Positions 1 through 64,000 of a stretch of 64,000 bases of DNA are shown piece by piece. Source of the DNA: Burkholderiales bacterium (lineage in GTDB: Bacteria > Pseudomonadota > Gammaproteobacteria > Burkholderiales > JAEUOS01); assembly GCA_031362865.1 (NCBI GenBank), contig JANLTH010000003.1, positions 62,848-126,847 of the forward strand. Reading direction: 5' to 3'. The notes below the pieces were generated by a model, which worked only from the letters and a program-made list of their open reading frames with translations, was not told the origin of the DNA and made no database searches. The position numbers and the translations under genes are program-made. How positions within the stretch are numbered: the first letter of the stretch is position 1; each line of letters opens with the position of its first letter.

Positions 1-85
1 TCCAGCAGCTCGCTATTGTTGTTTTGCCATAAGCCTGCACGCCGTCATTCAAGCGCGAGATTGACGAAAGCTGCTTGAGTACAAT

Positions 86-1126
86 ATGTGTATGAAATCA
101 CAGAAGATCAATCCGCAAACATCGCCACGAATTCGAACTGAGTTTGTCGTCAGCGACGCGTTCGACGCGCACAGCGATGCCGTTTATCATCAAGGGGATT
201 GCCTTGAGTTGATGCGCAACCTACCCGCTCAGAGCATGCAACTGGTGGTTACTTCCCCTCCCTACAATCTTGGGAAAAAGTACGAGAAGCGTAGCGCACT
301 GGACAGCTATCTGTCCTGGCAAGCGGAGGTAATCGCTGAAGCAGTGAGAGTCTTGCGTCCGCAGGGCAGCATCTGCTGGCAAGTGGGGAACTACGTAGAG
401 AACGGCGAAATCGTGCCACTTGACATCGCCTTGTACCCCTTTTTTTCTCAGCACGGTTTGAAGCTGCGCAATCGGATCGTGTGGCATTTTGAGCATGGTC
501 TGCATTGCAGCAATCGCTTGTCTGGTCGTCACGAAACCATTCTTTGGTTCACAAAAACGGATAGCTACACCTTTCACCTGGATCCAATTCGCGTCCCTCA
601 AAAATATCCCGGCAAGAAACACTTCAAAGGCCCCAAGGCTGGGCAGCTTTCGGGAAATCCGCTTGGGAAAAATCCGGGGGATGTCTGGGTGTTTCCGAAC
701 GTGAAAAACAATCATGTTGAAAAGACGGCTCACCCTTGCCAGTTTCCGATTGAATTGGTCGACCGGCTGATTCTTTCTCTCACCGACGAAGGAGATTGGG
801 TGTTGGATCCTTTCGCGGGCGTTGGCACCGCCGTTGCTGCTGCGGTCAGACGGGGACGTCGTGGTGTGGGTGCCGAGAAACTGGCCGAATACGTGGAGAT
901 CGCCCGTCGACGCATCGAGCAAGCAGCGCTAGGAACTCTGCCGGTGCGGCCGATGAATACGCCCGTCTATGACCCCGCCGATGCAGGCAAGAGTCTGACC
1001 ACAAATCCGTGGGCCGCGCTTCAAACTGCACCTCGCCCAAACCACTATGATCACACCACGGTATCCACGCAGTACGCGCTCCTCCAGGATCAAGCGTCAT
1101 ATGACCCCATGCCGGGCCGCGCATAG
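86..1126 (+). CDS. beta-class amino DNA methyltransferase (N4-cytosine or N6-adenine, PF01555-like); modification half of a type II R-M pair
   Basis: 346-aa ORF. Catalytic motif TSPPY (aa 56-60) lies upstream of the SAM-binding motif DPFAGVGT, the permuted order typical of beta-class N4/N6 methyltransferases. SPPY rather than DPPY leans toward N4-cytosine. Confidence 0.9.
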   Translation: MCMKSQKINPQTSPRIRTEFVVSDAFDAHSDAVYHQGDCLELMRNLPAQSMQLVVTSPPYNLGKKYEKRSALDSYLSWQAEVIAEAVRVLRPQGSICWQVGNYVENGEIVPLDIALYPFFSQHGLKLRNRIVWHFEHGLHCSNRLSGRHETILWFTKTDSYTFHLDPIRVPQKYPGKKHFKGPKAGQLSGNPLGKNPGDVWVFPNVKNNHVEKTAHPCQFPIELVDRLILSLTDEGDWVLDPFAGVGTAVAAAVRRGRRGVGAEKLAEYVEIARRRIEQAALGTLPVRPMNTPVYDPADAGKSLTTNPWAALQTAPRPNHYDHTTVSTQYALLQDQASYDPMPGRA

Positions 1127-1156
1127 CTGACCTGTGACGGCATCCGGAGGTGAACC

Positions 1157-1768
1157 ATGAAGATCGCCAAGACCTATTCGCACTTGAACGGATTGGAGTA
1201 TTTGATCGTTCACAGGAACTCGCTCTGGCGCGAGATTCAGTCGGTCATCGCTTTGATTGACGCTGCCGCTTGCAAGACCAAAGTGAGTCAGGAAATTCGC
1301 ATGAAGGGCCAATTGAAATACAGCCCCATCGACATGAACCGTGCGTTCAACGAAAAGCTGAGTGCCAAAGGCTGGAAAGAGAGCCGGGTGACCTACTGGG
1401 TTACCGAGGACGAGAAACTGATTCGGAGCACGCTTATGCAAAGCGCGAACGAACAAAAACGAGCAATTGAGGAAGCTGGACTGACCGCGATCATGAGCTA
1501 CAACCAAACGGATTTCGTCAAAGAGCGGGTTGCTATCGAGGTCCAGTTTGGCAAATATGCGTTCGTCGCCTACGATCTCTTTGTCAAACACTTGGCTTTC
1601 TACGTGAAGGACCAGATCGACGTGGGAATCGAGATACTCCCGATGAAAGTACTGCAACAGCAGATGTCTTCTGGCCCCGGCTACTACGAAGGCGAACTCT
1701 ACAACGTCATCCGCAACGGTCGTGGAGTTCCGTCAGTGCCGTTGGTCATCATTGGAGTCGCTCCGTAG
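1157..1768 (+). CDS. type II restriction endonuclease, BglII/BstYI-like fold
   Basis: 203-aa ORF begins after a 30-nt gap from the methyltransferase. The segment TDFVKERVAIEVQFGKY gives D-x8-E-x-Q, the same spacing as the recalled BglII catalytic residues D84/E93/Q95. The region is more AT-rich than its surroundings. Confidence 0.7.
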   Translation: MKIAKTYSHLNGLEYLIVHRNSLWREIQSVIALIDAAACKTKVSQEIRMKGQLKYSPIDMNRAFNEKLSAKGWKESRVTYWVTEDEKLIRSTLMQSANEQKRAIEEAGLTAIMSYNQTDFVKERVAIEVQFGKYAFVAYDLFVKHLAFYVKDQIDVGIEILPMKVLQQQMSSGPGYYEGELYNVIRNGRGVPSVPLVIIGVAP

Positions 1769-1798
1769 CAGCGGCGACCCAAGCCTACCTGAAAACCC

Positions 1799-2446
1799 TT
1801 ACCCCGCGCGGCTCTTCCCGATAGGCAGGCTGGAAACCCGAGCCAGCTCTGCCTCTTCAAAGAGTGCCGGGTCGGCGAGCCAGGCGCGCAGCATCGGCAG
1901 CGCGTCAGCACCCCATAAGAGTTCGGTACTACGCAGCCCTTCGAGTGCAAAAGTCGGCACACCGTACACGCCTGCCGCAGCAGCGCCCGCCGTGTTGTCA
2001 ATCAGCCGCTGCTTGACGGCGACCTCGCCGGTTAAGGCATGGCCTGCCGCTGCGTCGGCTACCTCGAGTGCCGCGCAAAACGCATCCCACTCCCCGCCAG
2101 GGTCGCGGCCGTCACGCCAAATAAAATCAAACGCCGCCTCGACCTTCGCTCGCGTGACGGGAGCTGCACAGAGTAGGCGCAGCGCGTGCAGCGGATTGAA
2201 GGGGTGCGCGGGCGGCATCCGAAACGGGATGCCCAACTGCCGCGCGGTGAACACGCAGGCACGATAGGTTTGCACGCGCTTGGCAGGAATCTCCGCCGGG
2301 CCTTTGTGCTCCCAGTGCTTGAGAAGCCCGGCGAACAGCACCGGCACGTACTCAATCTCCAACTCATCGTGCAGCGAACCAAACTGCTTGAGCGCGAGGT
2401 AGGCGTAGGGCGAGATGATGTCGAAGTACCAGCGGGCGTGGCGCAT
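1799..2446 (-). CDS. DsbA-family 2-hydroxychromene-2-carboxylate isomerase-like protein
   Basis: 215-aa ORF. The N-terminus WYFDIISPYAYLA and overall pattern are typical of the HCCA isomerase / DsbA-like thioredoxin family. Confidence 0.7.
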   Translation of the reverse strand: MRHARWYFDIISPYAYLALKQFGSLHDELEIEYVPVLFAGLLKHWEHKGPAEIPAKRVQTYRACVFTARQLGIPFRMPPAHPFNPLHALRLLCAAPVTRAKVEAAFDFIWRDGRDPGGEWDAFCAALEVADAAAGHALTGEVAVKQRLIDNTAGAAAAGVYGVPTFALEGLRSTELLWGADALPMLRAWLADPALFEEAELARVSSLPIGKSRAG

Positions 2447-2476
2447 GGGCGGTCAAGACTTTACGTTGAAAGAAAC

Positions 2477-2893
2477 CTATTTTGCCGCTTGCCGTTTCAA
2501 AAACCGCATCAAACTGCCGAGCACCGGCAATTTCTCATACAACTCTTCTGCCACGTCCCAATAGTCGCGGTGCGAGCTGATGCGTCCGTCGGCGGCGAAT
2601 TGCAGGTGCGTGGTGCCGCGCACTACTTGCGACTTGCCGCGCATCTCGAACAGAAAGTCCCACGTCAGCATCACCTCGCCATTGGCAGCGTGAAAGCGTT
2701 GATGCACTTTGAAACGCGGATTGACCACCTGTTTGAACATGTGGGCGTAAACGTGTTCGACTTTGGCCACGCCGCGCACTTCCTGAAACGGGTCTTTGAA
2801 GAACGCTTCCTCGCTGTAAAACAGCGGCACCTGCGCCACCGTTTGTGGCGTGATGCTTTCGAACCATTGCACGATGTCGTCCATGCTTGTCAT
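2477..2893 (-). CDS. NTF2/SnoaL-like small protein
   Basis: 138-aa ORF with a 4-nt overlap with the upstream SDR gene. Size and pattern match the nuclear-transport-factor-2-like proteins that accompany the CFA-synthase-like cluster. Confidence 0.55.
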   Translation of the reverse strand: MTSMDDIVQWFESITPQTVAQVPLFYSEEAFFKDPFQEVRGVAKVEHVYAHMFKQVVNPRFKVHQRFHAANGEVMLTWDFLFEMRGKSQVVRGTTHLQFAADGRISSHRDYWDVAEELYEKLPVLGSLMRFLKRQAAK

Positions 2894-3666
2894 AGTCCGG
2901 TTCCTTTTTTGATCGCCTTGAAATAGGCGGCATCGGGCAGCAACCCTAGAGCTTTGAGGGTGCGCGTAAAGCGCTTGGGGAAGTGCGTTTCAAACTCGCC
3001 GCGCTCCAATCCCTTGACGATTTCGCCTGCAGCTTCTTCCGCTGACATGAGAGCGGGCATGGCGAAAGTATTCTGCGCCGTGAGCGGCGTTTCCACAAAG
3101 CCGGGGTTGATGACGCTCAAGCCCAAGCCCTTCTCGTGTAAGTCGAGGTATAGCGTTTCGGCCAAGTTGATGAGCGCCGCTTTCGAGGGACCATAGGCCA
3201 GCGCATTGGGCAAGCCGCGATAGCCTGCGACTGAAGCAACGATGGCGATGTGGCCGTGGGCGGCTGCCAGCATGCCGGGCAGCACGGCATCAATCCCGTG
3301 CAAGACACCGGTGAAATTGACCGCGAAGTGATGGTTGATGACGGCCAGGTCAAACTGGTCAGCACGCAGGGGCGAATACGTGCCCGCGCACAGAATCGCC
3401 AAATCGAGCCCGCCCCAAGCCTGCGCGATTTGCGCGTGGGCGGCGCGCTGCGCCCCGGGGTCGGTTACATCGAGCGGCAGGGCCAGCGCGTGCGCGTGGC
3501 CAGCAATCAACCCGGTCAACTTGTCGGCACTGCGGGCTGAAACGGCGACGCGCGCACCGCGCGCCAGCAGCAGCTTGGCGGTGGCAGCCCCAATGCCAGT
3601 CGAAGCACCGACCACCCAAACGCGCAAATCGCGCCAATCACTGAACTTGGGATTGAGCGCCATCAA
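2890..3666 (-). CDS. short-chain dehydrogenase/reductase (SDR)
   Basis: 258 aa. N-terminal Rossmann motif VVGASTGIGAATA, and a YGPSKAA segment containing the catalytic YxxxK. Confidence 0.85.
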   Translation of the reverse strand: MMALNPKFSDWRDLRVWVVGASTGIGAATAKLLLARGARVAVSARSADKLTGLIAGHAHALALPLDVTDPGAQRAAHAQIAQAWGGLDLAILCAGTYSPLRADQFDLAVINHHFAVNFTGVLHGIDAVLPGMLAAAHGHIAIVASVAGYRGLPNALAYGPSKAALINLAETLYLDLHEKGLGLSVINPGFVETPLTAQNTFAMPALMSAEEAAGEIVKGLERGEFETHFPKRFTRTLKALGLLPDAAYFKAIKKGTGL

Positions 3667-4217
3667 CTCGCGGAACGCTTTTTAAACGACAGAGTCACAG
3701 CACCCAGATACACACCAAACTTGCGCATTTCAGCGCGGTTGAGCATCACCTGGTCGTCCATGAGAAACATCCAGTCGTTGAACTGTACGTCGTACACTTT
3801 GCCATCCACCGGCAGGCGCAGGGTGTACTCCCATTGCAGCGCATTGCCAGAAATGCGCCCAATCGCTTCACCCACTACGTCGTCGGCACGGCCGATATAG
3901 CTGCCATCGGCGCGGCGTTGCAGGTTCCACACGCGCTTTTGCTTGGTGCCGTCTGAGTACGTGAAGTCTTCGTCGAGCACCCCTAAATCGCCGCGCCACG
4001 AGCAGCGCATCACCACCGTGAAGCGCTTGACCACCTTGCCAGACCGGTCCTGAAACACGCCCCAAGCATCGAGCGTGCCGTTGAAATAGGTACGCAAGTC
4101 GAGCACTGGCTGCTCGGCGGCGTAGTGGGCCAAGTCTGAAGTCGCACCGCAACCTGCGAGCACGAGTGCTCCAAGAGCCGCGCCAGTAAATCGTCTTCGG
4201 CCTATCGAATTTTCCAT
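3663..4217 (-). CDS. DUF3833-type lipocalin-like lipoprotein
   Basis: Only the last 184 codons of track ORF 3663..5036 are plausible. ATG at 4217, lipobox LVLAGC, then the pattern LDLRTYFNG..W.GVFQDRSGKV typical of DUF3833. Confidence 0.75.
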   Translation of the reverse strand: MENSIGRRRFTGAALGALVLAGCGATSDLAHYAAEQPVLDLRTYFNGTLDAWGVFQDRSGKVVKRFTVVMRCSWRGDLGVLDEDFTYSDGTKQKRVWNLQRRADGSYIGRADDVVGEAIGRISGNALQWEYTLRLPVDGKVYDVQFNDWMFLMDDQVMLNRAEMRKFGVYLGAVTLSFKKRSAS

Positions 4218-5494
4218 AACAAACCTCCTGCAATCAGTTTGAGACCACACGGCACCAGACAGTAGAGCACCGCCAATGCCACGCCTCCTGAGACGTTGGC
4301 GGTCGGCGTGAGGTTCCCCGGCACATATCCTGCCAGGCTCAGAATGGGCAAGGTCAAGCCAGCGGCAAAAGCCAGATTGGCCTTCGTCACCAAATTCCAG
4401 ATACCGAAATAAGCGCCCTCCGCACCCTGGTGATTGGCTTTTGCGATGGTATCGGCCAGCATTGAGGGCGCGATTGCCAAATCTGCCGCCACCGCCACGC
4501 CGGACAAAGCGCAGATCAGCATAAAGGCGGCCACCACTTGCGGTGTTTCGCTGGTGAGAAAAAACGCCCACACAAAAACCGCAATCGCCAAACCCATTGA
4601 AAGCAACCAGGCCACACGCTTGGACCAGCGCGCCGCCACCCGCAGCCATAGCGGCAAGGCAAGCGCGCCGCACAAAAAATAGACTGCCAGGAATGCGCCC
4701 TGCCACTGTGGTAGCCGCAACCGGTCGCTTACAAAAAAGAGCAGCAAGGTCGCTGGAATGGCGGCTGCGATGCCATTGATCGCAAACACGGCAACTAAAC
4801 GTCGGAAGGCGGGGTTTTGCAGTGGTCGCACGTCGCTGACTTTGGCCACGCAGGCTTTGGAGGTAATGGCTCCACCGCCACTGGCTATGCCGGAACCCAG
4901 GAACACCGCGCCCAGCGCCAGTGCGGCGGCCGCACCCACCCACGCGGTCAGCGCCATGCCTTGGGCCAAGTCGGTGTGCAGCTGCGGCAGCAGCGCAGCC
5001 ACGATCACGCCGACGAATACGAAGCCTTCGCGCCACGCCGTGTAGCGGGTGCGCTCGTGATGCGGGTCCGGATCAGGGGCCAGCACTGCACCCAGCGCCT
5101 GATGCGGAATCGTCACGCACGAGAGGCCCAGGGTCGCCACCACCACCGTCAGCGCCAGCCAGGCGGCCGATGAAATGCCCAACACTTGGCTCCAGGCTGG
5201 ATGCAGCAGCGCCAAGAGGCCGAGCGCGAGCGTCAGCAGCCCGGTTGCCATGAGCGGTACACGTCGCGCACCGTCCGCCCGATCAGCAATGCGGCCAATC
5301 CACGGGTCGAGCATCGCATCCAACGCGCGCGAGGCTAAGAGGATGCCGCCGGTCAGCCCCAATGCCACGCCAACGCTTTCGGCATACAGTTTTGGCACAT
5401 AGACGTAAACCGGCAGTGCCGCAAAAGCGAGCGGAAAGCCCAGCGAGCCATACAGGATGAGACGACCAGTGTTGGCGCGCGCAGCAGCGGTCAT
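4202..5494 (-). CDS. MFS transporter (GPH-like)
   Basis: 430-aa highly hydrophobic ORF with about 12 predicted TM segments. It sits in the position of the MFS gene in the conserved CFA-like cluster. Confidence 0.8.
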   Translation of the reverse strand: MTAAARANTGRLILYGSLGFPLAFAALPVYVYVPKLYAESVGVALGLTGGILLASRALDAMLDPWIGRIADRADGARRVPLMATGLLTLALGLLALLHPAWSQVLGISSAAWLALTVVVATLGLSCVTIPHQALGAVLAPDPDPHHERTRYTAWREGFVFVGVIVAALLPQLHTDLAQGMALTAWVGAAAALALGAVFLGSGIASGGGAITSKACVAKVSDVRPLQNPAFRRLVAVFAINGIAAAIPATLLLFFVSDRLRLPQWQGAFLAVYFLCGALALPLWLRVAARWSKRVAWLLSMGLAIAVFVWAFFLTSETPQVVAAFMLICALSGVAVAADLAIAPSMLADTIAKANHQGAEGAYFGIWNLVTKANLAFAAGLTLPILSLAGYVPGNLTPTANVSGGVALAVLYCLVPCGLKLIAGGLLWKIR

Positions 5495-5506
5495 TCCGGC
5501 CCTAAA

Positions 5507-6841
5507 TCAGGCGTGGGCCAGCGTGAATTGGACTACGTCGGTTGACCTTGCGCGAAACGCGCCTTCGCAGTAGGCCAGATAGAACTCCCAGGTGCGCATG
5601 AAGCGCTGGTCGAACGCCGCCATTTGGTTGGCCGGTTGCAAAGCGCCCACCGCGTCGCGCTGCTCCAGAAAAGCCTTGCGCCAGCGCCGCAGGGTTTCGG
5701 CGTAGTCCAGCCCAAACGCGTGCTCGCTAGCGACCCGCAAACCGGCACGGGCTGCATAGGCACGGAACACTTCGGGTGAAGGCAGCATGCCACCGGGGAA
5801 GATGAATTGCTGAATGAAATCAGTGCCGGTGCGGTACTGCGCAAACAACTCGTCGGCAATCGTAATAGTTTGCACTACGGCCCGCCCGCCGGGTTTCAGG
5901 CAGCGCTTCAGGCACTGAAAATAGTCAGGCCAGTAGGCTTCGCCCACCGCTTCAAACATTTCAATCGAGGCGATGCCATCAAATTGGGTGTTGAGGTCGC
6001 GATAGTCGGTGAGCGTCAGGTGCGCGCGTTCAGCAAAGGCATCAAGCCGTTGATTCGCGTAGGCCAATTGCTCGCAAGCGAGCGTGACACCAGTCACCCG
6101 GGCTTGCGGTTGTTCCAGCGCAACTTGCGCAAAGCCGCCCCAGCCGCAGCCGATTTCGAGAATGTCCGCGCCGTTTTGCAGTTGCAATTCGTGCAGCACG
6201 CGCTGGTACTTGGCACGCTGCGCCGCTTCGAGCGAGAGCGCGAAATCGCCGTCAAACAGCGCGCTGGAATAGGTCATCGATGGGTCGAGCATGAGCGCAT
6301 AGAAATCATTGCCCAAGTCGTAATGGGCGTGGATGTTTTTCTGCGCCTGCGGCTTTGAATTGCGCTTGAGCCAATGCTTGATCCGGTAGACCAATTGCCC
6401 CAGCCACGAGCCATACACCGCGCGCTCAAGCAGGTGGCGGTTTTGTGCCAATAGAGCAATCAGAGCCGGCAGATCGTCCGCCGTCTCATCGGCCGACCAA
6501 AAGCCCTCGATAAAGCACTCGGCAAAGCCGATGTCGCCGCCACGCAGCGCGCGCGCGAACACCTGCCAGTCGTTGATCGTCAGGGTTGCATGCAGCGCAT
6601 CGGGTGCTACCGCGCCTACAAAAGTGCGGGTGCTGCCGCCCGGCAGATGCACGGTCAACGTGCCGACTTCGAGGCGAGTGAGCAAGCGCAATACCACCTT
6701 CGCAGCCCAAGGCGCTGGCGCATAGCCCGCGCCCTGGGGAGCCGCTGGGCTGGGGGTAACAAACGGCTGCGCAAGCAGAGGGGACAACTGCGAGTGGATC
6801 AATTGGGGAATAAGCGAGCAGCGCATGAAATGGGAACTCAA
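5507..6841 (-). CDS. cyclopropane-fatty-acyl-phospholipid synthase-like SAM-dependent methyltransferase
   Basis: SAM motif ILEIGCGWGGFA plus the CFA-synthase family pattern (HYDLGNDFY, MTYSSALF). The track start at 6841 is TTG; an ATG at 6826 is an alternative start. Confidence 0.85.
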   Translation of the reverse strand: MSSHFMRCSLIPQLIHSQLSPLLAQPFVTPSPAAPQGAGYAPAPWAAKVVLRLLTRLEVGTLTVHLPGGSTRTFVGAVAPDALHATLTINDWQVFARALRGGDIGFAECFIEGFWSADETADDLPALIALLAQNRHLLERAVYGSWLGQLVYRIKHWLKRNSKPQAQKNIHAHYDLGNDFYALMLDPSMTYSSALFDGDFALSLEAAQRAKYQRVLHELQLQNGADILEIGCGWGGFAQVALEQPQARVTGVTLACEQLAYANQRLDAFAERAHLTLTDYRDLNTQFDGIASIEMFEAVGEAYWPDYFQCLKRCLKPGGRAVVQTITIADELFAQYRTGTDFIQQFIFPGGMLPSPEVFRAYAARAGLRVASEHAFGLDYAETLRRWRKAFLEQRDAVGALQPANQMAAFDQRFMRTWEFYLAYCEGAFRARSTDVVQFTLAHA

Positions 6842-7659
6842 AGCGAACGGGTGACGAAGTCGGCGGGTGGGGCAGGTTTACGAAAGAAGGGCACGCGCTT
6901 TAACCATAGTCGCAGCGCCTGCCAGTGGATTCGCGCCATCACGCCTACAGTGAAAAACGGAAAGCGCAGCAGGGTGCGCGCCAAGTTTGTCGCCGTGACG
7001 CCAACCGAACGCCCCGAGACGCAAGTGTCGATCAAGCGCCCTGCTGCGTCGGCAAAGTTGATGCGCGCCACGACCTGCTGCGCGCCTTCGCGCCGGGCGG
7101 CCAGAAAGCGGAATTGGTATTCGCCTTCCACACGCGCAAACGGCGACACGTGAAACACTTTGCGCGCAATCATTGGCGCACCCGGCAGCAAAGCGCCGCC
7201 ATCCGGCTGGGCGATCAGGTAGCAGTGCCGCTCACCGAAGGTATTGTTCACCTCGACCACGATGGCGCGAGTCGTACCGTCAGCTCGCTCACAAAACCAG
7301 AAACTGACCGGGTTGAACACGTAGCCTAAGACCCGTGGAAATGTCTGCAGCCACACTTCTCCTTCGGCATCGGCAATGCCGTGCTCGCGCAACAGCCGGG
7401 CGATCCAATCGGTAGGCGAGCCTCCGTCACCATGGTCGGCAAAATGAAAGCTGAGCGGCGCGGCGCGGTTCACGCCCAGCCAGCGCGGCGCAGCACGATC
7501 CAGGGCTTTCAAGCCTGAAAGCGGAAAGCGCAGAAAGAATACCGAGTAGACAAATTTGTGTGCCGTCGGGCGCACCCGCGCATGCATTACTTGGCCTAAG
7601 AACAGCCATGGCGGCGGTTCTTCACGGCATATTGGCGCAACAAGCGCATCAGGCGGCAT
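6838..7659 (-). CDS. DUF1365 family protein
   Basis: 273 aa. The pattern G.V.H.R..P..H.F.Y.VF and its position between the FAD oxidoreductase and the CFA-like methyltransferase match the conserved DUF1365 arrangement. Confidence 0.8.
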   Translation of the reverse strand: MPPDALVAPICREEPPPWLFLGQVMHARVRPTAHKFVYSVFFLRFPLSGLKALDRAAPRWLGVNRAAPLSFHFADHGDGGSPTDWIARLLREHGIADAEGEVWLQTFPRVLGYVFNPVSFWFCERADGTTRAIVVEVNNTFGERHCYLIAQPDGGALLPGAPMIARKVFHVSPFARVEGEYQFRFLAARREGAQQVVARINFADAAGRLIDTCVSGRSVGVTATNLARTLLRFPFFTVGVMARIHWQALRLWLKRVPFFRKPAPPADFVTRSL

Positions 7660-8989
7660 TCTTCAGCCTTGGTTCTGAGAGAGAGTTTGCCAATGCCGCA
7701 ATCGCGTGGGCGACGTGCAAGCCCGATTTGAGGCCATCTTCATGAAAGCCATAGCCAGTCCACGCGCCAGCGAACCAGAGCCGATCTGTGCCTTGAATCT
7801 GCGGTACGCGTGCCTGTGCGGCAATCGCAGCTGCATTGAACACCGGGTGCGCGTACTCGATGGATTGCAAAATTGTCTCGGTCCGCGGCGACGTAAGTGG
7901 ATTGAGCGTCACCATCAGCGGCGTACTAAATGGAAGCGGCTGTAGCTTATTGAGCAAATAGCTCACGGCCACCGGGCGCTTGCTGCTGCCAATCGCACCG
8001 GGCTTGCCAGAGTTACCCAAAAAATTCCACGCCGCCCAGGCACGGCGACGCGCGGGCAGTTGGGCGATGTCGGTATGCAATACGGCGTGATTAGTTTGGT
8101 AGGGGACGGCCGCGAGCACGCTGCGCTCGGCCGAGGTCGGCGCCTCCAGCAAGGCGAGCGCCTGGTCGCTATGGCAGGCAAACACGACTTGATCAAAATG
8201 CTCGATGCCGCGTGCGGTGACCAGATTGACCCCGGCTGCGGCGCGGCTGACCCGCGTGACCCCGGCGCTGGTCCGCACCGCGCACCCGGGCTGAGTGCGG
8301 ATCGCGTCGGCGAGCTTTTCCACATACTGCCGCGCGCCACCCGCAACGGTCATCCACTGCGGGCGGTCGGCTACTTGCAACAGGCCGTGATTCAAACAAA
8401 AGCGCGTAAACGTGGCCACTGGAAAGTCCAGCATTTCGGCCGTGGGGCAGGACCAAATCGCGGCCCCCATCGGCAGCAAATACCAGTCGCGAAAAGTTTG
8501 GCTATAACGGTTTGCGTCGAGATAATCGCCCAGGCTTTGAGAAGCCGAGGCAGCCTCGCCGTGCTGCCCCGCCAAGGCACTGGCCTCACGATTAAAGCGC
8601 ACAATCTCTTGCACCATACGCCAAAACGCCGGGCGCGCCAGGTTGCGACTTTGCGCAAACAGAGTGGCCAAGTTCGAGCCGGCCCATTCGAGGGTCGGCA
8701 CGCCGCCCGTGTCACGCAGGCTCACTGAAAAAGTCATTTCTGACTTGGCAGTCGGCACGCCCAGCTCGTCAAACAGGCGTACCAAATTCGGGTAGGTACG
8801 ATGATTGAACACCAGAAAGCCGGTATCCACCGGGTGGGTGATGCCATCCACCATGGCCTCGACCGTGTGGGTATGCCCACCCAGGCGCGTGTCGGCTTCG
8901 AGCAGGCTCACGCGCAACCCCGGCGCACGCGCCAGCTGCCACGCGCACGCAAGGCCAGAAATTCCAGCACCGATGACAGCAATGTTCAT
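7649..8989 (-). CDS. NAD(P)/FAD-dependent oxidoreductase (amine-oxidase-like)
   Basis: Dinucleotide-binding N-terminus MNIAVIGAGISGLACAW. ATG at 8989 is preferred over the upstream track start at 9046. Confidence 0.85.
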   Translation of the reverse strand: MNIAVIGAGISGLACAWQLARAPGLRVSLLEADTRLGGHTHTVEAMVDGITHPVDTGFLVFNHRTYPNLVRLFDELGVPTAKSEMTFSVSLRDTGGVPTLEWAGSNLATLFAQSRNLARPAFWRMVQEIVRFNREASALAGQHGEAASASQSLGDYLDANRYSQTFRDWYLLPMGAAIWSCPTAEMLDFPVATFTRFCLNHGLLQVADRPQWMTVAGGARQYVEKLADAIRTQPGCAVRTSAGVTRVSRAAAGVNLVTARGIEHFDQVVFACHSDQALALLEAPTSAERSVLAAVPYQTNHAVLHTDIAQLPARRRAWAAWNFLGNSGKPGAIGSSKRPVAVSYLLNKLQPLPFSTPLMVTLNPLTSPRTETILQSIEYAHPVFNAAAIAAQARVPQIQGTDRLWFAGAWTGYGFHEDGLKSGLHVAHAIAALANSLSEPRLKNAA

Positions 8990-9029
8990 GGAAGTTTTAC
9001 GAAAATGGAACTGGCTCGGATGCATGAAC

Positions 9030-9195
9030 CTGGTGTGGTGTTGCACGCTGTTTGCGGCTTATAAAAATGATGGATTTTTCGTCGAATCGAGGTGCAAAGC
9101 ACAGTCATAGTTCCACTATGACGAGCATTTGCAACGACGAGTCGGCGTAAAAGACGCATTTTTAAGTCGCATTAAGTGAGCAACGCTAAACTAGG
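9030..9195. repeat. 166-bp imperfect palindromic intergenic element, copy A
   Basis: Reverse-complement match, roughly 9 of 10 positions by eye, to 54226..54391. It is internally self-complementary with a central hairpin GTCATAGT-TCC-ACTATGAC. Confidence 0.85.
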
Positions 9196-9257
9196 GCAAG
9201 CAACGGCAGGATTTACACATTCCTTAGAGCAAGGGGGGAGGATCCGCCCAAAGGAAA

Positions 9258-10082
9258 CTACCTGCCGCTACTTGCCTGGGCCAGCGCGCTCGCGCGGTCA
9301 CGCTTGTCATGTTCAATCACCGCATAGGCGGAATGGTTGTGGATCGATTCAAAATTTTCCGACGAGACGGTGTAAGCGGCTATGCGCTCTTCAGCATTGA
9401 GCGCCACTGCGATGTCGCGCACCAAATCCTCGACAAATTTGGGGTTGTCGTAAGCACGTTCAGTCACCCATTTTTCGTCGGGGCGCTTGAGAATGCCGAA
9501 CAGTTCACACGAGGCGGCGCGCTCGGCGATTTGAATCAATTCGAGCACCGGCAAGGGCGCTGCCACCAGCACGCGAATCACGACCCTCGAGCGCTGGTTG
9601 TGCGCGCCGTAGTCAGAAATTTCTTTCGAGCACGGGCACAAGCTGGTGACCGGCACCGCAACTTCAATCGTGTATTCCACCGCGCTGTCAGCTTGTTTTT
9701 TCTCGCGCGTCAGCACCACATCCACATCCATCAAGCTTGCCACACCCGACACGGGCGCGTGCTTGGTGTAGAAGTAAGGGAATTTGAGCGAAAGCAGGCC
9801 GGTTGAAGCCTCCAGCTTGCTCAGCATGCGCTCAAACAGGTCGGCGAACGACTGCGTGTCGATCTCGTTGCCATGGCTATGCATCAGCTCCACGAACCGC
9901 GACATGTGCGTGCCTTTTTGGATGGCAGCCAATCCGACTGCCATATCAACCAGCGCCACCGTGGCGACACCGGAGCCGTCCATCGAGCGCATTTTGATCG
10001 GGTGGCGCATGGCCCTGATGCCAACGCGGTTGATCGCGATTTGGCGGGTATCCAACGCGGATTGCATATCGGGTAGAGTCAA
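9258..10082 (-). CDS. folE2: GTP cyclohydrolase I type 2 (FolE2)
   Basis: 274 aa. DVQ/D.R...I..VGI N-terminal pattern, KGTHMSRF motif and CPCSKEIS cysteine pair are typical of FolE2/MptA. Confidence 0.85.
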   Translation of the reverse strand: MTLPDMQSALDTRQIAINRVGIRAMRHPIKMRSMDGSGVATVALVDMAVGLAAIQKGTHMSRFVELMHSHGNEIDTQSFADLFERMLSKLEASTGLLSLKFPYFYTKHAPVSGVASLMDVDVVLTREKKQADSAVEYTIEVAVPVTSLCPCSKEISDYGAHNQRSRVVIRVLVAAPLPVLELIQIAERAASCELFGILKRPDEKWVTERAYDNPKFVEDLVRDIAVALNAEERIAAYTVSSENFESIHNHSAYAVIEHDKRDRASALAQASSGR

Positions 10083-10156
10083 GCGGAACCTGTTGGCGAA
10101 AAGGAGTACGGTTTACGGACGGTCAGACTGAGATGTTGGCTGAGGAAAATCATATT

Positions 10157-10169
10157 TTGTCCTAGACAA
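10157..10169. promoter_or_regulatory. candidate operator, inverted repeat TTGTC-CTA-GACAA (site 1)
   Basis: Exact 13-mer TTGTCCTAGACAA in the AT-rich divergent region between folE2 and the MerR/B12 regulator. An identical copy lies 96 bp away. Confidence 0.5.
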
Positions 10170-10252
10170 TTAAGCCACGTCTCAAAGATATAGTCTATTC
10201 TGTAGAAAATCAACCCCTATAACGCATTTTTTTGATACATTCATTCTTAATA

Positions 10253-10265
10253 TTGTCCTAGACAA
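10253..10265. promoter_or_regulatory. candidate operator, inverted repeat TTGTC-CTA-GACAA (site 2)
   Basis: Second exact copy of TTGTCCTAGACAA. It overlaps a possible -35 (TAGACA) that has a TTCAAT -10-like hexamer 17 nt downstream. Confidence 0.5.
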
Positions 10266-10316
10266 AATACTTGGTTTAAGGTTCAATAGCATTTTTGCCG
10301 TGGAATTGAAGTCCCC

Positions 10317-11315
10317 GTGACTCTCCAACCCGTTTCCGCTTCCGTGGGCACTGCAAGGTCGGCTGACGCTGGCACTTTTGTCGGCATCAGCGCGGTTGAG
10401 CGCGACACCGGGCTTTCCAAAGACACGCTGCGGGTCTGGGAGCGCCGCTACGGCTTTCCGCAGCCGCATCGCGACGCTGCAGGCGAGCGCCTCTACCCAC
10501 CAGTGCAGATTGATACGCTGCGGCTGATCAAGCGCCTGATGGATCGCGGCATGCGCCCCGGCAAAGTGATCGGGCGACCGCTGGAAGAGTTGCTCGCGCT
10601 CGGGCAAACCGACCCAAAGCCCGCTCTCGCCTCCGCCGCTCTGTTCTCGGCGAGAAGTGCCGGAGCGGCAAGCCTGACGAGCTATCTTGACTTGTTGCGG
10701 GCCCACGCGGTGGAAGATTTGCGCCGCTCCCTGTCGCAAGCACTGCTGCGCCACGGTGTCGCCGATTTTGTGATTGGCACGGTGGCTCCGCTCACACAAA
10801 TGATTGGCGACGCCTGGATGAGCGGGCGGCTGGCGATTTATGAAGAGCACCTCTTTACCGAAACTGTGCAATCCGTGTTGCGCCATGCGATTGCCGCGCT
10901 GCCAAGCGCGATTCACACCGCGCCTGCATCACGCCCGCATGTGTTGCTGACCACGTTTCCGGACGAACAGCACGGCTTGGGCTTGCTGATGGTGGAAGCT
11001 TTGCTCACACTCGAAGGCGCGCGCTGTGTCTCGCTGGGTACTGCGACACCATTGGACGAGATTGCGCGCGCCGCGCAGTCACATGGTTGCGATATTGTCG
11101 CGCTGTCGTTTTCGCAAGCCTACCCCGCCACTCAATTGGCCGACGGCCTGCGCGAGTTGCGCGCCAACCTGCCTGCTGGCACTGAAATTTGGGCGGGCGG
11201 CGCGGGTTCGGCCCTGCAGAAAAAGCCGCCGGAGCAAGTCCGCATCATCGGTGCGCTCAGTGCGGTGCACGCGGCCGTTGCCGAGTGGCGCACGCTACGT
11301 TTGCCGGCGGCGTGA
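10317..11315 (+). CDS. MerR-family regulator with C-terminal B12-binding domain (LitR/CarH type photoregulator candidate)
   Basis: N-terminal MerR HTH (ISAVERDTGLSKDTLRVWERRYGFP). The C-terminal Rossmann-like domain carries the cobalamin signature ExHxxG (EQHGLG), followed by ALSFS and WAGGAG. GTG start. Confidence 0.8.
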   Translation: MTLQPVSASVGTARSADAGTFVGISAVERDTGLSKDTLRVWERRYGFPQPHRDAAGERLYPPVQIDTLRLIKRLMDRGMRPGKVIGRPLEELLALGQTDPKPALASAALFSARSAGAASLTSYLDLLRAHAVEDLRRSLSQALLRHGVADFVIGTVAPLTQMIGDAWMSGRLAIYEEHLFTETVQSVLRHAIAALPSAIHTAPASRPHVLLTTFPDEQHGLGLLMVEALLTLEGARCVSLGTATPLDEIARAAQSHGCDIVALSFSQAYPATQLADGLRELRANLPAGTEIWAGGAGSALQKKPPEQVRIIGALSAVHAAVAEWRTLRLPAA

Positions 11316-11515
11316 GTAATCTGCCGGTCCGGCCTACGCAGTCTGCGAGCACCGGGTTTCGTGGCATCAAAGCCAATTTGCCCTCCAAACCCTGCCTGGT
11401 CTGCGGCCGCGCGATGACTTGGCGGCGCGCCTGGGCAAAAAATTGGGAGGCCGTCAAATATTGTTCAGAGCGCTGTCGTGCCGCCAAGCCTGCGGCAGGC
11501 AGAACCTCGCCATGA
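11312..11515 (+). CDS. DUF2256 zinc-ribbon protein
   Basis: CLVCGRAMTWRRAWAKNWEAVKYCSERC matches the DUF2256 CxxC...CxxxC pattern. The proposed GTG start overlaps the regulator stop (GTGA), and the stop overlaps the photolyase ATG (ATGA). The start is uncertain. Confidence 0.6.
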   Translation: MSNLPVRPTQSASTGFRGIKANLPSKPCLVCGRAMTWRRAWAKNWEAVKYCSERCRAAKPAAGRTSP

Positions 11516-13047
11516 CTCGGAACCTGATACTTGTATTAGGCGATCAACTCAATCGCGACAGCAGGGCCTTCCAGCAGCTCGATGCCACCCAGGATTGCGT
11601 GCTGATGATCGAGCGGCGCTCTGAGAGCCAACAAGTGTGGTGCCACAAGGCGCGCAGCACGCTGTTTCTGGCGGCGATGCGCCACTTTGCCGCCGAGTTG
11701 CGCCAACACCGCCTGCCGCTTGACTATGTGATGCTCGAAGAGGCAATCACAGAGCCATTCTTCACGATGCTTGCCCGAAAAATCAAGCACCACGCGCCGG
11801 ACCGGGTGGTGGTGTGCGAGCCCGGCGAATATCGGATGCTGGCCGGCACTCAAGACACCTGCGCCGCCGCTGGGGTGCCGCTCACGGTGTTGCCCGATAC
11901 CCATTTCTTGTGCTCCCGCGAGGAATTCGCGGCGTGGGCGGGCGACAAAAAACGATTGCTGATGGAAGCTTTCTACCGCCAGATGCGCCGCAAAACCGGC
12001 GTGTTAATGATCGATGGCGAGCCTGTGGGTGGCAGCTGGAATTACGACAAGGAAAACCGCAAAGCCTACCCGCGCACTGGCCCCGGTGAAATCGCGCCTG
12101 CCGCCCGCTTCACGCCCGATGCCACCACTCGCGAGGTGATGGCGCTGGTGGAAACCCACTTGCCCGATCACCCTGGGTCGCTGGCCGACTTCGCCTGGCC
12201 CGTGACCCGCGCCCAAGCGCTGCACGCACTCGACCAATTTGTCAGCACGCGCTTAGGCCACTTTGGCGACTATCAGGACGCGATGTGGGCTGGCGAGCCG
12301 TTTGGCTGGCATGCGCTGCTCTCGCCTGCGATGAATTTGAAGCTCATCAGCCCGCGCGAGGTGATTGATGCGGCGTTGGCCGCTTACCACCGGGATCGGC
12401 TGCCATTGGCGAGTGTCGAAGGCTTTGTGCGGCAGGTGCTGGGCTGGCGCGAATTCATTCGCGGGGTGTATTGGCTCGACGCTCCGCTGATGCGTGAAGC
12501 CAATCACTTCGGCCATCAACGCGCCCTGCCCGCCTGGTATTGGAACGGCAAAACCCAGATGAATTGCATGAAAGAGAGCATTGGGCAAACCTTGCAATAC
12601 GGTTTCGCGCATCACATTCAGCGCTTGATGGTGACTGGCAACTTCGCCCTGCTCGCACAGCTGAATCCGCAGCAAGTGGAAGACTGGTATTTGGCGGTGT
12701 ATGTCGATGCGGTTGAGTGGGTTGAATTGCCCAATACCGCCGGCATGGCGCTCTATGCGACTGGCCCGCGCTTTACCTCCAAGCCCTACATCGCCTCGGG
12801 CGCTTACATCAAACGCATGAGCAACTATTGCAGCGGCTGCCGCTATCAGCCACAGGTGCGCACTGGCCCAAAAGCCTGCCCGATGACCACGCTGTACTGG
12901 AATTTTCTCGACACCCACGAAGCGGCGCTGTTCAAAAATATGCGCACCGTGCTGATGGCAAAAAGCGTGCAGCGCTTGAGCGGTGACGAGCGCGCGGCAA
13001 TCCGCTTGCATGCCGCGCACGTACTTAATAATCTTGACTCTCTATAA
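11512..13047 (+). CDS. cryptochrome/photolyase-family protein of the FeS-BCP (PhrB/CryB-like, (6-4) photolyase) group
   Basis: Starts MTRNLILVLGDQLN. Four Cys spaced C-x87-C-x2-C-x12-C (NCMKES ... YCSGCRYQPQVRTGPKACP), the same spacing as the recalled 4Fe-4S ligands C350/C438/C441/C454 of A. tumefaciens PhrB. Confidence 0.85.
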   Translation: MTRNLILVLGDQLNRDSRAFQQLDATQDCVLMIERRSESQQVWCHKARSTLFLAAMRHFAAELRQHRLPLDYVMLEEAITEPFFTMLARKIKHHAPDRVVVCEPGEYRMLAGTQDTCAAAGVPLTVLPDTHFLCSREEFAAWAGDKKRLLMEAFYRQMRRKTGVLMIDGEPVGGSWNYDKENRKAYPRTGPGEIAPAARFTPDATTREVMALVETHLPDHPGSLADFAWPVTRAQALHALDQFVSTRLGHFGDYQDAMWAGEPFGWHALLSPAMNLKLISPREVIDAALAAYHRDRLPLASVEGFVRQVLGWREFIRGVYWLDAPLMREANHFGHQRALPAWYWNGKTQMNCMKESIGQTLQYGFAHHIQRLMVTGNFALLAQLNPQQVEDWYLAVYVDAVEWVELPNTAGMALYATGPRFTSKPYIASGAYIKRMSNYCSGCRYQPQVRTGPKACPMTTLYWNFLDTHEAALFKNMRTVLMAKSVQRLSGDERAAIRLHAAHVLNNLDSL

Positions 13048-13075
13048 TCGCCAGCTTAGCCGTGAAGGAAATGTG

Positions 13076-13942
13076 ATGCTCTACCCTGAACTGTTCAAAT
13101 CGCTTGAAGCGGTGCGCTGGAACATGGCCACCGACGTGCCGTGGGACTCGTTTGATGCGTCCCAATTGACTGACGAGCAGGCGCAAACGATCAAGATGAA
13201 CGCGATCACCGAGTGGTCGGCCTTGCCCGCCACCGAAATGTTCTTGCGTGACAACCTGGACGACAGTGACTTTTCGGCCTTCATGTCGATCTGGTTTTTT
13301 GAAGAACAGAAGCACTCTCTAGTGCTGCTCGAATATCTGCGCCGCTTCAAACCGGCAATGCTGCCCACCGAGGCCGAGTTGCACAATGTGCGTTTCACCT
13401 TCGACCCGGCCCCCGCGATGGAAACGCTGATGCTGCATTTTTGTGGCGAGATTCGCTTGAACCACTGGTATCGCCGTGCCTCTGAATGGCATACCGAGCC
13501 GGTGATCAAAAAAATCTACGACCTGATTTCGCGCGATGAAGCGCGCCATGGCGGGGCTTACCTGCAATACATGAAGCGCGCGATCGGCAATTTTGGCGAC
13601 TCAGCCCGCGCCGCCTTTGCCAAGGTAGGCGTGTTGATGGCCTCCGCCAACCGCACCGCTCAGGCGCTGCACCCGACCAATTTGCACGTGAACGAGTCGA
13701 TGTTTCCGCATGACACGGTGCAGTCAAAACTGCCCGACCCTTCGTGGCTTGAACGCTGGCTCGACACGCAAATCAAGTTTGACCGCGAATGGGAAACCAA
13801 GGTAGTCAAACGTATCTTGCACAACATGGAAATTTTGTTTGAGTGCAGCTTTGACTCGGTGCAAGACTTGAACCGTTACCGCAAAGAAGTCATTAAGCAA
13901 TTGAATGCCTCACTTGCGGCGAGTGCGCCGGTGGCGGGTTAG
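13076..13942 (+). CDS. ferritin-like diiron-carboxylate protein (acyl-ACP-desaturase-like)
   Basis: Two ExxH motifs (FEEQKHS and RDEARHG), each preceded by a distal Glu (PATEMF, FCGEIR), give the E...ExxH x2 diiron signature. ATG at 13076 follows GAAGGA. Confidence 0.7.
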   Translation: MLYPELFKSLEAVRWNMATDVPWDSFDASQLTDEQAQTIKMNAITEWSALPATEMFLRDNLDDSDFSAFMSIWFFEEQKHSLVLLEYLRRFKPAMLPTEAELHNVRFTFDPAPAMETLMLHFCGEIRLNHWYRRASEWHTEPVIKKIYDLISRDEARHGGAYLQYMKRAIGNFGDSARAAFAKVGVLMASANRTAQALHPTNLHVNESMFPHDTVQSKLPDPSWLERWLDTQIKFDREWETKVVKRILHNMEILFECSFDSVQDLNRYRKEVIKQLNASLAASAPVAG

Positions 13943-13964
13943 CACGCTTAGGGTCAGCAAGCTC

Positions 13965-14450
13965 GTGTCAGCCCCGTCGTTTGAAGCCAAGCTGGTAGCA
14001 CGCGAGGGCGCTGCGGCTCGTGCGGCCTTGCTGCCACGCCCCTTGGTATTTACCAATGGCGTGTTCGACCTCCTACATCGCGGCCACGCCACCTATCTGG
14101 CGCAAGCCCGTACCCGTGGCGCAAGCCTGGTCGTTGCACTCAATACCGACGCTTCGGCGCGCCGCTTGGGCAAAGGCCCAGAGCGCCCCCTGAACAACGA
14201 GGCGGATCGCGCAGCACTGATTGCCGCGCTCGGCGCGGTGGATTTGGTGACGTGGTTTGACGAAGACACGCCCCAAAACTTGATTGCAGAAATCAAGCCC
14301 GACATTCTCATCAAAGGCGGCGACTACGACATGACCAAGTTGCCCGAAACCGCTCTGGTACAAAGCTGGGGCGGCGTGGCTTTGGCGATTCCATTCATTC
14401 ATCAGCGCTCGACCACCGCGCTGGTGAACAAGGTGCGCAGCGTATGTTGA
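13965..14450 (+). CDS. D-glycero-beta-D-manno-heptose 1-phosphate adenylyltransferase (RfaE domain II / HldC-like cytidylyltransferase)
   Basis: LVFTNGVFDLLHRGHATYL nucleotidyltransferase HxGH motif and the KGGDY segment. GTG start at 13965 was chosen by analogy; the track ATG at 13905 would overlap the upstream gene by 38 nt. Confidence 0.8.
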   Translation: MSAPSFEAKLVAREGAAARAALLPRPLVFTNGVFDLLHRGHATYLAQARTRGASLVVALNTDASARRLGKGPERPLNNEADRAALIAALGAVDLVTWFDEDTPQNLIAEIKPDILIKGGDYDMTKLPETALVQSWGGVALAIPFIHQRSTTALVNKVRSVC

Positions 14451-14809
14451 TTGAGCGCTGGCCGTCGAGTGGCCGAGGGCGCAGCCGCACCTCCGCTTAC
14501 GGCGAATTGGTGTGGACGGTCGAGACGGCCCGCAACCCGGCTGCCGACTTCGCGGCGCAAACCGCCGACGTGTTGGCGTTGCTCGATACCTCACTCAGCG
14601 AAGCGGGCTCTGATCGGCAGCGCATGCTATCGGTTCAGGTGCTACTCACTGATATCGGCAATCGCCCCGCTTTTGATGCGCAATGGTGTGAGTGGCTGGG
14701 CGATGATCCACAAGGGTGGCCGCAACGCGCCGTTTCAGAAGCCAAACTGGCTCCCGGTTTGCTGCTTGAAGTTGTCGTGACGGCCGCACGCTTGCCGGGG
14801 ATGAGGTGA
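14444..14809 (+). CDS. RidA/YjgF-family protein
   Basis: 121 aa. Size and C-terminal pattern (LLEVVVTAA) are consistent with the endoribonuclease L-PSP/RidA fold. Overlaps both neighbours by a few nt. Confidence 0.65.
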   Translation: MLIERWPSSGRGRSRTSAYGELVWTVETARNPAADFAAQTADVLALLDTSLSEAGSDRQRMLSVQVLLTDIGNRPAFDAQWCEWLGDDPQGWPQRAVSEAKLAPGLLLEVVVTAARLPGMR

Positions 14810-15615
14810 GCAACGCCGCGCCGTCGATCTTCGCCATCGGCGACGTGCAGGGCTGCCAAAACGCGCACCTGCGCTTGCTCGACAAGATTCATCGCATCGC
14901 CACCGCGCCACGCCTGTGGTATGTCGGCGATTTGGTCAATCGCGGTGAAGATTCTGCGGGCGTGCTGCGCACCATCAAAGCGATGGGTGATGCCGCCGTG
15001 GCAGTGCTGGGCAACCACGATTTGCACCTGCTCGCGGTGGCGCGAGGCTTAGCCAAACAGAAGGCGGGCGACACCATGGACAGCGTGCTGCAAGCGCCGG
15101 ATCGCGATGAATTGCTGCACTGGCTACAGCGCCGACCGCTCGTGTACAGCGAAGCCGGTCAGCTGTTGGTTCACGCCGGGCTGCCACCGCAATGGACGGC
15201 GCAACAGGCGGCGTTCTTGGGTGGTGAAGTCACTGCCGTACTTGCTGATGAAGCGCGCGCCGCAGATTTTTTCGCGGGGATGTATGGCAACGAACCGTCC
15301 CGCTGGGACGATACTCTGCAAGGCCAAGCGCGCTTGCGCTTTATCGTCAACGCCTGCACCCGGCTGCGCTATTGCAATGCCGATGGCACGCTCGATTTTT
15401 TGAGTAAGGAACAAGCCACGCCGCGCGGCTATCAAGCGTGGTTTGACATGCCCGAACGCGCGAGCCGCGATACTTCCATCGTGTTTGGGCATTGGGCAGC
15501 GCTGGGCTTGGTGCAACGGCCCGGGCTGACCGGCTGCGACACCGGCTGCGTGTGGGGGCGGCAATTGACGGCGGTTAATCTTGCCAGCGGCGAAGTGCTT
15601 CAGGTCGATGCCTGA
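14806..15615 (+). CDS. apaH: symmetrical bis(5'-nucleosyl)-tetraphosphatase
   Basis: Metallophosphatase motifs IGDVQGC, GDLVNRG and GNHD, with ApaH-length (269 aa). Confidence 0.9.
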   Translation: MSNAAPSIFAIGDVQGCQNAHLRLLDKIHRIATAPRLWYVGDLVNRGEDSAGVLRTIKAMGDAAVAVLGNHDLHLLAVARGLAKQKAGDTMDSVLQAPDRDELLHWLQRRPLVYSEAGQLLVHAGLPPQWTAQQAAFLGGEVTAVLADEARAADFFAGMYGNEPSRWDDTLQGQARLRFIVNACTRLRYCNADGTLDFLSKEQATPRGYQAWFDMPERASRDTSIVFGHWAALGLVQRPGLTGCDTGCVWGRQLTAVNLASGEVLQVDA

Positions 15616-15647
15616 AGACGCTTATCCCATCAGGCTTTTCAGGTGCA

Positions 15648-16106
15648 TCATCTGGAAACGCACGCTAGTAGACCCTCTTCATACCCCTGCGCCGTAGAAC
15701 AAATCGTCAGCAATTGACGGCGTGGCAGCGTGAAGCGATCCGCGAATGCCAGATGCACCCAGTGCCCGTACTCGTGAATGATTTGGTCGAACTGCAGATC
15801 AGTAGCTGCTAGGGCTCGCGCGACTTCTAGCGGCGTGCCAAATGCTGGGCAGACAAAATCGGCCGCCAAGCCGCGCGCGTGGGCCGAGTGCGTAACACCG
15901 CCGACTGCCACATTGAGCGCAGGCGACCGATACGCGCTGCTGATGCTCAGCTCGTTCCTCAAGAGCGACCGGCTACGCTCCAGGCCCAGCGCCAAACGAC
16001 GCAGATTGGGCAGGTGTTCTTTTGGCGGTTGATTGTCCAGGCCAAGCTCCTGCGCTTTTTGCGACGCAGTGAGTGCTTGCAACGTAAAATTTTCTGAGAG
16101 CTTCAT
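15648..16106 (-). CDS. peptidase M15A-family (D-Ala-D-Ala carboxypeptidase-like) metallohydrolase
   Basis: Only the last 152 codons of track ORF 15648..16523 are used (ATG at 16106). Motifs SAYRSPALN, HSAHARGLAADF and HEYGHWVHL fit the Zn-binding H..D..H of the M15 family. Confidence 0.75.
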   Translation of the reverse strand: MKLSENFTLQALTASQKAQELGLDNQPPKEHLPNLRRLALGLERSRSLLRNELSISSAYRSPALNVAVGGVTHSAHARGLAADFVCPAFGTPLEVARALAATDLQFDQIIHEYGHWVHLAFADRFTLPRRQLLTICSTAQGYEEGLLACVSR

Positions 16107-16140
16107 CAAATCAATTATTCCAGTTCTAAAGGAGACCAAA

Positions 16141-17172
16141 ATGAAAAAATCAACCGCATGGCGTTCGCTGGCGGCCAGTATGGCACTGGTCGGCACGACC
16201 TCCGCTTTTGCGCAAGCGCAGATCAACGTGATTTGCAGCGTGCAAGCCGAGTGGTGCAACATGCTGGCCACCGTATTTGCGCGCACCACCGGCACCAAGG
16301 TGAACATGGTGCAAAAAGGTTCAGGCGAAGCCTTCGCGCAATTGAGCGCCGAGAAGGCCAACCCGAAGACCGACCTCTGGTTTGGCGGCACCGGCGACCC
16401 GCATTTGCAGGCCGCTGAAGTGGGCATCACCGAAGAGTACAAATCGCCTTCTCTGGGCAACTTGCAAGACTGGGCGCAAAACCAGGCGAAGGACTCTAAA
16501 TACAAAACCGTTGGCGTGTACATGGGCGCATTGGGCTTTGGCTACAACACCGAAGTGCTGAAGAAGAAAAACCTGCCAGTGCCGACTTGCTGGGCTGATC
16601 TGCTTAAGCCCAATATGAAAGGCGAGATTCAAATGGCCAACCCGAATTCATCGGGTACTGCCTACACCGCGATTGCTTCACTGGTGCAATTGATGGGCGA
16701 AGACAAAGCCTACGAGTACCTCAAAGGCCTGCATCGCAATATCGGCCAATACCCGCGCTCGGGCACAGGCCCGATCAAGAATGCGGCGCGTGGCGAGACG
16801 GCGGTGTCGATCAGTTTTGTGCATGATGCGCCGGGCGAAGCCTTAGCGGGTTTCCCGGTCAAAGCGGTCACGCCGTGTGAAGGCACGGGCTACGAAATTG
16901 GCTCGATGAGCATTGTCAAAGGGGCCCGCAATATGGAGGCGGCGAAGAAGTTTTACGACTGGGCTTTGACCGCCTCGACGCAAGAGATGGGCGCGGCAGC
17001 GAAACAGTTTCAGGTGCCCTCGAACAAAAACGCCAAGGTGCATGAACTGGTGCCCGACTTCAAGAAGATCAAACTCATCAAGTACGACTTCGCCAAGTAT
17101 GGTGCCGCCGCAGAACGCAAGCGATTGCTGGAGAAGTGGGAGAAAGAGGTCAACTCGATTCCGCGCAGTTAG
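16141..17172 (+). CDS. ABC transporter periplasmic substrate-binding protein, iron(III)-type (FbpA/AfuA-like)
   Basis: ATG at 16141 follows AGGAG. Signal peptide MKKSTAWRSLAASMALVGTTSAFA, with a family-1 solute-binding pattern (SGTAYT). Confidence 0.8.
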   Translation: MKKSTAWRSLAASMALVGTTSAFAQAQINVICSVQAEWCNMLATVFARTTGTKVNMVQKGSGEAFAQLSAEKANPKTDLWFGGTGDPHLQAAEVGITEEYKSPSLGNLQDWAQNQAKDSKYKTVGVYMGALGFGYNTEVLKKKNLPVPTCWADLLKPNMKGEIQMANPNSSGTAYTAIASLVQLMGEDKAYEYLKGLHRNIGQYPRSGTGPIKNAARGETAVSISFVHDAPGEALAGFPVKAVTPCEGTGYEIGSMSIVKGARNMEAAKKFYDWALTASTQEMGAAAKQFQVPSNKNAKVHELVPDFKKIKLIKYDFAKYGAAAERKRLLEKWEKEVNSIPRS

Positions 17173-17201
17173 GTAAGCGTGGTGCCAGCCTTGCAAGGTC
17201 T

Positions 17202-17292
17202 TCCCTCACTCCAACCCTCTCCCCGAGGGAGAGGGAGCAATTCGTGGCTGCTGAAACTCCCTCTCCCCCTGGGAGAGGGTTGGGGTGAGGGA
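17202..17292. repeat. REP-like nested palindrome
   Basis: CCCTCACTCCAACCCTCTCCCCGAGGGAGAGGG ... CCCTCTCCCCCTGGGAGAGGGTTGGGGTGAGGG: two local hairpins nested in a larger inverted repeat, between the binding-protein and permease genes. Confidence 0.8.
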
Positions 17293-17300
17293 AAGCCCGC

Positions 17301-19508
17301 ATGAGATCACCCCCGCAACGCGCGGCACTGGCCTGGGCGCTGGCCGGCCTTGCTGCCTGCGCCGTACTGCCCTGGTATTCCTTGCAGGGCAACGTGTTTG
17401 CCCTGGGGTGGCTGCCGCACATCGCCACCAAAGAGGCCGCGCCGCTGCTGCTGCAAGCCTTTTCACACGGGCGCGGCTGGTTGTTGCCGATTGGCCTGTT
17501 GTTCGCGCTTGCGGCAGCGATTGCCTTCACCTTCCCCGCCGCAGCCCGTAAGCCACTGGGCGCATGGCTGGTAGGGATCGGCGGATTCGGCGTGGCTTAC
17601 ACGCTGCTGCAAGGCTTTGCGCTGGGCATCAAGGGCTGGAGCTTCGGCTTTCTCACCGCGCTGGCGGGCACGACCACCCAAACGCAGATCGGCATGGGCT
17701 TAGGCGCGGTGCTGGTGGTGCTGGGCTTTCTGTTTTTACTCACCACCGGCATCGCGCTGCGCGGCAGCTTTCGTGGCGACATGTTCGTAGCCGGTGGCGT
17801 GGGCTTGTGTGTGCTGTTGGTCGTGTTGTTCACGTTTGTGCCGCTCTTCGTAATGCTGACCGGCGGCTTTCAAAATCAAGAAGGCGCGTGGTCGATCAGC
17901 GCGTTTGCGAACCGGCTTTTCAATGAGCGCATCTGGGGCCTGGCCTGCGTACAAGGCGCGGGCCGCTGCGGCGTGGCATGGAATACGCTGTTTCTGGCGC
18001 TCTGCACGGCCACCGGCTGCACCCTGCTCGGCCTGGCATTTGCACTCACGGTCACGCGCACCAAATTCCCGGCCAAGAAGCTGGTGCGGGTGTTGACAGT
18101 GCTGCCGATTGTGACTCCACCGTTTGTGATCGGCTTGGGGTTGATTTTGATTTTGGGGCGTTCCGGCCTGGTCAATCAGTTTCTCGAATACGCCTTTGAC
18201 ATCGCGCCTTCGCGCTGGATTTACGGCTTGCAAGGTGTGCTGTTGGCGCAGTTGTTTGCGTTCACCCCCGTCGCGTTTTTGGTGCTGATCGGCGTGGTCG
18301 AAGGCGTTTCGCCTACGCTCGAAGAAGCCGCACAAACGCTGCGCGCAGATCGCGCAAAAGTGTTCACCACGGTCTCGTTTCCGCTGATGCTGCCCGGCAT
18401 TGCCAATGCTTTCCTGATCTCCTTTATCGAAAGCATCGCCGATTTTGGCAACCCGATTGTGCTGGGCGGCAACTACGCGGTGCTCTCGACTGAGATTTAC
18501 TTCTCCATTGTCGGCGCGCAGCTAGACCAGGGAAAGGCGGCGGTGCTCGCCCTGATTCTTCTCAGTTTTGCGCTCGGCGCATTTTGGATTCAGCGCCGCG
18601 TACTCGGCAAAAAGAGCTACGTTTCGATGACCGGCAAGGGTGACTCCGGCCTGCCGGTGCCGCTGCCCGCGCGGGTCGAAAAAGGCGTGTACGCGATCGT
18701 GATTCCGTGGCTGTGCCTGACCGTGATTCTCTATGTGCTGGCGCTGTTGGGCGGATTTGTTGAAACTTGGGGTCGCGATTACACGCCCACGCTCAAACAC
18801 TTCTGGAAAGCGTTTTCTGTTGAGTTTTCTGCAGCAGGTGGTACGGGATTGGGGATTGTCTGGACCGGTGCGGCGTGGAATTCATTCTGGACCACGTTAA
18901 CGTTGGCGACGATTGCAGCGCCGTTTACGGCAGCATTAGGCCTGCTCACCGCATGGCTCATTACCCGCAACCAATTCGCCGGCAAGAACGCCTTTGAGTT
19001 CATGACACTGCTGTCCTTCGCCATTCCCGGGACCATCATCGGTGTGGCTTACATCCTCGCCTTCAACGTGCCACCGATTGAAATCACCGGTACGGCACTG
19101 GTGATTCTGCTGTGCTTCATGTTCCGCAATTTGCCGGTCGGCGTGCGGGCCGGGGTTGCGACCATGAGCCAGCTCGATAAGTCGTTAGACGAAGCCTCAC
19201 TCACCTTGCGTGGCAGTTCGTTCACGACCTTGCGCCGCGTGGTGTTACCACTCATGCGCCCGGCGATTGTCGCCGCATTGGTGTACAGCTTTGTGCGCTC
19301 GATGACCACGGTCTCGGCCGTGATCTTCTTGGTCAGCGCCGAATACGACCTGGCCACCGCCTTCATCATCGGCCGCGTGGTCAACGCCGACTATGGCATC
19401 GCGCTGGCCTACTGCACAGTACTGGTCGTGATGATGATCCTCGCCATCTTGCTGATTCAATGGCTGGTCGGCGACCGTAACCAAAAAATCGGAAGGAAAA
19501 GCAAATAG
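17301..19508 (+). CDS. iron-type ABC transporter permease (fused double permease, FbpB-like)
   Basis: 735-aa polytopic membrane ORF with two permease repeats, sitting between the binding-protein and ATPase genes. Confidence 0.85.
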   Translation: MRSPPQRAALAWALAGLAACAVLPWYSLQGNVFALGWLPHIATKEAAPLLLQAFSHGRGWLLPIGLLFALAAAIAFTFPAAARKPLGAWLVGIGGFGVAYTLLQGFALGIKGWSFGFLTALAGTTTQTQIGMGLGAVLVVLGFLFLLTTGIALRGSFRGDMFVAGGVGLCVLLVVLFTFVPLFVMLTGGFQNQEGAWSISAFANRLFNERIWGLACVQGAGRCGVAWNTLFLALCTATGCTLLGLAFALTVTRTKFPAKKLVRVLTVLPIVTPPFVIGLGLILILGRSGLVNQFLEYAFDIAPSRWIYGLQGVLLAQLFAFTPVAFLVLIGVVEGVSPTLEEAAQTLRADRAKVFTTVSFPLMLPGIANAFLISFIESIADFGNPIVLGGNYAVLSTEIYFSIVGAQLDQGKAAVLALILLSFALGAFWIQRRVLGKKSYVSMTGKGDSGLPVPLPARVEKGVYAIVIPWLCLTVILYVLALLGGFVETWGRDYTPTLKHFWKAFSVEFSAAGGTGLGIVWTGAAWNSFWTTLTLATIAAPFTAALGLLTAWLITRNQFAGKNAFEFMTLLSFAIPGTIIGVAYILAFNVPPIEITGTALVILLCFMFRNLPVGVRAGVATMSQLDKSLDEASLTLRGSSFTTLRRVVLPLMRPAIVAALVYSFVRSMTTVSAVIFLVSAEYDLATAFIIGRVVNADYGIALAYCTVLVVMMILAILLIQWLVGDRNQKIGRKSK

Positions 19509-19513
19509 GCGCG

Positions 19514-19537
19514 ATTAAATAGGGACAGTCCCTATTT
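19514..19537. repeat. 24-nt AT-rich palindromic motif ATTAAATAGGGACAGTCCCTATTT, copy 1
   Basis: Identical 24-mer at 51782..51805. 10-bp arms AAATAGGGAC / GTCCCTATTT around a single central A. Lies in the 52-bp gap between the permease and ATPase genes. Confidence 0.8.
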
Positions 19538-19560
19538 GTTGGCATCTATCCCATCGGACT

Positions 19561-20646
19561 ATGAAAAAAGAACCGGCGCGAATTGTCTTTGAGAGCGTGC
19601 GCAAGGCCTATGGGCCGGTGGTCGCGGTGCGCGATGTGTCGTTTGAAATTCCGGCGGGCACGCTGGTGACTTTGCTCGGGCCATCGGGTTGTGGCAAGAC
19701 CACCACCCTGCGCATGATCGCCGGGCTGGAGCTGCCCACCAGCGGGCGCATGCTGATCGGTGAGCGCGATGTGTCGGGCCTGCCTGCTTCTGAGCGCGAT
19801 GTGTCGATGGTGTTTCAAAGCTACGCGCTCTTTCCGCACATGAACGTGATCGAGAACGTGGCTTACGGTTTGGTGGTGAGCGGTACGGCCAAACCTGCTG
19901 CGCATGCGGGGGCGCGTGAAGCGTTGAAGTCAGTCGGGCTGGAAGGCAAGGAAGCGCGCCTGCCTTCCGAACTTTCTGGTGGGCAGCAACAGCGGGTTGC
20001 GGTGGCGCGCGCTCTGGTGTTGGAGCCTTCGGTGCTGTTGTTTGACGAACCGCTCTCCAATCTCGATGCCAAGCTGCGCCGCTCGATGCGCGAGGAAATC
20101 CGCGACTTGCAGCAGCGCTTGGGCGTAACCGTGGTCTACGTGACACACGATCAAGAAGAAGCGCTCGCCGTCTCAGACCACATCGTGGTGATGAACCATG
20201 CCGAGATTGCGCAGATTGGCAGCCCGCGCGATTTGTACGAACGCCCCGAGACCGTGTTCGTCGCCACCTTCATGGGCGACGCGAATCTGGTGGCCGCCCT
20301 GCTCCAGCACACCAGTGCCACGCACGGCGACGTACGCTTGGGCGGTATGACTCTGCCGGTGGCGCATCGTGGCATCGCCGCAGGCCAGGTGCAGGTGAGC
20401 CTGCGCCCGGAAAGCCTTGCGGTACAAGCTTCTTCAGCCATGCATGCCGGAGAAACGCACCCAGCAGGCATCTTGCAAGGGGTCATCAAGAAGGCCGCCT
20501 ATTTGGGCACGCACATCGAGTATCACGTCACCACCGCTATCGGCGAACTCTTTCTCAAGTGCGACGAAGTGTTGCAGCCGATTGCACCGGGGGCCGATGT
20601 CAGCCTCACGCCCACCGGCCATGGCGTGACAGTGCTTAAGCCGTGA
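19561..20646 (+). CDS. ABC transporter ATP-binding protein (FbpC/PotA-like)
   Basis: Walker A GPSGCGKTT, signature LSGGQQQRV, Walker B LLLFDEP, plus a C-terminal TOBE-like extension. Confidence 0.9.
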   Translation: MKKEPARIVFESVRKAYGPVVAVRDVSFEIPAGTLVTLLGPSGCGKTTTLRMIAGLELPTSGRMLIGERDVSGLPASERDVSMVFQSYALFPHMNVIENVAYGLVVSGTAKPAAHAGAREALKSVGLEGKEARLPSELSGGQQQRVAVARALVLEPSVLLFDEPLSNLDAKLRRSMREEIRDLQQRLGVTVVYVTHDQEEALAVSDHIVVMNHAEIAQIGSPRDLYERPETVFVATFMGDANLVAALLQHTSATHGDVRLGGMTLPVAHRGIAAGQVQVSLRPESLAVQASSAMHAGETHPAGILQGVIKKAAYLGTHIEYHVTTAIGELFLKCDEVLQPIAPGADVSLTPTGHGVTVLKP

Positions 20647-21338
20647 GCCCAGGCAGAGCGGGCGGCGCGGGTGGAGTGCGGCGCGCGCGACGCGATACCG
20701 TGTGGTTCTTCGATTTAGACGACACGCTGCACCATGCCACACCGCATATCTTTCCGCACATGAACCGACTGATGACGGCTTACGTGATGGAGCATTTGGC
20801 ACTTGACGAGGCCGCCGCGAGCGCGCTGCGCGAAAGCTATTGGCATCACTACGGTGCCACTCTGCTAGGCTTGATGAAGCGCCATGGCACTGACCCGCGC
20901 CACTTTTTGGCCGCTACCCATCAGTTCCCCGATCTGGCGGCGATGGTGGTGAACGAGAAGCGTTTGCGGCAAACCCTGTGCGCGCTGCCGGGTGTCAAGG
21001 TGCTTTTTTCTAATGCGCCGAAGGGCTATGTGAGCGCGGTGCTAGCGCTGCTGAAGATTGACGATCTCTTCGTTGAAGTAGTGACGATGGAGTCGCTCAA
21101 GTTTCGCCCAAAACCGAGCACAGCGGCGATGCGACGGGTGTTTGCGCGGCATCCAGCGCGCCACCAAATCATGGTGGAAGACAACCTGCCCAATCTGCGT
21201 AGCGCGCGGCGCTGTGGCCTGAGCACGGTGTGGATGCGCCCCGACAAAATCCGCTTTCGCGGGCGCCCTTGCGGCGTTGACCTCACCGTAAAATCTTTGC
21301 AGCAGGTCAGAAAATCCGTGGGAGCGGGAACACTATGA
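20643..21338 (+). CDS. HAD-superfamily pyrimidine 5'-nucleotidase-like hydrolase
   Basis: HAD motif I FFDLDDTLH and overall family IA pattern. The GTG start overlaps the upstream stop and is uncertain. Confidence 0.75.
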   Translation: MSPGRAGGAGGVRRARRDTVWFFDLDDTLHHATPHIFPHMNRLMTAYVMEHLALDEAAASALRESYWHHYGATLLGLMKRHGTDPRHFLAATHQFPDLAAMVVNEKRLRQTLCALPGVKVLFSNAPKGYVSAVLALLKIDDLFVEVVTMESLKFRPKPSTAAMRRVFARHPARHQIMVEDNLPNLRSARRCGLSTVWMRPDKIRFRGRPCGVDLTVKSLQQVRKSVGAGTL

Positions 21339-21904
21339 AAGCAGGCGAGCGCCGGGTACAGATTCTGCAATTGATCGTGCAGATGCTGGAAAACCCAAAA
21401 AGCGAAAAGATCACCACGGCAGCACTGGCCGCCAAGCTTGATGTATCAGAAGCGGCGCTGTACCGCCACTTCGCCTCCAAGGCGCAGATGTTTGAGGCCT
21501 TGATCGAGTTCATCGAAGAGACCGTGTTTGGTCTCATCAACCAAATCAGCAGCAAAGAGCCGCAAGGCATCGCGCAGGTGCAGGCGATGCTCGGCATGCT
21601 GCTCGGTTTCGCCGCCAAAAACGTCGGCATGACGCGGGTCTTGATTGGCGACGCGCTGGTCGGTGAAAACGAGCGCCTGCAAGCACGTGTCACACAGTTG
21701 TCAGACCGGATCGAGGCTTCAGTCAAGCAAGCCTTGCGCATCGCCATCACTCAAGGCACAGTGGCTGCCGACACCGATGTGGCAGCCCACGCCAATCTGT
21801 TGGTGTGCTATGTCACCGGGCGCTGGCATCAGTTTGTGCGCTCCGGTTTCAAGAAAAATCCGCTCGAAGGTTTTGAAGCCCAATGGCGGCTTTTGACAGG
21901 CTGA
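21335..21904 (+). CDS. slmA: nucleoid occlusion factor SlmA (TetR family)
   Basis: 189 aa. RRVQILQ..VQMLE...KITTAALA..L.VSEAALYRHF is the SlmA-type HTH. Confidence 0.8.
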   Translation: MKAGERRVQILQLIVQMLENPKSEKITTAALAAKLDVSEAALYRHFASKAQMFEALIEFIEETVFGLINQISSKEPQGIAQVQAMLGMLLGFAAKNVGMTRVLIGDALVGENERLQARVTQLSDRIEASVKQALRIAITQGTVAADTDVAAHANLLVCYVTGRWHQFVRSGFKKNPLEGFEAQWRLLTG

Positions 21905-21934
21905 TGCCTGTAGAGGCTTACTCAGCAAGCATCT

Positions 21935-22765
21935 TCAAGCCATCTGCCGCAAGAGCCGCGCCAGATAATCGTTTCCAGCAATCGCCCGACTGCCAAACCA
22001 GCTCGTCATCTCACCATCAATCAGGCGAACGGTTTTGTTTTTGAAGCGCGGCTGCGCGGCCAATTCGTCGCAATTAGCCTGCTTGAACTGATACGGTTCG
22101 GTGGAAAGCAACACTGTATCGACCTCGTCAAGCCAAGGCTCATCCAGCGTGATGATCGGGTAGCGGGCACGCCCGGTTTCCGGCGATGATACCGAAAGAG
22201 GCTTATCTGGCAAGCTTCTCCAGCCCATCTGCGCGAGTGTTTGCGCGATGTAGGTCGATGGCGCAATCGTCATCCACGGGTCTTTCCAAATCAGATAGAG
22301 CACCCGCCTGGCGCGGTGCTCGCGAGCGGACTCTCGCAGCGTGGCCTGGCTTTGATTAAAGCGCTCGCACAGATTTTCGGCCTGTGCGTTTCGCCCAAAA
22401 ATGCCACCGAGCAATCGAAACAAAGCGAGATTGTCAGAAGGGGCACACGGGTGGGTCACGACGACGTGCGGCACAAACTCACGCAGCGCGTCGACGGTCG
22501 GCTTCTCGTTTTCATCCACATTAACCAGCACGTGCGTGGGCGCAAGCTTGCGCAGTTTGTTCAAGTTGACGGTTTTGGTGCCGCCAATTTTCGGGATGCG
22601 ACGCACAGCATCAACCGGGTGAATGCAATAGCCAGTGCGCGCGACCATTTGGTCGGTGAGCCCCAACTCGCACAGCAGCTCGGTCAGGCTGGGCACGAGC
22701 GAGGCGATACGCGGCCTACCCTGCGCTGGCGCGTGCGGCGAGCCGAGAGCGTCGAACAGTGTCAT
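21935..22765 (-). CDS. BtuF-like periplasmic-binding-fold (helical backbone metal receptor) protein, no obvious signal peptide
   Basis: RIASLVPSLTELLCELGL and IGGTK..NLNKLRKLAPTHVL match the cobalamin/siderophore-binding family. ATG at 22765 is preferred over the track start at 22942. Confidence 0.6.
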   Translation of the reverse strand: MTLFDALGSPHAPAQGRPRIASLVPSLTELLCELGLTDQMVARTGYCIHPVDAVRRIPKIGGTKTVNLNKLRKLAPTHVLVNVDENEKPTVDALREFVPHVVVTHPCAPSDNLALFRLLGGIFGRNAQAENLCERFNQSQATLRESAREHRARRVLYLIWKDPWMTIAPSTYIAQTLAQMGWRSLPDKPLSVSSPETGRARYPIITLDEPWLDEVDTVLLSTEPYQFKQANCDELAAQPRFKNKTVRLIDGEMTSWFGSRAIAGNDYLARLLRQMA

Positions 22766-23013
22766 CCCCGTATAGGCCAACCGAAATTCATTTTGAGGCA
22801 GTGACCGTGACAGTAGGCCGCATTTTCTGCTCGCACAAGACGCTAGGAGCCTGTCGGACTTAAGTGAATCGGAGATGGTAACAAAGCGAGACGCCGAAGC
22901 CGCTGATTTGGTGGCCGCCGAATCTTGCAGTTCCCTTGACAATAGACCAACTGGCAGAGATAATTAAATACCAACCGGTATGTATGTAACGTGAGCGTAT
23001 AGCCAAACCTACA

Positions 23014-24024
23014 ATGAACGCCTCCACCGCAGACCCCGTCAAGAGCCTCAGGCAGCCGCGCGCGGTGCTCACGCGCACTAGCTTGCTCGATGCCGCGCTC
23101 AAGGTCATCCGCGCCAAAGGCTATAGTGCAGCCAGCATCGACGACATGTGCGCGGCAGCTGGCGTAACCAAAGGCAGCTTCTTTCATCATTTCTCCAGCA
23201 AGGAAGACCTCGCGATTGAAGCGACGCGCCACTGGAACGCGCTCACCGGTGGCTTATTTGCCAACGCGGCTTATCACCAAGTGCCAGACCCGCGCGCGCG
23301 AATTCTTGCTTACATCGATTTCCGCGGACAAATCGTGCAAGGCGAGCTGGTCGATGTCACGTGCCTCTTGGGCACCATGGTGCAAGAAACCTTCGACAGC
23401 CACCCTGCGATTCGCGCGGCTTGCCGCGAAGGCATCGAGAGCCACGCCCGCACGCTGGTACCCATGATCGCCGAGGCCCGCGCCTTGTACGCGCCCCAGG
23501 CCGATTGGAATGCCGACAACCTCGCGCTCTACACCCAGGCAGCGCTGCAAGGTGCTTTCATCGTCGCCAAAGCGCAGGGCAGTGCAGCTATCGCGGTGCT
23601 GCTGATCGCCCACTTACGCGACTATGTGCAAGCATTGCTGACCCCGCCGACTGTCCCGACAAACCGGCTTGAAACCTATATCGACGGCTATGTCATGGTC
23701 GTGCCCCAAGCCCACAAGGCGGCATTCATCGAGCATGTGAAGCAGTCGATTCCGATCTACAAAGAATATGGCGCGTTGCGCGTGGTCGATTGCTGGGCTG
23801 ACGATCTGCCTATTGGGCGCATCAACACTTATGGCCATGCCGTACAGCTCGAAGCGGGCGAAGCGGTGGTGTTTTCGTGGATTGAATGGCCCTTCAAAGC
23901 CATCCGCGATGCTGCCTGGCCGCTCATCTTGAAAGACCCGCGCATGCACCCCGACGACAACCCCAGGCCCTTCGATGTCAAACGCATGCTACGCGGCGGA
24001 TTTCAAACCATCGTCAACGGCTGA
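23014..24024 (+). CDS. TetR-family regulator fused to a C-terminal DUF1428 domain
   Basis: The N-terminal ~200 aa carry a TetR HTH (AASIDDMCAAAGVTKGSFFHHFSSKEDL). The C-terminal ~120 aa (YIDGYVMVVPQAHKAAFIEH...VVFSWIEWP...KRMLRGGFQ) align by eye along their whole length with the stand-alone DUF1428 at 25662..26015. Confidence 0.75.
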   Translation: MNASTADPVKSLRQPRAVLTRTSLLDAALKVIRAKGYSAASIDDMCAAAGVTKGSFFHHFSSKEDLAIEATRHWNALTGGLFANAAYHQVPDPRARILAYIDFRGQIVQGELVDVTCLLGTMVQETFDSHPAIRAACREGIESHARTLVPMIAEARALYAPQADWNADNLALYTQAALQGAFIVAKAQGSAAIAVLLIAHLRDYVQALLTPPTVPTNRLETYIDGYVMVVPQAHKAAFIEHVKQSIPIYKEYGALRVVDCWADDLPIGRINTYGHAVQLEAGEAVVFSWIEWPFKAIRDAAWPLILKDPRMHPDDNPRPFDVKRMLRGGFQTIVNG

Positions 24025-24075
24025 TCCGCTGCAACTCGCTGACTCTGTTCATCATTCTTTTTAAAGAGAACCACT

Positions 24076-24546
24076 ATGACCGACCCACAAATTCCCGTCA
24101 CTCGCGGCAACACGTTGCAAGTGCACCGCGTGCTCACCAGCACGCCCGAGAAAATTTGGCGCGCCTTCACCCAAGCCGATGCGTGGGTGCGCTGGCTTCC
24201 GCCCAACGGTTTTACAGGGCATGTTTACGCGCTGGAACTAAAAGTCGGCGGCACCTACCGCATGTCGTTCACCAACTTCACCACGGGTAGCGACATTTTC
24301 TTTGGCGGCAAATACCTCGAATTGAAACCCAATGAATGTATTGCGTACACCGCGAAGTTCGAGGACGCGAACCTACCCGGTGAAATGACCACCCGCGTCA
24401 TCATCAAGCCAGTCTCGGTCGGCGTGGAAATTCATGCCACGCAAAGCGGCGTGCCGTCAATGATCCCGCTGGAAGCTTGTTATCTCGGTTGGCAAGAATC
24501 GCTGCGCAATTTGGCACGCTTGGTCGAGCCAAACATCCCTGGCTGA
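24076..24546 (+). CDS. SRPBCC/AHSA1-domain protein
   Basis: 156 aa. P.KIWRAFT....W..WL and GG.YRM.F patterns are typical of Aha1-domain SRPBCC proteins. Confidence 0.8.
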   Translation: MTDPQIPVTRGNTLQVHRVLTSTPEKIWRAFTQADAWVRWLPPNGFTGHVYALELKVGGTYRMSFTNFTTGSDIFFGGKYLELKPNECIAYTAKFEDANLPGEMTTRVIIKPVSVGVEIHATQSGVPSMIPLEACYLGWQESLRNLARLVEPNIPG

Positions 24547-24612
24547 GCGCCGTCATATGAAGCAGCAATTCACGGAATAGCGTTGACACCCAATTCTTTA
24601 AAGAAAATCGCC

Positions 24613-25017
24613 ATGAAAATTTCGGTCGAAACCCTCGTGAAAGCGCCCATCGCCAAAGTTTGGCGCGCCTACACAACCCCTGAAGACATCAAACAATGGA
24701 ACACTGCATCAGCCGATTGGCACACCACCGCCGCAGCGGTTGATCTGCGCGTAGGCGGCGCGTTCACGTCACGCATGGAAGCCAAAGACGGCAGCTTCGG
24801 TTTTGATTTCGCAGGCACCTACACCAATCTGGTGCCACACCAACTTATCGAGTATTCCTTCGGTGAACGTGTCGCTGTTGTTGAATTCAACTCTGCTGAG
24901 CAAGGCGTGACGGTGCGCGTTACGTTCGATGCCGAATCAACGCATTCCATCGACGAGCAGCGCAGCGGCTGGCAAGCGATTCTGAATAATTTTGCGAAGC
25001 ATGTGGAAGCGACCTAA
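24613..25017 (+). CDS. SRPBCC/AHSA1-domain protein (second paralog)
   Basis: 134 aa from the ATG at 24613. APIAKVWRAYTTPEDIKQW and GWQAILNNF are typical of this family. Confidence 0.75.
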   Translation: MKISVETLVKAPIAKVWRAYTTPEDIKQWNTASADWHTTAAAVDLRVGGAFTSRMEAKDGSFGFDFAGTYTNLVPHQLIEYSFGERVAVVEFNSAEQGVTVRVTFDAESTHSIDEQRSGWQAILNNFAKHVEAT

Positions 25018-25066
25018 GTCGGCCAAGCCTCAGCCATCTATCATCCTTTTTTAACTGGAGAATTTC

Positions 25067-25486
25067 ATGAGAGTCGAACCCTATTTGATGCTTTCAGGTC
25101 GCTGCGAGGAAGCCTTGGCTTTCTACCAAGCTGCTATCGGTGCGCAAGCTGTGGGAGTGATGCGCTTCAAAGAAAGCCCCGAGCCACCGCAGATGCCACT
25201 GCCGCCCGATTGGAGCGAGAAGATCATGCACTGCGCCTTTATGGTTGGCCAAACCTTGGTGATGGCTTCCGATGGCATGACCGTTGAGCCAGTCGATTAT
25301 TCTGGAGTGAGCCTTTCGATCACGGCAGACGACGAAGCGCAAGCGCATCGCATGTTTGATGCCCTCGCCAAGAGCGGCAGCATCTTTATGCCAATGGGAA
25401 AAACTTTTTGGGCACCTTGCTTCGGCATGTGTACCGACAAATTCGGTGTGAACTGGATGGTCGGTGTGGATGCGCCGGTCGCCTAA
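25067..25486 (+). CDS. VOC-family (glyoxalase/PhnB-like) protein
   Basis: 139 aa. Pattern PYL.....C.EA..FY......IMH........M.SD.....F.PMGKTFWAPCFGM..D.FGV.WM is typical of PhnB-like proteins. Confidence 0.8.
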   Translation: MRVEPYLMLSGRCEEALAFYQAAIGAQAVGVMRFKESPEPPQMPLPPDWSEKIMHCAFMVGQTLVMASDGMTVEPVDYSGVSLSITADDEAQAHRMFDALAKSGSIFMPMGKTFWAPCFGMCTDKFGVNWMVGVDAPVA

Positions 25487-25545
25487 TTTTTAGGCGAAAA
25501 GCAGCATCCCTCCGTATCAACCGAGCGCTGAGCGCTCACTTTTCA

Positions 25546-25648
25546 TTCCATTTCTAAATCATTACGAGATTAGGCGCACCGACGACGACAGTGCGCGAAG
25601 CACGGCTAGGAAGGGGCAACGACATATCGTAATGATTTAGAAATGGAA
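25546..25648. mobile_element. 103-bp MITE, copy 1 (22-bp perfect terminal inverted repeats, TCA target duplication)
   Basis: TTCCATTTCTAAATCATTACGA ... TCGTAATGATTTAGAAATGGAA, flanked by TCA at 25543-25545 and 25649-25651. Differs at one position from the copy at 57288..57390. Confidence 0.85.
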
Positions 25649-25661
25649 TCAGGAGTCAATC

Positions 25662-26015
25662 ATGAACTATCTAGACGGATTCGTAGCCGCTGTGCCCGCA
25701 GCCAACAAAGAGGCTTACCTCAAGCATGCGGCAGACACTGCGGTCATGTTCAAAGAGTACGGTGCCGTGAGCGTGGTTGAAAGCTGGGGCGATGATGTGC
25801 CCGAAGGCAAGCTCACGTCCTTCCCGATGGCGGTGAAGCGCGAGGAAGGCGAAGTGGTGGTCTTCTCGTGGATCGCATGGCCATCCAAAGCCGTGCGCGA
25901 CAGTGCCTGGGAGAAAATCATGGCTGACCCGCGCATGGGCCCTGATCGCGCACCCCCGCCACTGGACGGCAAACGCATGATCTACGGTGGTTTTCAAATC
26001 ATCATGGAGAGATAG
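25662..26015 (+). CDS. DUF1428 family protein
   Basis: 117 aa. YLDGFVAAVP..NKEAY, VVFSWI.WPSK and KRMIYGGF are hallmark DUF1428 segments. Confidence 0.8.
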   Translation: MNYLDGFVAAVPAANKEAYLKHAADTAVMFKEYGAVSVVESWGDDVPEGKLTSFPMAVKREEGEVVVFSWIAWPSKAVRDSAWEKIMADPRMGPDRAPPPLDGKRMIYGGFQIIMER

Positions 26016-26016
26016 C

Positions 26017-26502
26017 ATGGCAACGCCCGCCAAGAACACGATTTGCCTGTGGTACGACGGCGATGCCGAAGAAGCCGCACGCTTCTATGCCTCGGTGTTT
26101 CCCGACTCGTCCGTTCAAACCGTGCATCGCGCACCCGGAGACTATCTGTCCGGCAAGCAAGGCGATGTCCTGACGGTGGAGTTCACGGTATTGGGCATCC
26201 CGTGCCTTGGGCTCAATGGCGGCCCCGGCTGCAAACATAGCGACGCGTTTTCGTTTCAAGTGGCCACCGTCGATCAAGCCGAGACCGATCGCTACTGGGA
26301 TGCCATCGTGAGCCATGGCGGGCAAACCAGCGCTTGCGGTTGGTGCAAAGACAAATGGGGGCTGTCGTGGCAAATCACGCCGGTAGCCTTGATGCAAGCG
26401 ATCACCGACCCAGACCCTGCGGCCGCGAAGCGCTCGTTTGAGGCGATGATGCAAATGGTGAAAATCGACATTGCCATGATTGAAGCGGCAAGGCGCGGCT
26501 GA
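26017..26502 (+). CDS. VOC-family protein with 3-demethylubiquinone-9 3-methyltransferase-like (PF06983-type) domain
   Basis: ATG at 26017 follows GGAGAG. ICLWYDGDAEEAARFYASVFPDS ... CGWCKDKWGLSWQI is characteristic of this family. Confidence 0.8.
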   Translation: MATPAKNTICLWYDGDAEEAARFYASVFPDSSVQTVHRAPGDYLSGKQGDVLTVEFTVLGIPCLGLNGGPGCKHSDAFSFQVATVDQAETDRYWDAIVSHGGQTSACGWCKDKWGLSWQITPVALMQAITDPDPAAAKRSFEAMMQMVKIDIAMIEAARRG

Positions 26503-26575
26503 AGATCAAGTTTTCGAGTGGACGTATCGAGACGAAAGCCACTGAGCACATCGCCCGCCTACCGCCCCGCCCACC

Positions 26576-26839
26576 TCACCCAAACCGAAGCTTCATCACC
26601 ACCACAAACAGCGCCAGTATCAAGGTCACGAAATTGGCGATGATGATCGGCCATGCGCCGAGCATGATGCCGTACACCAGCCACAAAGCGACGCCGACGG
26701 TGAAAAAAGCATACATGCCCAGCGAGACTCCTTCAGCTTTTTTGGTGCGCCAGGTGAGCAGCACTTGCGGCAAAAACGATATCGTGGTGAGGCATCCGGC
26801 CACCAAGCCTAGCCAATCGACTGCGCTCATCTGGGTCAC
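26576..26839 (-). CDS. SemiSWEET / PQ-loop small transporter
   Basis: 87 aa with three TM helices and the PQ motif (SFLPQVLLTWRTK). Confidence 0.8.
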   Translation of the reverse strand: MTQMSAVDWLGLVAGCLTTISFLPQVLLTWRTKKAEGVSLGMYAFFTVGVALWLVYGIMLGAWPIIIANFVTLILALFVVVMKLRFG

Positions 26840-26843
26840 CAGA

Positions 26844-28097
26844 TCACCGGTAAGCTTGCCGGGCCCGCTGGCGCAAGCTTGCCACGGCGCGTGCGATGCC
26901 GCTGAATCCGGCGGGCTGATCGGCGCTCGGGTGGCGTGTCGGCTCCTCGCTCAGGCTGCTACTCACGCGCACGCCGTGCATCATGCGCGTAGCCACCAAA
27001 CGGCGCAGCGGGCCAATCGCGTTCAGCGCATTCAACCCCGCGCCCCGCGCCCACGCCAGCGGCACGAATTCGTTGGAGAAAAGGCTTACGTAGCCGTCGG
27101 TCAAGAGCACGGTTTCGTCGCGGTCGCGCGCGCGGGCACGCTCGAAGGCGCTCGCGAGTGCTGGCCCGCTCAGCCTTTCACCGGGTAACAAACCATCTTG
27201 CGCGACCGCCAATAGCGCCGCACACTCGAAGGCATCACGCAATCCCAGATTGAGGCCTTGCCCGGCAACTGGGTGAAGCGATTGGGCGGCGTTGCCGAGT
27301 GCGATCACGCCTGGGTCGGCGGGTGCGCCGCGCACTAAGCGTAAGGGAAAAATCGCACGGGCGCGAGCAGCGGTAAATGCGCCGAGCCGGTCGCCAAAAG
27401 CAGGCTGCAGCTCACGCAGAAAATTGGGCTCATCCAGCGCTGCCAGCCGTGCAGCCTCCGTATGAGCGCAACACCAAACCAAGCTCATTTGATCCGCTTG
27501 TTGGCCACCGTGGGGGCCCTCGTCGCTCGGCAGTGGCAACAAGGCCAGCGGGCCATGTGGCGTGAAAAACTCAAACGCTTCACCTAAACGTGGCGCACTT
27601 ACGGTCACATCGGCAACCACCGCGCTTTGCAGATATTCCTTGATGAGCGTGATGGTGTGCGGTGTGCCCTCGGCCTGCACGTGTAGCATGCCGGGCTGCG
27701 GCTGCGCATCCGTCGAGCCGTAGCGAATCTCAATGCCGCGCGCCGTCACCTGCTGCGCCAGCGCTTGTGTGAGTGTACCCAAGCGCAGCACCGTGCCCAA
27801 GGCGGGCGCGCCGACATCAGTGTGGCGGATCACGGTATGCCCGAAAGCCTGCGCCTGCTGCACGTGGATGGTCTGAAGAGGCGCGCCGATCAAGCCTCTC
27901 CAGACATCGACCCGTTCCAGCAATTGACGGCTGCCGTGGGCTAAGGCGACGCTGCGCGGGCTGGCGACCAGATCACGTGCCCAACTGTCGCGTGGTTTGG
28001 ACTCGACCAAGCTTACCGGCAGGCCCTGCGCATGGGCGAAGAGTGCGAAGGCCAGGCCGACGGGCCCAGCCCCAGAGATTTGGATGGCTGAGGTCAT
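26844..28097 (-). CDS. FAD-dependent monooxygenase of the UbiH/UbiF/VisC family
   Basis: N-terminal ISGAGPVGLAFAL and internal GNAAQSLHPVAGQGLNLGLRD. Lies adjacent to pepP, as in the E. coli pepP-ubiH arrangement. Confidence 0.85.
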   Translation of the reverse strand: MTSAIQISGAGPVGLAFALFAHAQGLPVSLVESKPRDSWARDLVASPRSVALAHGSRQLLERVDVWRGLIGAPLQTIHVQQAQAFGHTVIRHTDVGAPALGTVLRLGTLTQALAQQVTARGIEIRYGSTDAQPQPGMLHVQAEGTPHTITLIKEYLQSAVVADVTVSAPRLGEAFEFFTPHGPLALLPLPSDEGPHGGQQADQMSLVWCCAHTEAARLAALDEPNFLRELQPAFGDRLGAFTAARARAIFPLRLVRGAPADPGVIALGNAAQSLHPVAGQGLNLGLRDAFECAALLAVAQDGLLPGERLSGPALASAFERARARDRDETVLLTDGYVSLFSNEFVPLAWARGAGLNALNAIGPLRRLVATRMMHGVRVSSSLSEEPTRHPSADQPAGFSGIARAVASLRQRARQAYR

Positions 28098-28105
28098 CGC
28101 CGACT

Positions 28106-29476
28106 TCAGCGCTGCATCACCGCTTCAATTTCAGCGACCGTCTTCGGTGCTTTGACGGTAATCAGCTCGCAGCCGCCCTTGACCAACAGCGCGTCGTCTT
28201 CAATCCGAATCCCGATGTTCCAAAAGGCCTTGGGCACGCCCTTCGCAGGCCGCACGTAAATGCCAGGCTCAATCGTGACCACGTTGCCGGGTTGCAAGCG
28301 TTTGGAGCTGCCGTCGTGATTTTTGTATTCCCCGGCATCGTGTACGTCCATCCCCAGCCAATGCCCAGTGCGGTGCATGTAAAAGGAGAAATAACCACTC
28401 TCGCGGCGGTTGCCTTTTTCGAGCACCGATTCGAGTGAACCGTTGCACAGGCCCACATCGATCATGCCCTGCGCTAGAACTTTGACCGCCACTTCATGCG
28501 GCACGTGGTACTCAGCGCCAGGTTTGGTGGCTTTTGCCGCGGCCGCCTGCGCGCGCAACACCAACTCATACAACTCGCGCTGCGGCGTGGAAAATCTGCC
28601 GTTCACCGGGTAAGTGCGGGTAATGTCGGAAGCGTAGCCTTGCAATTCGCAGCCTGCGTCGATCAGGCACAAATCGCCATCTTGCAGCACGGTATTGCCC
28701 GCCCGATAGTGCAGCACACAGGCGTTGCCACCGGTCGCAACAATCGAGGTGTAGGCCGGAAATTCGGAACCCGCGCGACGAAATTCGTGTAGCAGCTCGG
28801 CTTCGACCTCAAATTCGTGTTTTCCCGGTGCTGAAAAGCGCATCGCGCGGGCGTGGGCGGCAGACGAAATGTCGGCAGCCGCGCGCATCACTTTGATCTC
28901 GTCGGCATCTTTCACCAAACGCATTTCGTCGAGCAAGGCGCGCACATCGACAATCACTTCTGGCGCGCGCGCTCCGGCTCGCGATTGGGCGCGCAAGGTG
29001 TTTAGCGTTTTGGTGACGAATGCGTCAAAGTCTGCGTCGTAGCCCAACGCATGAAACAGGGTCGGTGCGCCATGTATCAATTCCACCAATTTGCTACTGA
29101 TCTCGTCGATGGAAAACGCTTCGTCAAACGCGAAAGCGCTTTGCGCACCCGCTGGCCCGTAGCGAAAACCGTCCCAAATTTCGCGCTCTTCATGCTTGGG
29201 GCGGCAAAATAGCACGCTCTTGATAACGGCAGTTTTGCGGTGTTTAGTTTTTGGCAAAGCCACCAGCGCGAGCACGGCTTCAGGCTCGGCAAAGCCTGTC
29301 AAATAATAGAAATAGCTGTCGTGGCGATACGGAAAACCCGCGTCGCGGTTGCGCGGCATTTCTTTTGCGGTGGGGAGCAGGGCCACGCCGCCACCCGCGG
29401 CGAGCATGGCGGCAAGCAGGCGCTTGCGGCGCTGCACATAGCGGCGCACGGGAATGATGGGGTCGGCAAAAATCAT
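28106..29476 (-). CDS. pepP: Xaa-Pro aminopeptidase (aminopeptidase P)
   Basis: 456 aa. M24B motifs DGDLCLIDAG and HRTGHWLGMDVHD, plus the EPGIY..IRIEDD metal ligands. Confidence 0.9.
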   Translation of the reverse strand: MIFADPIIPVRRYVQRRKRLLAAMLAAGGGVALLPTAKEMPRNRDAGFPYRHDSYFYYLTGFAEPEAVLALVALPKTKHRKTAVIKSVLFCRPKHEEREIWDGFRYGPAGAQSAFAFDEAFSIDEISSKLVELIHGAPTLFHALGYDADFDAFVTKTLNTLRAQSRAGARAPEVIVDVRALLDEMRLVKDADEIKVMRAAADISSAAHARAMRFSAPGKHEFEVEAELLHEFRRAGSEFPAYTSIVATGGNACVLHYRAGNTVLQDGDLCLIDAGCELQGYASDITRTYPVNGRFSTPQRELYELVLRAQAAAAKATKPGAEYHVPHEVAVKVLAQGMIDVGLCNGSLESVLEKGNRRESGYFSFYMHRTGHWLGMDVHDAGEYKNHDGSSKRLQPGNVVTIEPGIYVRPAKGVPKAFWNIGIRIEDDALLVKGGCELITVKAPKTVAEIEAVMQR

Positions 29477-29500
29477 GTTGGGTGTGGGCTGAAAAAAGGG

Positions 29501-30205
29501 CTAATCGACATTATGGGGCAAGGCCAGCGAGTCATTGAGAGCGGCTAGTCGTTCCGGCGTGCCCACGTCTTCCCAGCGCCCGGAGAAGAATTCACCCCGG
29601 ACTTCATTGCGGGCAATCGCCCCATCGAGCAACGGGCGCATTTTGGCTTTGGTATGGGGCGGTACATCAGCGAAAAAACTGGCGCGATACACGCCAATGC
29701 CGCTAAAGGTGAAGCGTGGGGCGGCGGTAGTCAGGCATCCGCCTTGCAGGCCAAAATCACCACCAGCGTGCTGCGCCGGGTTGGATACCATCACCAGCCA
29801 GGCAGCGGCATCGCCCAGCTGCGCGGCGATGGTGTTGGCACGGGCAAATGGGTAGTCACAAAACACGTCGCCATTGACGACCAAAAAAGGCTCGTCGCCT
29901 TCTGCGAGCAGGGGTAGTGCGGTTTTGATGCCACCGGCGGTTTCCAGCGCATGCTCTGCGGTCAGCCCTTCGCGCGAGTAGGCGATGCGCACGCCATAGT
30001 ACTCGCCCCTGCCGAGCGCTGCCTCAATTCGCTCGCCCAAGTGCGCGGTGTTGACCACGATCTCGCTAAATCCGGCGTTACGCAGGCGCTGCAAATGCCA
30101 GCCGATCAATGGCTGAAGACCAGCCACCAGCAAGGGTTTCGGGACAGTATCTGTGAGCGGGCGGAGGCGTTCGCCCCGGCCAGCCGCAAGGATCATTGCC
30201 CGCAT
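29501..30205 (-). CDS. sugar-1-phosphate nucleotidyltransferase (MurU-like)
   Basis: MILAAGRGERLRPLTDTVPKPLL is the G-x-G-x-R nucleotidyltransferase signature. The 234-aa length fits the MurU / mannose-1-P guanylyltransferase-like group. Confidence 0.7.
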   Translation of the reverse strand: MRAMILAAGRGERLRPLTDTVPKPLLVAGLQPLIGWHLQRLRNAGFSEIVVNTAHLGERIEAALGRGEYYGVRIAYSREGLTAEHALETAGGIKTALPLLAEGDEPFLVVNGDVFCDYPFARANTIAAQLGDAAAWLVMVSNPAQHAGGDFGLQGGCLTTAAPRFTFSGIGVYRASFFADVPPHTKAKMRPLLDGAIARNEVRGEFFSGRWEDVGTPERLAALNDSLALPHNVD

Positions 30206-30211
30206 CGGTCG

Positions 30212-32029
30212 TTATTGCGCATCGAGCCTGAATTTGGCATAGCGCCCTGGCGCATCTTCAATCGCCTTCAACTTGCCGCTACCTGGCTTGCGTGCCGGCA
30301 CCTGTTTTGCCTTGTTGTGCGGCGCGACCCAGGCCAGCCAGTCAGCCCACCACGAACCCGGATGCTGGGTCGCTGTCCTGAGCCAGTCTTCCGGCTCTTT
30401 GGGCAGCTTGCTGTTGGTCCAGTAGTGGTATTTGTTGGCAGCTGGTGGGTTGACGATGCCTGCGATGTGCCCGGAGCCGCCCAGTACAAACCGGTTGGCA
30501 CCGCCCAACAAGTGCGGCCCGGCGTAGGTTGCTACCCAAGGCGCAATGTGGTCTTCAATTGTGGAGATGAAATAGGCCGGGGTTTCGACTTTGGAAAGGT
30601 CAATCGGCACGCCTTGCAGCGTGACCGCGCCTGGCTTGGTGAGATTGTTTTTGATGTACATCTCACGCAAATAAAAGGTGTGCATCGCCGCTGGCATGCG
30701 GGTTGCATCCGAGTTCCAAAAGAGCAGGTCAAACGGGAACGGATCTTTGCCCATCAAATAATTGTGGACGTAAAACGACCAGATCAAATCATTCGCGCGC
30801 AGCATGTTGAAGGTAGAAGCCATCTCACTACCTTCGAGAAAGCCGCCGCGTTTGGCCATGCGCTTTTCGAGCGCGCTGACCTGCTGCTCGTCGACAAAAA
30901 CGCCCAGATCCCCCGGCTTGGCAAAGTCGACCAGGCTGGTGAAAAAGGTGACGGATTTAATGCGCGTGTCTTTTTTGGCAGCCATTACGCCGAGCATACA
31001 GGCGGCCAGCGTGCCGCCCAGGCAGTAGCCGATCAGATTGATTTCTTTGACTCCCGTAGCCTGCTCCATTGCCGTCATCGCGGCCAGCGGGCCTTCGGTC
31101 ATGTAGTCGTCGAAGGTTTTTTTAGCAAGCTTGGCGTCCGGGTTGACCCATGAAATCACGAACACCGTGAAGCCTTGATCGACCGCCCACTTGATGAAGG
31201 AATTCTTTGGCTGCAAATCGAGGATGTAATACTTGTTGATCCACGGGGGAATGATGAGCAATGGTGCGGCGTGGACATTTTTGGTCGATGGCTCGTACTG
31301 CAACAGCTGCATGAGCGGCGTTTCAAACACCACCTTGCCGGGTGTGGAGGCCACATTTTTGCCCAGCTCGAACGCTTTCGGATCGGTCATCGCGATCGAT
31401 AGGCCGCCCTTGCCGCGCTCTAAGTCACGCATGAAATTCTTCAGGCCCTTGACCAAGTTTTCACCCTTGGTCGCCTGAATTTCGCGCAACACCGCCGGGT
31501 TGGTCATCGCAAAATTGGTGGGCGAAGCAGCATCGAGCATTTGCTTGCTGAAGTAACGCACCTTCTTTTTCGCGTCTGGCGAAACATCTTTCACCGACTC
31601 GATGTTGCGCTGAATGTGATCGGTCGCCAATTGGTACGACTGTTTGACAAAAGCGTGCCAGGGGTTAGCGTTCCAGTCGGTATCAGCAAAGCGCTTGTCG
31701 GCGCTTTTTTCTTTCGGCGCGTCCGGTGCGGTAGCGCCACCCGTTGTGCCCATCGCGCCCATCGCGCCCATCCAGGTTTCTTGCGCAAGGCGAAAGTAGT
31801 CTTGCGCGAAGCGCGTGTTCGCTTCCATCAAATGCATCGGGTCTTTGGCGGCTTGCTCGGCTACTTCGAGGAATGCCTTGCCGATGCCCAACTCGTCGGA
31901 AAACAGTGAAACCGCGTCTTCTGACTGCTTCTTGGCCATTTGCGGAATCAGCTTGGTGGCACGCTCGGCGACAGCGGCGATGCTCTGGGCGAGTTGCCCC
32001 ATTTGTTCCATTTTGGCTTGGTCAGTCAT
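30212..32029 (-). CDS. phaC: class I poly(3-hydroxyalkanoate) synthase
   Basis: 605 aa. Lipase-box-like GYCLGGT, with conserved PhaC N-terminal and alpha/beta-hydrolase regions. Confidence 0.9.
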   Translation of the reverse strand: MTDQAKMEQMGQLAQSIAAVAERATKLIPQMAKKQSEDAVSLFSDELGIGKAFLEVAEQAAKDPMHLMEANTRFAQDYFRLAQETWMGAMGAMGTTGGATAPDAPKEKSADKRFADTDWNANPWHAFVKQSYQLATDHIQRNIESVKDVSPDAKKKVRYFSKQMLDAASPTNFAMTNPAVLREIQATKGENLVKGLKNFMRDLERGKGGLSIAMTDPKAFELGKNVASTPGKVVFETPLMQLLQYEPSTKNVHAAPLLIIPPWINKYYILDLQPKNSFIKWAVDQGFTVFVISWVNPDAKLAKKTFDDYMTEGPLAAMTAMEQATGVKEINLIGYCLGGTLAACMLGVMAAKKDTRIKSVTFFTSLVDFAKPGDLGVFVDEQQVSALEKRMAKRGGFLEGSEMASTFNMLRANDLIWSFYVHNYLMGKDPFPFDLLFWNSDATRMPAAMHTFYLREMYIKNNLTKPGAVTLQGVPIDLSKVETPAYFISTIEDHIAPWVATYAGPHLLGGANRFVLGGSGHIAGIVNPPAANKYHYWTNSKLPKEPEDWLRTATQHPGSWWADWLAWVAPHNKAKQVPARKPGSGKLKAIEDAPGRYAKFRLDAQ

Positions 32030-32048
32030 GGTGGTCTCCTTCGATTTT

Positions 32049-33146
32049 CTATGCAGTCACGGTGAAAAAGCGTACCACGCCATCCGCGTCCACGCGGCTG
32101 GCGACCCGCCCGGTGTCGCGCAGGTAGTGCAAATGAGCGAGCGATTCACCAATCGCAAACACCATCTGGTGCGCATCCATCTTGCGCGTAAACAAAATCG
32201 GAATTACGTCTGCGGCGGTGAGCGCTTGCGGGGCTGCTGCCAGATGCGCTTCGAGCGCGGTGAGGCGCTCTTGATGATGATCGTGCAATTGCTGCACGCG
32301 CTCGTGTACGCCGCGAAACAGCATGCCATGCGAGGGCAGTACCAGCGTGTCTTCAGGCAACGCGCGAAATTTATCGATCGATTCCAGAAAGAGCCGCACT
32401 GAACTCATCTCCGGCTCATTCGGCCACACGCCCACATTGGTGGAAATGCGCGGCAAGAGCATGTCGCCCGAAATCAAAATCTTCATCGAATCGCAATAGA
32501 GTGCGGCGTGCTCGGGCGAATGACCGAAGCCGGAGATCACCTGCCAGCACCGCTCTTCAGATGGTATGCCTGAAGAAGTCCGTCCAGAGCCGATCTTCAC
32601 GACGTCGCCCGGCATCATGCGAGTGTAGGAAAGCGGTACTGCGGGTACCAGCTTCTTGTAGTAGTCCTGCCGCGTGGTGCTCATCTCGTCGAGCGTTTCG
32701 GTATCCAGGCCGTGTTTGCGAAAGTGCGCGACTTGGCTATCGTTGTCAAAGCCCGGCATGCCCTGATTGAGAATGCGCGCCAAAAAATATTCGCCGGGCG
32801 CCGCCCAAAATGGCACCTTGAAGCGTTCGCACAGCCAGGCTGCGTTGCCCACGTGGTCCGGGTGCGCGTGGGTGATGAGTACCCGCACAATCGGCTTTCC
32901 GTCTAGTTCGTTGGCGAAAATCTGCTCCCACGCGTCGCGCGTAGCGGGCACGGCCACGCCAGTGTCAACCACGGTCCAGCCGTCAACGCCATTGAAGGTA
33001 TCTTCCAGCAGCCACAGGTTGATATGGTCGAGCACGAAGGGGAGCTTCATGCGCAACCACTTGATACCCGGTGCGATCGTTAGGGTAGCACCAACATCGG
33101 GAATGTTGGGAAAAGGATATTGCAGGCGCGCTTCAAGGAGATTCAT
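32049..33146 (-). CDS. MBL-fold metallo-hydrolase
   Basis: The THAHPDH metal-binding motif (HxHxDH) and downstream His/Asp ligands. Confidence 0.8.
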   Translation of the reverse strand: MNLLEARLQYPFPNIPDVGATLTIAPGIKWLRMKLPFVLDHINLWLLEDTFNGVDGWTVVDTGVAVPATRDAWEQIFANELDGKPIVRVLITHAHPDHVGNAAWLCERFKVPFWAAPGEYFLARILNQGMPGFDNDSQVAHFRKHGLDTETLDEMSTTRQDYYKKLVPAVPLSYTRMMPGDVVKIGSGRTSSGIPSEERCWQVISGFGHSPEHAALYCDSMKILISGDMLLPRISTNVGVWPNEPEMSSVRLFLESIDKFRALPEDTLVLPSHGMLFRGVHERVQQLHDHHQERLTALEAHLAAAPQALTAADVIPILFTRKMDAHQMVFAIGESLAHLHYLRDTGRVASRVDADGVVRFFTVTA

Positions 33147-33154
33147 CGCAACAC

Positions 33155-33170
33155 TTTACGTTCACGTAAA
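33155..33170. promoter_or_regulatory. candidate MerR-type operator, palindrome TTTACG-TTCA-CGTAAA
   Basis: Perfect 6-bp arms in the 55-bp gap between the divergent MBL-hydrolase and MerR-regulator genes. Confidence 0.45.
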
Positions 33171-33201
33171 CTCGCATTTTCCCCCGAGTTGCCATGCGCG
33201 A

Positions 33202-33627
33202 ATGAACACTTACACCATCACCGAGCTCTCGCGCGAATTCGACATCACCCCGCGCGCGATTCGGTTTTACGAAGATCAGGGCTTGTTGCAACCAGCGCGC
33301 GCGGGCGCTGGCCAAGCCCGGGTATATGCCCAGCGCGACCGCACGCGCCTCAAGCTCACCCTGCGCGGCAAACGCTTGGGGCTCTCGCTGTCAGAAATTC
33401 GCGAATTGGTCGATATGTATGAAAGCCCGCGCGACGAGGCGGCGCAGCTGCAAAAATTCTTGAGCGTACTGGCCAACCACCGCGTGCAGCTCGAACAGCA
33501 GCAAGAAGACCTTCAGGTGATGTTGGCCGAGATTATGGCTTTTGAGGAAAAGACCCAAAAGCGCTTGGGTAGTGGCTTGGCTTCTACCGTTGCCGCCAAG
33601 AAGCGCGCGCCTCTTAGGGCCACTTGA
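33202..33627 (+). CDS. MerR-family transcriptional regulator (LiuR-like)
   Basis: Only the last 141 codons of track ORF 32767..33627 are used. YTITELSREFDITPRAIRFYEDQGLL HTH followed by a coiled-coil dimerisation helix. Confidence 0.85.
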   Translation: MNTYTITELSREFDITPRAIRFYEDQGLLQPARAGAGQARVYAQRDRTRLKLTLRGKRLGLSLSEIRELVDMYESPRDEAAQLQKFLSVLANHRVQLEQQQEDLQVMLAEIMAFEEKTQKRLGSGLASTVAAKKRAPLRAT

Positions 33628-34666
33628 TTTCAGCCGCGTCCACTCGGCGTGGCGCAATCAGGTAGAGCACGTCGCCCGGCTGCACCATCCGGCTACCCTC
33701 GGCGTTGAGGTGAATTTGCGCGTCGTAGGCGTTGCCTGCCACGCCGATCAGCGTGACCGCGTGGTCGCGCTTGAGCGCCAACAGCAGGTCGTCATAGCGC
33801 ATGGGCGGCAGATGCGCCGGGACTTGCAGCGACACTTCAAATTGCCCTTCAACACTGGAGAGCAAGTCGTGAATCACGCGCGAGGAGCCTGGGTCTTGCG
33901 CGGCCCGCACCACCATTTCGACCCCGACGGAAACCACCGCTTCGCTCTTTTTGCAATGTGCCTTGTAGAGCTTGGCGCTGGCCTTGTCGCGAAAATAGGC
34001 GACGTGATGGGCGCTTTGGTTCAGTGCCGCAGCGGCTAATCCTGCCGTCAGGGTTTCGCCGTCGTCTTCGCCAAACACGATGATGGTGTGTGCTTGCGCG
34101 ACCCCGGCGCGCAGATGCAGATTTTCATCGACCAGAGTGGTGCCGCGCACAAACTTGACCAAATCGGGCAGCGGGTTTTCCATTTCCTGATGCGCGCACA
34201 GCACAATTTCGCGGTGCACGCTATGGCGGTCGGCGCGGATTTCATCGACCATGCGCCGCGTTAAATCGCCGCTCCAACCGAGGATCACGATGTGCCCGGA
34301 CAATTCTTCGTAACTGGCTTCGCCGCGCATACGCTGCCTCCACAGGGTGCTTAAGGTCTGAACAAATTTGGTAATGCCCGCTGCAAACATCACGACACCG
34401 CCGGGCTGCAACCACAAGGACACAAACAGCCGTCCGCCCGGTGTTTTAGGCGCGATGTCGCCATAGCCAATCGTAAAAACGGTAGTCGTGTAGAAGTAGA
34501 AGAAATCGATTTTTTGCAGGATTTCGCCAGTTTCAAAGCGCGCCAAGCCCAAATAGGTGACCACGCAGTGCAGCACCATCAAGCACAGCAGCAAGCCCCA
34601 CGACAGGCGGGCGACTTGGCTGTAGAAGAGCTTGCACAGGCGTGCAAAGGCGGCTTGAAAAGGCAT
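33614..34666 (-). CDS. potassium channel protein with RCK/TrkA-N domain
   Basis: Selectivity filter TIGYGD after two TM helices, then a Rossmann-like segment HIVILGWSG. Confidence 0.8.
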   Translation of the reverse strand: MPFQAAFARLCKLFYSQVARLSWGLLLCLMVLHCVVTYLGLARFETGEILQKIDFFYFYTTTVFTIGYGDIAPKTPGGRLFVSLWLQPGGVVMFAAGITKFVQTLSTLWRQRMRGEASYEELSGHIVILGWSGDLTRRMVDEIRADRHSVHREIVLCAHQEMENPLPDLVKFVRGTTLVDENLHLRAGVAQAHTIIVFGEDDGETLTAGLAAAALNQSAHHVAYFRDKASAKLYKAHCKKSEAVVSVGVEMVVRAAQDPGSSRVIHDLLSSVEGQFEVSLQVPAHLPPMRYDDLLLALKRDHAVTLIGVAGNAYDAQIHLNAEGSRMVQPGDVLYLIAPRRVDAAEIKWP

Positions 34667-34693
34667 GTGTGAAGTGTACTGCGGCGAAGCGCG

Positions 34694-35743
34694 TCAGTCG
34701 AGTTTGACGTTGGCGGCTTTTGCCACGCGCGCCCATTTTTCGATTTCACGCTGAATAAACGCACCATAGGCTTGCGGTGTTCCCGGGTCAGGAATCGAGC
34801 CGCGCTCAATGATTTTGTCGCGCAAGGCGGGCTCGCGCAGCAGGCGCTGAATGTCGGCGCTGACTTTTTCCACGATCTCACGCGGCGTGCTGATCGGTGC
34901 CAAGATGCCCGACCAGCCTGCGGCATCAAAACCGGGCACGGTGTCGGCAATCGGCGGCACCTCGGGCAGTTGCGGCACCCGCTGTGCCGTGGTCACAGCC
35001 AGCGCGCGTAGTTTGCCGCCTTTGATGTTGCCAAGCGCGGCCGTGACACTGTCGAACATCAGCATGACTTGGCCACCCAGCAAGTCAGTCATCGCCGGGC
35101 CGCTGCCTTTGTAGGGCACATGCACCAAGTCGATGGCCGCCTGGCTTTTAAACAATTCAGCCGACAAATGCTGGGCCGTGCCCGGCCCGGCGGAAGCGAA
35201 GTTGATCTTGCCGGGTTCCTTTTTTGCCGCAGCAATCAGTTCAGCCAATGTTTTGAACGGCGCATCCGGGTGTGCCACAGCGACCAAAGGCGCAATAAAA
35301 ACGTTCGAGATCGGCGCGAAGTCTTCGAGCGGCTTGTAAGGCAAGCTTGCGTAAATCCCAGGGTTGATGCCCAAGGTGCCTGAGGTGCCCATGGTGAGGG
35401 TGTAGCCATCTGGCGCGGCGGTTTTGCCTGCCATGATGCCTGGCACACCGCCGCCGCCCGCGCGATTTTCGACGATCACGGGCTGCTTCCACAGGTCTGT
35501 CAGGCGCTCCGCCAAGAGTCTGGCGAAGATGTCGGCGGCTTGGCCCGGCGGCAAGGGCACGATGATTTTGACGACCCGGTTCGGGTATCCGGCTTGCGCA
35601 AGCGCAACTTGAGGCAGCAGGTTTGCGGCGCTCAAGATGCCCGCGCTGGCCGCCCAGCGCAGCACCTCACGCCGAGAGGCGCTGGCGGTAGCGGCAACAC
35701 CAACGACGACGAGGGAGTGTTTCATGACTGACCTTTTATCCAA
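34694..35743 (-). CDS. Bug-family (TctC-like) tripartite tricarboxylate transporter substrate-binding protein
   Basis: Signal sequence with an RR-containing n-region (SRREVLR), then YPNRVVKIIVPLPPGQAADI and the FAPISNV pattern typical of Bug proteins. Confidence 0.85.
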   Translation of the reverse strand: MDKRSVMKHSLVVVGVAATASASRREVLRWAASAGILSAANLLPQVALAQAGYPNRVVKIIVPLPPGQAADIFARLLAERLTDLWKQPVIVENRAGGGGVPGIMAGKTAAPDGYTLTMGTSGTLGINPGIYASLPYKPLEDFAPISNVFIAPLVAVAHPDAPFKTLAELIAAAKKEPGKINFASAGPGTAQHLSAELFKSQAAIDLVHVPYKGSGPAMTDLLGGQVMLMFDSVTAALGNIKGGKLRALAVTTAQRVPQLPEVPPIADTVPGFDAAGWSGILAPISTPREIVEKVSADIQRLLREPALRDKIIERGSIPDPGTPQAYGAFIQREIEKWARVAKAANVKLD

Positions 35744-35821
35744 ACAAAGTTGATCGAGTTGCGGTTGAGACCACGAAATCTGGCCGCAGTAAACCTCGCC
35801 TAAGCCTCGCCCAAACCTCGC

Positions 35822-37093
35822 TTAAGTTTTGCAAACCACGCGCATATGCCGTTTTTTGCCCGCCCTGAGCAAGATCGCGCTGTTCTCAAAATCGGCGAGG
35901 GACAACACCCGTTGCGGATTTTTCTCGGCTGCGTCGTTGATAAACGCGCCGCCTTGTTCCACTAAGCGGCGCGCTTCCGCTTTCGAGATAGCCAAACCCG
36001 CTGCGACGAATAGCTCCAACACCGGATAACCGGCGGCAAACTTTGCGCACGCCAGTGTCACGCTCGGTACATCAGCTGGCGCGCCACCGCTGGAAAATAA
36101 GGCATCGGCTGCATCGCGCGCTTTGCTGGCTTCCGCTTCGCCATGACACAGCTTGGTTGCCTCGAAAGCGAGCACTCGCTTCGCATCATTGATGGCTGCG
36201 CCTTTAAAGTCACTGAGACGCTCCACTTCCGCCATCGGCAAAAACGTGAAAAACGCTAAAAACCGCTTCACATCGCGGTCATCGGCGTTGATCCAATATT
36301 GATAAAAATCGTAAGGACTGGTGCGCGCCGCGTCCAGCCAAACCGCCCCCGCTGCCGTTTTGCCCATTTTTTCGCCGCGCGCGGTGGTCAACAGGGGGAG
36401 GGTCAGGGCGAATGCCTGGCTGGCGTGCTTGCGGCGCACCAGGTCAGTACCGGCCAAAATGTTGCTCCACTGGTCGTCACCGCCCATTTGCAGGCGGCAA
36501 CCGGTCGCTTCAAATAGATGCAGGTAGTCGTAGCCTTGCAGCAATTGGTAATTGAATTCGATGAACGACAAACCCTCTTCACGCTCTAGCCGAGCGCGGT
36601 AGGCATCGGCGCGGATCATCTCGTTGACACGGAAGTATTTGCCGATGTCGCGCAAAAACTCGATGTAGTTGAGCTTGAGCAGCCATTCGGCATTGTTCAG
36701 AAATAGGCCGGTGGACGATTTGGGATCATCCGACAAGTCCAAATAGCGCTTGAGCTGCCCCAAAATGCCTTGTCCGTTGGCGGCAATCGTCTCCTGGGTC
36801 ATCATTTGGCGCATTTCGGTCTTGCCCGACGGGTCGCCCACCATGGCCGTGCCGCCGCCGATTAAGCCGATTGGGCGATGTCCGGCGCGTTGTAAGTGCG
36901 CCATCGCCATGATCGGCATGAGGCTGCCGCAATGCAGGCTGGATGCGGTGGGGTCAAAGCCGATGTAATAAGTCACCCGCTCTTGCCCAAGCAGTTTTTG
37001 CAGAGCGGGCAAGTCGTTGCATTGAGCGACAAAGCCGCGCTCGGCCAGCACTGCTAGGCCATCGGGGTGTTTTGACAATTCTGTTACACTCAT
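35822..37093 (-). CDS. tyrS: tyrosine--tRNA ligase
   Basis: GFDPTASSLHCGSL (HIGH-region variant), the KMGKT (KMSKS) motif and a C-terminal S4-like domain. Confidence 0.9.
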   Translation of the reverse strand: MSVTELSKHPDGLAVLAERGFVAQCNDLPALQKLLGQERVTYYIGFDPTASSLHCGSLMPIMAMAHLQRAGHRPIGLIGGGTAMVGDPSGKTEMRQMMTQETIAANGQGILGQLKRYLDLSDDPKSSTGLFLNNAEWLLKLNYIEFLRDIGKYFRVNEMIRADAYRARLEREEGLSFIEFNYQLLQGYDYLHLFEATGCRLQMGGDDQWSNILAGTDLVRRKHASQAFALTLPLLTTARGEKMGKTAAGAVWLDAARTSPYDFYQYWINADDRDVKRFLAFFTFLPMAEVERLSDFKGAAINDAKRVLAFEATKLCHGEAEASKARDAADALFSSGGAPADVPSVTLACAKFAAGYPVLELFVAAGLAISKAEARRLVEQGGAFINDAAEKNPQRVLSLADFENSAILLRAGKKRHMRVVCKT

Positions 37094-37221
37094 TGGTTAG
37101 ATTGAATTTTTAGCGCAGGGCCACTTGAATATCGTCCGGTTTTTCCAACAAAAACAAGAACTTAAGACCGGGATGATCCAGAAAACGACTGCTGTTTGAG
37201 TCAGCCGCGCTGCTTTAGTGA

Positions 37222-38577
37222 ATGGGGTTTGAGATGACAAAAATTCTAGCGGATGCGTCAAGAGCTGTCGCCGCACAGTTGACTACATGGGCGGCAGCAA
37301 AGTGGCGCGCTCCGCGCATGCGAATGCTCTTGCTGGCCGCGTTTGCGCTCTCGGGAGCGGCTGCCGTTGCAACCGCCGTCGCACCCGCATCGAGCGAGCT
37401 GACTGAAACGCAATCTGCGCCGTTTGTCCTCCCGCCGGGCGACCTGGTCGCCCTCGATGACAATAAAGATGCCGTGTTTCGCGAAGAGCGGGTGCGGCGT
37501 GGCGATACGCTGGGCTCGGTGCTGGCCCGCTTGGGCGTTGACGATGCCGAGGCTGCCAAGTATCTGCGTCAAGACAAAGATGCGCGCGTCATTACCAACC
37601 AACTGCGCCCAGGTCGCAACTTTAAAGCCAGCACTGCACCAGACGGCAGCTTGGCGCACCTTGACTATGCGCTTTCACCCACCGAACGGATTACGGTGCG
37701 GCGCGCGGGCGACAACTTCAGCACGGTGAAAGAAACTTTGGAGCTTGAGCGCCGCGTGCAGATGAATGCCGGCGTGATTCGCTCCTCACTCTTTGGTGCC
37801 ACCGACGCGGCAGGGATTCCCGATGCGGTGGCCGTGCAGGTGGCCGAAATTTTTGCAGCCGATATCGACTTTCACCGTGATTTGCGCAAAGGCGATGCCT
37901 TCCGCGTGGTTTATGAAACCTTGCACCACCACGGCGAGCACGTTTCCACCGGCCGCGTTTTGGCAGTGGAATTTGTGAACAAAAACAAGACTTTTGCGGC
38001 GATTTGGTTTGAAGAGGGTGAGCACAAAGGCTATTACACCCCAGAAGGCAGCAGCCTGCGTAAAGCCTTCCTCAAGGCACCTTTGGAGTTTTCGCGGATT
38101 ACCTCGGGCTTTGGGATGCGCCTGCACCCAATCTGGAAAACCTGGAAAGGGCACGCCGGGGTTGACTACGCCGCCCCCACCGGTACGCCAATTCGTACCG
38201 TGAGCGATGGAACGATTGATTTCGTCGGTGTGCAAGGCGGTTACGGCAATGTCGTGATCGTCAAGCATCAGGGCAAATACACGACGCTTTACGCGCACAT
38301 GAGTGCCTTTGCCGCCAAGCTCTCCAAGGGCGACCGGGTGTCACAGGGCGACGTGATTGGCTACGTCGGCTCCACTGGTTGGTCCACCGGGCCACATTTG
38401 CACTACGAATTTCGGATCGACAACGAGCAGGTTGACCCGCTCACGGTGGCGCTGCCGCAGGCGATTCCGATGGATGCAGCCAAGCAGGCGGCGTTTAAAG
38501 CAGCCACCGCGCCGCTCAATTTGCGTCTCGCGCTCTTCAAGGGCGAAGCCGCCAAAGTTGCGGCTAACTTCGAGTAG
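37222..38577 (+). CDS. M23-family metallopeptidase with OapA/LysM-like N-terminal region
   Basis: HAGVDYAAPTGTPI and GSTGWSTGPHLHYE are M23 Zn-ligand motifs. The start is 37222 or 37234. Confidence 0.85.
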   Translation: MGFEMTKILADASRAVAAQLTTWAAAKWRAPRMRMLLLAAFALSGAAAVATAVAPASSELTETQSAPFVLPPGDLVALDDNKDAVFREERVRRGDTLGSVLARLGVDDAEAAKYLRQDKDARVITNQLRPGRNFKASTAPDGSLAHLDYALSPTERITVRRAGDNFSTVKETLELERRVQMNAGVIRSSLFGATDAAGIPDAVAVQVAEIFAADIDFHRDLRKGDAFRVVYETLHHHGEHVSTGRVLAVEFVNKNKTFAAIWFEEGEHKGYYTPEGSSLRKAFLKAPLEFSRITSGFGMRLHPIWKTWKGHAGVDYAAPTGTPIRTVSDGTIDFVGVQGGYGNVVIVKHQGKYTTLYAHMSAFAAKLSKGDRVSQGDVIGYVGSTGWSTGPHLHYEFRIDNEQVDPLTVALPQAIPMDAAKQAAFKAATAPLNLRLALFKGEAAKVAANFE

Positions 38578-38598
38578 GTTTTGAGCGCACCTTCAGCC

Positions 38599-39702
38599 AT
38601 GCCGTCGGTATTCGGCGGGCTGATGTCTGGCACCAGCCTGGATGGCGTGGATTGCGTCATCGCCGACTTTTCGACAGCCGTGCCCCATGTGTGTAGCGCG
38701 ACCCACCTCGTTTTCCCCGCTGCGCTGAAAGCCGAGCTGCTCGCTTTGCAACAGCCAGGCGCGAACGAACTAGACCGTAGCGCTCGCGCCGCCAATGCAC
38801 TGGTTGATCTGTATGCTGAAGCGGTGAGCGCAGCGTTGCAAGCTGCCGGCTTGACACCGGGTCAAATCGCCGCACTTGGCGCGCACGGGCAAACCGTGCG
38901 GCATCAGCCGAAAATCGACGGGAAGCCCGGCTACACTTTGCAAATCAATAACCCGGCACGCTTGGCGGAAACCGTCGGCATCACGGTCGTGGCCGACTTT
39001 CGCAGCCGCGATGTTGCCGCCGGTGGCCAAGGTGCGCCGCTCGTGCCGGCTTTTCATCAGGCCGTGTTTGCGCACCCCACCGAACATCGCGTGGTGCTCA
39101 ACCTGGGCGGGATCGCCAACGTGACCGATTTGCACCCGGAGCAGTCCGTGCGTGGCTGGGACACCGGCCCTGCAAACGTTCTGTTAGACGCATGGAGCAT
39201 GGCGCAGCGCGGTATCGCATTTGACGACGAAGGGCACTGGGCCGCCAGCGGCATGCCTGAAGACGCGCTCCTGGCAAGGCTCTTGGCTGATCCTTATTTT
39301 GACCTTGCACCCCCCAAAAGCACGGGGCGCGATTTGTTCAATCTTGCTTGGCTTGCCCTGCGGCTCTTAGGCCACGAAGCTGCTGCCAATGTGCAAGCAA
39401 CGTTACTCGCGTTGACTGCGCACAGCGTTGCCGCATCAGTCAAGCAGCATGCTGGAGAGCCGCACCAAATAATGGTTTGCGGGGGTGGTGCTCGAAACAC
39501 CGCGCTGATTAAGGCTCTTCAGGCATGCATGCCGAAAAGCCTTGTCACACGCACTTCTTCAGCTGGATTTGATGAGCAACACGTCGAGGCTCTAGCCTTC
39601 GCGTGGCTCGCCCGCCAGGCGCTGCTTGGTCAACCGGGCAATCTTCCGGCGGTTACCGGGGCAGCCGGGCTGCGGGTGTTGGGCGCAATCTATCCGGCTT
39701 GA
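38599..39702 (+). CDS. anmK: anhydro-N-acetylmuramic acid kinase
   Basis: N-terminal GLMSGTSLDGVD and the GGGARN motif. ATG at 38599 is preferred over the TTG at 38581. Confidence 0.85.
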   Translation: MPSVFGGLMSGTSLDGVDCVIADFSTAVPHVCSATHLVFPAALKAELLALQQPGANELDRSARAANALVDLYAEAVSAALQAAGLTPGQIAALGAHGQTVRHQPKIDGKPGYTLQINNPARLAETVGITVVADFRSRDVAAGGQGAPLVPAFHQAVFAHPTEHRVVLNLGGIANVTDLHPEQSVRGWDTGPANVLLDAWSMAQRGIAFDDEGHWAASGMPEDALLARLLADPYFDLAPPKSTGRDLFNLAWLALRLLGHEAAANVQATLLALTAHSVAASVKQHAGEPHQIMVCGGGARNTALIKALQACMPKSLVTRTSSAGFDEQHVEALAFAWLARQALLGQPGNLPAVTGAAGLRVLGAIYPA

Positions 39703-40103
39703 ATCTGCAACTTTGCCGCCAGCTCCAGCAGGCGCGGCATGCCCGGCTCTTTGCGAGGCCAAGTCAAGCTAACGCCGTCGTTGGCGTAACGCGGCAGCAC
39801 GTGCAAGTGCAGATGCGGCACGGTTTGCCATCCGGCAACGCCATTGGCCTGCAAAATCGTCATGCCTTCTGGCGCAAACGCAGCCTGTACGGCCCGCGCG
39901 ACCCGATGGGCCACGCGCATCAGCGCCACGGCGGTGGCTTCATCGGCATCCAATAGCGTCGGGTAAGGGTGCTTGGAGGCGACGATCACATGCCCGTCGT
40001 TCACCTGGCCCGCATCCATGAAGGCGAAGATCAGCGCGTCTTCGTACACTTTGGCGCACGGAAAGTCGCCGCGCAGGAGTTTGGTAAAGATGGTGTCTGG
40101 CAT
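39690..40103 (-). CDS. HIT-family (histidine triad) protein
   Basis: 137 aa with the histidine triad HLHLHVLP. Confidence 0.85.
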   Translation of the reverse strand: MPDTIFTKLLRGDFPCAKVYEDALIFAFMDAGQVNDGHVIVASKHPYPTLLDADEATAVALMRVAHRVARAVQAAFAPEGMTILQANGVAGWQTVPHLHLHVLPRYANDGVSLTWPRKEPGMPRLLELAAKLQIQAG

Positions 40104-40162
40104 AGGATGGGCGAAGGGGTAGGTGCTGGAGTCGAAAGTTTAGCGGCAGCGAACGAAAACTT

Positions 40163-40301
40163 CCGTCAAGGCGGGGCCATAAACAAAAAACCCCGTCGAG
40201 GCGGGGCTATAAACAAAACCCCCGACCGAAGCGGGGCTATAAACAAAAAACCCCACCGAGGCGGGGCTATAAACAAAAAACCCCACCGAGGCGGGGTTTT
40301 T
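40163..40301 (-). repeat. array of four-plus tandem 30-bp units, each a GC-stem hairpin with a U-tract on the minus strand (stacked intrinsic terminators)
   Basis: Units GCGGGGCYATAAACAAAA(A/C)(A/C)CCCCRNCGAR at 40171, 40201, 40231 and 40261, plus a terminal GCGGGGTTTTT. Read on the minus strand, each gives CCCCGCCTCGGTGGGG followed by TTTTTT. Confidence 0.8.
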
Positions 40302-40332
40302 GCAGCGAAACAACGAACTCGCTGAAGAAAAC

Positions 40333-40716
40333 TTACTTCTTTGGTGCGTCTTTGCCGGCAGCAGCTTTTGGTGCTTCTTTAGCGGCTTTTTTCGCGGCTT
40401 TGGCTTCTTTCTTTGCCTTCATGTCGGCGTCGCGCTTGGCTTTTTTCTCAGCCTTGGCTTTGGCAACAGCTTCTTTCTTGGCTTTGGCTTCTTCAGCTTT
40501 TTTGGCCTTCATTTCAGCTTTTGCGTCTTTTTTGGCTTCAGGCTTGGCGGCGGCGGCAGCAGGAGCGGCGGCAGGCGCAGCAGCTGGGGCAGCGGCGGGA
40601 GCAGCAGGAGCGGCAGCAGGAGCAGCAGCCTTTGCAGGAGCTGCGGCAGGTGCGGTTTGAGCTTGTGCGGCAACTGCGAACAGGCCAGCAACGAGAGCGG
40701 ATAACAGTTTGTTCAT
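40333..40716 (-). CDS. secreted low-complexity Ala/Pro/Lys-rich protein
   Basis: Signal peptide MNKLLSALVAGLFAVAAQA, then an (A/P)-rich tract, then a K/A/E-rich tract. The only frame of this repetitive DNA with a start and a signal peptide. Confidence 0.6.
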   Translation of the reverse strand: MNKLLSALVAGLFAVAAQAQTAPAAAPAKAAAPAAAPAAPAAAPAAAPAAAPAAAAAKPEAKKDAKAEMKAKKAEEAKAKKEAVAKAKAEKKAKRDADMKAKKEAKAAKKAAKEAPKAAAGKDAPKK

Positions 40717-40860
40717 TTCGTGGACTCCAAAAATATAACGCTACGGTGGTTATTTAAATTGATGGGAAAGCAGACTTACCCGGAGCGAATAACGCCTGCT
40801 TAACCTGGCGGTTGACACCATTTCGAACAATTTGCAGCACTTCTGAAACATCTTGGGCGG

Positions 40861-40889
40861 AAAAAAACCGGAGAAACCTCCGGTTTTTC
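40861..40889 (-). terminator. intrinsic terminator hairpin (bidirectional shape)
   Basis: AAAAAAA-CCGGAG-AAAC-CTCCGG-TTTTT, about 45 nt downstream of the stop of the small Lys-rich gene. Confidence 0.7.
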
Positions 40890-40933
40890 GTCCAGCGAAC
40901 TAAGCTTTCTAGTTCGGAAAATTCAGCAGCCAA

Positions 40934-41125
40934 CTACTTCTTGACAGCGGCTTTCTTGACAGCTTTTTTCGCGCCTTTCTTTTTGGCTTTTTTCTTGCCT
41001 TTGGCAGCTTGCACGTCGATTGACGAAGCGGAAGCAGTGGTCAGGTTCGAGGGTGCGGCAAACGAAGGTGCTGCTGCGCTCAGTGCGAAGGCTGCGGCGG
41101 TCAGGGTGGCGATAAACATTTTCAT
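40934..41125 (-). CDS. small secreted Lys-rich protein (63 aa)
   Basis: ATG at 41125 is preceded by GAGGAG. Signal peptide MKMFIATLTAAAFALSAAAPSFA, and a C-terminal KGKKKAKKKGAKKAVKKAAVKK. The upstream part of track ORF 40934..41305 was discarded. Confidence 0.5.
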   Translation of the reverse strand: MKMFIATLTAAAFALSAAAPSFAAPSNLTTASASSIDVQAAKGKKKAKKKGAKKAVKKAAVKK

Positions 41126-41198
41126 GGTGAACTCCTCTTTCATCGGAAAAACGGGGCGGAATTGCCTGGATTGCCTGGAGATACTCTGTCGCGGTGGT

Positions 41199-41807
41199 TC
41201 ACTGGTGCTTGGTGCGCGATGCAGTACTTCCTTCAACGAGCCTGGGGGTTGCCTGGTTGACAGTAAGCTCGGCCTCGCGCCACTGCCCGGGGCGCAGGCC
41301 GTCAATCGACCAAGTGCCGATCCGGTGGCGGATCAGGCGCAGGGTCGGCAGGCCCACTTTGGCCGTCATGCGCCGAACCTGCCGATTCTTGCCTTCGGCA
41401 AGCGTAATGTCGAGCCAACTCGTCGGGATGGCGGCACGCTGGCGAATTGGTGGGTTGCGCGGCCAGAGCCCTGCCGGTTCGTCAATCTGTGAAGCCAGGC
41501 ACGGCGCGCTGGTGAAGTCGCCCAGATCAAGACCGCCCTGCAAGGCCGTGAGTGCCGCAGCGGTAACGTCGCCCTCAACTTGCACCCAGTAGGATTTGCC
41601 CATGCTTGGGCGTCGCCCGGCAGGCGAGGCGATGCGGTTTTGCAGTCGGCCGTCGTCGGTGAGGGCCAATAGTCCCTCGCTGTCAGTGTCGAGCCGCCCG
41701 GCGGGGTAAACGTGGGGTACGTTGACAAAGTCCTTCAGCGTCGGGTGCGCACCTTCGCGCGTGAATTGGCAAATGACGCCATAAGGCTTGTTGAGCAAAA
41801 GAATCAT
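41199..41807 (-). CDS. rluE: rRNA pseudouridine synthase (RluE/RsuA family)
   Basis: MILLLNKPYGVICQF ... YPAGRLDTDSEGLLALTDDG with the catalytic Asp motif. ATG at 41807. Confidence 0.75.
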   Translation of the reverse strand: MILLLNKPYGVICQFTREGAHPTLKDFVNVPHVYPAGRLDTDSEGLLALTDDGRLQNRIASPAGRRPSMGKSYWVQVEGDVTAAALTALQGGLDLGDFTSAPCLASQIDEPAGLWPRNPPIRQRAAIPTSWLDITLAEGKNRQVRRMTAKVGLPTLRLIRHRIGTWSIDGLRPGQWREAELTVNQATPRLVEGSTASRTKHQ

Positions 41808-41860
41808 TGCAGGACCAGAGTGGGGTCGAAAGAAAAACCCGTTTCGCGGCGGGAGAAAAA

Positions 41861-41890
41861 ACAAAAAACCCGCCGAGAGGCGGGTTTTTC
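41861..41890 (-). terminator. intrinsic terminator downstream of cspA
   Basis: AAAAAA-CCCGCC-GAGA-GGCGGG-TTTTT lies ~20 nt after the csp stop. On the minus strand the stem is followed by a U-run. Confidence 0.75.
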
Positions 41891-41909
41891 TGAGCATCCA
41901 AAATCGGGA

Positions 41910-42113
41910 TTAACCGTTTTGAATGTTCGAGGCTTGTTTGCCTTTTTGACCTTGGGTCACTTCAAAAGCGACTTTTTGGCCTTCCTTCAGGGTTTTGAAA
42001 CCACCCATCTGGATTGCGGAGAAATGTGCAAAAAGGTCTTCGCCACCGTCATCGGGTGTGATGAAACCATAACCTTTTGCATCGTTAAACCATTTAACAG
42101 TACCGGTTGCCAT
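41910..42113 (-). CDS. cspA: cold-shock protein, CspA family
   Basis: 67 aa. [20 protein letters not shown] with the RNP1/RNP2 motifs. Confidence 0.9.
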
Positions 42114-42598
42114 ACGTATGAAACTCCAACTAGTGAAAAAAATGACGGGTCAACAAGATGTGGGCCCTACCCTTGTTCGATTCGATGAAACCGCGTCAAG
42201 CTCTTCACGCATGGTGGCCAGATGATGCCATTTAGGCGAACTGCAAACTGCCCAAACCGCCACATACGACCGAAACACCGATACTTCAGACAACTAGCTG
42301 CGTACCACTTGAACCAAACAATGAAAGCGTTTTACGGACAAATTGTTGCCCCGTCAAGTGCTTTTGACGACCTACTGTGGTTTGTCAAGCAGTTTATGTG
42401 AGGCATGCAACACTGGCGAGTTCAAGCCGCCGAAATACGCGGCCCTACTTGAAATTTCTGATTCGGCGACCAAGTTGGCCGGGTACTGCCGTTAGAGTGC
42501 GCCCCGATTCGGAATTGCTCGACGGCAAATGCGCAGGTCGCAGCGCTACAATCAAATCAAGTTCCACAACTGGCCGCCTCAAGGCGGTGACCACAACA

Positions 42599-42958
42599 AT
42601 GGCAACACGCAAGGACAATGGCCCGCCGGAGATTCCGCCGGGATGGACCCAAGATGGCGGCGGCGAGAGCGGTGTCGCGGTCGCGCCCGAAAAGGAAAAG
42701 CTCAAGCCACCGGCGATGTTCAAGGTGATGCTGATGAATGACGATTACACGCCGATGGAATTCGTGGTGGGCACGATTGAAAAATTCTTCTCTAAATCGC
42801 GTGAAGCGGCCACCCAGATCATGCTCAAGGTGCATCGTGAAGGCATGGGGGTTTGCGGTGTGTATCCAAAAGACATGGCCGCCACCAAGGTCGAGTTGGT
42901 TTTGGGCCACGCGCGGGCGCATCAACACCCGCTGCAATGCCTGATGGAGGAAAACTGA
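42599..42958 (+). CDS. clpS: ATP-dependent Clp protease adaptor ClpS
   Basis: [20 protein letters not shown] core; lies immediately upstream of clpA. ATG at 42599. Confidence 0.9.
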
Positions 42959-43109
42959 ATTTCGGTCAGACTTGCGCTAAGCGAATCCGCTGGTGGATTT
43001 CGCTCCTGCGGTTTTAGAGTAGAGTAGGGAGAAGCTGTCGAAACAAATTTTTTGCAAAAGTGTAAAAGCGCGGCCACCCGTGTGGCTGCGCAGAAACGAA
43101 AGGCACGTC

Positions 43110-45425
43110 ATGATCGCCCAAGAATTGGAAGTCAGTTTGCACATGGCTTTTGTCGAAGCCCGGCAAAAGCGCCACGAGTTCATTACGGTCGAGCATCTGC
43201 TGCTCGCGCTGCTCGACAACCCCACTGCGGCTGAGGTGTTGAAGGCGGTGGGCTCCACGCTGGACGACCTGCGCAAAAACCTCATCAACTTCATCACTGA
43301 GCACACGCCGACGGTAGCGGGCAATGAAGACGTGGACACGCAGCCCACGCTGGGCTTTCAGCGGGTGATTCAGCGCGCCATCATGCACGTGCAGTCTTCT
43401 TCCAATGGCAAAAAGGAAGTGACTGGTGCCAATGTGCTGGTCGCCATCTTCGGCGAAAAAGATTCACACGCGGTGTACTACCTGCACCAACAGGGCATCA
43501 CGCGCCTGGACATTGTCAATTTCATTTCGCACGGCATTACCAAGGCGCAAGAAAAAGCCAAGGCTGCGGCGGGCGAAGAAACTGAAGAAAAAGAAGAAAA
43601 GGCAGACAAGCAGCAAAGCCCGCTAGATGCCTACACCCAAAACCTGAACAACAGCGCCAAAGAGGGCAAGATCGACCCCTTGATCGGGCGTGATCTTGAG
43701 CTGGAGCGTGTGATTCAAACTTTGTGCCGCCGCCGCAAAAACAACCCGCTGTTGGTGGGCGAAGCGGGCGTGGGAAAAACTGCGATTGCTGAGGGCTTGG
43801 CCAAGCGAATTGTTGAAGGCGAAGTGCCGGAAATTCTGCAAAAGTGTGTGGTTTATTCGCTCGACATGGGCGCGTTGTTGGCGGGGACCAAATACCGAGG
43901 TGACTTCGAGCAGCGCTTGAAAGGCGTGCTCAAAAAATTGCAGGGCAACCCAGATGCAATTTTGTTCATCGACGAAATTCACACGCTGATTGGCGCTGGA
44001 GCGGCGTCGGGCGGCACACTGGATGCCTCAAACTTGCTCAAGCCCGCCTTGGCGAATGGCCAACTCAAGTGCATTGGTGCCACCACTTACACCGAGTATC
44101 GTGGCATTTTTGAGAAAGACCACGCGCTCTCGCGGCGTTTCCAGAAAATTGATGTCAACGAGCCCACGGTGGACGAAACCGTGCAAATTCTGCGCGGCTT
44201 GAAGTCGCGCTTTGAGGAGCACCACGGCATCAAATACTCCGCCGCTGCAATCACCACCGCTGCCGAGTTGGCGGCGCGCTACATCAACGACCGCCAATTG
44301 CCTGACAAAGCGATTGACGTGATTGACGAAGCCGGTGCTGCACAGCGCATCTTGCCCAAATCGAAACAGAAAAAGACCGTCGGCAAAACCGAGATCGAAG
44401 AGATCATCGCCAAGATCGCGCGCATTCCGCCGCATAACGTCTCGTCGGACGACCGCTCGAAGCTGAAAAATCTGGAGCGCGACCTGAAGAATGTCGTCTT
44501 CGGGCAAGACAAAGCGATTGACGCGCTCGCTGCTGCCATCAAAATGGCGCGCTCGGGCTTGGGCAATCCGGTCAAGCCGATCGGCTCCTTTCTCTTTTCC
44601 GGGCCGACTGGGGTCGGTAAAACGGAAGCTGCGCGCCAGCTCGCTTTTACGCTGGGGATCGAATTGATTCGCTTTGACATGAGCGAGTACATGGAGCGTC
44701 ACGCGGTGAGCCGCTTGATTGGCGCGCCTCCGGGCTACGTGGGCTTTGACCAAGGCGGGTTGCTGACCGAGGCAGTTTCCAAGAAGCCGCATTCGGTGCT
44801 GCTGTTGGACGAGATCGAGAAGGCGCACCCCGATGTCTACAACATCTTGCTGCAAGTGATGGATCACGGCACGCTGACCGACAACAACGGCCGCAAGGCG
44901 GACTTTCGCAATGTGGTCATCATCATGACCACCAACGCTGGGGCCGAGGCACTGACCAAAACTGCGATTGGCTTCACCAATTCGAAGCAGGCTGGCGACG
45001 AAATGGCCGAGATCAAACGCCTCTTCACACCGGAATTCCGTAACCGCCTCGATGCCACCATCAGCTTCAAGGCGCTCGACGAAGAGGTGATTCTGCGCGT
45101 GGTCGACAAATTCCTGATGCAGCTGGAAGAGCAGCTGCACGAGAAAAAAGTCGAGGTGATTTTCACGGACGCGCTGCGCAAACACCTGGCGAAAAAAGGT
45201 TTCGACCCGGTCATGGGCGCGCGCCCGATGGCGCGGCTGATCCAAGACACCATCCGCAAAGCGCTGGCTGACGAATTACTCTTTGGCAAGCTGCTCAACG
45301 GCGGCAAAGTGACGGTCGATCTGGTCGCGGACGACAAAATTACGCTGGACATTGCGCCGCGTAACCCCGACAAGCCCGATAAGCCGGACGAAGGCCCGAA
45401 GGAAGAGGCGCTCGACACTGCGTAA
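43110..45425 (+). CDS. clpA: ATP-dependent Clp protease ATP-binding subunit ClpA
   Basis: [15 protein letters not shown]-domain. Two AAA+ modules with Walker [10 protein letters not shown] and [12 protein letters not shown] at 43110. Confidence 0.95.
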
Positions 45426-45519
45426 ATGCCGCCAAGACACCTGAAGAGGCGCGCCAGTCGTGCTTCTTCAGGCATCGCTACCAAGAAAATGGCATGGTGC
45501 AGTGCGGTAAAATTCGTTC

Positions 45520-46158
45520 ATGGCAATCACACTGGCCTTAAGCAAGGGCCGCATCTTTGAAGAAACGCTGCCGCTCTTAGCCGCAGCCGGGATCGAGGTC
45601 AGCGAAGACCCCGAGCGTTCGCGCAAACTGATTTTGGGTACCTCGAACCCGCAGGTGCGCATCGTGATCGTACGCGCTTCCGATGTACCGACCTATGTGC
45701 AATATGGTGCCGCCGATTTGGGTGTGGCCGGCAAAGACATTTTGATCGAGCACGGCGGGCAAGGCCTGTATCAGCCCGTCGATCTGAATATCGGCTGCTG
45801 CAAGATGATGGTGGCCACCCGTCAGAATTTTGACTACGCCGCCGCTGTGCAACAGGGCGCGCGCTTGAAAGTTGCCACCAAGTTCATGAAGACTGCGCGC
45901 GATCACTTCGCGGCCAAAGGCGTTCACGTCGATCTCATCAAGCTCTACGGCTCGATGGAATTGGCGCCGTTGATGGGCCTTTCAGACGTGATCGTTGACA
46001 TTGTTTCGACCGGTGGCACGCTCAAAGCCAATAACTTGGTAGCGGTCGAGCACATCATGGACATTTCTGCGCGCTTGGTGGTCAATCAAGCGGCGTTGAA
46101 ACTCAAGCAGGCCCCAGTGCGTGCGCTGATCGAGGCGATTGAGGGTGCGGTGCGGTAA
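45520..46158 (+). CDS. hisG: ATP phosphoribosyltransferase, short form
   Basis: 212 aa. [20 protein letters not shown], first gene of the his operon. Confidence 0.9.
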
Positions 46159-47459
46159 TGCTGAGCAAGCGCATTCGCCAACTGGATTCGCGCGCTGCTA
46201 ACTTCAGCGCACGATTGACTGAACTCACCCGCTTTGGCGCGCAGGACGATCCGGCGGTCGATCAAGTGGCAGCCACGATTCTGGCCGATGTCAAAGCGCG
46301 CGGAGATGCTGCTGTGCTCGACTGCACTGGCCGATTGGATGGCTGGAAACCAGCTACCATGGCGGCTCTTCAGCCATCTTCCGATGAAATTCAAGCGGCG
46401 TTGCAACGAATTTCAGCCCCGCAACGAGACGCACTTCAAGCCGCTGCCGCGCGAATTCGCAGCTACCACGAAAAGCAAAAGCAAGGCTCCTGGCGCTACA
46501 CCGAAGCCGATGGTACCGAGCTGGGCCAGCAAGTCACGGCGCTTGATCGGGTCGGCCTTTATGTGCCTGGAGGCAAGGCGTTTTATCCCTCTTCGCTGCT
46601 GATGAATGCGCTGCCCGCCAAGGTGGCAGGGGTGCGTGAAGTGGTGATGGTCTCGCCTTCAATGGGCGGCGTGATGAATGACTTGGTACTCGCGGCCGCT
46701 GCGATTGCGGGCGTTGACCAGATTTTTCGCATCGGCGGCGCACAGGCAGTGGGCGCACTGGCCTACGGCACAGCATCCATTCCGGCAGTGGACAAGATCG
46801 TCGGCCCCGGCAACGCCTATGTGGCGGCTGCCAAGCGCCGCGTATTTGGCGCGGTGGGCATCGACATGATCGCCGGGCCTTCCGAAATTTTGGTGATCGC
46901 CGACGGCTTGGCCAATCCCGACTGGGTGGCGATGGACCTTTTCAGCCAGGCTGAGCACGATGAGGTGGCGCAAGCGATTCTGCTCACGCCAGATGCGGCC
47001 TATTTGGCGCAGGTGGCAGCGGCAATTGACCGTTTGGTTGAAACCATGCCGCGCGCCGAGATCATTCGCGCCTCGCTGGTCAATCGTGGCGCGTTGATCC
47101 TCACACGTGACTTGACCGAGGCCTGCGAAATCGCCAATGAAATCGCGCCGGAGCATCTGGAACTCTCGGTGGCTGACCCTGACGCGCTGCTGCCCTTGAT
47201 CCGCCACGCGGGTGCGATTTTTATGGGCATCCATAGCTCTGAGTCGCTGGGCGATTACTGCGCCGGGCCAAATCACGTACTGCCCACCGCCCGCACGGCC
47301 CGCTTCTCGTCACCTTTAGGTGTGTACGATTTTCAGAAGCGCTCGTCCATCATCAAAATCTCGCGTGCCGGGGCCAGCACTTTGGGCCGGATCGCCGCGA
47401 CGCTTGCCCATGGCGAAATGCTGCCCGCCCACGCCCGCTCGGCTGAAATGAGGATATGA
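46158..47459 (+). CDS. hisD: histidinol dehydrogenase
   Basis: 433 aa. [13 protein letters not shown] and SQAEHD motifs. Confidence 0.95.
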
Positions 47460-48527
47460 ATGATCAACACCACCCACTCGATCCGCCCTGAATTTGCCGC
47501 CATGCACGCCTACCCCGTGTCGGACGCTACCGGCATGGTGAAGCTTGACGTGATGGAAAACCCTTACCGCTTGCCCGAATGGCTGGCGCAAGAAATCGGC
47601 GAGATCGCAGCCGCCGTGGCGTTGAATCGTTACCCAGTGCCCACCTCGCAAGCCTTGCGCGAGCGGGTGCGCGCGGTAGCCCATGTACCAGCCGGGTTTG
47701 AGGTGCTGCTGGGCACGGGCTCCGACGAATGCATCCAATACATCACGGCCGCGTGCGCCAAACCAGATGCGGTGGTGCTGGCGCCGGTGCCTTCGTTCGT
47801 GATGTACTCGATGCAAGCGCTGTTTTACCGTTGCAAGTTTGTTGGCGTGCCGCTACATGCAGATTTCACGCTCGACTTGACCTCGACGCTTGCGGCGATC
47901 AAGCGCGAGCGCCCCACTCTCACTTGGATTGCCTACCCGAATAACCCGACCGGTAATATTTTTTCTGCCGCTGAGGTGGAAGCCATCATCCGCGCCGCCG
48001 CACCCGGCTTGGTAGTGATTGACGAGGCTTACCAGCCTTTCGCGCGCGTTACCTTCATGGGGCGTTTGGCCGAGTTTGACAACCTGTGCGTGATGCGCAC
48101 CTTTTCCAAAGTCGGTTTGGCGGGCTTGCGCTTAGGCTATGTGGCAGGTGCGCCAGCATGGATCAATGAGCTCGACAAAGCCCGTTCACCTTTTAACACC
48201 AGCGTGATTACGCAGGCGATTGCCGACAAACTGTTGCAACACATGGACGTTTTTGAAGGCCAGTGCGCCAGTATCAGCGCTGAGCGCGAGACAGCACGCA
48301 GCGCACTGTCGGGGTTGCCCGGCGTGACCGCATTTCCATCGGCGGCCAACTTCATTCTGGCGCGCGTGCCCGACAGCAAAGCCACGTTTGACAAAATGCT
48401 GGGCCATCAGGTGTTGGTCAAAAATTTCGGCGGCGGGCATCCCCTCCTGGCTAATTGCCTGCGCCTGACCATCGGCACGCCAGACGAAAACCGTGCGATG
48501 ATTGCCGCCTTGGCCGCGTCGCTGTAG
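47460..48527 (+). CDS. hisC: histidinol-phosphate aminotransferase
   Basis: 355 aa. Class-II aminotransferase pattern with PLP-lysine context [15 protein letters not shown]. Confidence 0.9.
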
Positions 48528-48571
48528 AACAACTTCCAGCCTTACCGCTCACCCCTTACCCCTCGCCAACC

Positions 48572-49165
48572 ATGCGCACCGCCGAAGTCACCCGCAACAC
48601 GCTTGAAACGCAAATCCGCGTGGTTGTCAATCTGGACGGTTCGGGCAAACAATCGCTCAACACCGGCGTGCCCTTTCTTGACCACATGCTGGACCAAATC
48701 GCGCGCCACGGCCTGATTGATCTGGAGGTTGAAGCCAAAGGCGACCTGCACATCGACGCGCACCACACGGTGGAAGACATCGGCATCACGCTGGGCCAGG
48801 CAGTCGCACGTGCGATGGGCGAGAAAACCGGCATTCGCCGCTACGGCCATGCCTACGTGCCGCTGGACGAAGCGCTGTCACGGGTGGTGATCGATTTTTC
48901 AGGCCGTCCAGGGCTGGAATTTCATGTGCCCTTCAAACGCGCGATGATCGGTGCCTTTGATGTGGACCTGACCCATGAATTTTTTCAAGGCTTCGTCAAT
49001 CACGCGCTGGTTTCGCTGCATATCGACAACCTGCGCGGCGAAAACGCCCATCACCAATGCGAAACCGTCTTCAAAGCCTTCGGACGCGCCTTGCGCATGG
49101 CGGTTGAACTTGATCCGCGCGCGGCGGGCACGGTGCCCTCCACAAAAGGCACGCTGACCGGTTGA
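48572..49165 (+). CDS. hisB: imidazoleglycerol-phosphate dehydratase
   Basis: [13 protein letters not shown] and [11 protein letters not shown] motifs. ATG at 48572. Confidence 0.9.
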
Positions 49166-49178
49166 AGGGCTGCTCGCC

Positions 49179-49847
49179 ATGCGCATCGCGGTAATCGACT
49201 ATGGAATGGGCAACCTGCGCTCGGCGGCACAGGCGATGCGCCGGGTCGCGCCACACGTGACCGTTGAAATCACAGCTGACGTTGCCGTCATCAAGGCCGC
49301 CGACCGCGTGATCTTTCCCGGTCAGGGCGCGATGCCCGATTGCATGGGCGAAATGCGCCGCTCCGGCCTTGAGGAAGCAGTGCGCCACGCCGCTCTCAAC
49401 AAGCCATTTCTTGGCATTTGCATCGGCATGCAAATGCTGTTTGATGAAAGCGAAGAAGCCCATCCGCCTGAACCGGGCCAGCCCAACACCGGTACTGCCG
49501 GACTCGGTATTTTCAAGGGGAGGGTGCGCCGCTTTCCGCATGAGTGCATGCTGAGCCTTAGTGGCGAACGCCTCAAAGTGCCGCACATGGGCTGGAATAA
49601 TGTGATCCAAGCCGAACCGACGCATACGCTCTGGCAAGGCATCGCCTCCGGCGCGCGCTTTTACTTTGTGCACAGCTACTTCCCCGACCCTTTGAACCCA
49701 GTCGAGTCAACCGCCGCTGCCGACTATCCGTTTCGTTTCACCTGTGCAGTGGCTCGCGATAACATTTTTGGCGTACAGTTTCATCCTGAAAAAAGCCACG
49801 ACGCTGGCTTGACGCTGTTGGCAAATTTTGCGCGTTGGAATCCATAA
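49179..49847 (+). CDS. hisH: imidazole glycerol phosphate synthase, glutamine amidotransferase subunit
   Basis: IAVIDYGMGNLRS, the GICIGMQ catalytic Cys, and the VQFHPEKS His/Glu. Confidence 0.9.
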   Translation: MRIAVIDYGMGNLRSAAQAMRRVAPHVTVEITADVAVIKAADRVIFPGQGAMPDCMGEMRRSGLEEAVRHAALNKPFLGICIGMQMLFDESEEAHPPEPGQPNTGTAGLGIFKGRVRRFPHECMLSLSGERLKVPHMGWNNVIQAEPTHTLWQGIASGARFYFVHSYFPDPLNPVESTAAADYPFRFTCAVARDNIFGVQFHPEKSHDAGLTLLANFARWNP

Positions 49848-49874
49848 TTCATCCCACCTCAAGCTCGGTGTCCT

Positions 49875-50630
49875 ATGCTCATCATTCCCGCGATTGATTT
49901 GAAAGACGGTCATTGCGTTCGCCTTAAGCAAGGCGACATGAATGAGGCCACCGTGTTTTCTGAAGACCCGGGCGCGATGGCGCAGCACTGGCTCGACCAG
50001 GGCGCGAGGCGCTTGCATTTGGTCGACTTGAATGGTGCGTTCGCTGGCAAACCGAAGAATGAGGCGGCCATCAAAGCGATTTGCCGGGTGATCGGCGACA
50101 AAATTCCGGTGCAATTGGGCGGCGGCATCCGCGACCTAGATACGGTGGAGCGTTGCTTGGACGACGGCCTGAGCTATGTGATTATCGGCACCGCTGCGGT
50201 GAAAAATCCGGGCTTTTTGCACGATGCCTGCGGCGCTTTTCCGGGGCAGATCATTGTCGGCCTCGACGCTAAAGACGGCAAAGTAGCCACCGACGGCTGG
50301 AGCAAACTCACCGGCCACGACGTGATTGATCTGGCAAAAAAATTTGAGGACTACGGCGCTGAAGCCATCATCTACACCGACATTGGCCGTGACGGCATGC
50401 TCTCGGGTGTCAATCTTGAGGCCACCGTGCGCCTGGCGCAAGCGATGCGCATTCCTGTGATTGCCTCCGGCGGTATTGCGACTTTGAAGGACGTGACCGA
50501 CCTTTGTGCGGTCGAGAGCGAAGGCATCATCGGTGCCATCGCCGGGCGGTCGCTCTATGAAGGCACGCTCGATTTGAGGCTGGCGCAAATAGAGGCGGAT
50601 CGTCTTGGCGGCTTTTCCGGTTCAAAGTAG
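49875..50630 (+). CDS. hisA: 1-(5-phosphoribosyl)-5-[(5-phosphoribosylamino)methylideneamino]imidazole-4-carboxamide isomerase
   Basis: [17 protein letters not shown] and a TIM-barrel HisA pattern. Confidence 0.9.
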
Positions 50631-51389
50631 ATGCTTGCCAAACGCATCATCCCTTGTCTCGACGTCACCGCTGGTCGCGTGGTCAAGGGCGTTTCGTTCG
50701 TCAACCTGCGCGACGCCGGTGACCCAGTCGAGATCGCCCAGCGCTACAACGATCAAGGCGCGGATGAGCTCACTTTTCTCGACATCACCGCCTCGTCTGA
50801 TGGGCGCGATCTGATCCTGCACATCATCGAGGCGGTTGCCTCGCAAGTTTTCATTCCGCTCACCGTCGGTGGTGGTGTGCGCAAGGTCGAAGACGTGCGG
50901 CGGCTCTTGAACGCCGGGGCCGACAAAATCAGCATCAACACCAGCGCGGTGCAAAATCCGCTGTTGGTGGCTGCGGCGGCGGCCAAGCATGGCTCGCAAT
51001 GCATCGTGGTGGCAATTGATGCCAAACAGTCTGCGCCTGGCAAATGGGAAGTTTTTACCCATGGCGGGCGCAATGCCACGGGCATGGATGCGGTTACGTG
51101 GGCCGAGCGCGTTACTGCCCTGGGCGCAGGCGAAATCCTGCTCACCAGCATGGACCGCGATGGGCGGAAAACTGGTTTCGACTTGGGCCTGACGCGCGCT
51201 GTGAGCGACGCGGTCACGATTCCGGTGATCGCCTCGGGCGGTGTCGGCAATCTCGATCATTTGGCTGACGGCGTGACTGAAGGCCATGCCGATGCGGTGC
51301 TGGCCGCGTCGATCTTCCATTTTGGGGAATACACCGTGCGCCAAGCCAAGGAAGTGATGGCAGCGCGCGGCATCGAGGTGCGCCTTTAA
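50631..51389 (+). CDS. hisF: imidazole glycerol phosphate synthase, cyclase subunit
   Basis: [17 protein letters not shown] and the SGGVG motif. Confidence 0.95.
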
Positions 51390-51790
51390 TGTCGGTTAAA
51401 ACGCAGTGGCTCAACAAAGTGAAGTGGGACGATCAAGGCCTGGTGCCGGTGATCGCCCAGGAGTTTGGCTCCAACAAGGTGCTGATGTTCGCCTGGATGA
51501 ATCGTGATGCGCTGGCCAAAACCGTGGCAAGCAACGAAGCGGTCTACTGGTCGCGCTCACGCAAGAAACTGTGGCACAAGGGTGAGGAGTCTGGGCACTT
51601 TCAGAAGGTGCGTGAAATTCGCCTCGATTGCGACGAAGATGTTGTACTGCTCACGGTGGAGCAAGTCGGCGGCATCGCTTGCCACACCGGGCGGCACAAT
51701 TGCTTCTTCCAGAAACTCGACAACGGTGAATGGCAAGTGACCGATCCAGTCGTCAAACCCGCCACCGACATCTACCCGAAAATTAAATAG
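51389..51790 (+). CDS. hisI: phosphoribosyl-AMP cyclohydrolase
   Basis: GLVPVIAQ.......LMFAWMN..AL..T and the CHTG....CF motif. Confidence 0.9.
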
Positions 51791-51805
51791 GGACAGTCCC
51801 TATTT
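51782..51805. repeat. 24-nt AT-rich palindromic motif ATTAAATAGGGACAGTCCCTATTT, copy 2
   Basis: Identical to 19514..19537. Here it contains the hisI stop codon TAG and fills most of the 25-bp hisI-hisE gap. Confidence 0.8.
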
Positions 51806-51815
51806 ATTACCTTCC

Positions 51816-52196
51816 ATGACCGCTACTGACACGCTTGCCCGACTTGCCGCTGTGATCGAATCCCGAAAAGGGAAGAGCCCTGAAGAGTCATATGTGGCGC
51901 GGCTCTTCAGCAAAGGTGATGATGCGATTCTGAAGAAAATCGGTGAAGAGGCGACCGAAGTGGTGATGGCTGCCAAAGACGGTGATCGGCAGAAAATCGT
52001 CTATGAATTTGCCGATTTGTGGTTTCACAGTTTGATTGCATTGGCGCACTATGGTTTGAAACCGCAAGACGTGCTCGATGAACTTGCGCGCCGCGAAGGG
52101 CTCTCAGGCTTGGAGGAGCAGGCTTTGCGAGCGGTGCAGGCGCGAGAAGTGAACGAGACAAATCAGGTTAGTTTGGCCCAAGGGGACAGCCGATGA
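51816..52196 (+). CDS. hisE: phosphoribosyl-ATP pyrophosphatase
   Basis: [23 protein letters not shown] and ADLWFH motifs. Confidence 0.9.
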
Positions 52197-52573
52197 GCGG
52201 TGCGACCCACGACCCGGATTGCATTTTTTGCAAAATTATCGCGGGCACGATTCCATCGAAGAAGGTGTACGAAGACGAGCATTTGTTCGCCTTTCACGAT
52301 ATCAACCCGGCAGCGCCGGTTCACATTCTCATCATCCCCAAACGCCATCTCGCCACGCTCTTTGATACCACCGGGGCCGAGCACGACCTCTTGGGTAGAA
52401 TGCTGGGCTTGGCTCCGCGTTTGGCCGAACAGCACGGCGCGTCTGGCGGGTTTCGCACCGTCATTAACACCGGGCACGACGGCGGGCAGGAGGTTTACCA
52501 CCTGCACATGCATGTGATGGGTGGGCCGCGCCCTTGGAAACGGCCCGTCAATGAACGCGCCGGAACGCAATAA
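52193..52573 (+). CDS. histidine triad nucleotide-binding protein (HinT-like)
   Basis: CIFCKII.G.IPS and the histidine triad HLHMHVMGG. Confidence 0.85.
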
Positions 52574-52597
52574 CATTTTTGGATTTGGAGAAGCGTC

Positions 52598-52822
52598 ATG
52601 GGATCATTTAGTGTGTGGCACTGGTTAATTGTGCTCGTGATTGTGCTGCTGGTGTTTGGCACCAAGAAGCTGCGCAATCTGGGTGGCGATTTGGGCGGGG
52701 CCGTCAAAGGTTTCAAAGACGGCATGAAAGAAGGCACGTCGAGTGATGCTGCCAAACCTGCTGATGCGGCAAAAATGGGTCAGACGATTGATGTCAAAGC
52801 CGAGGAAAAGGCGAAGGTTTGA
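52598..52822 (+). CDS. tatA: twin-arginine translocase subunit TatA
   Basis: [32 protein letters not shown] is the canonical TatA/E N-terminus. Confidence 0.9.
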
Positions 52823-52927
52823 CTAGAGACGTAAGGGTTAGGCGTGAGGGAAGAGGTGGCCCCCTTGGTTGCCTGCATTGACGCGCTACGCCCCTAACAC
52901 CTCACTTTTCACTCCTTACCCGCATCC

Positions 52928-53395
52928 ATGTTTGATATCGGTTTTTCCGAAATGATGGTGATCGGCGTGGTTGCGCTGATCGTGCTGGGCCCAGAGAAGC
53001 TGCCGCGTGTCGCGCGTACCGTCGGCGCGCTGCTCGGGCGCATGCAGCGTTACGTCACCGACGTGAAGGCCGACATCAACCGCGAGATAGATCTGTCGGA
53101 CTTGAAAAAGGTGCAGACTGAAGTCAAGGACGCAGCACAGTCGTTCGAGTCCACCATGCGCGACATGAACACGACGATTCAAGGCCAGGTTAGCGATTTG
53201 AATTCGTCGCTGAACCAGAATCTGAGCCCGGAATCACTCGCCAAGGCTGAATCGGATATCGCCGCGCAAACCACGCAGTTGGCAGCCGTAGCGCCCGAGT
53301 TGCCACCGGTTGATTCTTCCTCCTTCTCGCAAGATTTTCCCCCGCCGGTTGCAGAAGCGGTGGCCAGCACCGGTCGCAATCAGGATTGGCGTTAA
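52928..53395 (+). CDS. tatB: twin-arginine translocase subunit TatB
   Basis: MFDIGFSEMMVIGVVALIVLGPEKLP.VAR is the canonical TatB N-terminus. Confidence 0.9.
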   Translation: MFDIGFSEMMVIGVVALIVLGPEKLPRVARTVGALLGRMQRYVTDVKADINREIDLSDLKKVQTEVKDAAQSFESTMRDMNTTIQGQVSDLNSSLNQNLSPESLAKAESDIAAQTTQLAAVAPELPPVDSSSFSQDFPPPVAEAVASTGRNQDWR

Positions 53396-53427
53396 AGCCC
53401 GCCGCTATAGCCCTCCGTTAGAGCCCC

Positions 53428-54216
53428 ATGAGCGACACCCCCGCCGACCAACAAGATTCTTTCATCTCGCATTTAGTCGAGCTGCGCGACCGGCTGCTGC
53501 GCGCATTGGTGGCGGTCATTGTGGTGTTCATCGGCCTGTCGATCTGGCCGGGCATGGGGGGCGTGTACGACTTTCTTGCCTACCCACTGCTCAAGGCGCT
53601 GCCCGAAGGTACGAAGATGATCGCCACGGGTGTGGTTTCCCCATTCCTGGTGCCGGTCAAAGTCACCATGATGGCCGCGTTTTTCATCGCGATGCCAGTG
53701 GTGCTCTACCAAGCCTGGAAGTTTGTCGCACCAGGCTTGTATGCGCATGAAAAGCGCTTTGGCTTGCCCTTGGTGATCGGCTCGACCTTGTTGTTTTTTG
53801 CTGGCGTGGCTTACTGCTATTTTGTGGTGTTCGGCATGGCTTTTGAGGCGATTCACAAATTCGCGCCCAAAAGCATTACGCCCGCGCCGGATATTGAGGC
53901 TTACCTGAGTTTTGTTATCACCATGTTTGTGGCCTTCGGTGTGACGTTCGAAATTCCTTTGGTGCAGGTGATCCTTGTTCACATGAACATGGTCACGGTA
54001 GAAAAGCTGAGGGAAATTCGCTCTTATGTGATCGTCGGCGCGTTTGTGATTGCCGCAGTGGTCACGCCGCCCGATGTGGTCTCGCAACTGCTGCTGGCGA
54101 TTCCGATGTGCCTGCTCTACGAAGCCGGGATTCTGCTTTCCGGCGTGGTGGACAAACTCTTTGGCAAGCGCAAAACGCGCGCGGAAGCAGCGGCTGCTGA
54201 TCAAGCGCCGTCATAG
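53428..54216 (+). CDS. tatC: twin-arginine translocase subunit TatC
   Basis: 262 aa with six TM segments. HL.ELR.RL N-terminus and the TPPD motif. Confidence 0.9.
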   Translation: MSDTPADQQDSFISHLVELRDRLLRALVAVIVVFIGLSIWPGMGGVYDFLAYPLLKALPEGTKMIATGVVSPFLVPVKVTMMAAFFIAMPVVLYQAWKFVAPGLYAHEKRFGLPLVIGSTLLFFAGVAYCYFVVFGMAFEAIHKFAPKSITPAPDIEAYLSFVITMFVAFGVTFEIPLVQVILVHMNMVTVEKLREIRSYVIVGAFVIAAVVTPPDVVSQLLLAIPMCLLYEAGILLSGVVDKLFGKRKTRAEAAAADQAPS

Positions 54217-54225
54217 AGCCACAAT

Positions 54226-54391
54226 CCTAGCGTAGGGTTGCACACTTAACGCGACCTAAAAATGCGTCTTTTCCGCCGACTCGTCGTTGCAAATACTCGT
54301 CATAGTGGAACTATGACTGTGCTTTGCTCCTCGATTTGACGAAAAATCCATCATTTTTATAAGTCGCAAACAGCGTGCAACACTACACTAG
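54226..54391. repeat. 166-bp imperfect palindromic intergenic element, copy B (inverted relative to copy A)
   Basis: Reverse complement matches 9030..9195 with the same central hairpin GTCATAGTGGAACTATGAC. Abuts the tatC stop region and overlaps the stop codon of the ORF at 54388. Confidence 0.85.
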
Positions 54392-54822
54392 AGCGTCTCC
54401 GAATTCATCGGCGTTTGTTCTTTACCGAATTCGACCAGTTTGCCCAGCACGAATTTGCGCACCACTAGTGGCAGCGGTTTGGAGTCGTCGAGAAAGCGCT
54501 TGAGCACACGGTCGATATCAAATGCGCCGCCGTCCACCAAGATGGCCGCGCTCGAACCGCCGTCCGACAGCGTATCGCCGTCTTTGCTCACCTTGTGATG
54601 GTGAAAGCCGGTTTCTTTTTTCCAGCCCAAGGCACGTTGATTACGGCGGATGTCGTAGCAAAGCTGTAAGGCCACGAACTCGCGATTGGCACTCGAATCG
54701 CTTTTGTCGTCGTGCTTCATGTACCAGAGGAACAAGTCGAAATAGTCGCTCTGATACCAGCGTCGCTTTGGTGCGCTCTTGCCGTCACCGGCTTGTTTGC
54801 TGATGTTGATTTCGCGAAACAA
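54388..54822 (-). CDS. hypothetical protein
   Basis: 144-aa ORF with no motif I recognise. A coherent charged/soluble composition, in the variable region after tatC. Confidence 0.45.
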   Translation of the reverse strand: MFREINISKQAGDGKSAPKRRWYQSDYFDLFLWYMKHDDKSDSSANREFVALQLCYDIRRNQRALGWKKETGFHHHKVSKDGDTLSDGGSSAAILVDGGAFDIDRVLKRFLDDSKPLPLVVRKFVLGKLVEFGKEQTPMNSETL

Positions 54823-54934
54823 GACCCTCTCCCCAAGGCGCTTGTGATGACACTACTTTACGCCACTTCCTGCGCGAATGCTCAAGAGGTTTGAGGGTTC
54901 GCAGCAAAGTCAGCTTGTGTAACATCTGCCGACT

Positions 54935-56401
54935 ATGGAATCTTCCGATCACGAAACCAAGCCAGCCGACGTCGTCATCGTCGGCGCGGGCATTTCCGGC
55001 ATTGGCGCGGCTTACCACCTGCAAACCCAGTGCCCAGGCTTGCGCTATGTGATCCTCGAAGGGCGGGAGGCCATCGGCGGTACTTGGGACTTGTTCCGCT
55101 ACCCTGGCATTCGCTCCGATTCCGATATGTACACCCTGGGCTACGCTTTCAAGCCGTGGCGGGGCGCGAAGGCGATTGCGGACGGCCCGGCGATTCGCGA
55201 CTACGTGCAAGAGACCGCCCGAGAATTCGGCATCGAGCGGCATATTCGTTTCGGGCAGCGCGTCGCTCGCGCCGAGTGGTCCTCTGAAGAAGCGCTCTGG
55301 ACGGTCTTCTTCAGCCATTCTCAGAGTGGGGCGCAGCGCCTGCAATGCCGTTTTCTCTTTATGTGCAGTGGCTACTACGATTACGCAGGCGGCTATGCGC
55401 CCCAGTTTCCAGGAAAGGAAAGCTTCGCTGGGCGCATCGTTCACCCACAACAATGGTCTGCGGACATCGACTACAAAGGGAGACGTGTGGTTGTCATTGG
55501 CAGTGGGGCCACGGCTGTGACGCTTGTGCCCGAAATGGCGAAACAGGCGGCGCACGTGACCATGCTGCAACGCTCACCCAGCTATGTGGTGGCGCGCCCG
55601 TCGGTAGACGCGGTTGCCGGCTGGCTCAAGCGCAAGTTGCCCGAGCGCACCGCCTATGCGCTCACGCGCTGGAAAAATCTGCTCATGGCGATGTATTTCT
55701 TCAGCCTGTGTCGCCGCAAACCCGACAAGGCGCGCGGCATGCTGCTGGGGGAGTTGCGCAAAACCATGGGGCCGAATTTCGATATCGCGACCCACTTCAC
55801 GCCGCGTTACAACCCTTGGGAGCAACGCCTGTGTCTGTTGCCTGACGGCGACCTGCTGCGCGCCATCAAGGCGAAAACCGTCTCGGTCGTCACAGACCAA
55901 ATCGCCCAGTTCACACCGGGCGGCATCCTGCTGGCCTCGGGGCAGGAGCTACCCGCCGACTTGATTGTCACCGCCACTGGCCTGAAGCTGCAAATGCTGG
56001 GTGGCATGGAAGTGGTGGTGGACGGCGCGCCAGTCGATGCGGCGCAATGCTTCAACTACAAAGGCTTGATGTACAGCGACGTACCCAATTTCGCGGTCTC
56101 CTTCGGCTACACCAATGCGTCATGGACGCTCAAGGTTGATCTCACTGCCGCCTACGTGTGCCGCGTGCTCAATCACATGGAGAAAACCGGGGCCAGGCGC
56201 GTTGTGCCGCGATTGCCTGACGCGGGTGTCACCGCAGAGCCTTGGGTTGATTTTTCGTCTGGCTACTTCCAGCGCTCCTTGCACCTCTTGCCCAAGCAAG
56301 GCTCAAAAAAACCGTGGAAGCTCTACCAAAACTACCTGAAGGACTTACTCGCCCTGCGCTACGGATCGCTGGAGGATGGCGCGCTGGAGTACACGCGGTA
56401 G
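54935..56401 (+). CDS. flavin-dependent Baeyer-Villiger-type monooxygenase (EthA-like)
   Basis: FAD motif VVIVGAGISGIGAA, BVMO fingerprint FAGRIVHPQQW (FxGxxxHxxxW), and a second dinucleotide motif VVVIGSGATAV. Confidence 0.85.
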   Translation: MESSDHETKPADVVIVGAGISGIGAAYHLQTQCPGLRYVILEGREAIGGTWDLFRYPGIRSDSDMYTLGYAFKPWRGAKAIADGPAIRDYVQETAREFGIERHIRFGQRVARAEWSSEEALWTVFFSHSQSGAQRLQCRFLFMCSGYYDYAGGYAPQFPGKESFAGRIVHPQQWSADIDYKGRRVVVIGSGATAVTLVPEMAKQAAHVTMLQRSPSYVVARPSVDAVAGWLKRKLPERTAYALTRWKNLLMAMYFFSLCRRKPDKARGMLLGELRKTMGPNFDIATHFTPRYNPWEQRLCLLPDGDLLRAIKAKTVSVVTDQIAQFTPGGILLASGQELPADLIVTATGLKLQMLGGMEVVVDGAPVDAAQCFNYKGLMYSDVPNFAVSFGYTNASWTLKVDLTAAYVCRVLNHMEKTGARRVVPRLPDAGVTAEPWVDFSSGYFQRSLHLLPKQGSKKPWKLYQNYLKDLLALRYGSLEDGALEYTR

Positions 56402-56438
56402 CCTGCACGGCTTTGATAGATTGCCTCAAGAAGCTTAT

Positions 56439-56462
56439 GTGTTGCGCTTCTTCAGGCAACAC
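56439..56462. terminator. hairpin GTGTTGC-N10-GCAACAC between convergent genes
   Basis: 7-bp stem. With the downstream flank it shares the 15-mer GCAACACTACACTAG with the end of the 166-bp element copy B (54377..54391). Confidence 0.5.
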
Positions 56463-56466
56463 TACA

Positions 56467-57536
56467 CTAGCCCTTCAATCGGCCGGCTGCCTCACGCACA
56501 ATCTCGTCGGTTGATTTGTTGCGCGCGCACCAGCCTGCGACATTCCGGCTTGAATTGCTTAAGCCATGCCGGTCTGGACCGCTTCCCTCGCCTTCGAGCG
56601 TGGTTGCCGCAACGCCCGCCTCGCGCGCTTTAATCGTCATCACGGTTTGCGAGGGCCAAACGACATTGCGGTCTTTCGGGTCGCCCAGCACAAACACACG
56701 CAAGTTCGAATGCACCTTCACCTTGTGCAAATGCTCGGTCGGTTCGTAGGAGTCCGCAAACCCCGTGCTGTCGCGCTGCCAGCCGCGGGTTTGCCAGCGC
56801 ACGCGCGGCGAAGAGGGTGACGAAGTCGGTATCGCGCACACGATGTCGGCGCGATGGGTCACGAGCGAAGCGGTCACATGCCCGCCACCGCTCTGGCCGG
56901 CCAACACCCACTCCTTGATGCCAAATTTCACCTTGAGTTGATCCATCGCGGCTGAAATCAACAGCGATTCGGCGGGGCGGCGGCGCTCCATGTGCTGGCC
57001 GGAAGAGCCGTGGGTTCCAGGCCTGGCAAAGAAGATATACGGCGCACCGATTTGCCTGGCCCAGTCGTCGGCATCGCGCTGCAACTTCGCATTGGTCATA
57101 TCGAGATAGCGCTTGTTGGTGCGCCCCTCGCCAATCCATACGTCGCCGTGAAAGAAAATCACCGCGCGTTCCACCTTGCCTGCCTGAAACCCGGCCGTCC
57201 AGTACTTCAGGCACTCAGCGCCATGTTGCGGGTGGGTCACCCAAACTGCATTGGTAAGCCGGTCGCATTGCGCTTTTGATGCACTTATTCCATTTCTAAA
57301 TCATTACGAGATTAGGCGCACCGACGACGACAGTGCGCGTAGCACGGCTAGGAAGGGGCAACGACATATCGTAATGATTTAGAAATGGAATTACCCCACG
57401 TTTGATGGTCGCCTCTGAGAAGTCACCGTGCTCGGAAAACTCGGCCCGCCCGCCAGGCGCAGCTGCCGTCGCTTGAGCAACCATTGCGACCAGTGCAACC
57501 CACACAACATGTTGTATTCGCTTCATCCCAAACCTC
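56467..57536 (-). pseudogene. secreted alpha/beta-hydrolase (esterase/peptidase-like, GQSGGG nucleophile elbow) interrupted by a MITE
   Basis: The 5' fragment (ATG 57536 after GGAGG, signal peptide MKRIQHVVWVALVAMVAQATA) runs into the MITE and stops at 57296. The 3' fragment is track ORF 56467..57240. Removing the 103-bp element plus one TTA copy joins both in frame. Confidence 0.75.
57288..57390. mobile_element. 103-bp MITE, copy 2 (TTA target duplication), inserted in the hydrolase gene
   Basis: Same 22-bp perfect TIRs as copy 1, flanked by TTA at 57285-57287 and 57391-57393. One internal mismatch to copy 1. Confidence 0.85.
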
Positions 57537-57680
57537 CACCGATACGTTTCGCGCAAGTGCGATGAAACGCTCTGGCGAGCGCTCTCCAAGCTTACGCCAC
57601 TTTGATTGCCCGGCGGCACATACAATCGTCCTTCGCTTCGCGGCCGAGCGCCGAATACACAAATCTCAAAGGAATTCGCC

Positions 57681-58202
57681 ATGCCACTGGGTGCACAGGA
57701 AGAGTATGTCTGGGGAGCGCACGCCAACTGCTACGCTTTTGCCGCCGATTGCGCGCAACCGAATGTGGGCGCTCCGCCACGCACGGCGCGCCCCGGCGTT
57801 GCCACTGGTGCCGCTCCGGCCAACAATGGTGACGTGCCCGGGCTGATTGCGGGGGTGCTGGCCGATGGCGGCGCGGCGGTGCAAACGCTGATGGGAACGC
57901 CCGCGATGATTCCGGTAGTGCCGCCCAACTCCTACCTCGTGGCCATGCTCACCAGCGCCGGTGGTTTCCACTTTATGCGGCGCGATGAGTTCACCAAACG
58001 CTGGAGCTGGAAGGATGCGAACCATGGCTCGGTCAAGCTGAACGTGATGCATTTCCCGACCGCCCACTATGTTTACATCAATGACGCGAATCTAGCCGAC
58101 ATCCTCGTCAACAATCGTGGCAATTACGTCTGGGCCTACAACAACATGGTCTTTCAGCAATTTTTTGCCATGCAAAATAACGGCTTTGCCGTCGCGGGGT
58201 AG
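57681..58202 (+). CDS. hypothetical protein with possible Cys/His catalytic pair
   Basis: 173 aa from the ATG at 57681. Has NCYAFA near the N-terminus and GGFHFMRRD..WSWKD later. No family recognised. Confidence 0.45.
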   Translation: MPLGAQEEYVWGAHANCYAFAADCAQPNVGAPPRTARPGVATGAAPANNGDVPGLIAGVLADGGAAVQTLMGTPAMIPVVPPNSYLVAMLTSAGGFHFMRRDEFTKRWSWKDANHGSVKLNVMHFPTAHYVYINDANLADILVNNRGNYVWAYNNMVFQQFFAMQNNGFAVAG

Positions 58203-58220
58203 CGCATTCGACGAACGGCG

Positions 58221-59657
58221 CTACGAAGGTATCCAATTGCCGTGAAACCCGGGCGGGATGCGATGCGGTACGGTGATTGTGGCAACCGGTTTGGCTGAAA
58301 AATTTTGTGCGTCGAGTATCACTAAATCAGTGGTTTGATTCGCCATGTTGATGACCAGGCCCATCAGCCAGCCCTCGTCTTCGGCTGCCCGCGCATGGCG
58401 CGGCACAAACACAAATTCGCCAGGATGGCGGTCCGGCCCGAATTGGTGCAACTCGCGCGTGCCGGTGTGCAAGTCGTGTTTGATGTAGTGGGTTTGCGAG
58501 AGAAACTCGTCACCCGCTCGGGCCATTGGCACGGCGTAGGCGTAGCGGTAGGGTTTGCCGGTCAGACGCTCGTCGCAGCGCGGAAATTCTTGCGGCGTGG
58601 CATCAAGCACTTGCCGCACAACCTTGCCGCCGGTAGCGTCCATGCTCCAGCGCTCGAAGGTGAGGGTTTTCGAGTCTGGTCCTTGCACACTTTCGGCAAA
58701 CATGGTGTCGTGCACCGCCACATCAACAATCACTTGGCCGTCATCTGTCTCGTAGGCGTTGCACGGGTGGAAGAGGTAGCAAGGATCAAGCTCGCACCAG
58801 ATAATCTCGCTCCCTTGCCCCTCGCGCGGCAGCAGGCCGACGCGGGCGCGGTGTTCGGGGTTCCAGATATAGGGAAATGGCTGCCCGGCCAGTAGCGTTT
58901 TCATCGAGAACGTGACTGGCAGATCAAATACCAGCACGAAGCGCTTGGTAATCATGCAGTCGTGAATGCTCGGGCCATGTTTGACGGAAATCGGCTCTTC
59001 GCGGCGCACTTTTCCCTCTTTGCCCACCACCACGTGATGGATCGTGTTCAGGTTTTCGGCGAAGTAACAAATTGCGTGCAATTCGCCGGTGTCCGCATCC
59101 AGATGCGGATGCGCGCTGAAGGCGTGCTTGAGCGTGCCCTCAAACGGGTTGTGGGCCACCGTCTCCAATTCATCGGTCAGCTCCACCGGGTAGCCACCAG
59201 CTTCGACCACTGCCCACGTCTTGCCTGCGTAGCCAATCACATTGGTGTTGACCGTGTCGCTCGGGGCATGACGTGGGCCAGGCTTGGCCTCTTCGCCCAA
59301 GGCGGAGCTCACCGCTTTAGAACGCACCCAGCGGTTGCGATACCACAGGGCCTTACCGTCTTTGAGGCGCAGTCCATGCACCATGCCGTCGCCCACAAAC
59401 CAGTGATAGGCCGCCGGGTTTGGGGCCGTGGCCGGGTTAGGGCCGATGCGCAAATAGCGCCCGTCCAACTCTGGCGGGATCTGCCCTTCCACCTTGAGAT
59501 CGTCCAAGGTGAGCTCAGCCGTCATCGGCGCGTGGATGCCCGAGAGGAAAGGGTGCGGCTTATCGGGGGCTGCCATCCGGTTGCGGTTGAAGCTGGCGAC
59601 CTTCATGATGCCTTTACCGACGACTTTGCGGATGGCGGTTTCAGCGGTGCTGGGCAT
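58221..59657 (-). CDS. carotenoid cleavage oxygenase family protein (RPE65/lignostilbene dioxygenase-like)
   Basis: 478 aa from the ATG at 59657. IPPELDGRYLRIGPNP, the four conserved His contexts (HWFVGDGMVH, SAHPHLD, IHDCMIT, LFHPCNAYE) and C-terminal PPGFHGNWIP. Confidence 0.85.
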   Translation of the reverse strand: MPSTAETAIRKVVGKGIMKVASFNRNRMAAPDKPHPFLSGIHAPMTAELTLDDLKVEGQIPPELDGRYLRIGPNPATAPNPAAYHWFVGDGMVHGLRLKDGKALWYRNRWVRSKAVSSALGEEAKPGPRHAPSDTVNTNVIGYAGKTWAVVEAGGYPVELTDELETVAHNPFEGTLKHAFSAHPHLDADTGELHAICYFAENLNTIHHVVVGKEGKVRREEPISVKHGPSIHDCMITKRFVLVFDLPVTFSMKTLLAGQPFPYIWNPEHRARVGLLPREGQGSEIIWCELDPCYLFHPCNAYETDDGQVIVDVAVHDTMFAESVQGPDSKTLTFERWSMDATGGKVVRQVLDATPQEFPRCDERLTGKPYRYAYAVPMARAGDEFLSQTHYIKHDLHTGTRELHQFGPDRHPGEFVFVPRHARAAEDEGWLMGLVINMANQTTDLVILDAQNFSAKPVATITVPHRIPPGFHGNWIPS

Positions 59658-59802
59658 GGGAGGATCCTGTTCTGAGCGTGGACGTGTGAGCGGGAAGTGG
59701 GCTGGCTGCCAGTTCAATTGTGGCAGTACGATTATTTTGCCCGATTGCACAATTTGTCGCTGCGTGGCAAGCCGCTTGAACCAACTGAAAAGGAGAGCGT
59801 CG

Positions 59803-60156
59803 ATGACTATCAAACGATCCACCAACACGACTTCAATTGTTGTGGCCTTGCTGCTTGGCTTGGCGATAGCTGGCGCTTCAATGTCGGGCTTCGCGGCCGA
59901 CATTGACAAAAGCGCCTGTACTTTCAAGGGCAAAAAGCTCTACGGCAAGATTCAACTGGTCACGTCTTTCCCCGATGTCAAGGTTCAAGAGGTCAATTCT
60001 TTTCCTGACCTAAAAGTGCAAAAAGTGACCTCATTTCCCGACAAATGTGGCAAGTGGCAGATCGTGACCTCGTTCCCCGATACCAAGGTGCAATTGGTGA
60101 AATCGTCTCCCGACGTGAAGGTGCAATACGTCAGCTCATTTCCGGGCATGCGCTGA
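59803..60156 (+). CDS. secreted protein with six tandem ~11-residue V-x-S-F-P-D-x-K-V-Q repeats
   Basis: ATG at 59803 follows AAGGAGAG. Signal peptide, then VTSFPDVKVQE VNSFPDLKVQK VTSFPDKCGKWQI VTSFPDTKVQL VKSSPDVKVQY VSSFPGMR. Confidence 0.65.
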   Translation: MTIKRSTNTTSIVVALLLGLAIAGASMSGFAADIDKSACTFKGKKLYGKIQLVTSFPDVKVQEVNSFPDLKVQKVTSFPDKCGKWQIVTSFPDTKVQLVKSSPDVKVQYVSSFPGMR

Positions 60157-60247
60157 GAGGGCAGTTTCGTACTTGCATCGTCGGAGTACTTCAACGGGGG
60201 GGTATGCAACTGTGGCGCAGTTTTTTAAACTGCGCCATAATAGCGCC

Positions 60248-61717
60248 ATGAAATCTGATAACAAATCTGATAAACTGCGCCAATTATTGACAAAAACTGC
60301 GCCACCATCAGAGAGCGCTTTAGTTTCACAATTTACCGTTCTGCGGCGCATCCAGCGTGCGGAGAATGGACTGAGTTTGCTCGACATTCTTGGCCGGAAT
60401 CCAGCATTGTCTCGACGTACAGCACAGCGCTGGATCGGCGAATGGTTGGCTAGTGGGCAGATCTCGGCGCATGGTCAGGGGCGGGCTCGGCGTTATGCTG
60501 CCATCGGGGTATTTTCAGCTGAAAAATTGTCCGGAAACCGCGCCACACAATTTATTCAAACTGCGCCATTTCCAGACTACATTTCACTCACTGAAGCGAG
60601 CCCGGAAATTCTCTCCTATCTAGCGCTTGCACCCGAAGCGCGCAAGCCAGTGGGCTACCAAACTGAATTTCTGGAAAGCTATCAGCCCAACAAAACTTGG
60701 TATTTGTCGGCTGCGCTGCGCCGCAAACTGTGGCGCTTGGGTCAAACAGCGGCAATTGAGTCGCCCGCTGGCACCTATAGCCGGGCGATTTTGAACCGCT
60801 TGCTGATTGACCTTTCTTGGGCATCGAGCCACCTCGAAGGCAACACCTACTCGCGTCTGGATACGCGCGAGCTGGTCGAGCATGGCCGCGCCGCCATTGG
60901 CAAAGGCGCACAAGAAACGCAGATGATCCTCAATCACAAGGCGGCCATTGAGCTGCTGGTGGAGAACATTGATTCGGTGCAGTTGAACCACTTCACGCTT
61001 TGCAACCTGCACAGCGCGTTGTCTGAAAACCTGCTGCCCAACCCGGCGGACGAGGGGCGGGTGCGCCTGCATGGCGTTGAAATCAGTCGGAGCGTCTATC
61101 GGCCTCTTGCGGGGGCGCGACTGCTTGAAACACGACTTGCGCAACTGCTGAACAAAGCAAGCCAGATCAACGACCCGTTCGAGCAGTCGTTTTTTATGAT
61201 GGTGCATCTGCCCTATCTGCAACCCTTTGCCGACATCAACAAGCGCACTTCGCGCCTGGCTGCGAATTTGCCGTTGTTTCGCGCCAATTTATGCCCGCTC
61301 ACCTTCATCGATGTGCCCGACGCGGCCTACAGCCGTGGCGTGCTGGGCGTGTATGAACTGACCCAGGTTGATCTGCTGCGCGACGTGTACGTTTGGGCCT
61401 ACGAGCGCAGCGCACAGGAGTATCTGGCGGTGCAGCAAACGCTCGCCCAGCCGGACCCACTGCGCCTGACCCACCGCGACCTCATTAAATTGACCGTGCG
61501 CCGGATCGTTCAGGCCGAGGTGCGCGCTAACGCCACGCAGATCAAACGCCAGATCGCCACCGCCGTGAAGACCACGCCAAGTGCAGACCGCGCTATGCTG
61601 GCCGCATTGATCGACGATGAGCTGCATCGCCTGCATCAAGGCGTGTTGGCGCGCTACGGTGTGCGGCTGGCCGAGTTTGCGCGCTGGCAGGCTGCTGGAT
61701 CAGAGCCTGTGCGGTAA
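60248..61717 (+). CDS. Fic/Doc-family protein with N-terminal wHTH, an intact inhibitory motif and a degenerate active-site motif
   Basis: SSHLEGN matches the (S/T)xxxE(G/N) inhibitory helix. The active-site loop reads QPFADINKRTSR, where the canonical form is HxFx(D/E)(A/G)N(G/K)R. ATG at 60248 is preferred over the TTG at 60173. Confidence 0.8.
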   Translation: MKSDNKSDKLRQLLTKTAPPSESALVSQFTVLRRIQRAENGLSLLDILGRNPALSRRTAQRWIGEWLASGQISAHGQGRARRYAAIGVFSAEKLSGNRATQFIQTAPFPDYISLTEASPEILSYLALAPEARKPVGYQTEFLESYQPNKTWYLSAALRRKLWRLGQTAAIESPAGTYSRAILNRLLIDLSWASSHLEGNTYSRLDTRELVEHGRAAIGKGAQETQMILNHKAAIELLVENIDSVQLNHFTLCNLHSALSENLLPNPADEGRVRLHGVEISRSVYRPLAGARLLETRLAQLLNKASQINDPFEQSFFMMVHLPYLQPFADINKRTSRLAANLPLFRANLCPLTFIDVPDAAYSRGVLGVYELTQVDLLRDVYVWAYERSAQEYLAVQQTLAQPDPLRLTHRDLIKLTVRRIVQAEVRANATQIKRQIATAVKTTPSADRAMLAALIDDELHRLHQGVLARYGVRLAEFARWQAAGSEPVR

Positions 61718-61726
61718 ATTCACGCT

Positions 61727-62530
61727 ATGCTTGACATCGTTGAAATCGTGCCGCCCTACACCGTCATCATCCCGGCGCGCCATGCCGCCACCCGCCTGCC
61801 CGGCAAAATGCTTGCTGATGTAGCTGGAAAGCCGCTCGTAGTAAGGGTTTTGGAGCAAGTGCAATTGAGCGGCGCGCAGCGCGTGGTGGTTGCTTGTGAC
61901 CACGAATCGATTCGTGCGGCTGTTATGGCAAGCGGTGGCCAAGCGCTGATGACGGGCACCGACCATGCCTCTGGTACCGACCGCCTGGGTGAGGCGGCGC
62001 AACAGTTGGGGCTGGCTGATGACGATATCGTGGTCAATGTGCAAGGCGACGAGCCACTGATTGATGTGCGCCTGATCGACGCGTGTGCGCGCTTGCTGCA
62101 CAGCCGCACCGATTGCGCCGTTGCCACGGCTTGCCACCCCTTGCAGCAGGCGGCGGACATGTTCAATCCGAATATCGTCAAGGTGGCACTCGACCATGCC
62201 AATACCGCGCTCTACTTCAGCCGCGCCACGATACCCTGGGCGCGCGATGCGTTTGCGGCGGACAAGAATCTTCTCCCACCAGGATTGCCGATTTACCGCC
62301 ACATGGGCCTCTACGCCTATAGAGTGAAATTTCTGCGCGCCTTCCCCGCGCTGGCACCTGCGGCAATCGAGCAATTCGAGGCGCTTGAACAATTGCGGAC
62401 GCTCTATCACGGCTACAAAATTGCGGTGCATATGTCGCTTGAGCCTGCTGCACCAGGGGTTGATACCCAAGCTGATTTGGATCACGTGCGTGCAATTTTC
62501 GTGTCAGCCCAGGCCCGCCACTCCCGTTAA
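61727..62530 (+). CDS. kdsB: 3-deoxy-manno-octulosonate cytidylyltransferase
   Basis: [23 protein letters not shown] and the VNVQGDEP motif. Confidence 0.9.
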
Positions 62531-62552
62531 AATCTTTGTTCAAAATCGATAA

Positions 62553-63218
<666 letters not shown>

Positions 63219-63243
63219 GCGTTGCTTTCCTTAAGGAGGTTGC

Positions 63244-64000
63244 TTGAAGAAGCCCGCCAGTAAACACTCTTCGAGCATCTTCCAAAAGCGGGCGAACGCC
63301 TTCTACGCCCAATCTGGCGGTGTCACCGCAGTCATCAACGCCTCTGCTTGTGGAGTCATTGAAGAGGCGCGCAAACACAAAGACCGGATCGGCAAGCTGT
63401 TTGCCGGGCGCGACGGCATCATCGGCGCGTTGACCGAAGACTTGATCGATACCTCGAAAGAGTCGGATGCCGCGATTGCCAAGCTGAAACATACGCCTGG
63501 CGGCGCATTTGGTTCGTGCCGCTACAAGCTCAAATCCTTCGAGCAAGACGAAGCACCGTATCGCCGCTTGATCGAGGTGTTCCGCGCGCACGAGATTGGT
63601 TATTTTTTCTACAACGGCGGCAATGACTCGATGGACACGGCGCACAAAATCGCCGAAGCCAGCGCGAAGTTGGGCTACCCGGTGGTCTGCGTGGGCGTGC
63701 CCAAAACGGTGGACAACGATCTGGTTGAAACTGACAACTGCCCCGGCTTCGGCTCGGTGGCGAAGTATGTTGCGACCTCGATTCGCGAGGCGGGCTTGGA
63801 CGTCGCTTCGATGTGCCGCACCTCGACCAAAGTCTTTGTGCTTGAAGTGATGGGTCGGCATGCCGGGTGGATCACAGCAGCAGCGGGCTTGGCGGCACAA
63901 ACAGTCGGCGCAGCCCCGCAAATTCTCTTGTTTCCAGAAATCAAATTCGATGAAGACGCTTTTCTGGCGCGGGTCTCCGAGGTGGTCAAGCGCGACGGCT
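63244..64000 (+). CDS. 6-phosphofructokinase-family protein (ATP- or PPi-dependent), 3' end outside the window
   Basis: My own translation from the TTG at 63244 (AAGGAGG sits 6 nt upstream) gives SGGVTAVINAS, FFYNGGNDSMDTA, VGVPKTVDNDL and VLEVMGRHAGW, which are PFK hallmarks. It is not in the ORF track because no stop is reached. Confidence 0.8.
   Translation, partial: MKKPASKHSSSIFQKRANAFYAQSGGVTAVINASACGVIEEARKHKDRIGKLFAGRDGIIGALTEDLIDTSKESDAAIAKLKHTPGGAFGSCRYKLKSFEQDEAPYRRLIEVFRAHEIGYFFYNGGNDSMDTAHKIAEASAKLGYPVVCVGVPKTVDNDLVETDNCPGFGSVAKYVATSIREAGLDVASMCRTSTKVFVLEVMGRHAGWITAAAGLAAQTVGAAPQILLFPEIKFDEDAFLARVSEVVKRDG

Follow-up and report, generated by a model that had tools for sequence, protein, structure and literature searches.

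Class I CarH/LitR proteins (Thermus thermophilus CarH, Bacillus megaterium LitR, and Myxococcus CarH) combine a MerR wHTH, a four-helix bundle, and a Rossmann B12 motif, with RxWERRY, Wx9EH, and ExHx2G-x41-SxS-x27-GG as the criteria for a CarH (PMC9304148). They are autoregulated, have photoprotection genes as neighbors, and target carotenoid genes, and their operator half-sites contain TnnACA; TtCarH and BmCarH bind 11-bp direct repeats, three or four in tandem. The class II LitR of Pseudomonas (PplR/PmlR), also a MerR-family repressor with operators overlapping promoters, has the four-helix bundle alone, does not bind B12, and needs a short LOV protein, which inactivates it when lit; its site is TGTACA-N12-TGTACA, and its outputs are photolyase, SDR, FAD oxidoreductase, ufaM-like methylase, cryB-type protein, and folE genes (PMC9758184). 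In Rhodobacter sphaeroides, the operon RSP1091-1087 encodes, in order, an FAD oxidoreductase, a DUF1365 protein, a CFA-like protein, a small protein, and an SDR (PMC7380195). UfaD, UfaO, and UfaM make methylated furan fatty acids (Lemke 2020; PMC7380195); RSP1091 is the FAD oxidoreductase UfaD, a fatty-acyl desaturase, RSP1090 is the DUF1365 protein UfaO, and homologues of RSP1087-1089 are dispensable for the synthesis (PMC7380195). Furan fatty acids are membrane scavengers of singlet oxygen, and singlet oxygen is the signal of the sigmaE-ChrR regulon to which that operon belongs, along with a coregulated photolyase; an ECF sigma/anti-sigma pair transmits this signal to a TGATCC-N16-CGTA promoter. 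As summarized at second hand, the class III LitR-LitS and ECF-linked clusters of Burkholderia (Sumi 2018, cited in PMC9758184; B. anthina plasmid) share with the present locus the bacterial order, the lipid core, DUF2256, and a GTP cyclohydrolase; their LitR is described as having a C terminus without a B12 domain and ECF sigma control, whereas direct B12-type control is proposed here.

The betaproteobacterial cluster described here is a rewiring of these known parts, and what is new is the wiring and an operator design within the LitR/CarH kind. It lies in a 64-kb stretch of DNA (the window), which we compared with 80 species-level loci, 65 of them informative in having enough flanking sequence. 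Its features are as follows.

1799..2446, minus strand: DsbA-like protein (Pfam DSBA, E=2e-23), co-directional with the NTF2-like gene
2477..2893, minus strand: SnoaL_2/NTF2-like protein (Pfam SnoaL_2, E=8e-13), last conserved gene of the leftward operon; in 43/80 loci
2890..3663, minus strand: SDR (Pfam adh_short, E=3e-40); in 49/80 loci
3663..4217, minus strand: DUF3833 lipoprotein (Pfam DUF3833, E=1e-68; lipobox LVLAGC; ATG with RBS); in 48/80 loci
4202..5494, minus strand: MFS_2 (GPH-like) transporter (Pfam MFS_2, E=8e-49); in 52/80 loci
5507..6826, minus strand: CMAS/CFA-synthase-like SAM methyltransferase (Pfam CMAS, E=2e-79)
6838..7659, minus strand: DUF1365 protein, UfaO-like (Pfam DUF1365, E=2e-77)
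7649..8989, minus strand: FAD amine-oxidase-like oxidoreductase, UfaD-like (Pfam Amino_oxidase and NAD_binding_8; ATG at 8989)
9032..9195, no strand: palindromic, self-complementary MITE/REP-like repeat, ~164 bp, between folE2 and ufaD
9258..10082, minus strand: FolE2 GTP cyclohydrolase (Pfam GCHY-1, E=5e-87; NF010200, 265 bits versus a cutoff of 215), heading the leftward unit
10157..10169, no strand: predicted operator A, perfect palindrome TTGTCCTAGACAA, 74 nt 5' of the folE2 start
10253..10265, no strand: predicted operator B, palindrome identical to A, 51 nt 5' of the litR GTG
10317..11315, plus strand: LitR/CarH-type MerR regulator, 332 aa (Pfam MerR_1, B12-binding_2, and B12-binding)
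11312..11515, plus strand: DUF2256 small zinc-ribbon-like protein (Pfam DUF2256, E=5e-20; CxxC...CxxxC)
11512..13047, plus strand: FeS-BCP (CryB/PhrB-type) (6-4) photolyase (Pfam DPRP, E=2e-75)
13076..13942, plus strand: ferritin-like diiron protein (acyl-ACP desaturase / R2lox-like; two ExxH motifs; weak FA_desaturase_2/AurF matches)
13905..14450, plus strand: RfaE-domain-II-like adenylyltransferase (TIGR02199, 182.2 bits versus a cutoff of 181.5); after the diiron gene in 35/80 loci

The gene calls, motifs, and junctions listed in the preliminary description were all present in the sequence. Junctions from the FAD oxidoreductase through the NTF2-like gene measure -11, +11, +12, -16, -1, and -4 nt, and 30 nt separate the latter from the DsbA-like gene; the N terminus of the closest homologue supports 10082 as the TTG start of folE2.

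Judged by its sequence, the regulator is a complete CarH/LitR-type protein carrying the cobalamin motif, with a B12-binding, light-sensing domain predicted to be whole. It aligns over its full length with T. thermophilus CarH (5C8D; E=3e-25) and has all three motifs, RxWERRY (R39-V-WERRY45), Wx9EH (G164-DA-W167 and E177-H178), and ExHx2G-x41-SxS-x27-GG (E217-Q-H219-GL-G222, x41, S264-F-S266, x27, G294-G295), the residues of which are invariant across 16 homologues. Three of four SignatureFinder elements are also present. The preliminary description had picked out EQHGLG (ExHxxG) as a B12 motif, which we confirmed as E217-x-H219-x-x-G222, and had placed a cobalamin-motif LitR/CarH-type protein at the hub of the cluster, a conserved photoprotection cluster, which our analysis supports. 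The protein nevertheless differs from TtCarH, in that His132 and the Arg176-Asp201 dimer salt bridge are not kept (M168, Q218, and A243 are found instead); the GxxH glycine is absent, and the score against the NCBIfam CarH equivalog is 122 bits, far under the cutoff of 400. Neither genes for making or importing cobalamin nor a cobalamin riboswitch were identified in the 64-kb window. A TroA-like periplasmic binding protein is encoded at 21935-22942, with a weak, sub-cutoff match to BtuF.

Operators A and B lie 96 bp (~9 helical turns) apart in the 234-bp divergent region between folE2 and litR, and no other exact TGTC-N3-GACA site occurs in the whole 64 kb. The closest relative, L081, keeps both palindromes and the 96-bp spacing in diverged flanks, together with a conserved block, AAGGTTCAAT, after operator B, at which a -35 TAGACA / -10 TTCAAT arrangement is possible; no sigma-70-like promoter passed a promoter scan of the divergent region. 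Family-wide, the operator consensus is TTTGTC-YWR-GACAAA, the half-site of which includes the TnnACA element known from characterized CarH operators. The same palindrome was found 5' of the regulator in 73 of the 80 loci, with 86 palindromes in 37.8 kb of sequence 5' of litR versus 9 in 1205 kb elsewhere (~305-fold enrichment), and the spacing of neighboring sites peaks at 62-64 bp, or 6 helical turns (28 of 45 pairs). These operators, 13-15-bp palindromes usually 62-64 bp apart, are unlike the direct repeats of TtCarH and BmCarH, and their conservation is new evidence supporting a predicted action of the regulator on both sides.

The association of regulator and lipid module proposed in the preliminary description was borne out by comparative genomics: 63 of the 65 informative species-level loci have the FAD-oxidoreductase/DUF1365/CFA-like/MFS/DUF3833/SDR/NTF2-type operon (ufaD-ufaO-cfa-...) diverging from litR. 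Azoarcus sp. KH32C has the same layout, with two operators. In 39 of the 80 loci, folE2 separates litR from ufaD, usually with a folE2-ufaD gap of -4 to 35 nt; where folE2 is absent, litR and ufaD face away from each other directly across the operators. As both the layout and the DNA operator are conserved over dozens of related species, we conclude that the cluster is real.

The lipid core is shared, as the preliminary description had stated, with the R. sphaeroides sigmaE-ChrR regulon (RSP1091-1087; PMC7380195), to the operon of which MFS, NTF2-like, and folE2 genes are added here. The chemistry of the module, which had been taken to be still unknown, is at its core UfaD/UfaO/UfaM furan fatty acid synthesis (PMC7380195), and the lipid product would be furan fatty acids. 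By analogy with RSP1091, the FAD oxidoreductase is assigned a putative UfaD-like role, and the UfaO-like protein would carry out O2-dependent furan ring formation. The CFA-like gene is third, behind ufaD-ufaO, in the slot occupied by ufaM in R. palustris and by RSP1089 in R. sphaeroides, and its product, which scores under the NCBIfam Cfa equivalog cutoff (256 versus 400), may be of either the UfaM or the RSP1089 type. The SDR occupies the slot of the SDR RSP1087, which is dispensable for furan fatty acids. The DsbA-like gene was once considered a possible module member, but none of the 80 loci has a counterpart of it beside the module, and on this comparison it is lineage specific and outside the conserved module.

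Gene content, sensor motifs, the conservation, location, and phasing of the operators, and cross-species synteny were established directly, and the reading that we consider likely is that of a light-response regulon of a Burkholderiales bacterium in which a CarH/LitR-type AdoCbl photoreceptor-repressor controls both divergent operons. In the dark, the AdoCbl-loaded regulator would oligomerize and sit on both 13-bp palindromes, shutting the promoters of its own operon (litR, DUF2256, the photolyase gene, and probably into the diiron gene) and of the folE2-headed leftward unit. UV, blue, or green light would photolyze the Co-C bond, the oligomer would come apart, and both units would be transcribed, so that the photolyase would repair (6-4) lesions, FolE2 would supply extra pterin/folate precursors, and the UfaD-like desaturase, UfaO-like DUF1365 oxygenase, and CFA-like methylase would introduce furan fatty acids into membrane phospholipids, with the MFS, DUF3833, SDR, and NTF2-like proteins as conserved accessories. 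We infer AdoCbl binding and light-triggered release by the regulator, and repression rather than activation. Autoregulation is predicted as in class I, with furan fatty acid, photolyase, and folE2 genes as targets in place of carotenoid genes. The outputs are nearly those of Pseudomonas class II LitR, where the LitR-dependent light induction cited for phr/cfa/folE-type genes is documented for phrB, ufaM, and folE (PMC9758184), but the present protein has a complete sensor domain, and no LOV gene turned up among the ORFs scanned.

The gap between folE2 and the FAD oxidoreductase gene is 268 bp in this window. We rejected it as a native regulatory spacer, as it is mostly an insertion of the repeat, a second copy of which (92% identical) lies in inverted orientation at 54226-54391. 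The gap contains no operator with ≤2 mismatches, its RNA folds strongly (z=-3.4), and a terminator-like signal on the minus strand was called at the central hairpin of the repeat (9104-9122). With such a gap and no operator in it, the predicted coupling of the furan-lipid genes to LitR is weaker here than in most relatives. Overall, the interpretation in the preliminary description is partly supported. Control might instead be split, with LitR acting only on its own operon and folE2, and the furan-lipid genes from 8989 down to 2477 having a promoter of their own, in or after the repeat, that is regulated otherwise or constitutive. The missing operator, the folding, and the hairpin with its T-rich tail favor such an arrangement, as do four relatives with long gaps (L012, L038, L051, and L069) that have an additional operator before ufaD, implying that selection can add one once coupling is lost. 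We nevertheless regard split control as unlikely: the T-tract of the hairpin is poor, the gap yielded neither a sigma-70-like nor a sigmaE-type promoter, and the relatives have either a short folE2-ufaD gap, in most folE2-containing loci, or ufaD directly across the operators from litR. Under joint LitR control, transcription would read through from folE2 to ufaD over the inserted repeat.

The regulator could also be something other than a direct photoreceptor, a cobalamin-binding protein that reads B12 status or redox or needs a partner photoreceptor, with any light effect indirect or absent. The lost equivalents of H132, R176, and D201, which bear on light state and oligomerization in TtCarH, the shortfall against the NCBIfam CarH cutoff, and the other sensing modes of LitR classes II and III (PMC9758184) point that way. 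However, class II lacks the Rossmann B12 module, whereas this regulator has both modules with all AdoCbl-contacting motifs invariant; the ORFs scanned across the window include no LOV, BLUF, or PAS gene, and the constant partners are photoprotection genes, making this alternative very doubtful. Highly improbable, in our judgment, is control by singlet oxygen, in which a sigmaE-ChrR-type ECF pair encoded elsewhere would be the main driver, as in Rhodobacter, Shewanella, and Vibrio, and LitR a local modulator. R. sphaeroides sigmaE-ChrR does govern the same lipid core, which also adjoins an ECF sigma/anti-sigma pair on the Burkholderia anthina plasmid, but the cluster contains no TGATC-N15-18-CGTA promoter (the lone match in the window, at 36289, is at chance level), and the LitR gene and operators are invariant neighbors in this lineage. 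The preliminary description had reported no ECF sigma/anti-sigma pair in the window, and a Pfam scan of ~65 ORFs, in which small ORFs were not exhaustively covered, likewise found none.

In the rightward unit, the photolyase matches CryB (3ZXS; E=2e-140) and PhrB (4DJA; 2e-136), with the four Fe-S cysteines aligned. The diiron protein, whose low-confidence model (pLDDT 59) matches R2lox and stearoyl-ACP desaturase in fold, is probably cotranscribed with this unit, and its earlier assignment there agrees with the finding that 44 of 80 loci have its gene next to the module; members of the family are also found outside LitR/FuFA clusters, beside a membrane fatty acid desaturase, and membership in the regulon is uncertain. 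Rightward transcription probably continues beyond 13942 into the RfaE-II-like nucleotidyltransferase gene, a RidA-like gene, and ApaH; the RfaE-II-like gene is a doubtful member and likely a housekeeping neighbor. DUF2256, which comes after litR in 19 of 80 loci, overlaps litR in the GTGA manner and the photolyase gene in the ATGA manner and, from these overlaps, is predicted to be translationally coupled to both. DUF2256 also occurs within the ECF-sigma-linked cluster of B. anthina.

Gene calls from six-frame ORFs and Pfam/NCBIfam scans confirmed every gene named in the preliminary description, together with the sizes of the 234-bp divergent region (10083-10316) between folE2 and the regulator gene litR and of the 268-bp gap between folE2 and the oxidoreductase gene. 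The features are as follows, each assigned by Pfam/NCBIfam scan unless another basis is given.

1799-2446, minus strand, DSBA-like protein
2477-2893, minus strand, SnoaL_2/NTF2 protein
2890-3663, minus strand, SDR
3663-4217, minus strand, DUF3833 protein (ATG start with a good RBS; lipobox LAGC)
4202-5494, minus strand, MFS_2 protein
5507-6826, minus strand, CMAS/CFA-like protein
6838-7659, minus strand, DUF1365 protein
7649-8989, minus strand, FAD amine-oxidase-like protein
9258-10082, minus strand, FolE2 (score above the NCBIfam equivalog cutoff)
10317-11315, plus strand, regulator with MerR, B12-binding_2 and B12-binding domains (LitR)
11312-11515, plus strand, DUF2256 protein (GTGA overlap)
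11512-13047, plus strand, FeS-BCP photolyase (ATGA overlap; DPRP N-terminal domain)
13076-13942, plus strand, ferritin-like diiron protein

The leftward genes are packed as tightly as had been claimed, with junctions of -16 to +12 nt as far as the NTF2 gene and then +30 nt to the DsbA-like gene. In addition to its DPRP domain, the photolyase has full-length similarity to CryB (3ZXS; E = 2e-140) and PhrB (4DJA; E = 2e-136), and the four Fe-S cysteines align, as expected of an FeS-BCP (CryB/PhrB-type photolyase). The other genes of the window have housekeeping functions (his operon, tyrS, clp, tat, phaC), as do the RidA-like and ApaH genes 3' of 14450. Scanning 8900-10400, 1500-2700 and 12900-16100 for promoters and terminators gave nothing usable, and a whole-window Rfam search returned zero matches, including none to a cobalamin riboswitch. 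At 86-1768 on the plus strand, convergent with the DsbA-like gene, lies a BglII-like restriction-modification pair (N6_N4 DNA methylase, 86-1126; BglII-type endonuclease, 1157-1768) in a stretch of lower GC content (0.54 versus ~0.60), probably an island acquired at the edge of the cluster.

The regulator aligned over its full length with Thermus thermophilus CarH (TtCarH; 5C8D; E = 3e-25), and its W167, E177 and H178 fell on TtCarH W131, E141 and H142. It differs from TtCarH in having M168 instead of a His after the Trp and in having Q218 and A243 instead of an equivalent of the Arg176-Asp201 dimer salt bridge, and it retains (as G234) the equivalent of TtCarH G192. The motifs RxWERRY, Wx9EH and D/ExHx2G-x41-SxT/V-x22-27-GG are criteria by which genuine CarH photoreceptors are told apart from paralogues that do not depend on B12 (PMC9304148). 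Across 16 aligned homologues (50-69% identity), the recognition-helix motif of the MerR-type domain (R39-V-W-E-R-R-Y45), the intact Wx9EH of the four-helix bundle (W167-x9-E177-H178, preceded by a G-x-x pattern, GxxW) and the Rossmann B12 motif (E217-x-H219-x2-G222, x41, S264-x-S266, x27, G294-G295) were all invariant, with Ser replacing Thr/Val at the third position of the SxT/V element. Three of the four elements (GDAW, EH and GTATP) of the SignatureFinder light-response signature GxxW, EH, GxxH and GxxxP (PMC11796333) are present; the GxxH site reads D-E-Q-H, an element that varies within the regulator's family and whose glycine touches B12 via its backbone (PMC11796333). The regulator belongs to a large betaproteobacterial group with more than 8000 database matches, many of which already carry the JGI label "light-induced transcriptional regulator."

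Two identical perfect palindromes, TTGTCCTAGACAA, lie in the divergent region (10157-10169 and 10253-10265); the 64 kb contain no other exact TGTC-N3-GACA site. Among 80 species-level loci retrieved using the regulator, 73 have the palindrome no more than 450 nt upstream of the regulator gene; exact sites number 86 in the 37.8 kb upstream of litR versus 9 in the other 1205 kb, an ~305-fold enrichment, and the operator consensus across loci is TTTGTC-YWR-GACAAA. Where two or three sites occur within 600 nt upstream (L001-L080, the same 80 loci), the distance between neighbors has a sharp maximum at 62-64 bp (28 of 45 pairs), equal to six helical turns, and the 96-bp spacing of the window recurs in three loci. 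Such spacing suggests that the regulator could bind on one face of the DNA, possibly with looping. The closest relative is a metagenomic contig that has the same folE2/litR/photolyase layout and a regulator 69% identical; it keeps the two palindromes and the distance between them, and the flanks have diverged. Whereas the window sites are palindromic and phased, the characterized CarH operators of Thermus and Bacillus are tandem 11-bp direct repeats, nnnnTnnACAn (PMC9304148); the TnnACA core is common to the half-sites, and nothing more of the tandem-repeat design is shared.

A tblastn search of the 80 loci with the window proteins placed the lipid operon (the oxidoreductase-to-NTF2 genes, 8989 down to 2477) in divergent orientation to the regulator gene in 63 of the 65 whose upstream sequence is 3 kb or longer. 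What follows the regulator gene is not constant: DUF2256/FeS-BCP genes in ~20 loci, the diiron gene in 13, a CPD photolyase gene in Alicycliphilus and unrelated genes in others. The lipid operon is therefore the constant partner. Co-occurrence of regulator and module, which had been proposed as a check by comparative genomics, thus held up, and synteny and operator statistics together rule out chance co-localization. The DsbA-like gene that had been placed tentatively in the leftward set is present, but it has a counterpart in none of the 80 loci. The Azoarcus sp. KH32C plasmid pAZKH has the same layout with two operators and a B12-type regulator 51% identical, and the layout also occurs in Piscinibacterium candidicorallinum and Polynucleobacter.

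The chemistry of the lipid module had been described as unknown, which still holds for the MFS, DUF3833, SDR and NTF2 genes but is outdated for the core, because the roles of UfaM, UfaD and UfaO in furan fatty acid (FuFA) synthesis are known (PMC7380195). In Rhodobacter sphaeroides, UfaM methylates cis-vaccenate, UfaD (RSP1091, an FAD oxidoreductase) desaturates the product and UfaO (RSP1090, a DUF1365 protein) forms the furan ring by O2 insertion; RSP1089 (CFA-like), RSP1088 and RSP1087 (SDR) are not needed for FuFA synthesis, and FuFA is consumed by singlet oxygen and the cells are protected (PMC7380195). In the definition of the pathway (PMC7380195), the genes of a UfaD-type FAD oxidoreductase and, after it, a UfaO-type DUF1365 protein share an operon; the same arrangement is seen here at the family level, the genes with the Pfam domains Amino_oxidase and DUF1365 overlapping by 11 nt. 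Activity of the pathway would yield 11Me-12t-18:1, 11Me-10t,12t-18:2 and 9M5-FuFA. The CMAS-family methylase detected by Pfam may be of the UfaM type (a cis-vaccenate 11-methyltransferase; RSP2144/RPA2569) or of the dispensable RSP1089 type.

The diiron protein is one of an unnamed ferritin-like family whose members share 74-87% identity across Burkholderiales (78-87% in one comparison) and carry differing annotations (ferritin, acyl-ACP desaturase or hypothetical protein). It bears a weak resemblance to desaturases and R2lox; because its predicted structure was poor (pLDDT 59) and the fold matches (R2lox, acyl-ACP desaturases, RNR R2) reached only E values of ~1e-3 and TM scores of 0.4 to 0.5, the model backs "ferritin-like diiron" alone. 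In 44 of the 80 loci the gene is next to the module. The family also occurs away from it (L087 and L088, two further loci compared), in Burkholderia sp. FXe9 after a membrane fatty acid desaturase, which weakens the case that the gene is dedicated to the furan pathway.

The sensor motifs, operators and synteny observed here are probably best explained by a CarH-like, AdoCbl-dependent dark repressor that acts on the two phased palindromes and is released by light. In the dark, the regulator, with cobalamin presumably bound, would occupy both palindromes, possibly bridging them, and repress; on illumination it would release both divergent units, the predicted outputs being (6-4) photorepair, a supply of pterins and the synthesis of furan lipids.

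Control by LitR could instead be split by a repeat insertion, which we consider unlikely. Roughly 9032-9195 (~164 bp) of the folE2/oxidoreductase gap is a palindromic element of the MITE/REP-like type, bounded by terminal inverted repeats (CTAGYGTAGKGTTGCAC...) and without an Rfam match; a second copy (92% identical, opposite orientation) lies at 54226-54391. The inserted element accounts for the unusual gap length, the strong RNA fold (z = -3.4) and a terminator-like hairpin at 9104-9122. Neither an operator with up to two mismatches nor a sigmaE-type promoter was found in the gap, so coupling of the lipid genes to LitR here needs read-through across the element, which is the main local uncertainty of LitR control in this genome. 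In the comparison set, 39 loci have folE2 inserted at the head of the operon, in most cases -4 to 35 nt from the oxidoreductase gene, and ancestrally it was therefore in the same transcription unit as the lipid operon.

An indirect or nonphotic role of the B12 domain appears improbable given the invariant motifs; what would fit it is a score below the cutoff of the NCBIfam CarH equivalog NF052513 (122 versus 400 bits) and the lack of the TtCarH His and salt-bridge residues. Control by sigmaE-ChrR from elsewhere is more improbable still. The claimed absence of an ECF sigma factor was upheld among the ~65 ORFs scanned across the window, no adjacent ECF sigma/ChrR pair was found, and a search for the TGATCC-N16-CGTA promoter, with the pattern TGATC-N15-18-CGTA, gave no match in the cluster and one, at chance level, in the window (36289). 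On a Burkholderia anthina plasmid (L086, a further locus; NZ_CP071828.1, 204672-223430), an FAD-oxidoreductase/DUF1365/CFA core with DUF2256 and GTP cyclohydrolase I does adjoin an ECF sigma/anti-sigma pair and a second sigma-70-family gene, in place of the B12-type LitR; evidently, the output module has been rewired to different sensors. In Pseudomonas, LitR-family repressors control phrB, SDR, FAD oxidoreductase, ufaM, cryB and folE genes, but Pseudomonas LitR acts via a LOV partner and lacks the B12 Rossmann domain whose motif is present here (PMC9758184).

A broader reading that builds on the dark-repressor model is possible, and we hold it tentatively as a whole. The regulators would form a distinct B12-photoreceptor subfamily of Burkholderiales and Rhodocyclales whose near-invariant primary target is membrane furan-lipid remodeling, not carotenoids; an AdoCbl-dependent oligomer would bridge palindromic operator pairs phased by 6 (or 9) helical turns and thereby draw the divergent promoter region into a loop; vitamin supply would gate photoprotection in the many freshwater members that scavenge B12; and the diiron protein, highly conserved and encoded alongside, would be a missing lipid oxidase or desaturase of the pathway. 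In a literature search with incomplete coverage of key papers, we found no B12-type LitR wired to a furan-lipid cluster in Betaproteobacteria.

What is new is the wiring and operator design, within the known LitR/CarH kind and with good comparative support; no new mechanism class is revealed. If confirmed, one photoprotective module (furan fatty acids, photolyase, pterin supply) would be plugged into at least four sensors, namely, sigmaE-ChrR, LOV with class II LitR, class III LitR-LitS and the direct B12 photoreceptor here, and B12 availability would be tied to light tolerance in abundant freshwater bacteria. Azoarcus sp. KH32C, P. candidicorallinum and Polynucleobacter offer cultivable systems for B12/light control of furan-lipid synthesis, for CarH operator/oligomer plasticity and for the roles of the MFS, DUF3833, SDR and NTF2 genes.

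Elsewhere in the window, a TetR-family regulator fused to a DUF1428 domain (23014-24024) and a separate DUF1428 gene (25662-26015) sit among AHSA1/SRPBCC and glyoxalase-like small genes with no relation to the light cluster. A TroA-like periplasmic binding protein (21935-22942, minus strand), with a weak BtuF (vitamin B12-binding) match of 36 bits, far below the cutoff, is the window's only hint of a B12-uptake component.

Follow-up and report, generated by a model that had tools for sequence, protein, structure and literature searches.

Two identical 13-bp palindromes, one near folE2 and one near a divergently transcribed litR gene, are very probably the operators of the regulator that litR encodes, a predicted AdoCbl-dependent repressor of the CarH/LitR type, which would silence both divergent operons in the dark and release them in the light. 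The palindromes lie in a 64,000-nucleotide stretch of Burkholderiales DNA (the window). Judged from sequence, the candidate operator is palindromic and split rather than composed of tandem direct repeats, and it therefore represents a different design read by the same type of sensor. The sites, their conservation, their close link with the regulator gene, the domains and motifs of the regulator and the conserved promoter hexamers are direct results of the analysis; the binding of the regulator, its stoichiometry, its dependence on B12 and light, and the transcription starts are inferred.

The palindromes and their genes

The sites and the genes that surround them are as follows.

2477-2893, minus strand: SnoaL-like protein (Pfam)
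2890-3666, minus strand: SDR (Pfam)
~3663-4170, minus strand: DUF3833 (Pfam)
4202-5494, minus strand: MFS_2 transporter (Pfam)
5507-6841, minus strand: cyclopropane-fatty-acid synthase-family methyltransferase, cfa (Pfam)
6838-7659, minus strand: DUF1365 (Pfam)
7649-9046, minus strand: amine oxidase-type flavoprotein (Pfam)
9258-10082, minus strand: folE2, GTP cyclohydrolase IB (Pfam GCHY-1, E = 5e-87), at the head of the leftward operon
10157-10169, no strand: O_L, candidate left operator, TTGTC-CTA-GACAA, at about +10 to +22 of the putative folE2 promoter
10253-10265, no strand: O_R, candidate right operator, the same 13-mer as O_L, at about -41 to -29 and over the -35 element of the putative regulator promoter
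10317-11315, plus strand: litR, regulator of 332 aa with a MerR winged helix, a four-helix bundle and a Rossmann B12-binding domain
11509-13047, plus strand: DPRP photolyase-related protein (Pfam DPRP, E = 1.5e-75), 3' of the regulator
13073-13942, plus strand: ferritin-like di-iron protein (weak FA_desaturase_2/AurF matches in Pfam)

The sequence TTGTCCTAGACAA, with 5-bp arms TTGTC and GACAA around a central CTA, matches exactly at O_L and O_R, and the two copies are 96 bp apart from start to start. Their flanks continue as mirror images (TATTTTGTCCTAGACAAT and ATTGTCCTAGACAAAATA), so that GACAAAATA faces the nearer gene at each site. The sequence-only reading had described two identical inverted repeats, one next to each divergent gene, within the most AT-rich part of the locus and with no other copy in the window, and all of this holds: O_L is on the folE2 side and O_R on the regulator side, and the GC content is 0.31 at 10150-10299 compared to ~0.6 around it. 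No further copy of TTGTCCTAGACAA with 0 or 1 mismatch was found in the 64 kb; the single match with two mismatches, at 16033, is inside an ORF, and even the looser TGTC-N3-GACA is confined to the same two places. With a 15-position weight matrix derived from orthologous loci, O_L and O_R scored 24.2 and 23.2 bits, respectively. The next matches in the window (14.7 and 14.3 bits) are both ORF-internal, and the scan thus yielded no additional regulon members there. When the window was simulated 200 times with a first-order Markov model, identical 13-mer pairs 13-150 bp apart arose 0.43 times per sequence, and none of these pairs was palindromic.

Most genes of the leftward string (2477-9046) overlap or abut one another, and they are probably co-transcribed. 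The order of the amine oxidase, DUF1365 and cfa genes recurs in nearly all of 80 orthologous loci, and folE2 takes the same divergent position in 42 of them. On the other side, the succession of regulator, DPRP and di-iron genes is repeated in many of the loci. The predicted local light regulon would thus combine folate synthesis and a conserved cluster for lipid modification with a photolyase-related protein and a di-iron protein. Between folE2 and the amine oxidase gene there is a 211-bp AT-rich gap (9047-9257, GC ~0.45); it holds no strong operator-like site, the nearest best matrix match being one of 10.5 bits at 9303, and it may contain an internal, unregulated promoter.

Several other features were observed elsewhere in the window. 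At 40169-40296, 4.3 copies of a 30-bp unit follow one another head to tail (TRF score 198); in each of them a G+C-rich hairpin, CCCCGnCGAGGCGGGG, stands beside an A/T run, and the whole resembles an array of terminator-like hairpins, with TTTTT on the plus strand after the last. Direct repeats of 13-16 nt, GAGCGCGATGTGTCG, are found at 19629-19794 with 30-bp and 135-bp spacing. An imperfect GCA / 12-bp repeat tract at 40556-40629 (GCAGCAGGAGCA, 6.4 copies) probably encodes an Ala/Gln/Ser-rich repeat. The left edge of the window (86-1126) carries an N6/N4 DNA methylase ORF (Pfam N6_N4_Mtase, E = 2e-53), which is unrelated to the palindromes.

The regulator and the conservation of its sites

By sequence and model, the regulator is a class I protein of the CarH/LitR type, and every class feature that could be tested was found. 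A MerR-type DNA-binding domain is given by Pfam MerR_1 at residues 24-82 (E = 1.3e-13), and a B12 module by B12-binding_2 (residues 123-190) and B12-binding (residues 208-298), both above the cut-offs. The Wx9EH motif (W167-x9-E177 H178) and the ExHxxG motif (E217-x-H219-x-x-G222) are invariant in an alignment of 26 homologues, and their residues align with their counterparts in Thermus thermophilus CarH (TtCarH). In CarH proteins, Wx9EH lies over the upper axial adenosyl group, and the histidine of E/DxHxxG is the lower axial ligand. TtCarH is also the best sequence match in the PDB (5c8d, E = 2.7e-25, residues 19-298). The DNA-binding domain aligns to that of TtCarH and matches the CarA DNA-binding domain (2jml, E = 1.5e-8). 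The AlphaFold (AF2) model has a mean pLDDT of 85; its top Foldseek matches against the PDB are all TtCarH (best E = 4.7e-16), and its target-normalised TM-scores against the cobalamin-binding domain are 0.75-0.83. These Pfam domains, invariant B12 motifs and best matches in sequence and fold confirm the MerR/CarH-like identity that had been proposed from the letters alone. The family is large, with ~8000 proteins at E < 1e-20, and its DNA-binding domain is almost invariant among homologues with only ~55% overall identity.

The comparison set consisted of 80 Burkholderiales loci, whose regulators are 47-57% identical to that of the window. Phylogenetic footprinting in related genomes had been proposed earlier as a check, and it turned out in favour of the sites: in 79 of the 80 loci, the 450 bp upstream of the regulator contain TTGTC-N3-GACAA, with two mismatches allowed. 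Over the total of 622 kb, 162 of the 368 two-mismatch matches fall in the 400 bp before the regulator. Because circularity was to be avoided, we also counted every palindrome of the form 5-N(0-12)-5 upstream of the regulator in the 80 genomes, without bias towards any type. TTGTC-N3-GACAA ranked first, with exact copies in the upstream 350 bp of 48/80 loci versus one copy in the remaining 568 kb; the runner-up palindromes are shifted forms of it. At a matrix score of at least 17 bits, the upstream 450 bp contain 125 matches, compared to 3 elsewhere. The resulting logo, tTTGTC-Y-W-R-GACAAa, has a symmetric preference at the centre (Y-W-R), and T/A flanks extend the site to 15 bp.

The palindromes might be bound by a factor that is not encoded alongside them, for example Zur, a CRP/FNR-type light-cluster activator like Thermus LdrP, or LexA, with the CarH-like protein acting elsewhere or via other sequences. 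We infer the binding of that protein to the palindromes, which leaves room for such a factor; folE2 is a classic Zur target, zinc-regulated in many bacteria, and the half-site centres within each palindrome are 8 bp apart, which is atypical of MerR-type domains, as the half-sites of canonical MerR-family operators are farther apart. However, the sites follow the regulator and not folE2, since 30 of the 31 loci without folE2 keep them, and a Zur box or a folE2-specific site was rejected for this reason. In the remaining 568-586 kb of these loci they are nearly missing, and the regulator is the sole DNA-binding protein consistently adjacent to them. Nor does TTGTC-N3-GACAA resemble the spacing of CRP/FNR sites (5-N6-5 or 5-N4-5) or the LexA form CTGT-N8-ACAG. 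Given a motif that goes with the regulator gene and departs from the consensus forms of Zur, CRP/FNR or LexA, we consider another factor unlikely, and the adjacent CarH/LitR-type protein is the preferred candidate.

A reverse search of metagenomes for a double site at 93-99 bp returned 73 stretches, mostly coding tandem repeats and with no litR homologue; these were unrelated coding repeats, and the double-site pattern alone is therefore not diagnostic outside this genomic context. Two metagenome contigs (L154, 50-158; L162, 611-719) carry the double 13-mer at 96-bp spacing by coincidence, in a coding tandem repeat of LVQDKRDEIQR units, so in very large databases the pattern alone is unspecific.

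Promoters, spacing and a model of repression

The intergenic region of the window can be aligned with those of two other loci, L092, a close relative whose regulator belongs to the same 90%-identity cluster, and L081, whose regulator is 69% identical; in the whole two-sequence alignment with L081 the mean column identity is 72%, flanking coding sequence included. In L092, both 13-mers are fully identical, with substitutions and a 1-bp insertion directly adjoining and none within. In L081, all 20 arm positions are kept, differences are limited to the central bases and the spacing is 95 bp; the rest of the intergenic region is far more diverged than the arms. Conservation in these sequences points to the following putative promoter elements.

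10185-10190, minus strand: P_folE2 -10, TATCTT; AAGATA is invariant in the window, L092 and L081; transcription start at ~10178
10208-10213, minus strand: P_folE2 -35, TTGATT; AATCAA is kept in L092, and the aligned L081 sequence has TTGAAT
10259-10264, plus strand: P_litR -35, TAGACA; within O_R and 17 bp before TTCAAT; L081 has TGGACA-17-TTCAAT
10282-10287, plus strand: P_litR -10, TTCAAT; in the conserved block TAAGGTTCAAT; transcription start at ~10294

The two promoters would thus be TAGACA-17-TTCAAT for litR and TTGATT-17-TATCTT for folE2. TAAGGTTCAAT (10277-10287) is invariant across the window, L092 and L081, with varying bases on either side. The P_folE2 spacer is 17 bp long in both the window and L081 (TTGAAT-17-TATCTT), with diverged sequence, and the AATCAA block reads AATTCAA in L081. 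A generic sigma-70 scan of the intergenic region called no promoter, and the hexamers of both promoters are weak matches to consensus; TTCAAT was missed by the simple scan because of the T at position 2.

Given these starts, O_R would span -41 to -29 of P_litR and be centred at -81 of P_folE2, and O_L lies 15 nt past the conserved leftward -10. The sequence-only reading had placed TAGACA in the right copy as a -35 with TTCAAT 17 nt on; the spacing is exact, and it is the same in L081. The -35 takes site positions 7-12 of O_R, a register that it shares with 44 orthologous site pairs. The divergent geometry of a repressor acting in both directions, also suggested earlier, is supported by the conserved hexamers with one refinement, namely that O_L would sit at about +10 to +22 and not on the folE2 -35. 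By conservation, O_R covers a -35 and O_L falls beyond the leftward -10; the conserved hexamers thus put the sites on a -35 and past a transcription start, which are repressor positions.

It is quite improbable that the regulator is instead a MerR-style activator or a dual regulator, for example one that activates one promoter after illumination. Its DNA-binding domain is MerR-type and many MerR proteins activate; moreover, TA-rich hexamers directly follow the sites (TATGAT after O_L on the minus strand, AATACT after O_R), so that promoters with a site in the spacer could be drawn. However, AATACT becomes ACTACT in L092, and a -10 directly after each site was rejected for this reason. Neither site has a conserved -35 at 17-20 bp upstream in the sequences of the window and its relatives. 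No dyad within a 19-20-bp spacer, as in canonical MerR activator promoters, was found, the conserved spacers being of 17 bp, and the hexamers that are conserved give the repressor positions described above. The characterised CarH/LitR proteins in PMC8156234 and PMC9758184 are all repressors.

That the repeat has no regulatory role at all is scarcely credible: the copies with their flanks do form an 18-nt inverted repeat (83% complementary, separated by 81 nt) and each copy could fold into a 5-bp stem, but the position kept in 79 of 80 distant genomes, the lack of further copies in the window and the absence of palindromic 13-mer pairs from the simulations rule out a chance duplicate or a small mobile element with the copies as its terminal inverted repeats, and the weak hairpins (-2.5 kcal/mol; z-scores -0.8 and -1.7) together with an Rfam search that matched nothing anywhere in the window rule out an RNA element.

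The 96-bp spacing of the window is a minority layout, shared at 95-96 bp by two relatives. The commonest one, with 44 site pairs, has the sites 61-64 bp apart; spacings of 53-54, 95-98, 122, 132-134, 157, 183 and 199-203 bp also occur, and not all of these are whole helical turns. In the 61-64-bp layout, positions 7-12 of the distal site read TAGTCA, TAGGCA or TGGTCA, and 17 bp after them a -10-like hexamer is found in 37/44 pairs. This rightward hexamer is TATACT in 22 pairs, and it agrees with consensus at four or more of the six positions in 43 of the 44. On the opposite strand, 4 bp separate TTGACN from the proximal site in 35/44 pairs, and TAGTAT or a similar hexamer follows 17-18 bp on; the distance from this leftward -10 to the distal site is 17 nt in 36/44. 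As predicted from these regularities, the layout is a compact bidirectional promoter with overlapping -10 regions, in which each putative promoter carries an operator at or beside the -35 and has the second one past the point where transcription starts.

Five loci (L017, L019, L020, L027 and L032) have a third good site, TTGTCCAGGTCAA, at about -279 from the regulator anchor and 96 bp past the distal operator. A small divergent ORF begins with its start codon directly against the distal operator, and the third site lies within the 5' portion of this ORF. Because these loci are close relatives from one lineage and the site is ORF-internal, they are not independent support for the 96-bp spacing.

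In the repressor model that we favour, a B12-bound oligomer would occupy both palindromes in the dark. With two symmetric and strongly conserved half-sites in each palindrome, one would expect every site to take up two DNA-binding domains. By analogy with Thermus and Bacillus CarH, the oligomer is probably a tetramer (dimer of dimers), and the four half-sites of the two palindromes would match the four DNA-binding domains of one such tetramer. Occupancy of O_R would mask the regulator's own -35, and the string of litR, photolyase-related and di-iron genes would therefore be autoregulated. Occupancy of O_L, just past the start, would block the divergent operon of folE2, amine oxidase, DUF1365 and CFA synthase. 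Light would photolyse the cofactor, the oligomer would fall apart and vacate the sites, and both operons would be transcribed.

Whether one tetramer bridges O_L and O_R and loops out the 96 bp that contain P_folE2 is a question on which we lean slightly towards no. The distances of 96 and 63 bp correspond to ~9 and ~6 helical turns; the spacing argues for looping weakly, because the promoters embedded between the sites also dictate the 63 bp, and among the other spacings some are out of phase. More tentative still is the general form of this idea, that the four CarH domains pair two by two on palindromes 6 or 9 turns apart, with the dark tetramer looping the bidirectional promoter and light opening it. 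The linker that joins the DNA-binding domain to the helical bundle, which is predicted to be disordered at residues 101-115 in the AF2 model, may enable this two-by-two recognition through its greater length. If the proposal is true, such pairing would be a second, previously uncharacterised mode of DNA recognition for the CarH family.

Comparison with known light-responsive regulators

In characterised CarH operators, an 11-bp direct repeat, nAnnTnnACAn, occurs three or four times in tandem and makes up a single block of ~33-55 bp (PMC8156234). These operators overlap the -35 of a sigma-A/sigma-70 promoter and mediate repression in the dark and relief in the light; for both CarH and LitR, light-inducible genes are repressed from promoter-overlapping operators (PMC8156234). 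AnnTnnACA has no match on either strand of 10083-10316, and the best three-unit nAnnTnnACAn array in this region reaches 9/15, compared to a mean of 9.5 for shuffled sequence. The misfit to the 11-bp direct-repeat operator that had been noted from the sequence is thus genuine, and a tandem direct-repeat operator is ruled out. What is conserved here is a 13- to 15-mer with two-fold symmetry, and as there is no tandem 11-bp array, the candidate operator differs from the published type of Thermus, Bacillus and Myxococcus (PMC8156234).

The protein has the same three domains and both B12-binding motifs as the CarH proteins of Thermus thermophilus, Bacillus megaterium and Myxococcus xanthus (5C8D, 5C8E). 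However, it is ~30 residues longer than TtCarH over the aligned span, and the linker between the DNA-binding domain and the bundle is ~20-30 residues longer. Overlap with a -35 is common to both systems, the promoter here being deduced from conservation. Different from the single tandem block, the sites are two separate 13-bp inverted repeats, 96 bp apart in the window and 62-64 bp apart in most relatives, and in place of carotenoid genes the predicted targets comprise folate, lipid-modification and photolyase-related genes.

CarH serves as a model for B12 photoreceptors and as an optogenetic tool, and all that is known of how it recognises DNA comes from operators with tandem direct repeats. 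A large freshwater and soil clade of Burkholderiales appears, from the sequences compared, to pair the same sensor with a compact palindromic site in two phased copies. The 13-mer is a concrete candidate operator for this clade and possibly a short new operator for light-controlled expression systems, and it raises the structural question of how a head-to-tail tetramer would read inverted repeats.

The class II LitR proteins of Pseudomonas (PplR1 of P. putida, PmlR2 of P. mendocina) control a very similar set of genes for photolyase, folate and fatty-acid modification; the light-inducible clusters under them match the locus described here (PMC9758184, PMC11417400), and folate and photolyase genes are among the PmlR2 targets (PMC9758184). 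Of the two sites used by PmlR2, one is at the -35 and the other lies in the stretch from the transcription start to the start codon (PMC9758184). The present regulator is like PmlR2 in being MerR-type and in having two candidate sites per promoter, one at the putative -35 and one past the predicted transcription start. In class II proteins the B12 module is reduced to the helical bundle, PmlR2 senses light via a partner LOV protein, and the site is TGTACA-N12-TGTACA (PMC9758184), or T(G/A)TACA-N12-TGTA(C/T)A in fuller form. In contrast, the B12 module here is complete and the site is TTGTC-N3-GACAA. With the Rossmann domain and the histidine motif present and no TGTACA hexamer in the intergenic sequence, the regulator falls outside class II.

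The full-text literature that was covered, with the primary class II/III LitR and PhrR reports lying outside its scope, contains no description of the motif or of a class I CarH operator from Burkholderiales. In Halomonas sp. HL-48, Romine et al. 2017 are said to have described PhrR, a B12-binding, light-sensitive MerR-type regulator of folate, photolyase and related genes, and its regulons were reportedly reconstructed by comparative genomics. PhrR would thus be a proteobacterial B12/light regulator of the MerR type with folate and photolyase genes as its targets, as the regulator here is predicted to be, and the operator sequence would not be new if Romine et al. 2017 or RegPrecise already lists TTGTC-N3-GACAA for Burkholderiales.

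The lac operators O1 and O3 are ~92 bp apart, bracket their promoter at about +11 and -82 and are looped by a tetramer with two DNA-binding dimers. The candidate operators described here, 96 bp apart and at about +15 and -81, would be arranged in much the same way, and a tetramer of this kind could bridge them; the protein families are unrelated, and the likeness is a mechanistic analogy only.

Follow-up and report, generated by a model that had tools for sequence, protein, structure and literature searches.

Recently inserted copies of a 103-bp MITE with IS630-like ends and T-N-A target-site duplications in a Burkholderiales bacterium

Results

Two copies of a 103-bp element in the window

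The window, that is, the whole 64,000-nucleotide stretch of DNA analysed here, carries two copies of a short inverted-repeat element, one placed directly upstream of a DUF1428 gene and the other inside an alpha/beta-hydrolase-like gene. The features at both loci are as follows.

25523-25537, plus strand: terminator-like hairpin (GAGCGCTGAGCGCTC followed by ACTTTTCA), shortly before the site where copy 1 inserted
25543-25545, no strand: left target-site duplication of copy 1, TCA; confirmed against the empty site in L062/L063
25546-25567, plus strand: left terminal inverted repeat (TIR) of copy 1, TTCCATTTCTAAATCATTACGA
25568-25626, plus strand: core of copy 1, 59 bp, non-coding, 61% G+C, homologous to Polaromonas and Rhodoferax cores
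25627-25648, minus strand: right TIR of copy 1, the exact reverse complement of the left TIR
25649-25651, no strand: right target-site duplication of copy 1, TCA; confirmed against the empty site in L062/L063
25652-26015, plus strand: native ribosome-binding site GGAG (25652-25655) and DUF1428 gene (25662-26015; PF07237, 148 bits), with the upstream region displaced by 106 bp
56467-57287, minus strand: 3' fragment of the disrupted alpha/beta-hydrolase-like gene (called as the 257-aa ORF P0001, starting at an internal GTG; intact allele P0122, 317 aa)
57285-57287, no strand: left target-site duplication of copy 2, TTA, which is TAA in the orientation of the gene
57288-57390, plus strand: copy 2 of the MITE, with TIRs at 57288-57309 and 57369-57390 and one mismatch relative to copy 1
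57391-57393, no strand: right target-site duplication of copy 2, TTA; confirmed against the empty site in L061
57391-57526, minus strand: 5' fragment of the disrupted gene, with signal peptide and first ~45 codons, ATG at 57526

The first-pass annotation had described two copies differing at one base, with perfect 22-bp TIRs, and both statements hold. The single mismatch lies at position 53 (A vs T), and the first 22 nt of each copy are the exact reverse complement of its last 22 nt. The window contains this 22-mer four times, whereas none of 100 dinucleotide-preserving shuffles contains it, and no third or partial copy of the MITE was detected in the 64 kb. The G+C content is 47% for the element, 27% for its TIRs and 61% for the core, compared with 58.5% for the window. 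As RNA, the 103-bp element forms a hairpin of -42 kcal/mol (z = -8.3). It has no coding capacity of its own, the sole ORF crossing it being read-through from the disrupted host gene, and IS630-like coding sequence is absent from the window (tblastn, best E 0.16), in agreement with its initial description as non-autonomous. Rfam returned no match at the gathering threshold across the whole window.

Empty sites in close relatives

Comparison with orthologous empty sites had been set beforehand as the refuting test for the transposon reading, and it is the alternative of ancestral sequence that fails on it. Contig L061, syntenic with the window and ~97% identical to it, has the empty site of copy 2, CGTGGGG TAA GTGCATC, where the window reads, on the gene strand, CGTGGGG TAA (103 bp) TAA GTGCATC. 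The copy 1 site is empty in L062 and L063, whose DUF1428 protein is 98% identical to that of the window: these contigs show CACTTT TCA GGAGTC, and the window TCA (103 bp) TCA. The spacer between the VOC and DUF1428 genes measures 69 bp in L062/L063 (…CACTTT TCA GGAGTCAATCATG…) and 175 bp in the window. The TCA/TCA and TTA/TTA flanks reported at first are thus confirmed as duplications against the empty sites, and the empty site of copy 1, TTTTCAGGAG, does not contain TA. A Logan contig of the same strain, 100% identical to the window, ends 25 bp into copy 2, a break that is expected of a repeat.

Both copies are therefore recent insertions, proven by the empty sites in relatives ~97% identical, and the recent mobility first proposed stands. 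Since the copies are 99% identical to each other and both sites are empty in a 97%-identical relative, a transposase has been active very recently. The 103-bp element is a genuine, non-autonomous, recently mobile MITE.

Copy 1 and the DUF1428 gene

The DUF1428 start codon (ATG at 25662) begins 13 nt past the end of copy 1, as had been stated, and the insertion point lies 3 nt upstream of the ribosome-binding site of this gene, so that copy 1 is placed between the terminator-like hairpin with its T-run (25523-25537) and the native GGAG. The accompanying claim that the element supplies the upstream sequence of the gene is true only in a trivial sense: the GGAG lies in the native flank, outside the element, and the DUF1428 genes of L062/L063 have the same ribosome-binding site and spacer with the element absent. 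Outward promoter activity toward DUF1428 had also been named as a point to check; a consensus scan found no promoter-like site facing this gene, the single match pointing the opposite way. The region upstream of DUF1428 is thus 106 bp of recent foreign DNA.

Two further observations were made around this gene. The stem of the terminator-like hairpin at 25523-25537 is perfect in the window (GAGCGC-TGA-GCGCTC) and has two mismatching bases in L062/L063 (GAGCGCTGAATGCTC). Upstream, a single ORF (23014-24024, plus strand) combines a TetR-like N-terminus with a second DUF1428-like C-terminal domain, and its 3' part (23839-24012) shares 71% DNA identity with the stand-alone DUF1428 gene (25830-26003).

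Copy 2 and the split hydrolase-like gene

Removal of copy 2 together with one TTA (106 bp) joins two minus-strand ORFs into one of 317 aa, in which an alpha/beta-hydrolase-like body follows a signal peptide. In a database search, ~230 homologs with lengths of 300-330 aa matched this reconstruction over 92-100% of its extent, the homologs being labelled Polaromonas, Ramlibacter, Limnohabitans and Burkholderiales; the truncated 257-aa ORF was the sole entry with 100% identity. In an alignment with nine homologs, no gap interrupts the junction …GDFSEATIKRGV/SASKAQCD…, which crosses invariant columns. Furthermore, the 90% cluster of the truncated ORF includes a 317-aa allele, P0122, which matches the reconstruction in length and junction and is encoded on L061, the contig with the empty site. 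Copy 2 is thus inserted within codons 45-46 of a gene for a secreted alpha/beta-hydrolase-like protein. The remaining 257-aa ORF has neither the signal peptide nor the conserved N-terminal block and is, for this reason, probably a pseudogene; copy 2 probably inactivates the hydrolase-like gene. The gene call at 56467-57240 (the 257-aa ORF) is really the tail of a transposon-broken gene.

The wider MITE family and its target

Related genomes hold plentiful further copies, the presence of which the first-pass annotation had left to be checked. A genome scan with a 20-mer end, covering one genome per species, matched at least 58 loci; among the matches listed, ~52 came from a single Polaromonas MAG and others from one Rhodoferax MAG and another betaproteobacterial MAG. 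In the metagenome scan, the exact 22-mer TIR gave no match and the 20-mer 25 loci, with extra MITE copies from sample Ga0114940. The family is hence found in Comamonadaceae-type genomes, namely in one Polaromonas MAG (more than 50 contigs), in the Rhodoferax MAG and on metagenome contigs. In the plasmid collection, blastn gave no match for the 103-mer, and for a 35-mer at E<=10 only chance matches of 20-21 nt (Staphylococcus, others). The TIR had no match in viral contigs, where the sole product of a protein-based scan was a distant relative (36%) whose ends do not match.

Most family copies are 99 bp long, and the range including the window copies is 99-103 bp. Over its full length the window element is 75% identical to the Polaromonas copies and 82.5% identical to the Rhodoferax copy, and the 99-bp family copies are ~94% identical among themselves. 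Many contigs of the Polaromonas MAG stop 74-77 bp into the MITE; the family disrupts short-read assemblies of Polaromonas.

The bases outside 98 non-redundant ends are strongly constrained, with T at position -3 in 97 and A at position -1 in 96. Between them stands A in 44 ends, T in 37, G in 9 and C in 8 (A or T in 81), and position -4 is C in 57 and G in 24. By symmetry, these counts describe a target that is roughly C-TWA-G. Identical 3-bp flanks surround 32 of 35 complete copies (TTA 19, TAA 9, TCA 2, TGA 2), and the 'inverted' pair TTA/TAA occurs in none of the 35. A reading of these flanks as TA duplications is ruled out by the TCA and TGA cases and by the empty site of copy 1, which has no TA. 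Formally, identical sequences would result from a 105-bp element that includes the bounding A…T and duplicates a single base pair within a T-N-A target.

Several matches were set aside. 'Orphan' TIRs in Polaromonas contigs, considered as ends of a long IS, belong to normal copies of 99 bp whose second TIR is degraded, or to truncated copies. The AT-rich gut and marine loci L067-L071, L074-L076, L079-L083, L088 and L090 are unrelated or chance matches. The same holds for three loci of the genome scan that are situated within coding sequence (L036, L048 and L058). In the Polaromonas MAG contig JAYVGI010000403.1 (L024, 310-~1950), a MITE copy is interrupted after 32 bp by another insertion, with a Y1 transposase ORF of the IS200/IS605 type at 1440-1823 (Pfam Y1_Tnp 117 bits, NCBIfam IS200 120 bits). 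This interior was rejected as the partner of the MITE, being an IS200/IS605 insertion into a MITE. A lone TIR with a TCA flank and an unrelated A/T-rich interior is found at 2151-2173 of the Betaproteobacteria MAG contig JAYUOW010000062.1 (L010); with neither a second TIR nor a transposase nearby, it was rejected as an IS end.

Ends shared with IS630-family elements

The closest ends outside the family were found on two metagenome contigs of low G+C content, L073 and L078, in which TAA is followed by terminal bases identical to those of the MITE at 22 of 22 positions. An ORF begins 64 nt inside these ends and continues in L078 as a degraded IS630-type transposase with the IS630/Tc1 signature …DGAGWHKS…LLPPYSPELNPEGNIW. 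L078, the contig with the closest ends (~40% G+C), is itself defective, and a protein search with its transposase remnant retrieved homologs that all carry Pfam DDE_3. The sources of full-length ISs were the DNA behind several of these homologs and tblastn matches in annotated plasmids.

The complete relatives obtained in this way are elements of 1,121-1,127 bp with two ORFs, the first with HTH_33/HTH_23 domains and the second with DDE_3. Each carries a version of the MITE terminal repeat at either end: TTCCGATTCTAACTCATTAAG and TTCCATTTCTAAGTCATTAAGG in L091, TTCCATTTCTAATTCAATAGTG and TTCTATTTCTAATTCAACAGTG in a Paraburkholderia element (L099, L100), and a perfect 22-bp TIR, TTCAATTTCTAATTCAATAGTG, in a Caballeronia element (L094, L098), which occupies 600-1724 of L094 (pSBC1_3). 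The MITE TIR matches those of L091, L099 and L094 at ~17-20 of 22 positions. OrfB scores 122-128 bits on the NCBIfam model NF033545 'IS630 family transposase', the cut-off of which is 100, and the two ORFs cover successive parts of this model (OrfA positions 4-134, OrfB positions 146-297). The initial attribution of the MITE to the IS5 family is therefore not sustained, since the full-length elements with these ends belong to IS630. Indeed, no IS5-type gene was found beside such an end in ~100 loci.

The flanks of these elements resemble those of the MITE. T-W-A precedes 13 of 14 IS ends, and in complete replicons of Caballeronia and Paraburkholderia the flanks are TTA/TTA at three independent sites. 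Out of six full-length IS copies with both flanks available, three have an identical direct T-T-A. As this is only half of the copies, the evidence for a 3-bp duplication rests on the MITEs and not on the ISs. In L091 (1907-3033), L102 (64-1188) and L096 (~599-1736), T-W-A is found on both sides with a different middle base (TTA/TAA, TAA/TTA and TAA/TTA, respectively). This could reflect chimeric metagenome assembly, recombination between IS copies or a real feature of the IS.

A full-length partner was found neither in the window, nor in ~350 kb of the Polaromonas MAG, nor in the Comamonadaceae sequences examined, and the core of the MITE shows no similarity to the interiors of the ISs. An IS630 relative on plasmid pPNAP04 of P. 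naphthalenivorans (L097) was discarded as a partner, being degraded and having different ends. The contig of protein P0244 (L105) yielded another truncated copy without ends.

At the OrfA/OrfB overlap, some copies of the IS630 clade conserve an A7 run, TGGAAAAAAAC (L091 ~2443-2453, L105 ~393-403), which is a plausible candidate for a programmed -1 frameshift site. The Caballeronia copy has TGGGAAAAGAAC in place of this run and a 1-nt stop/start overlap, TGATG.

Other repeats in the window

Three further kinds of repeat were observed in the window. A 30-bp unit made up of a G+C hairpin and a subsequent A-run (GGGGCTATAAACAAAAAACCCC…) is repeated five times head to tail at 40144-40313, with an extra unit at 41822-41871; the arrangement resembles terminator-like hairpins in tandem. 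A second dispersed repeat, unrelated to the MITE, is a palindromic REP-like unit of ~40 bp (CCTGAAGAGGCGCGCC…CTTCTTCAGGCATCG, 62-81% identity) at 21947, 27872, 39256, 45440, 55283, 56424 and 63243, and also at 1788, 4167, 15611 and 51879. Some of these units lie in short intergenic gaps, such as that at 56424-56465, which separates the disrupted hydrolase gene from the monooxygenase gene. Finally, ATTAAATAGGGACAGTCCCTATTT is present twice (19514-19549 and 51782-51817) and contains a perfect palindrome (TAGGGAC·GTCCCTA) that looks like a putative operator site.

Discussion

Comparison with known elements

Characterised elements of the IS630/Tc1/mariner group integrate at TA with a 2-bp stagger, so that TA is duplicated (PMC2170065). 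The full-length relatives described here resemble IS630/ISY100-type elements in their HTH domains and DDE_3 domain, their match to NF033545, their short TIRs and their length of ~1.1 kb. Moreover, the C-TWA-G target of the present family recalls the CTAG of IS630, both being palindromic and A/T-centred. Unlike characterised IS630 members, however, the transposase of these relatives is split into two ORFs, and the MITEs of the clade duplicate the 3 bp T-N-A, in which any base may occupy the middle position.

The closest parallel among bacterial MITEs is RUP of Streptococcus pneumoniae, a 107-bp element with IS630-Spn1-like ends that is proposed to be mobilised in trans by IS630-Spn1 (PMC2229807). 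The two were compared by description. Both are ~100 bp long, non-coding, dispersed in many copies, bounded by IS630-like TIRs and able to form a hairpin (PMC2229807). RUP inserts at TA, whereas the present family duplicates T-N-A (3 bp), and RUP resides in a Streptococcus host with its partner IS in the same genome, whereas no partner was found in the Comamonadaceae lineage considered here. The Correia/NEMIS elements of Neisseria are likewise betaproteobacterial, ~100-155 bp long, with TIRs of ~24-26 bp, often located near gene starts and forming hairpins in transcripts (PMC2229807). They differ from the present MITE in their TA duplication and in carrying IHF sites and promoter elements; they have no known partner, and there is no sequence relationship between the two. 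The cyanobacterial MITE Nezha was, like the present one, validated through filled and empty sites. Nevertheless, its length of 130-170 bp, ISNpu3-type TIRs and direct repeat of ~10 bp contrast with the 99-103 bp and the 3-bp duplication observed here, and identity with Nezha is excluded by size and by direct-repeat length.

A possible transfer of Nezha to Polaromonas JS666 has been reported, and the genome paper of JS666 is cited for a Polaromonas MITE. No description of the present MITE family was found in the literature searched, in Rfam or in plasmids, and none of an IS630 clade that duplicates T-N-A in that literature. The early impression of a new-looking element holds within this scope, and the JS666 MITE may belong to the same family. 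The family is apparently undescribed, while its kind is known: by analogy, it would be an IS630-derived MITE comparable to pneumococcal RUP. The MITE type itself is ordinary; what is notable is that IS630-type ends go together with a 3-bp T-N-A duplication, in place of the canonical TA.

Mobilisation in trans and alternative explanations

Identity at 22 of 22 terminal bases, together with the same T-W-A flanks on IS630 elements, is hard to explain as a chance match. It is therefore likely, judging from these ends, that the MITE has been mobilised in trans by an IS630-family (Tc1/mariner-like) DDE transposase encoded elsewhere, with both copies the product of recent events. According to this model, a transposase of the IS630 clade would bind the 22-bp TIRs through its HTH domains, the TIRs serving as binding and cleavage sites, and would excise the element by cut-and-paste. 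The 3' ends of the element would then be joined to a T-N-A target, preferably C-TWA-G, with a presumed 3-nt stagger, and gap repair would duplicate T-N-A. In the window, insertion of copy 2 has parted the signal peptide of the hydrolase from its body, and copy 1 has set a very stable 103-nt hairpin between DUF1428 and whatever lies upstream, with a possible effect on expression.

A different, unseen transposase might instead move the MITE, its IS630-like ends having arisen by convergence or capture, and the family might even be dead. Such an origin would fit the lack of a partner in any Comamonadaceae sequence examined, a target duplication unlike that of canonical IS630 (PMC2170065) and a core unrelated to the IS interior. 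We consider it improbable, given the complete terminal identity and the T-W-A flanks shared with IS630 elements. A dead family is, moreover, at odds with copies 99% identical whose sites are both empty in a 97%-identical relative.

Within IS5, the IS1031 group makes a 3-bp T-N-A (TWA) duplication, as do the related eukaryotic PIF/Harbinger elements, with their Tourist-like MITEs. The likeness of the present MITE to IS5 subgroups in this respect underlies the proposal that an IS5-family element of an IS1031-type subgroup gave rise to it and mobilises it. The duplication is indeed real in the MITE family, and it is the signature of the IS1031 group. It is not the textbook signature of IS630 (PMC2170065). 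Nevertheless, IS5 transposases are of the DDE_Tnp_1 type, whereas every full-length element recovered with these TIRs encodes an IS630-type transposase (DDE_3, NF033545), and the ~100 loci inspected had no IS5-type gene next to such ends; this origin thus appears even less credible than that of an unseen transposase.

Finally, it is highly implausible that the element is ancestral or host-functional DNA (a REP-like palindrome, a terminator or a regulatory hairpin) or has been domesticated for DUF1428, as its very stable hairpin and the position of copy 1 immediately upstream of the DUF1428 ribosome-binding site might suggest, because both loci are empty in close relatives and flanked by precise 3-bp duplications in the window, copy 2 breaks a conserved ORF, Rfam gives no match, no promoter-like site faces DUF1428 and the gene of the relatives keeps the same ribosome-binding site and spacer without the element.

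Implications

Besides its probable mobilisation by an IS630-family transposase, the MITE family might, more tentatively, be the footprint of an unrecognised IS630/Tc1-mariner subclade that integrates with a 3-nt stagger at T-N-A (C-TWA-G) and not with a 2-nt stagger at TA, a proposal that we put forward as a possibility somewhat short of an even chance. The closest full-length relatives are found in lower-G+C anaerobes and in Burkholderiaceae, and the ends would, if such a subclade exists, have spread horizontally into Comamonadaceae. The family also provides a handy marker of very recent strain divergence. If the link with IS630 holds, it would offer dozens of natural 3-bp T-N-A integrations in a superfamily defined by TA, and with them a testable clue to the way in which these enzymes gauge the stagger and recognise their target. 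A T-N-A subclade would represent a natural variant of target capture in a transposase family whose mechanism has been well studied.
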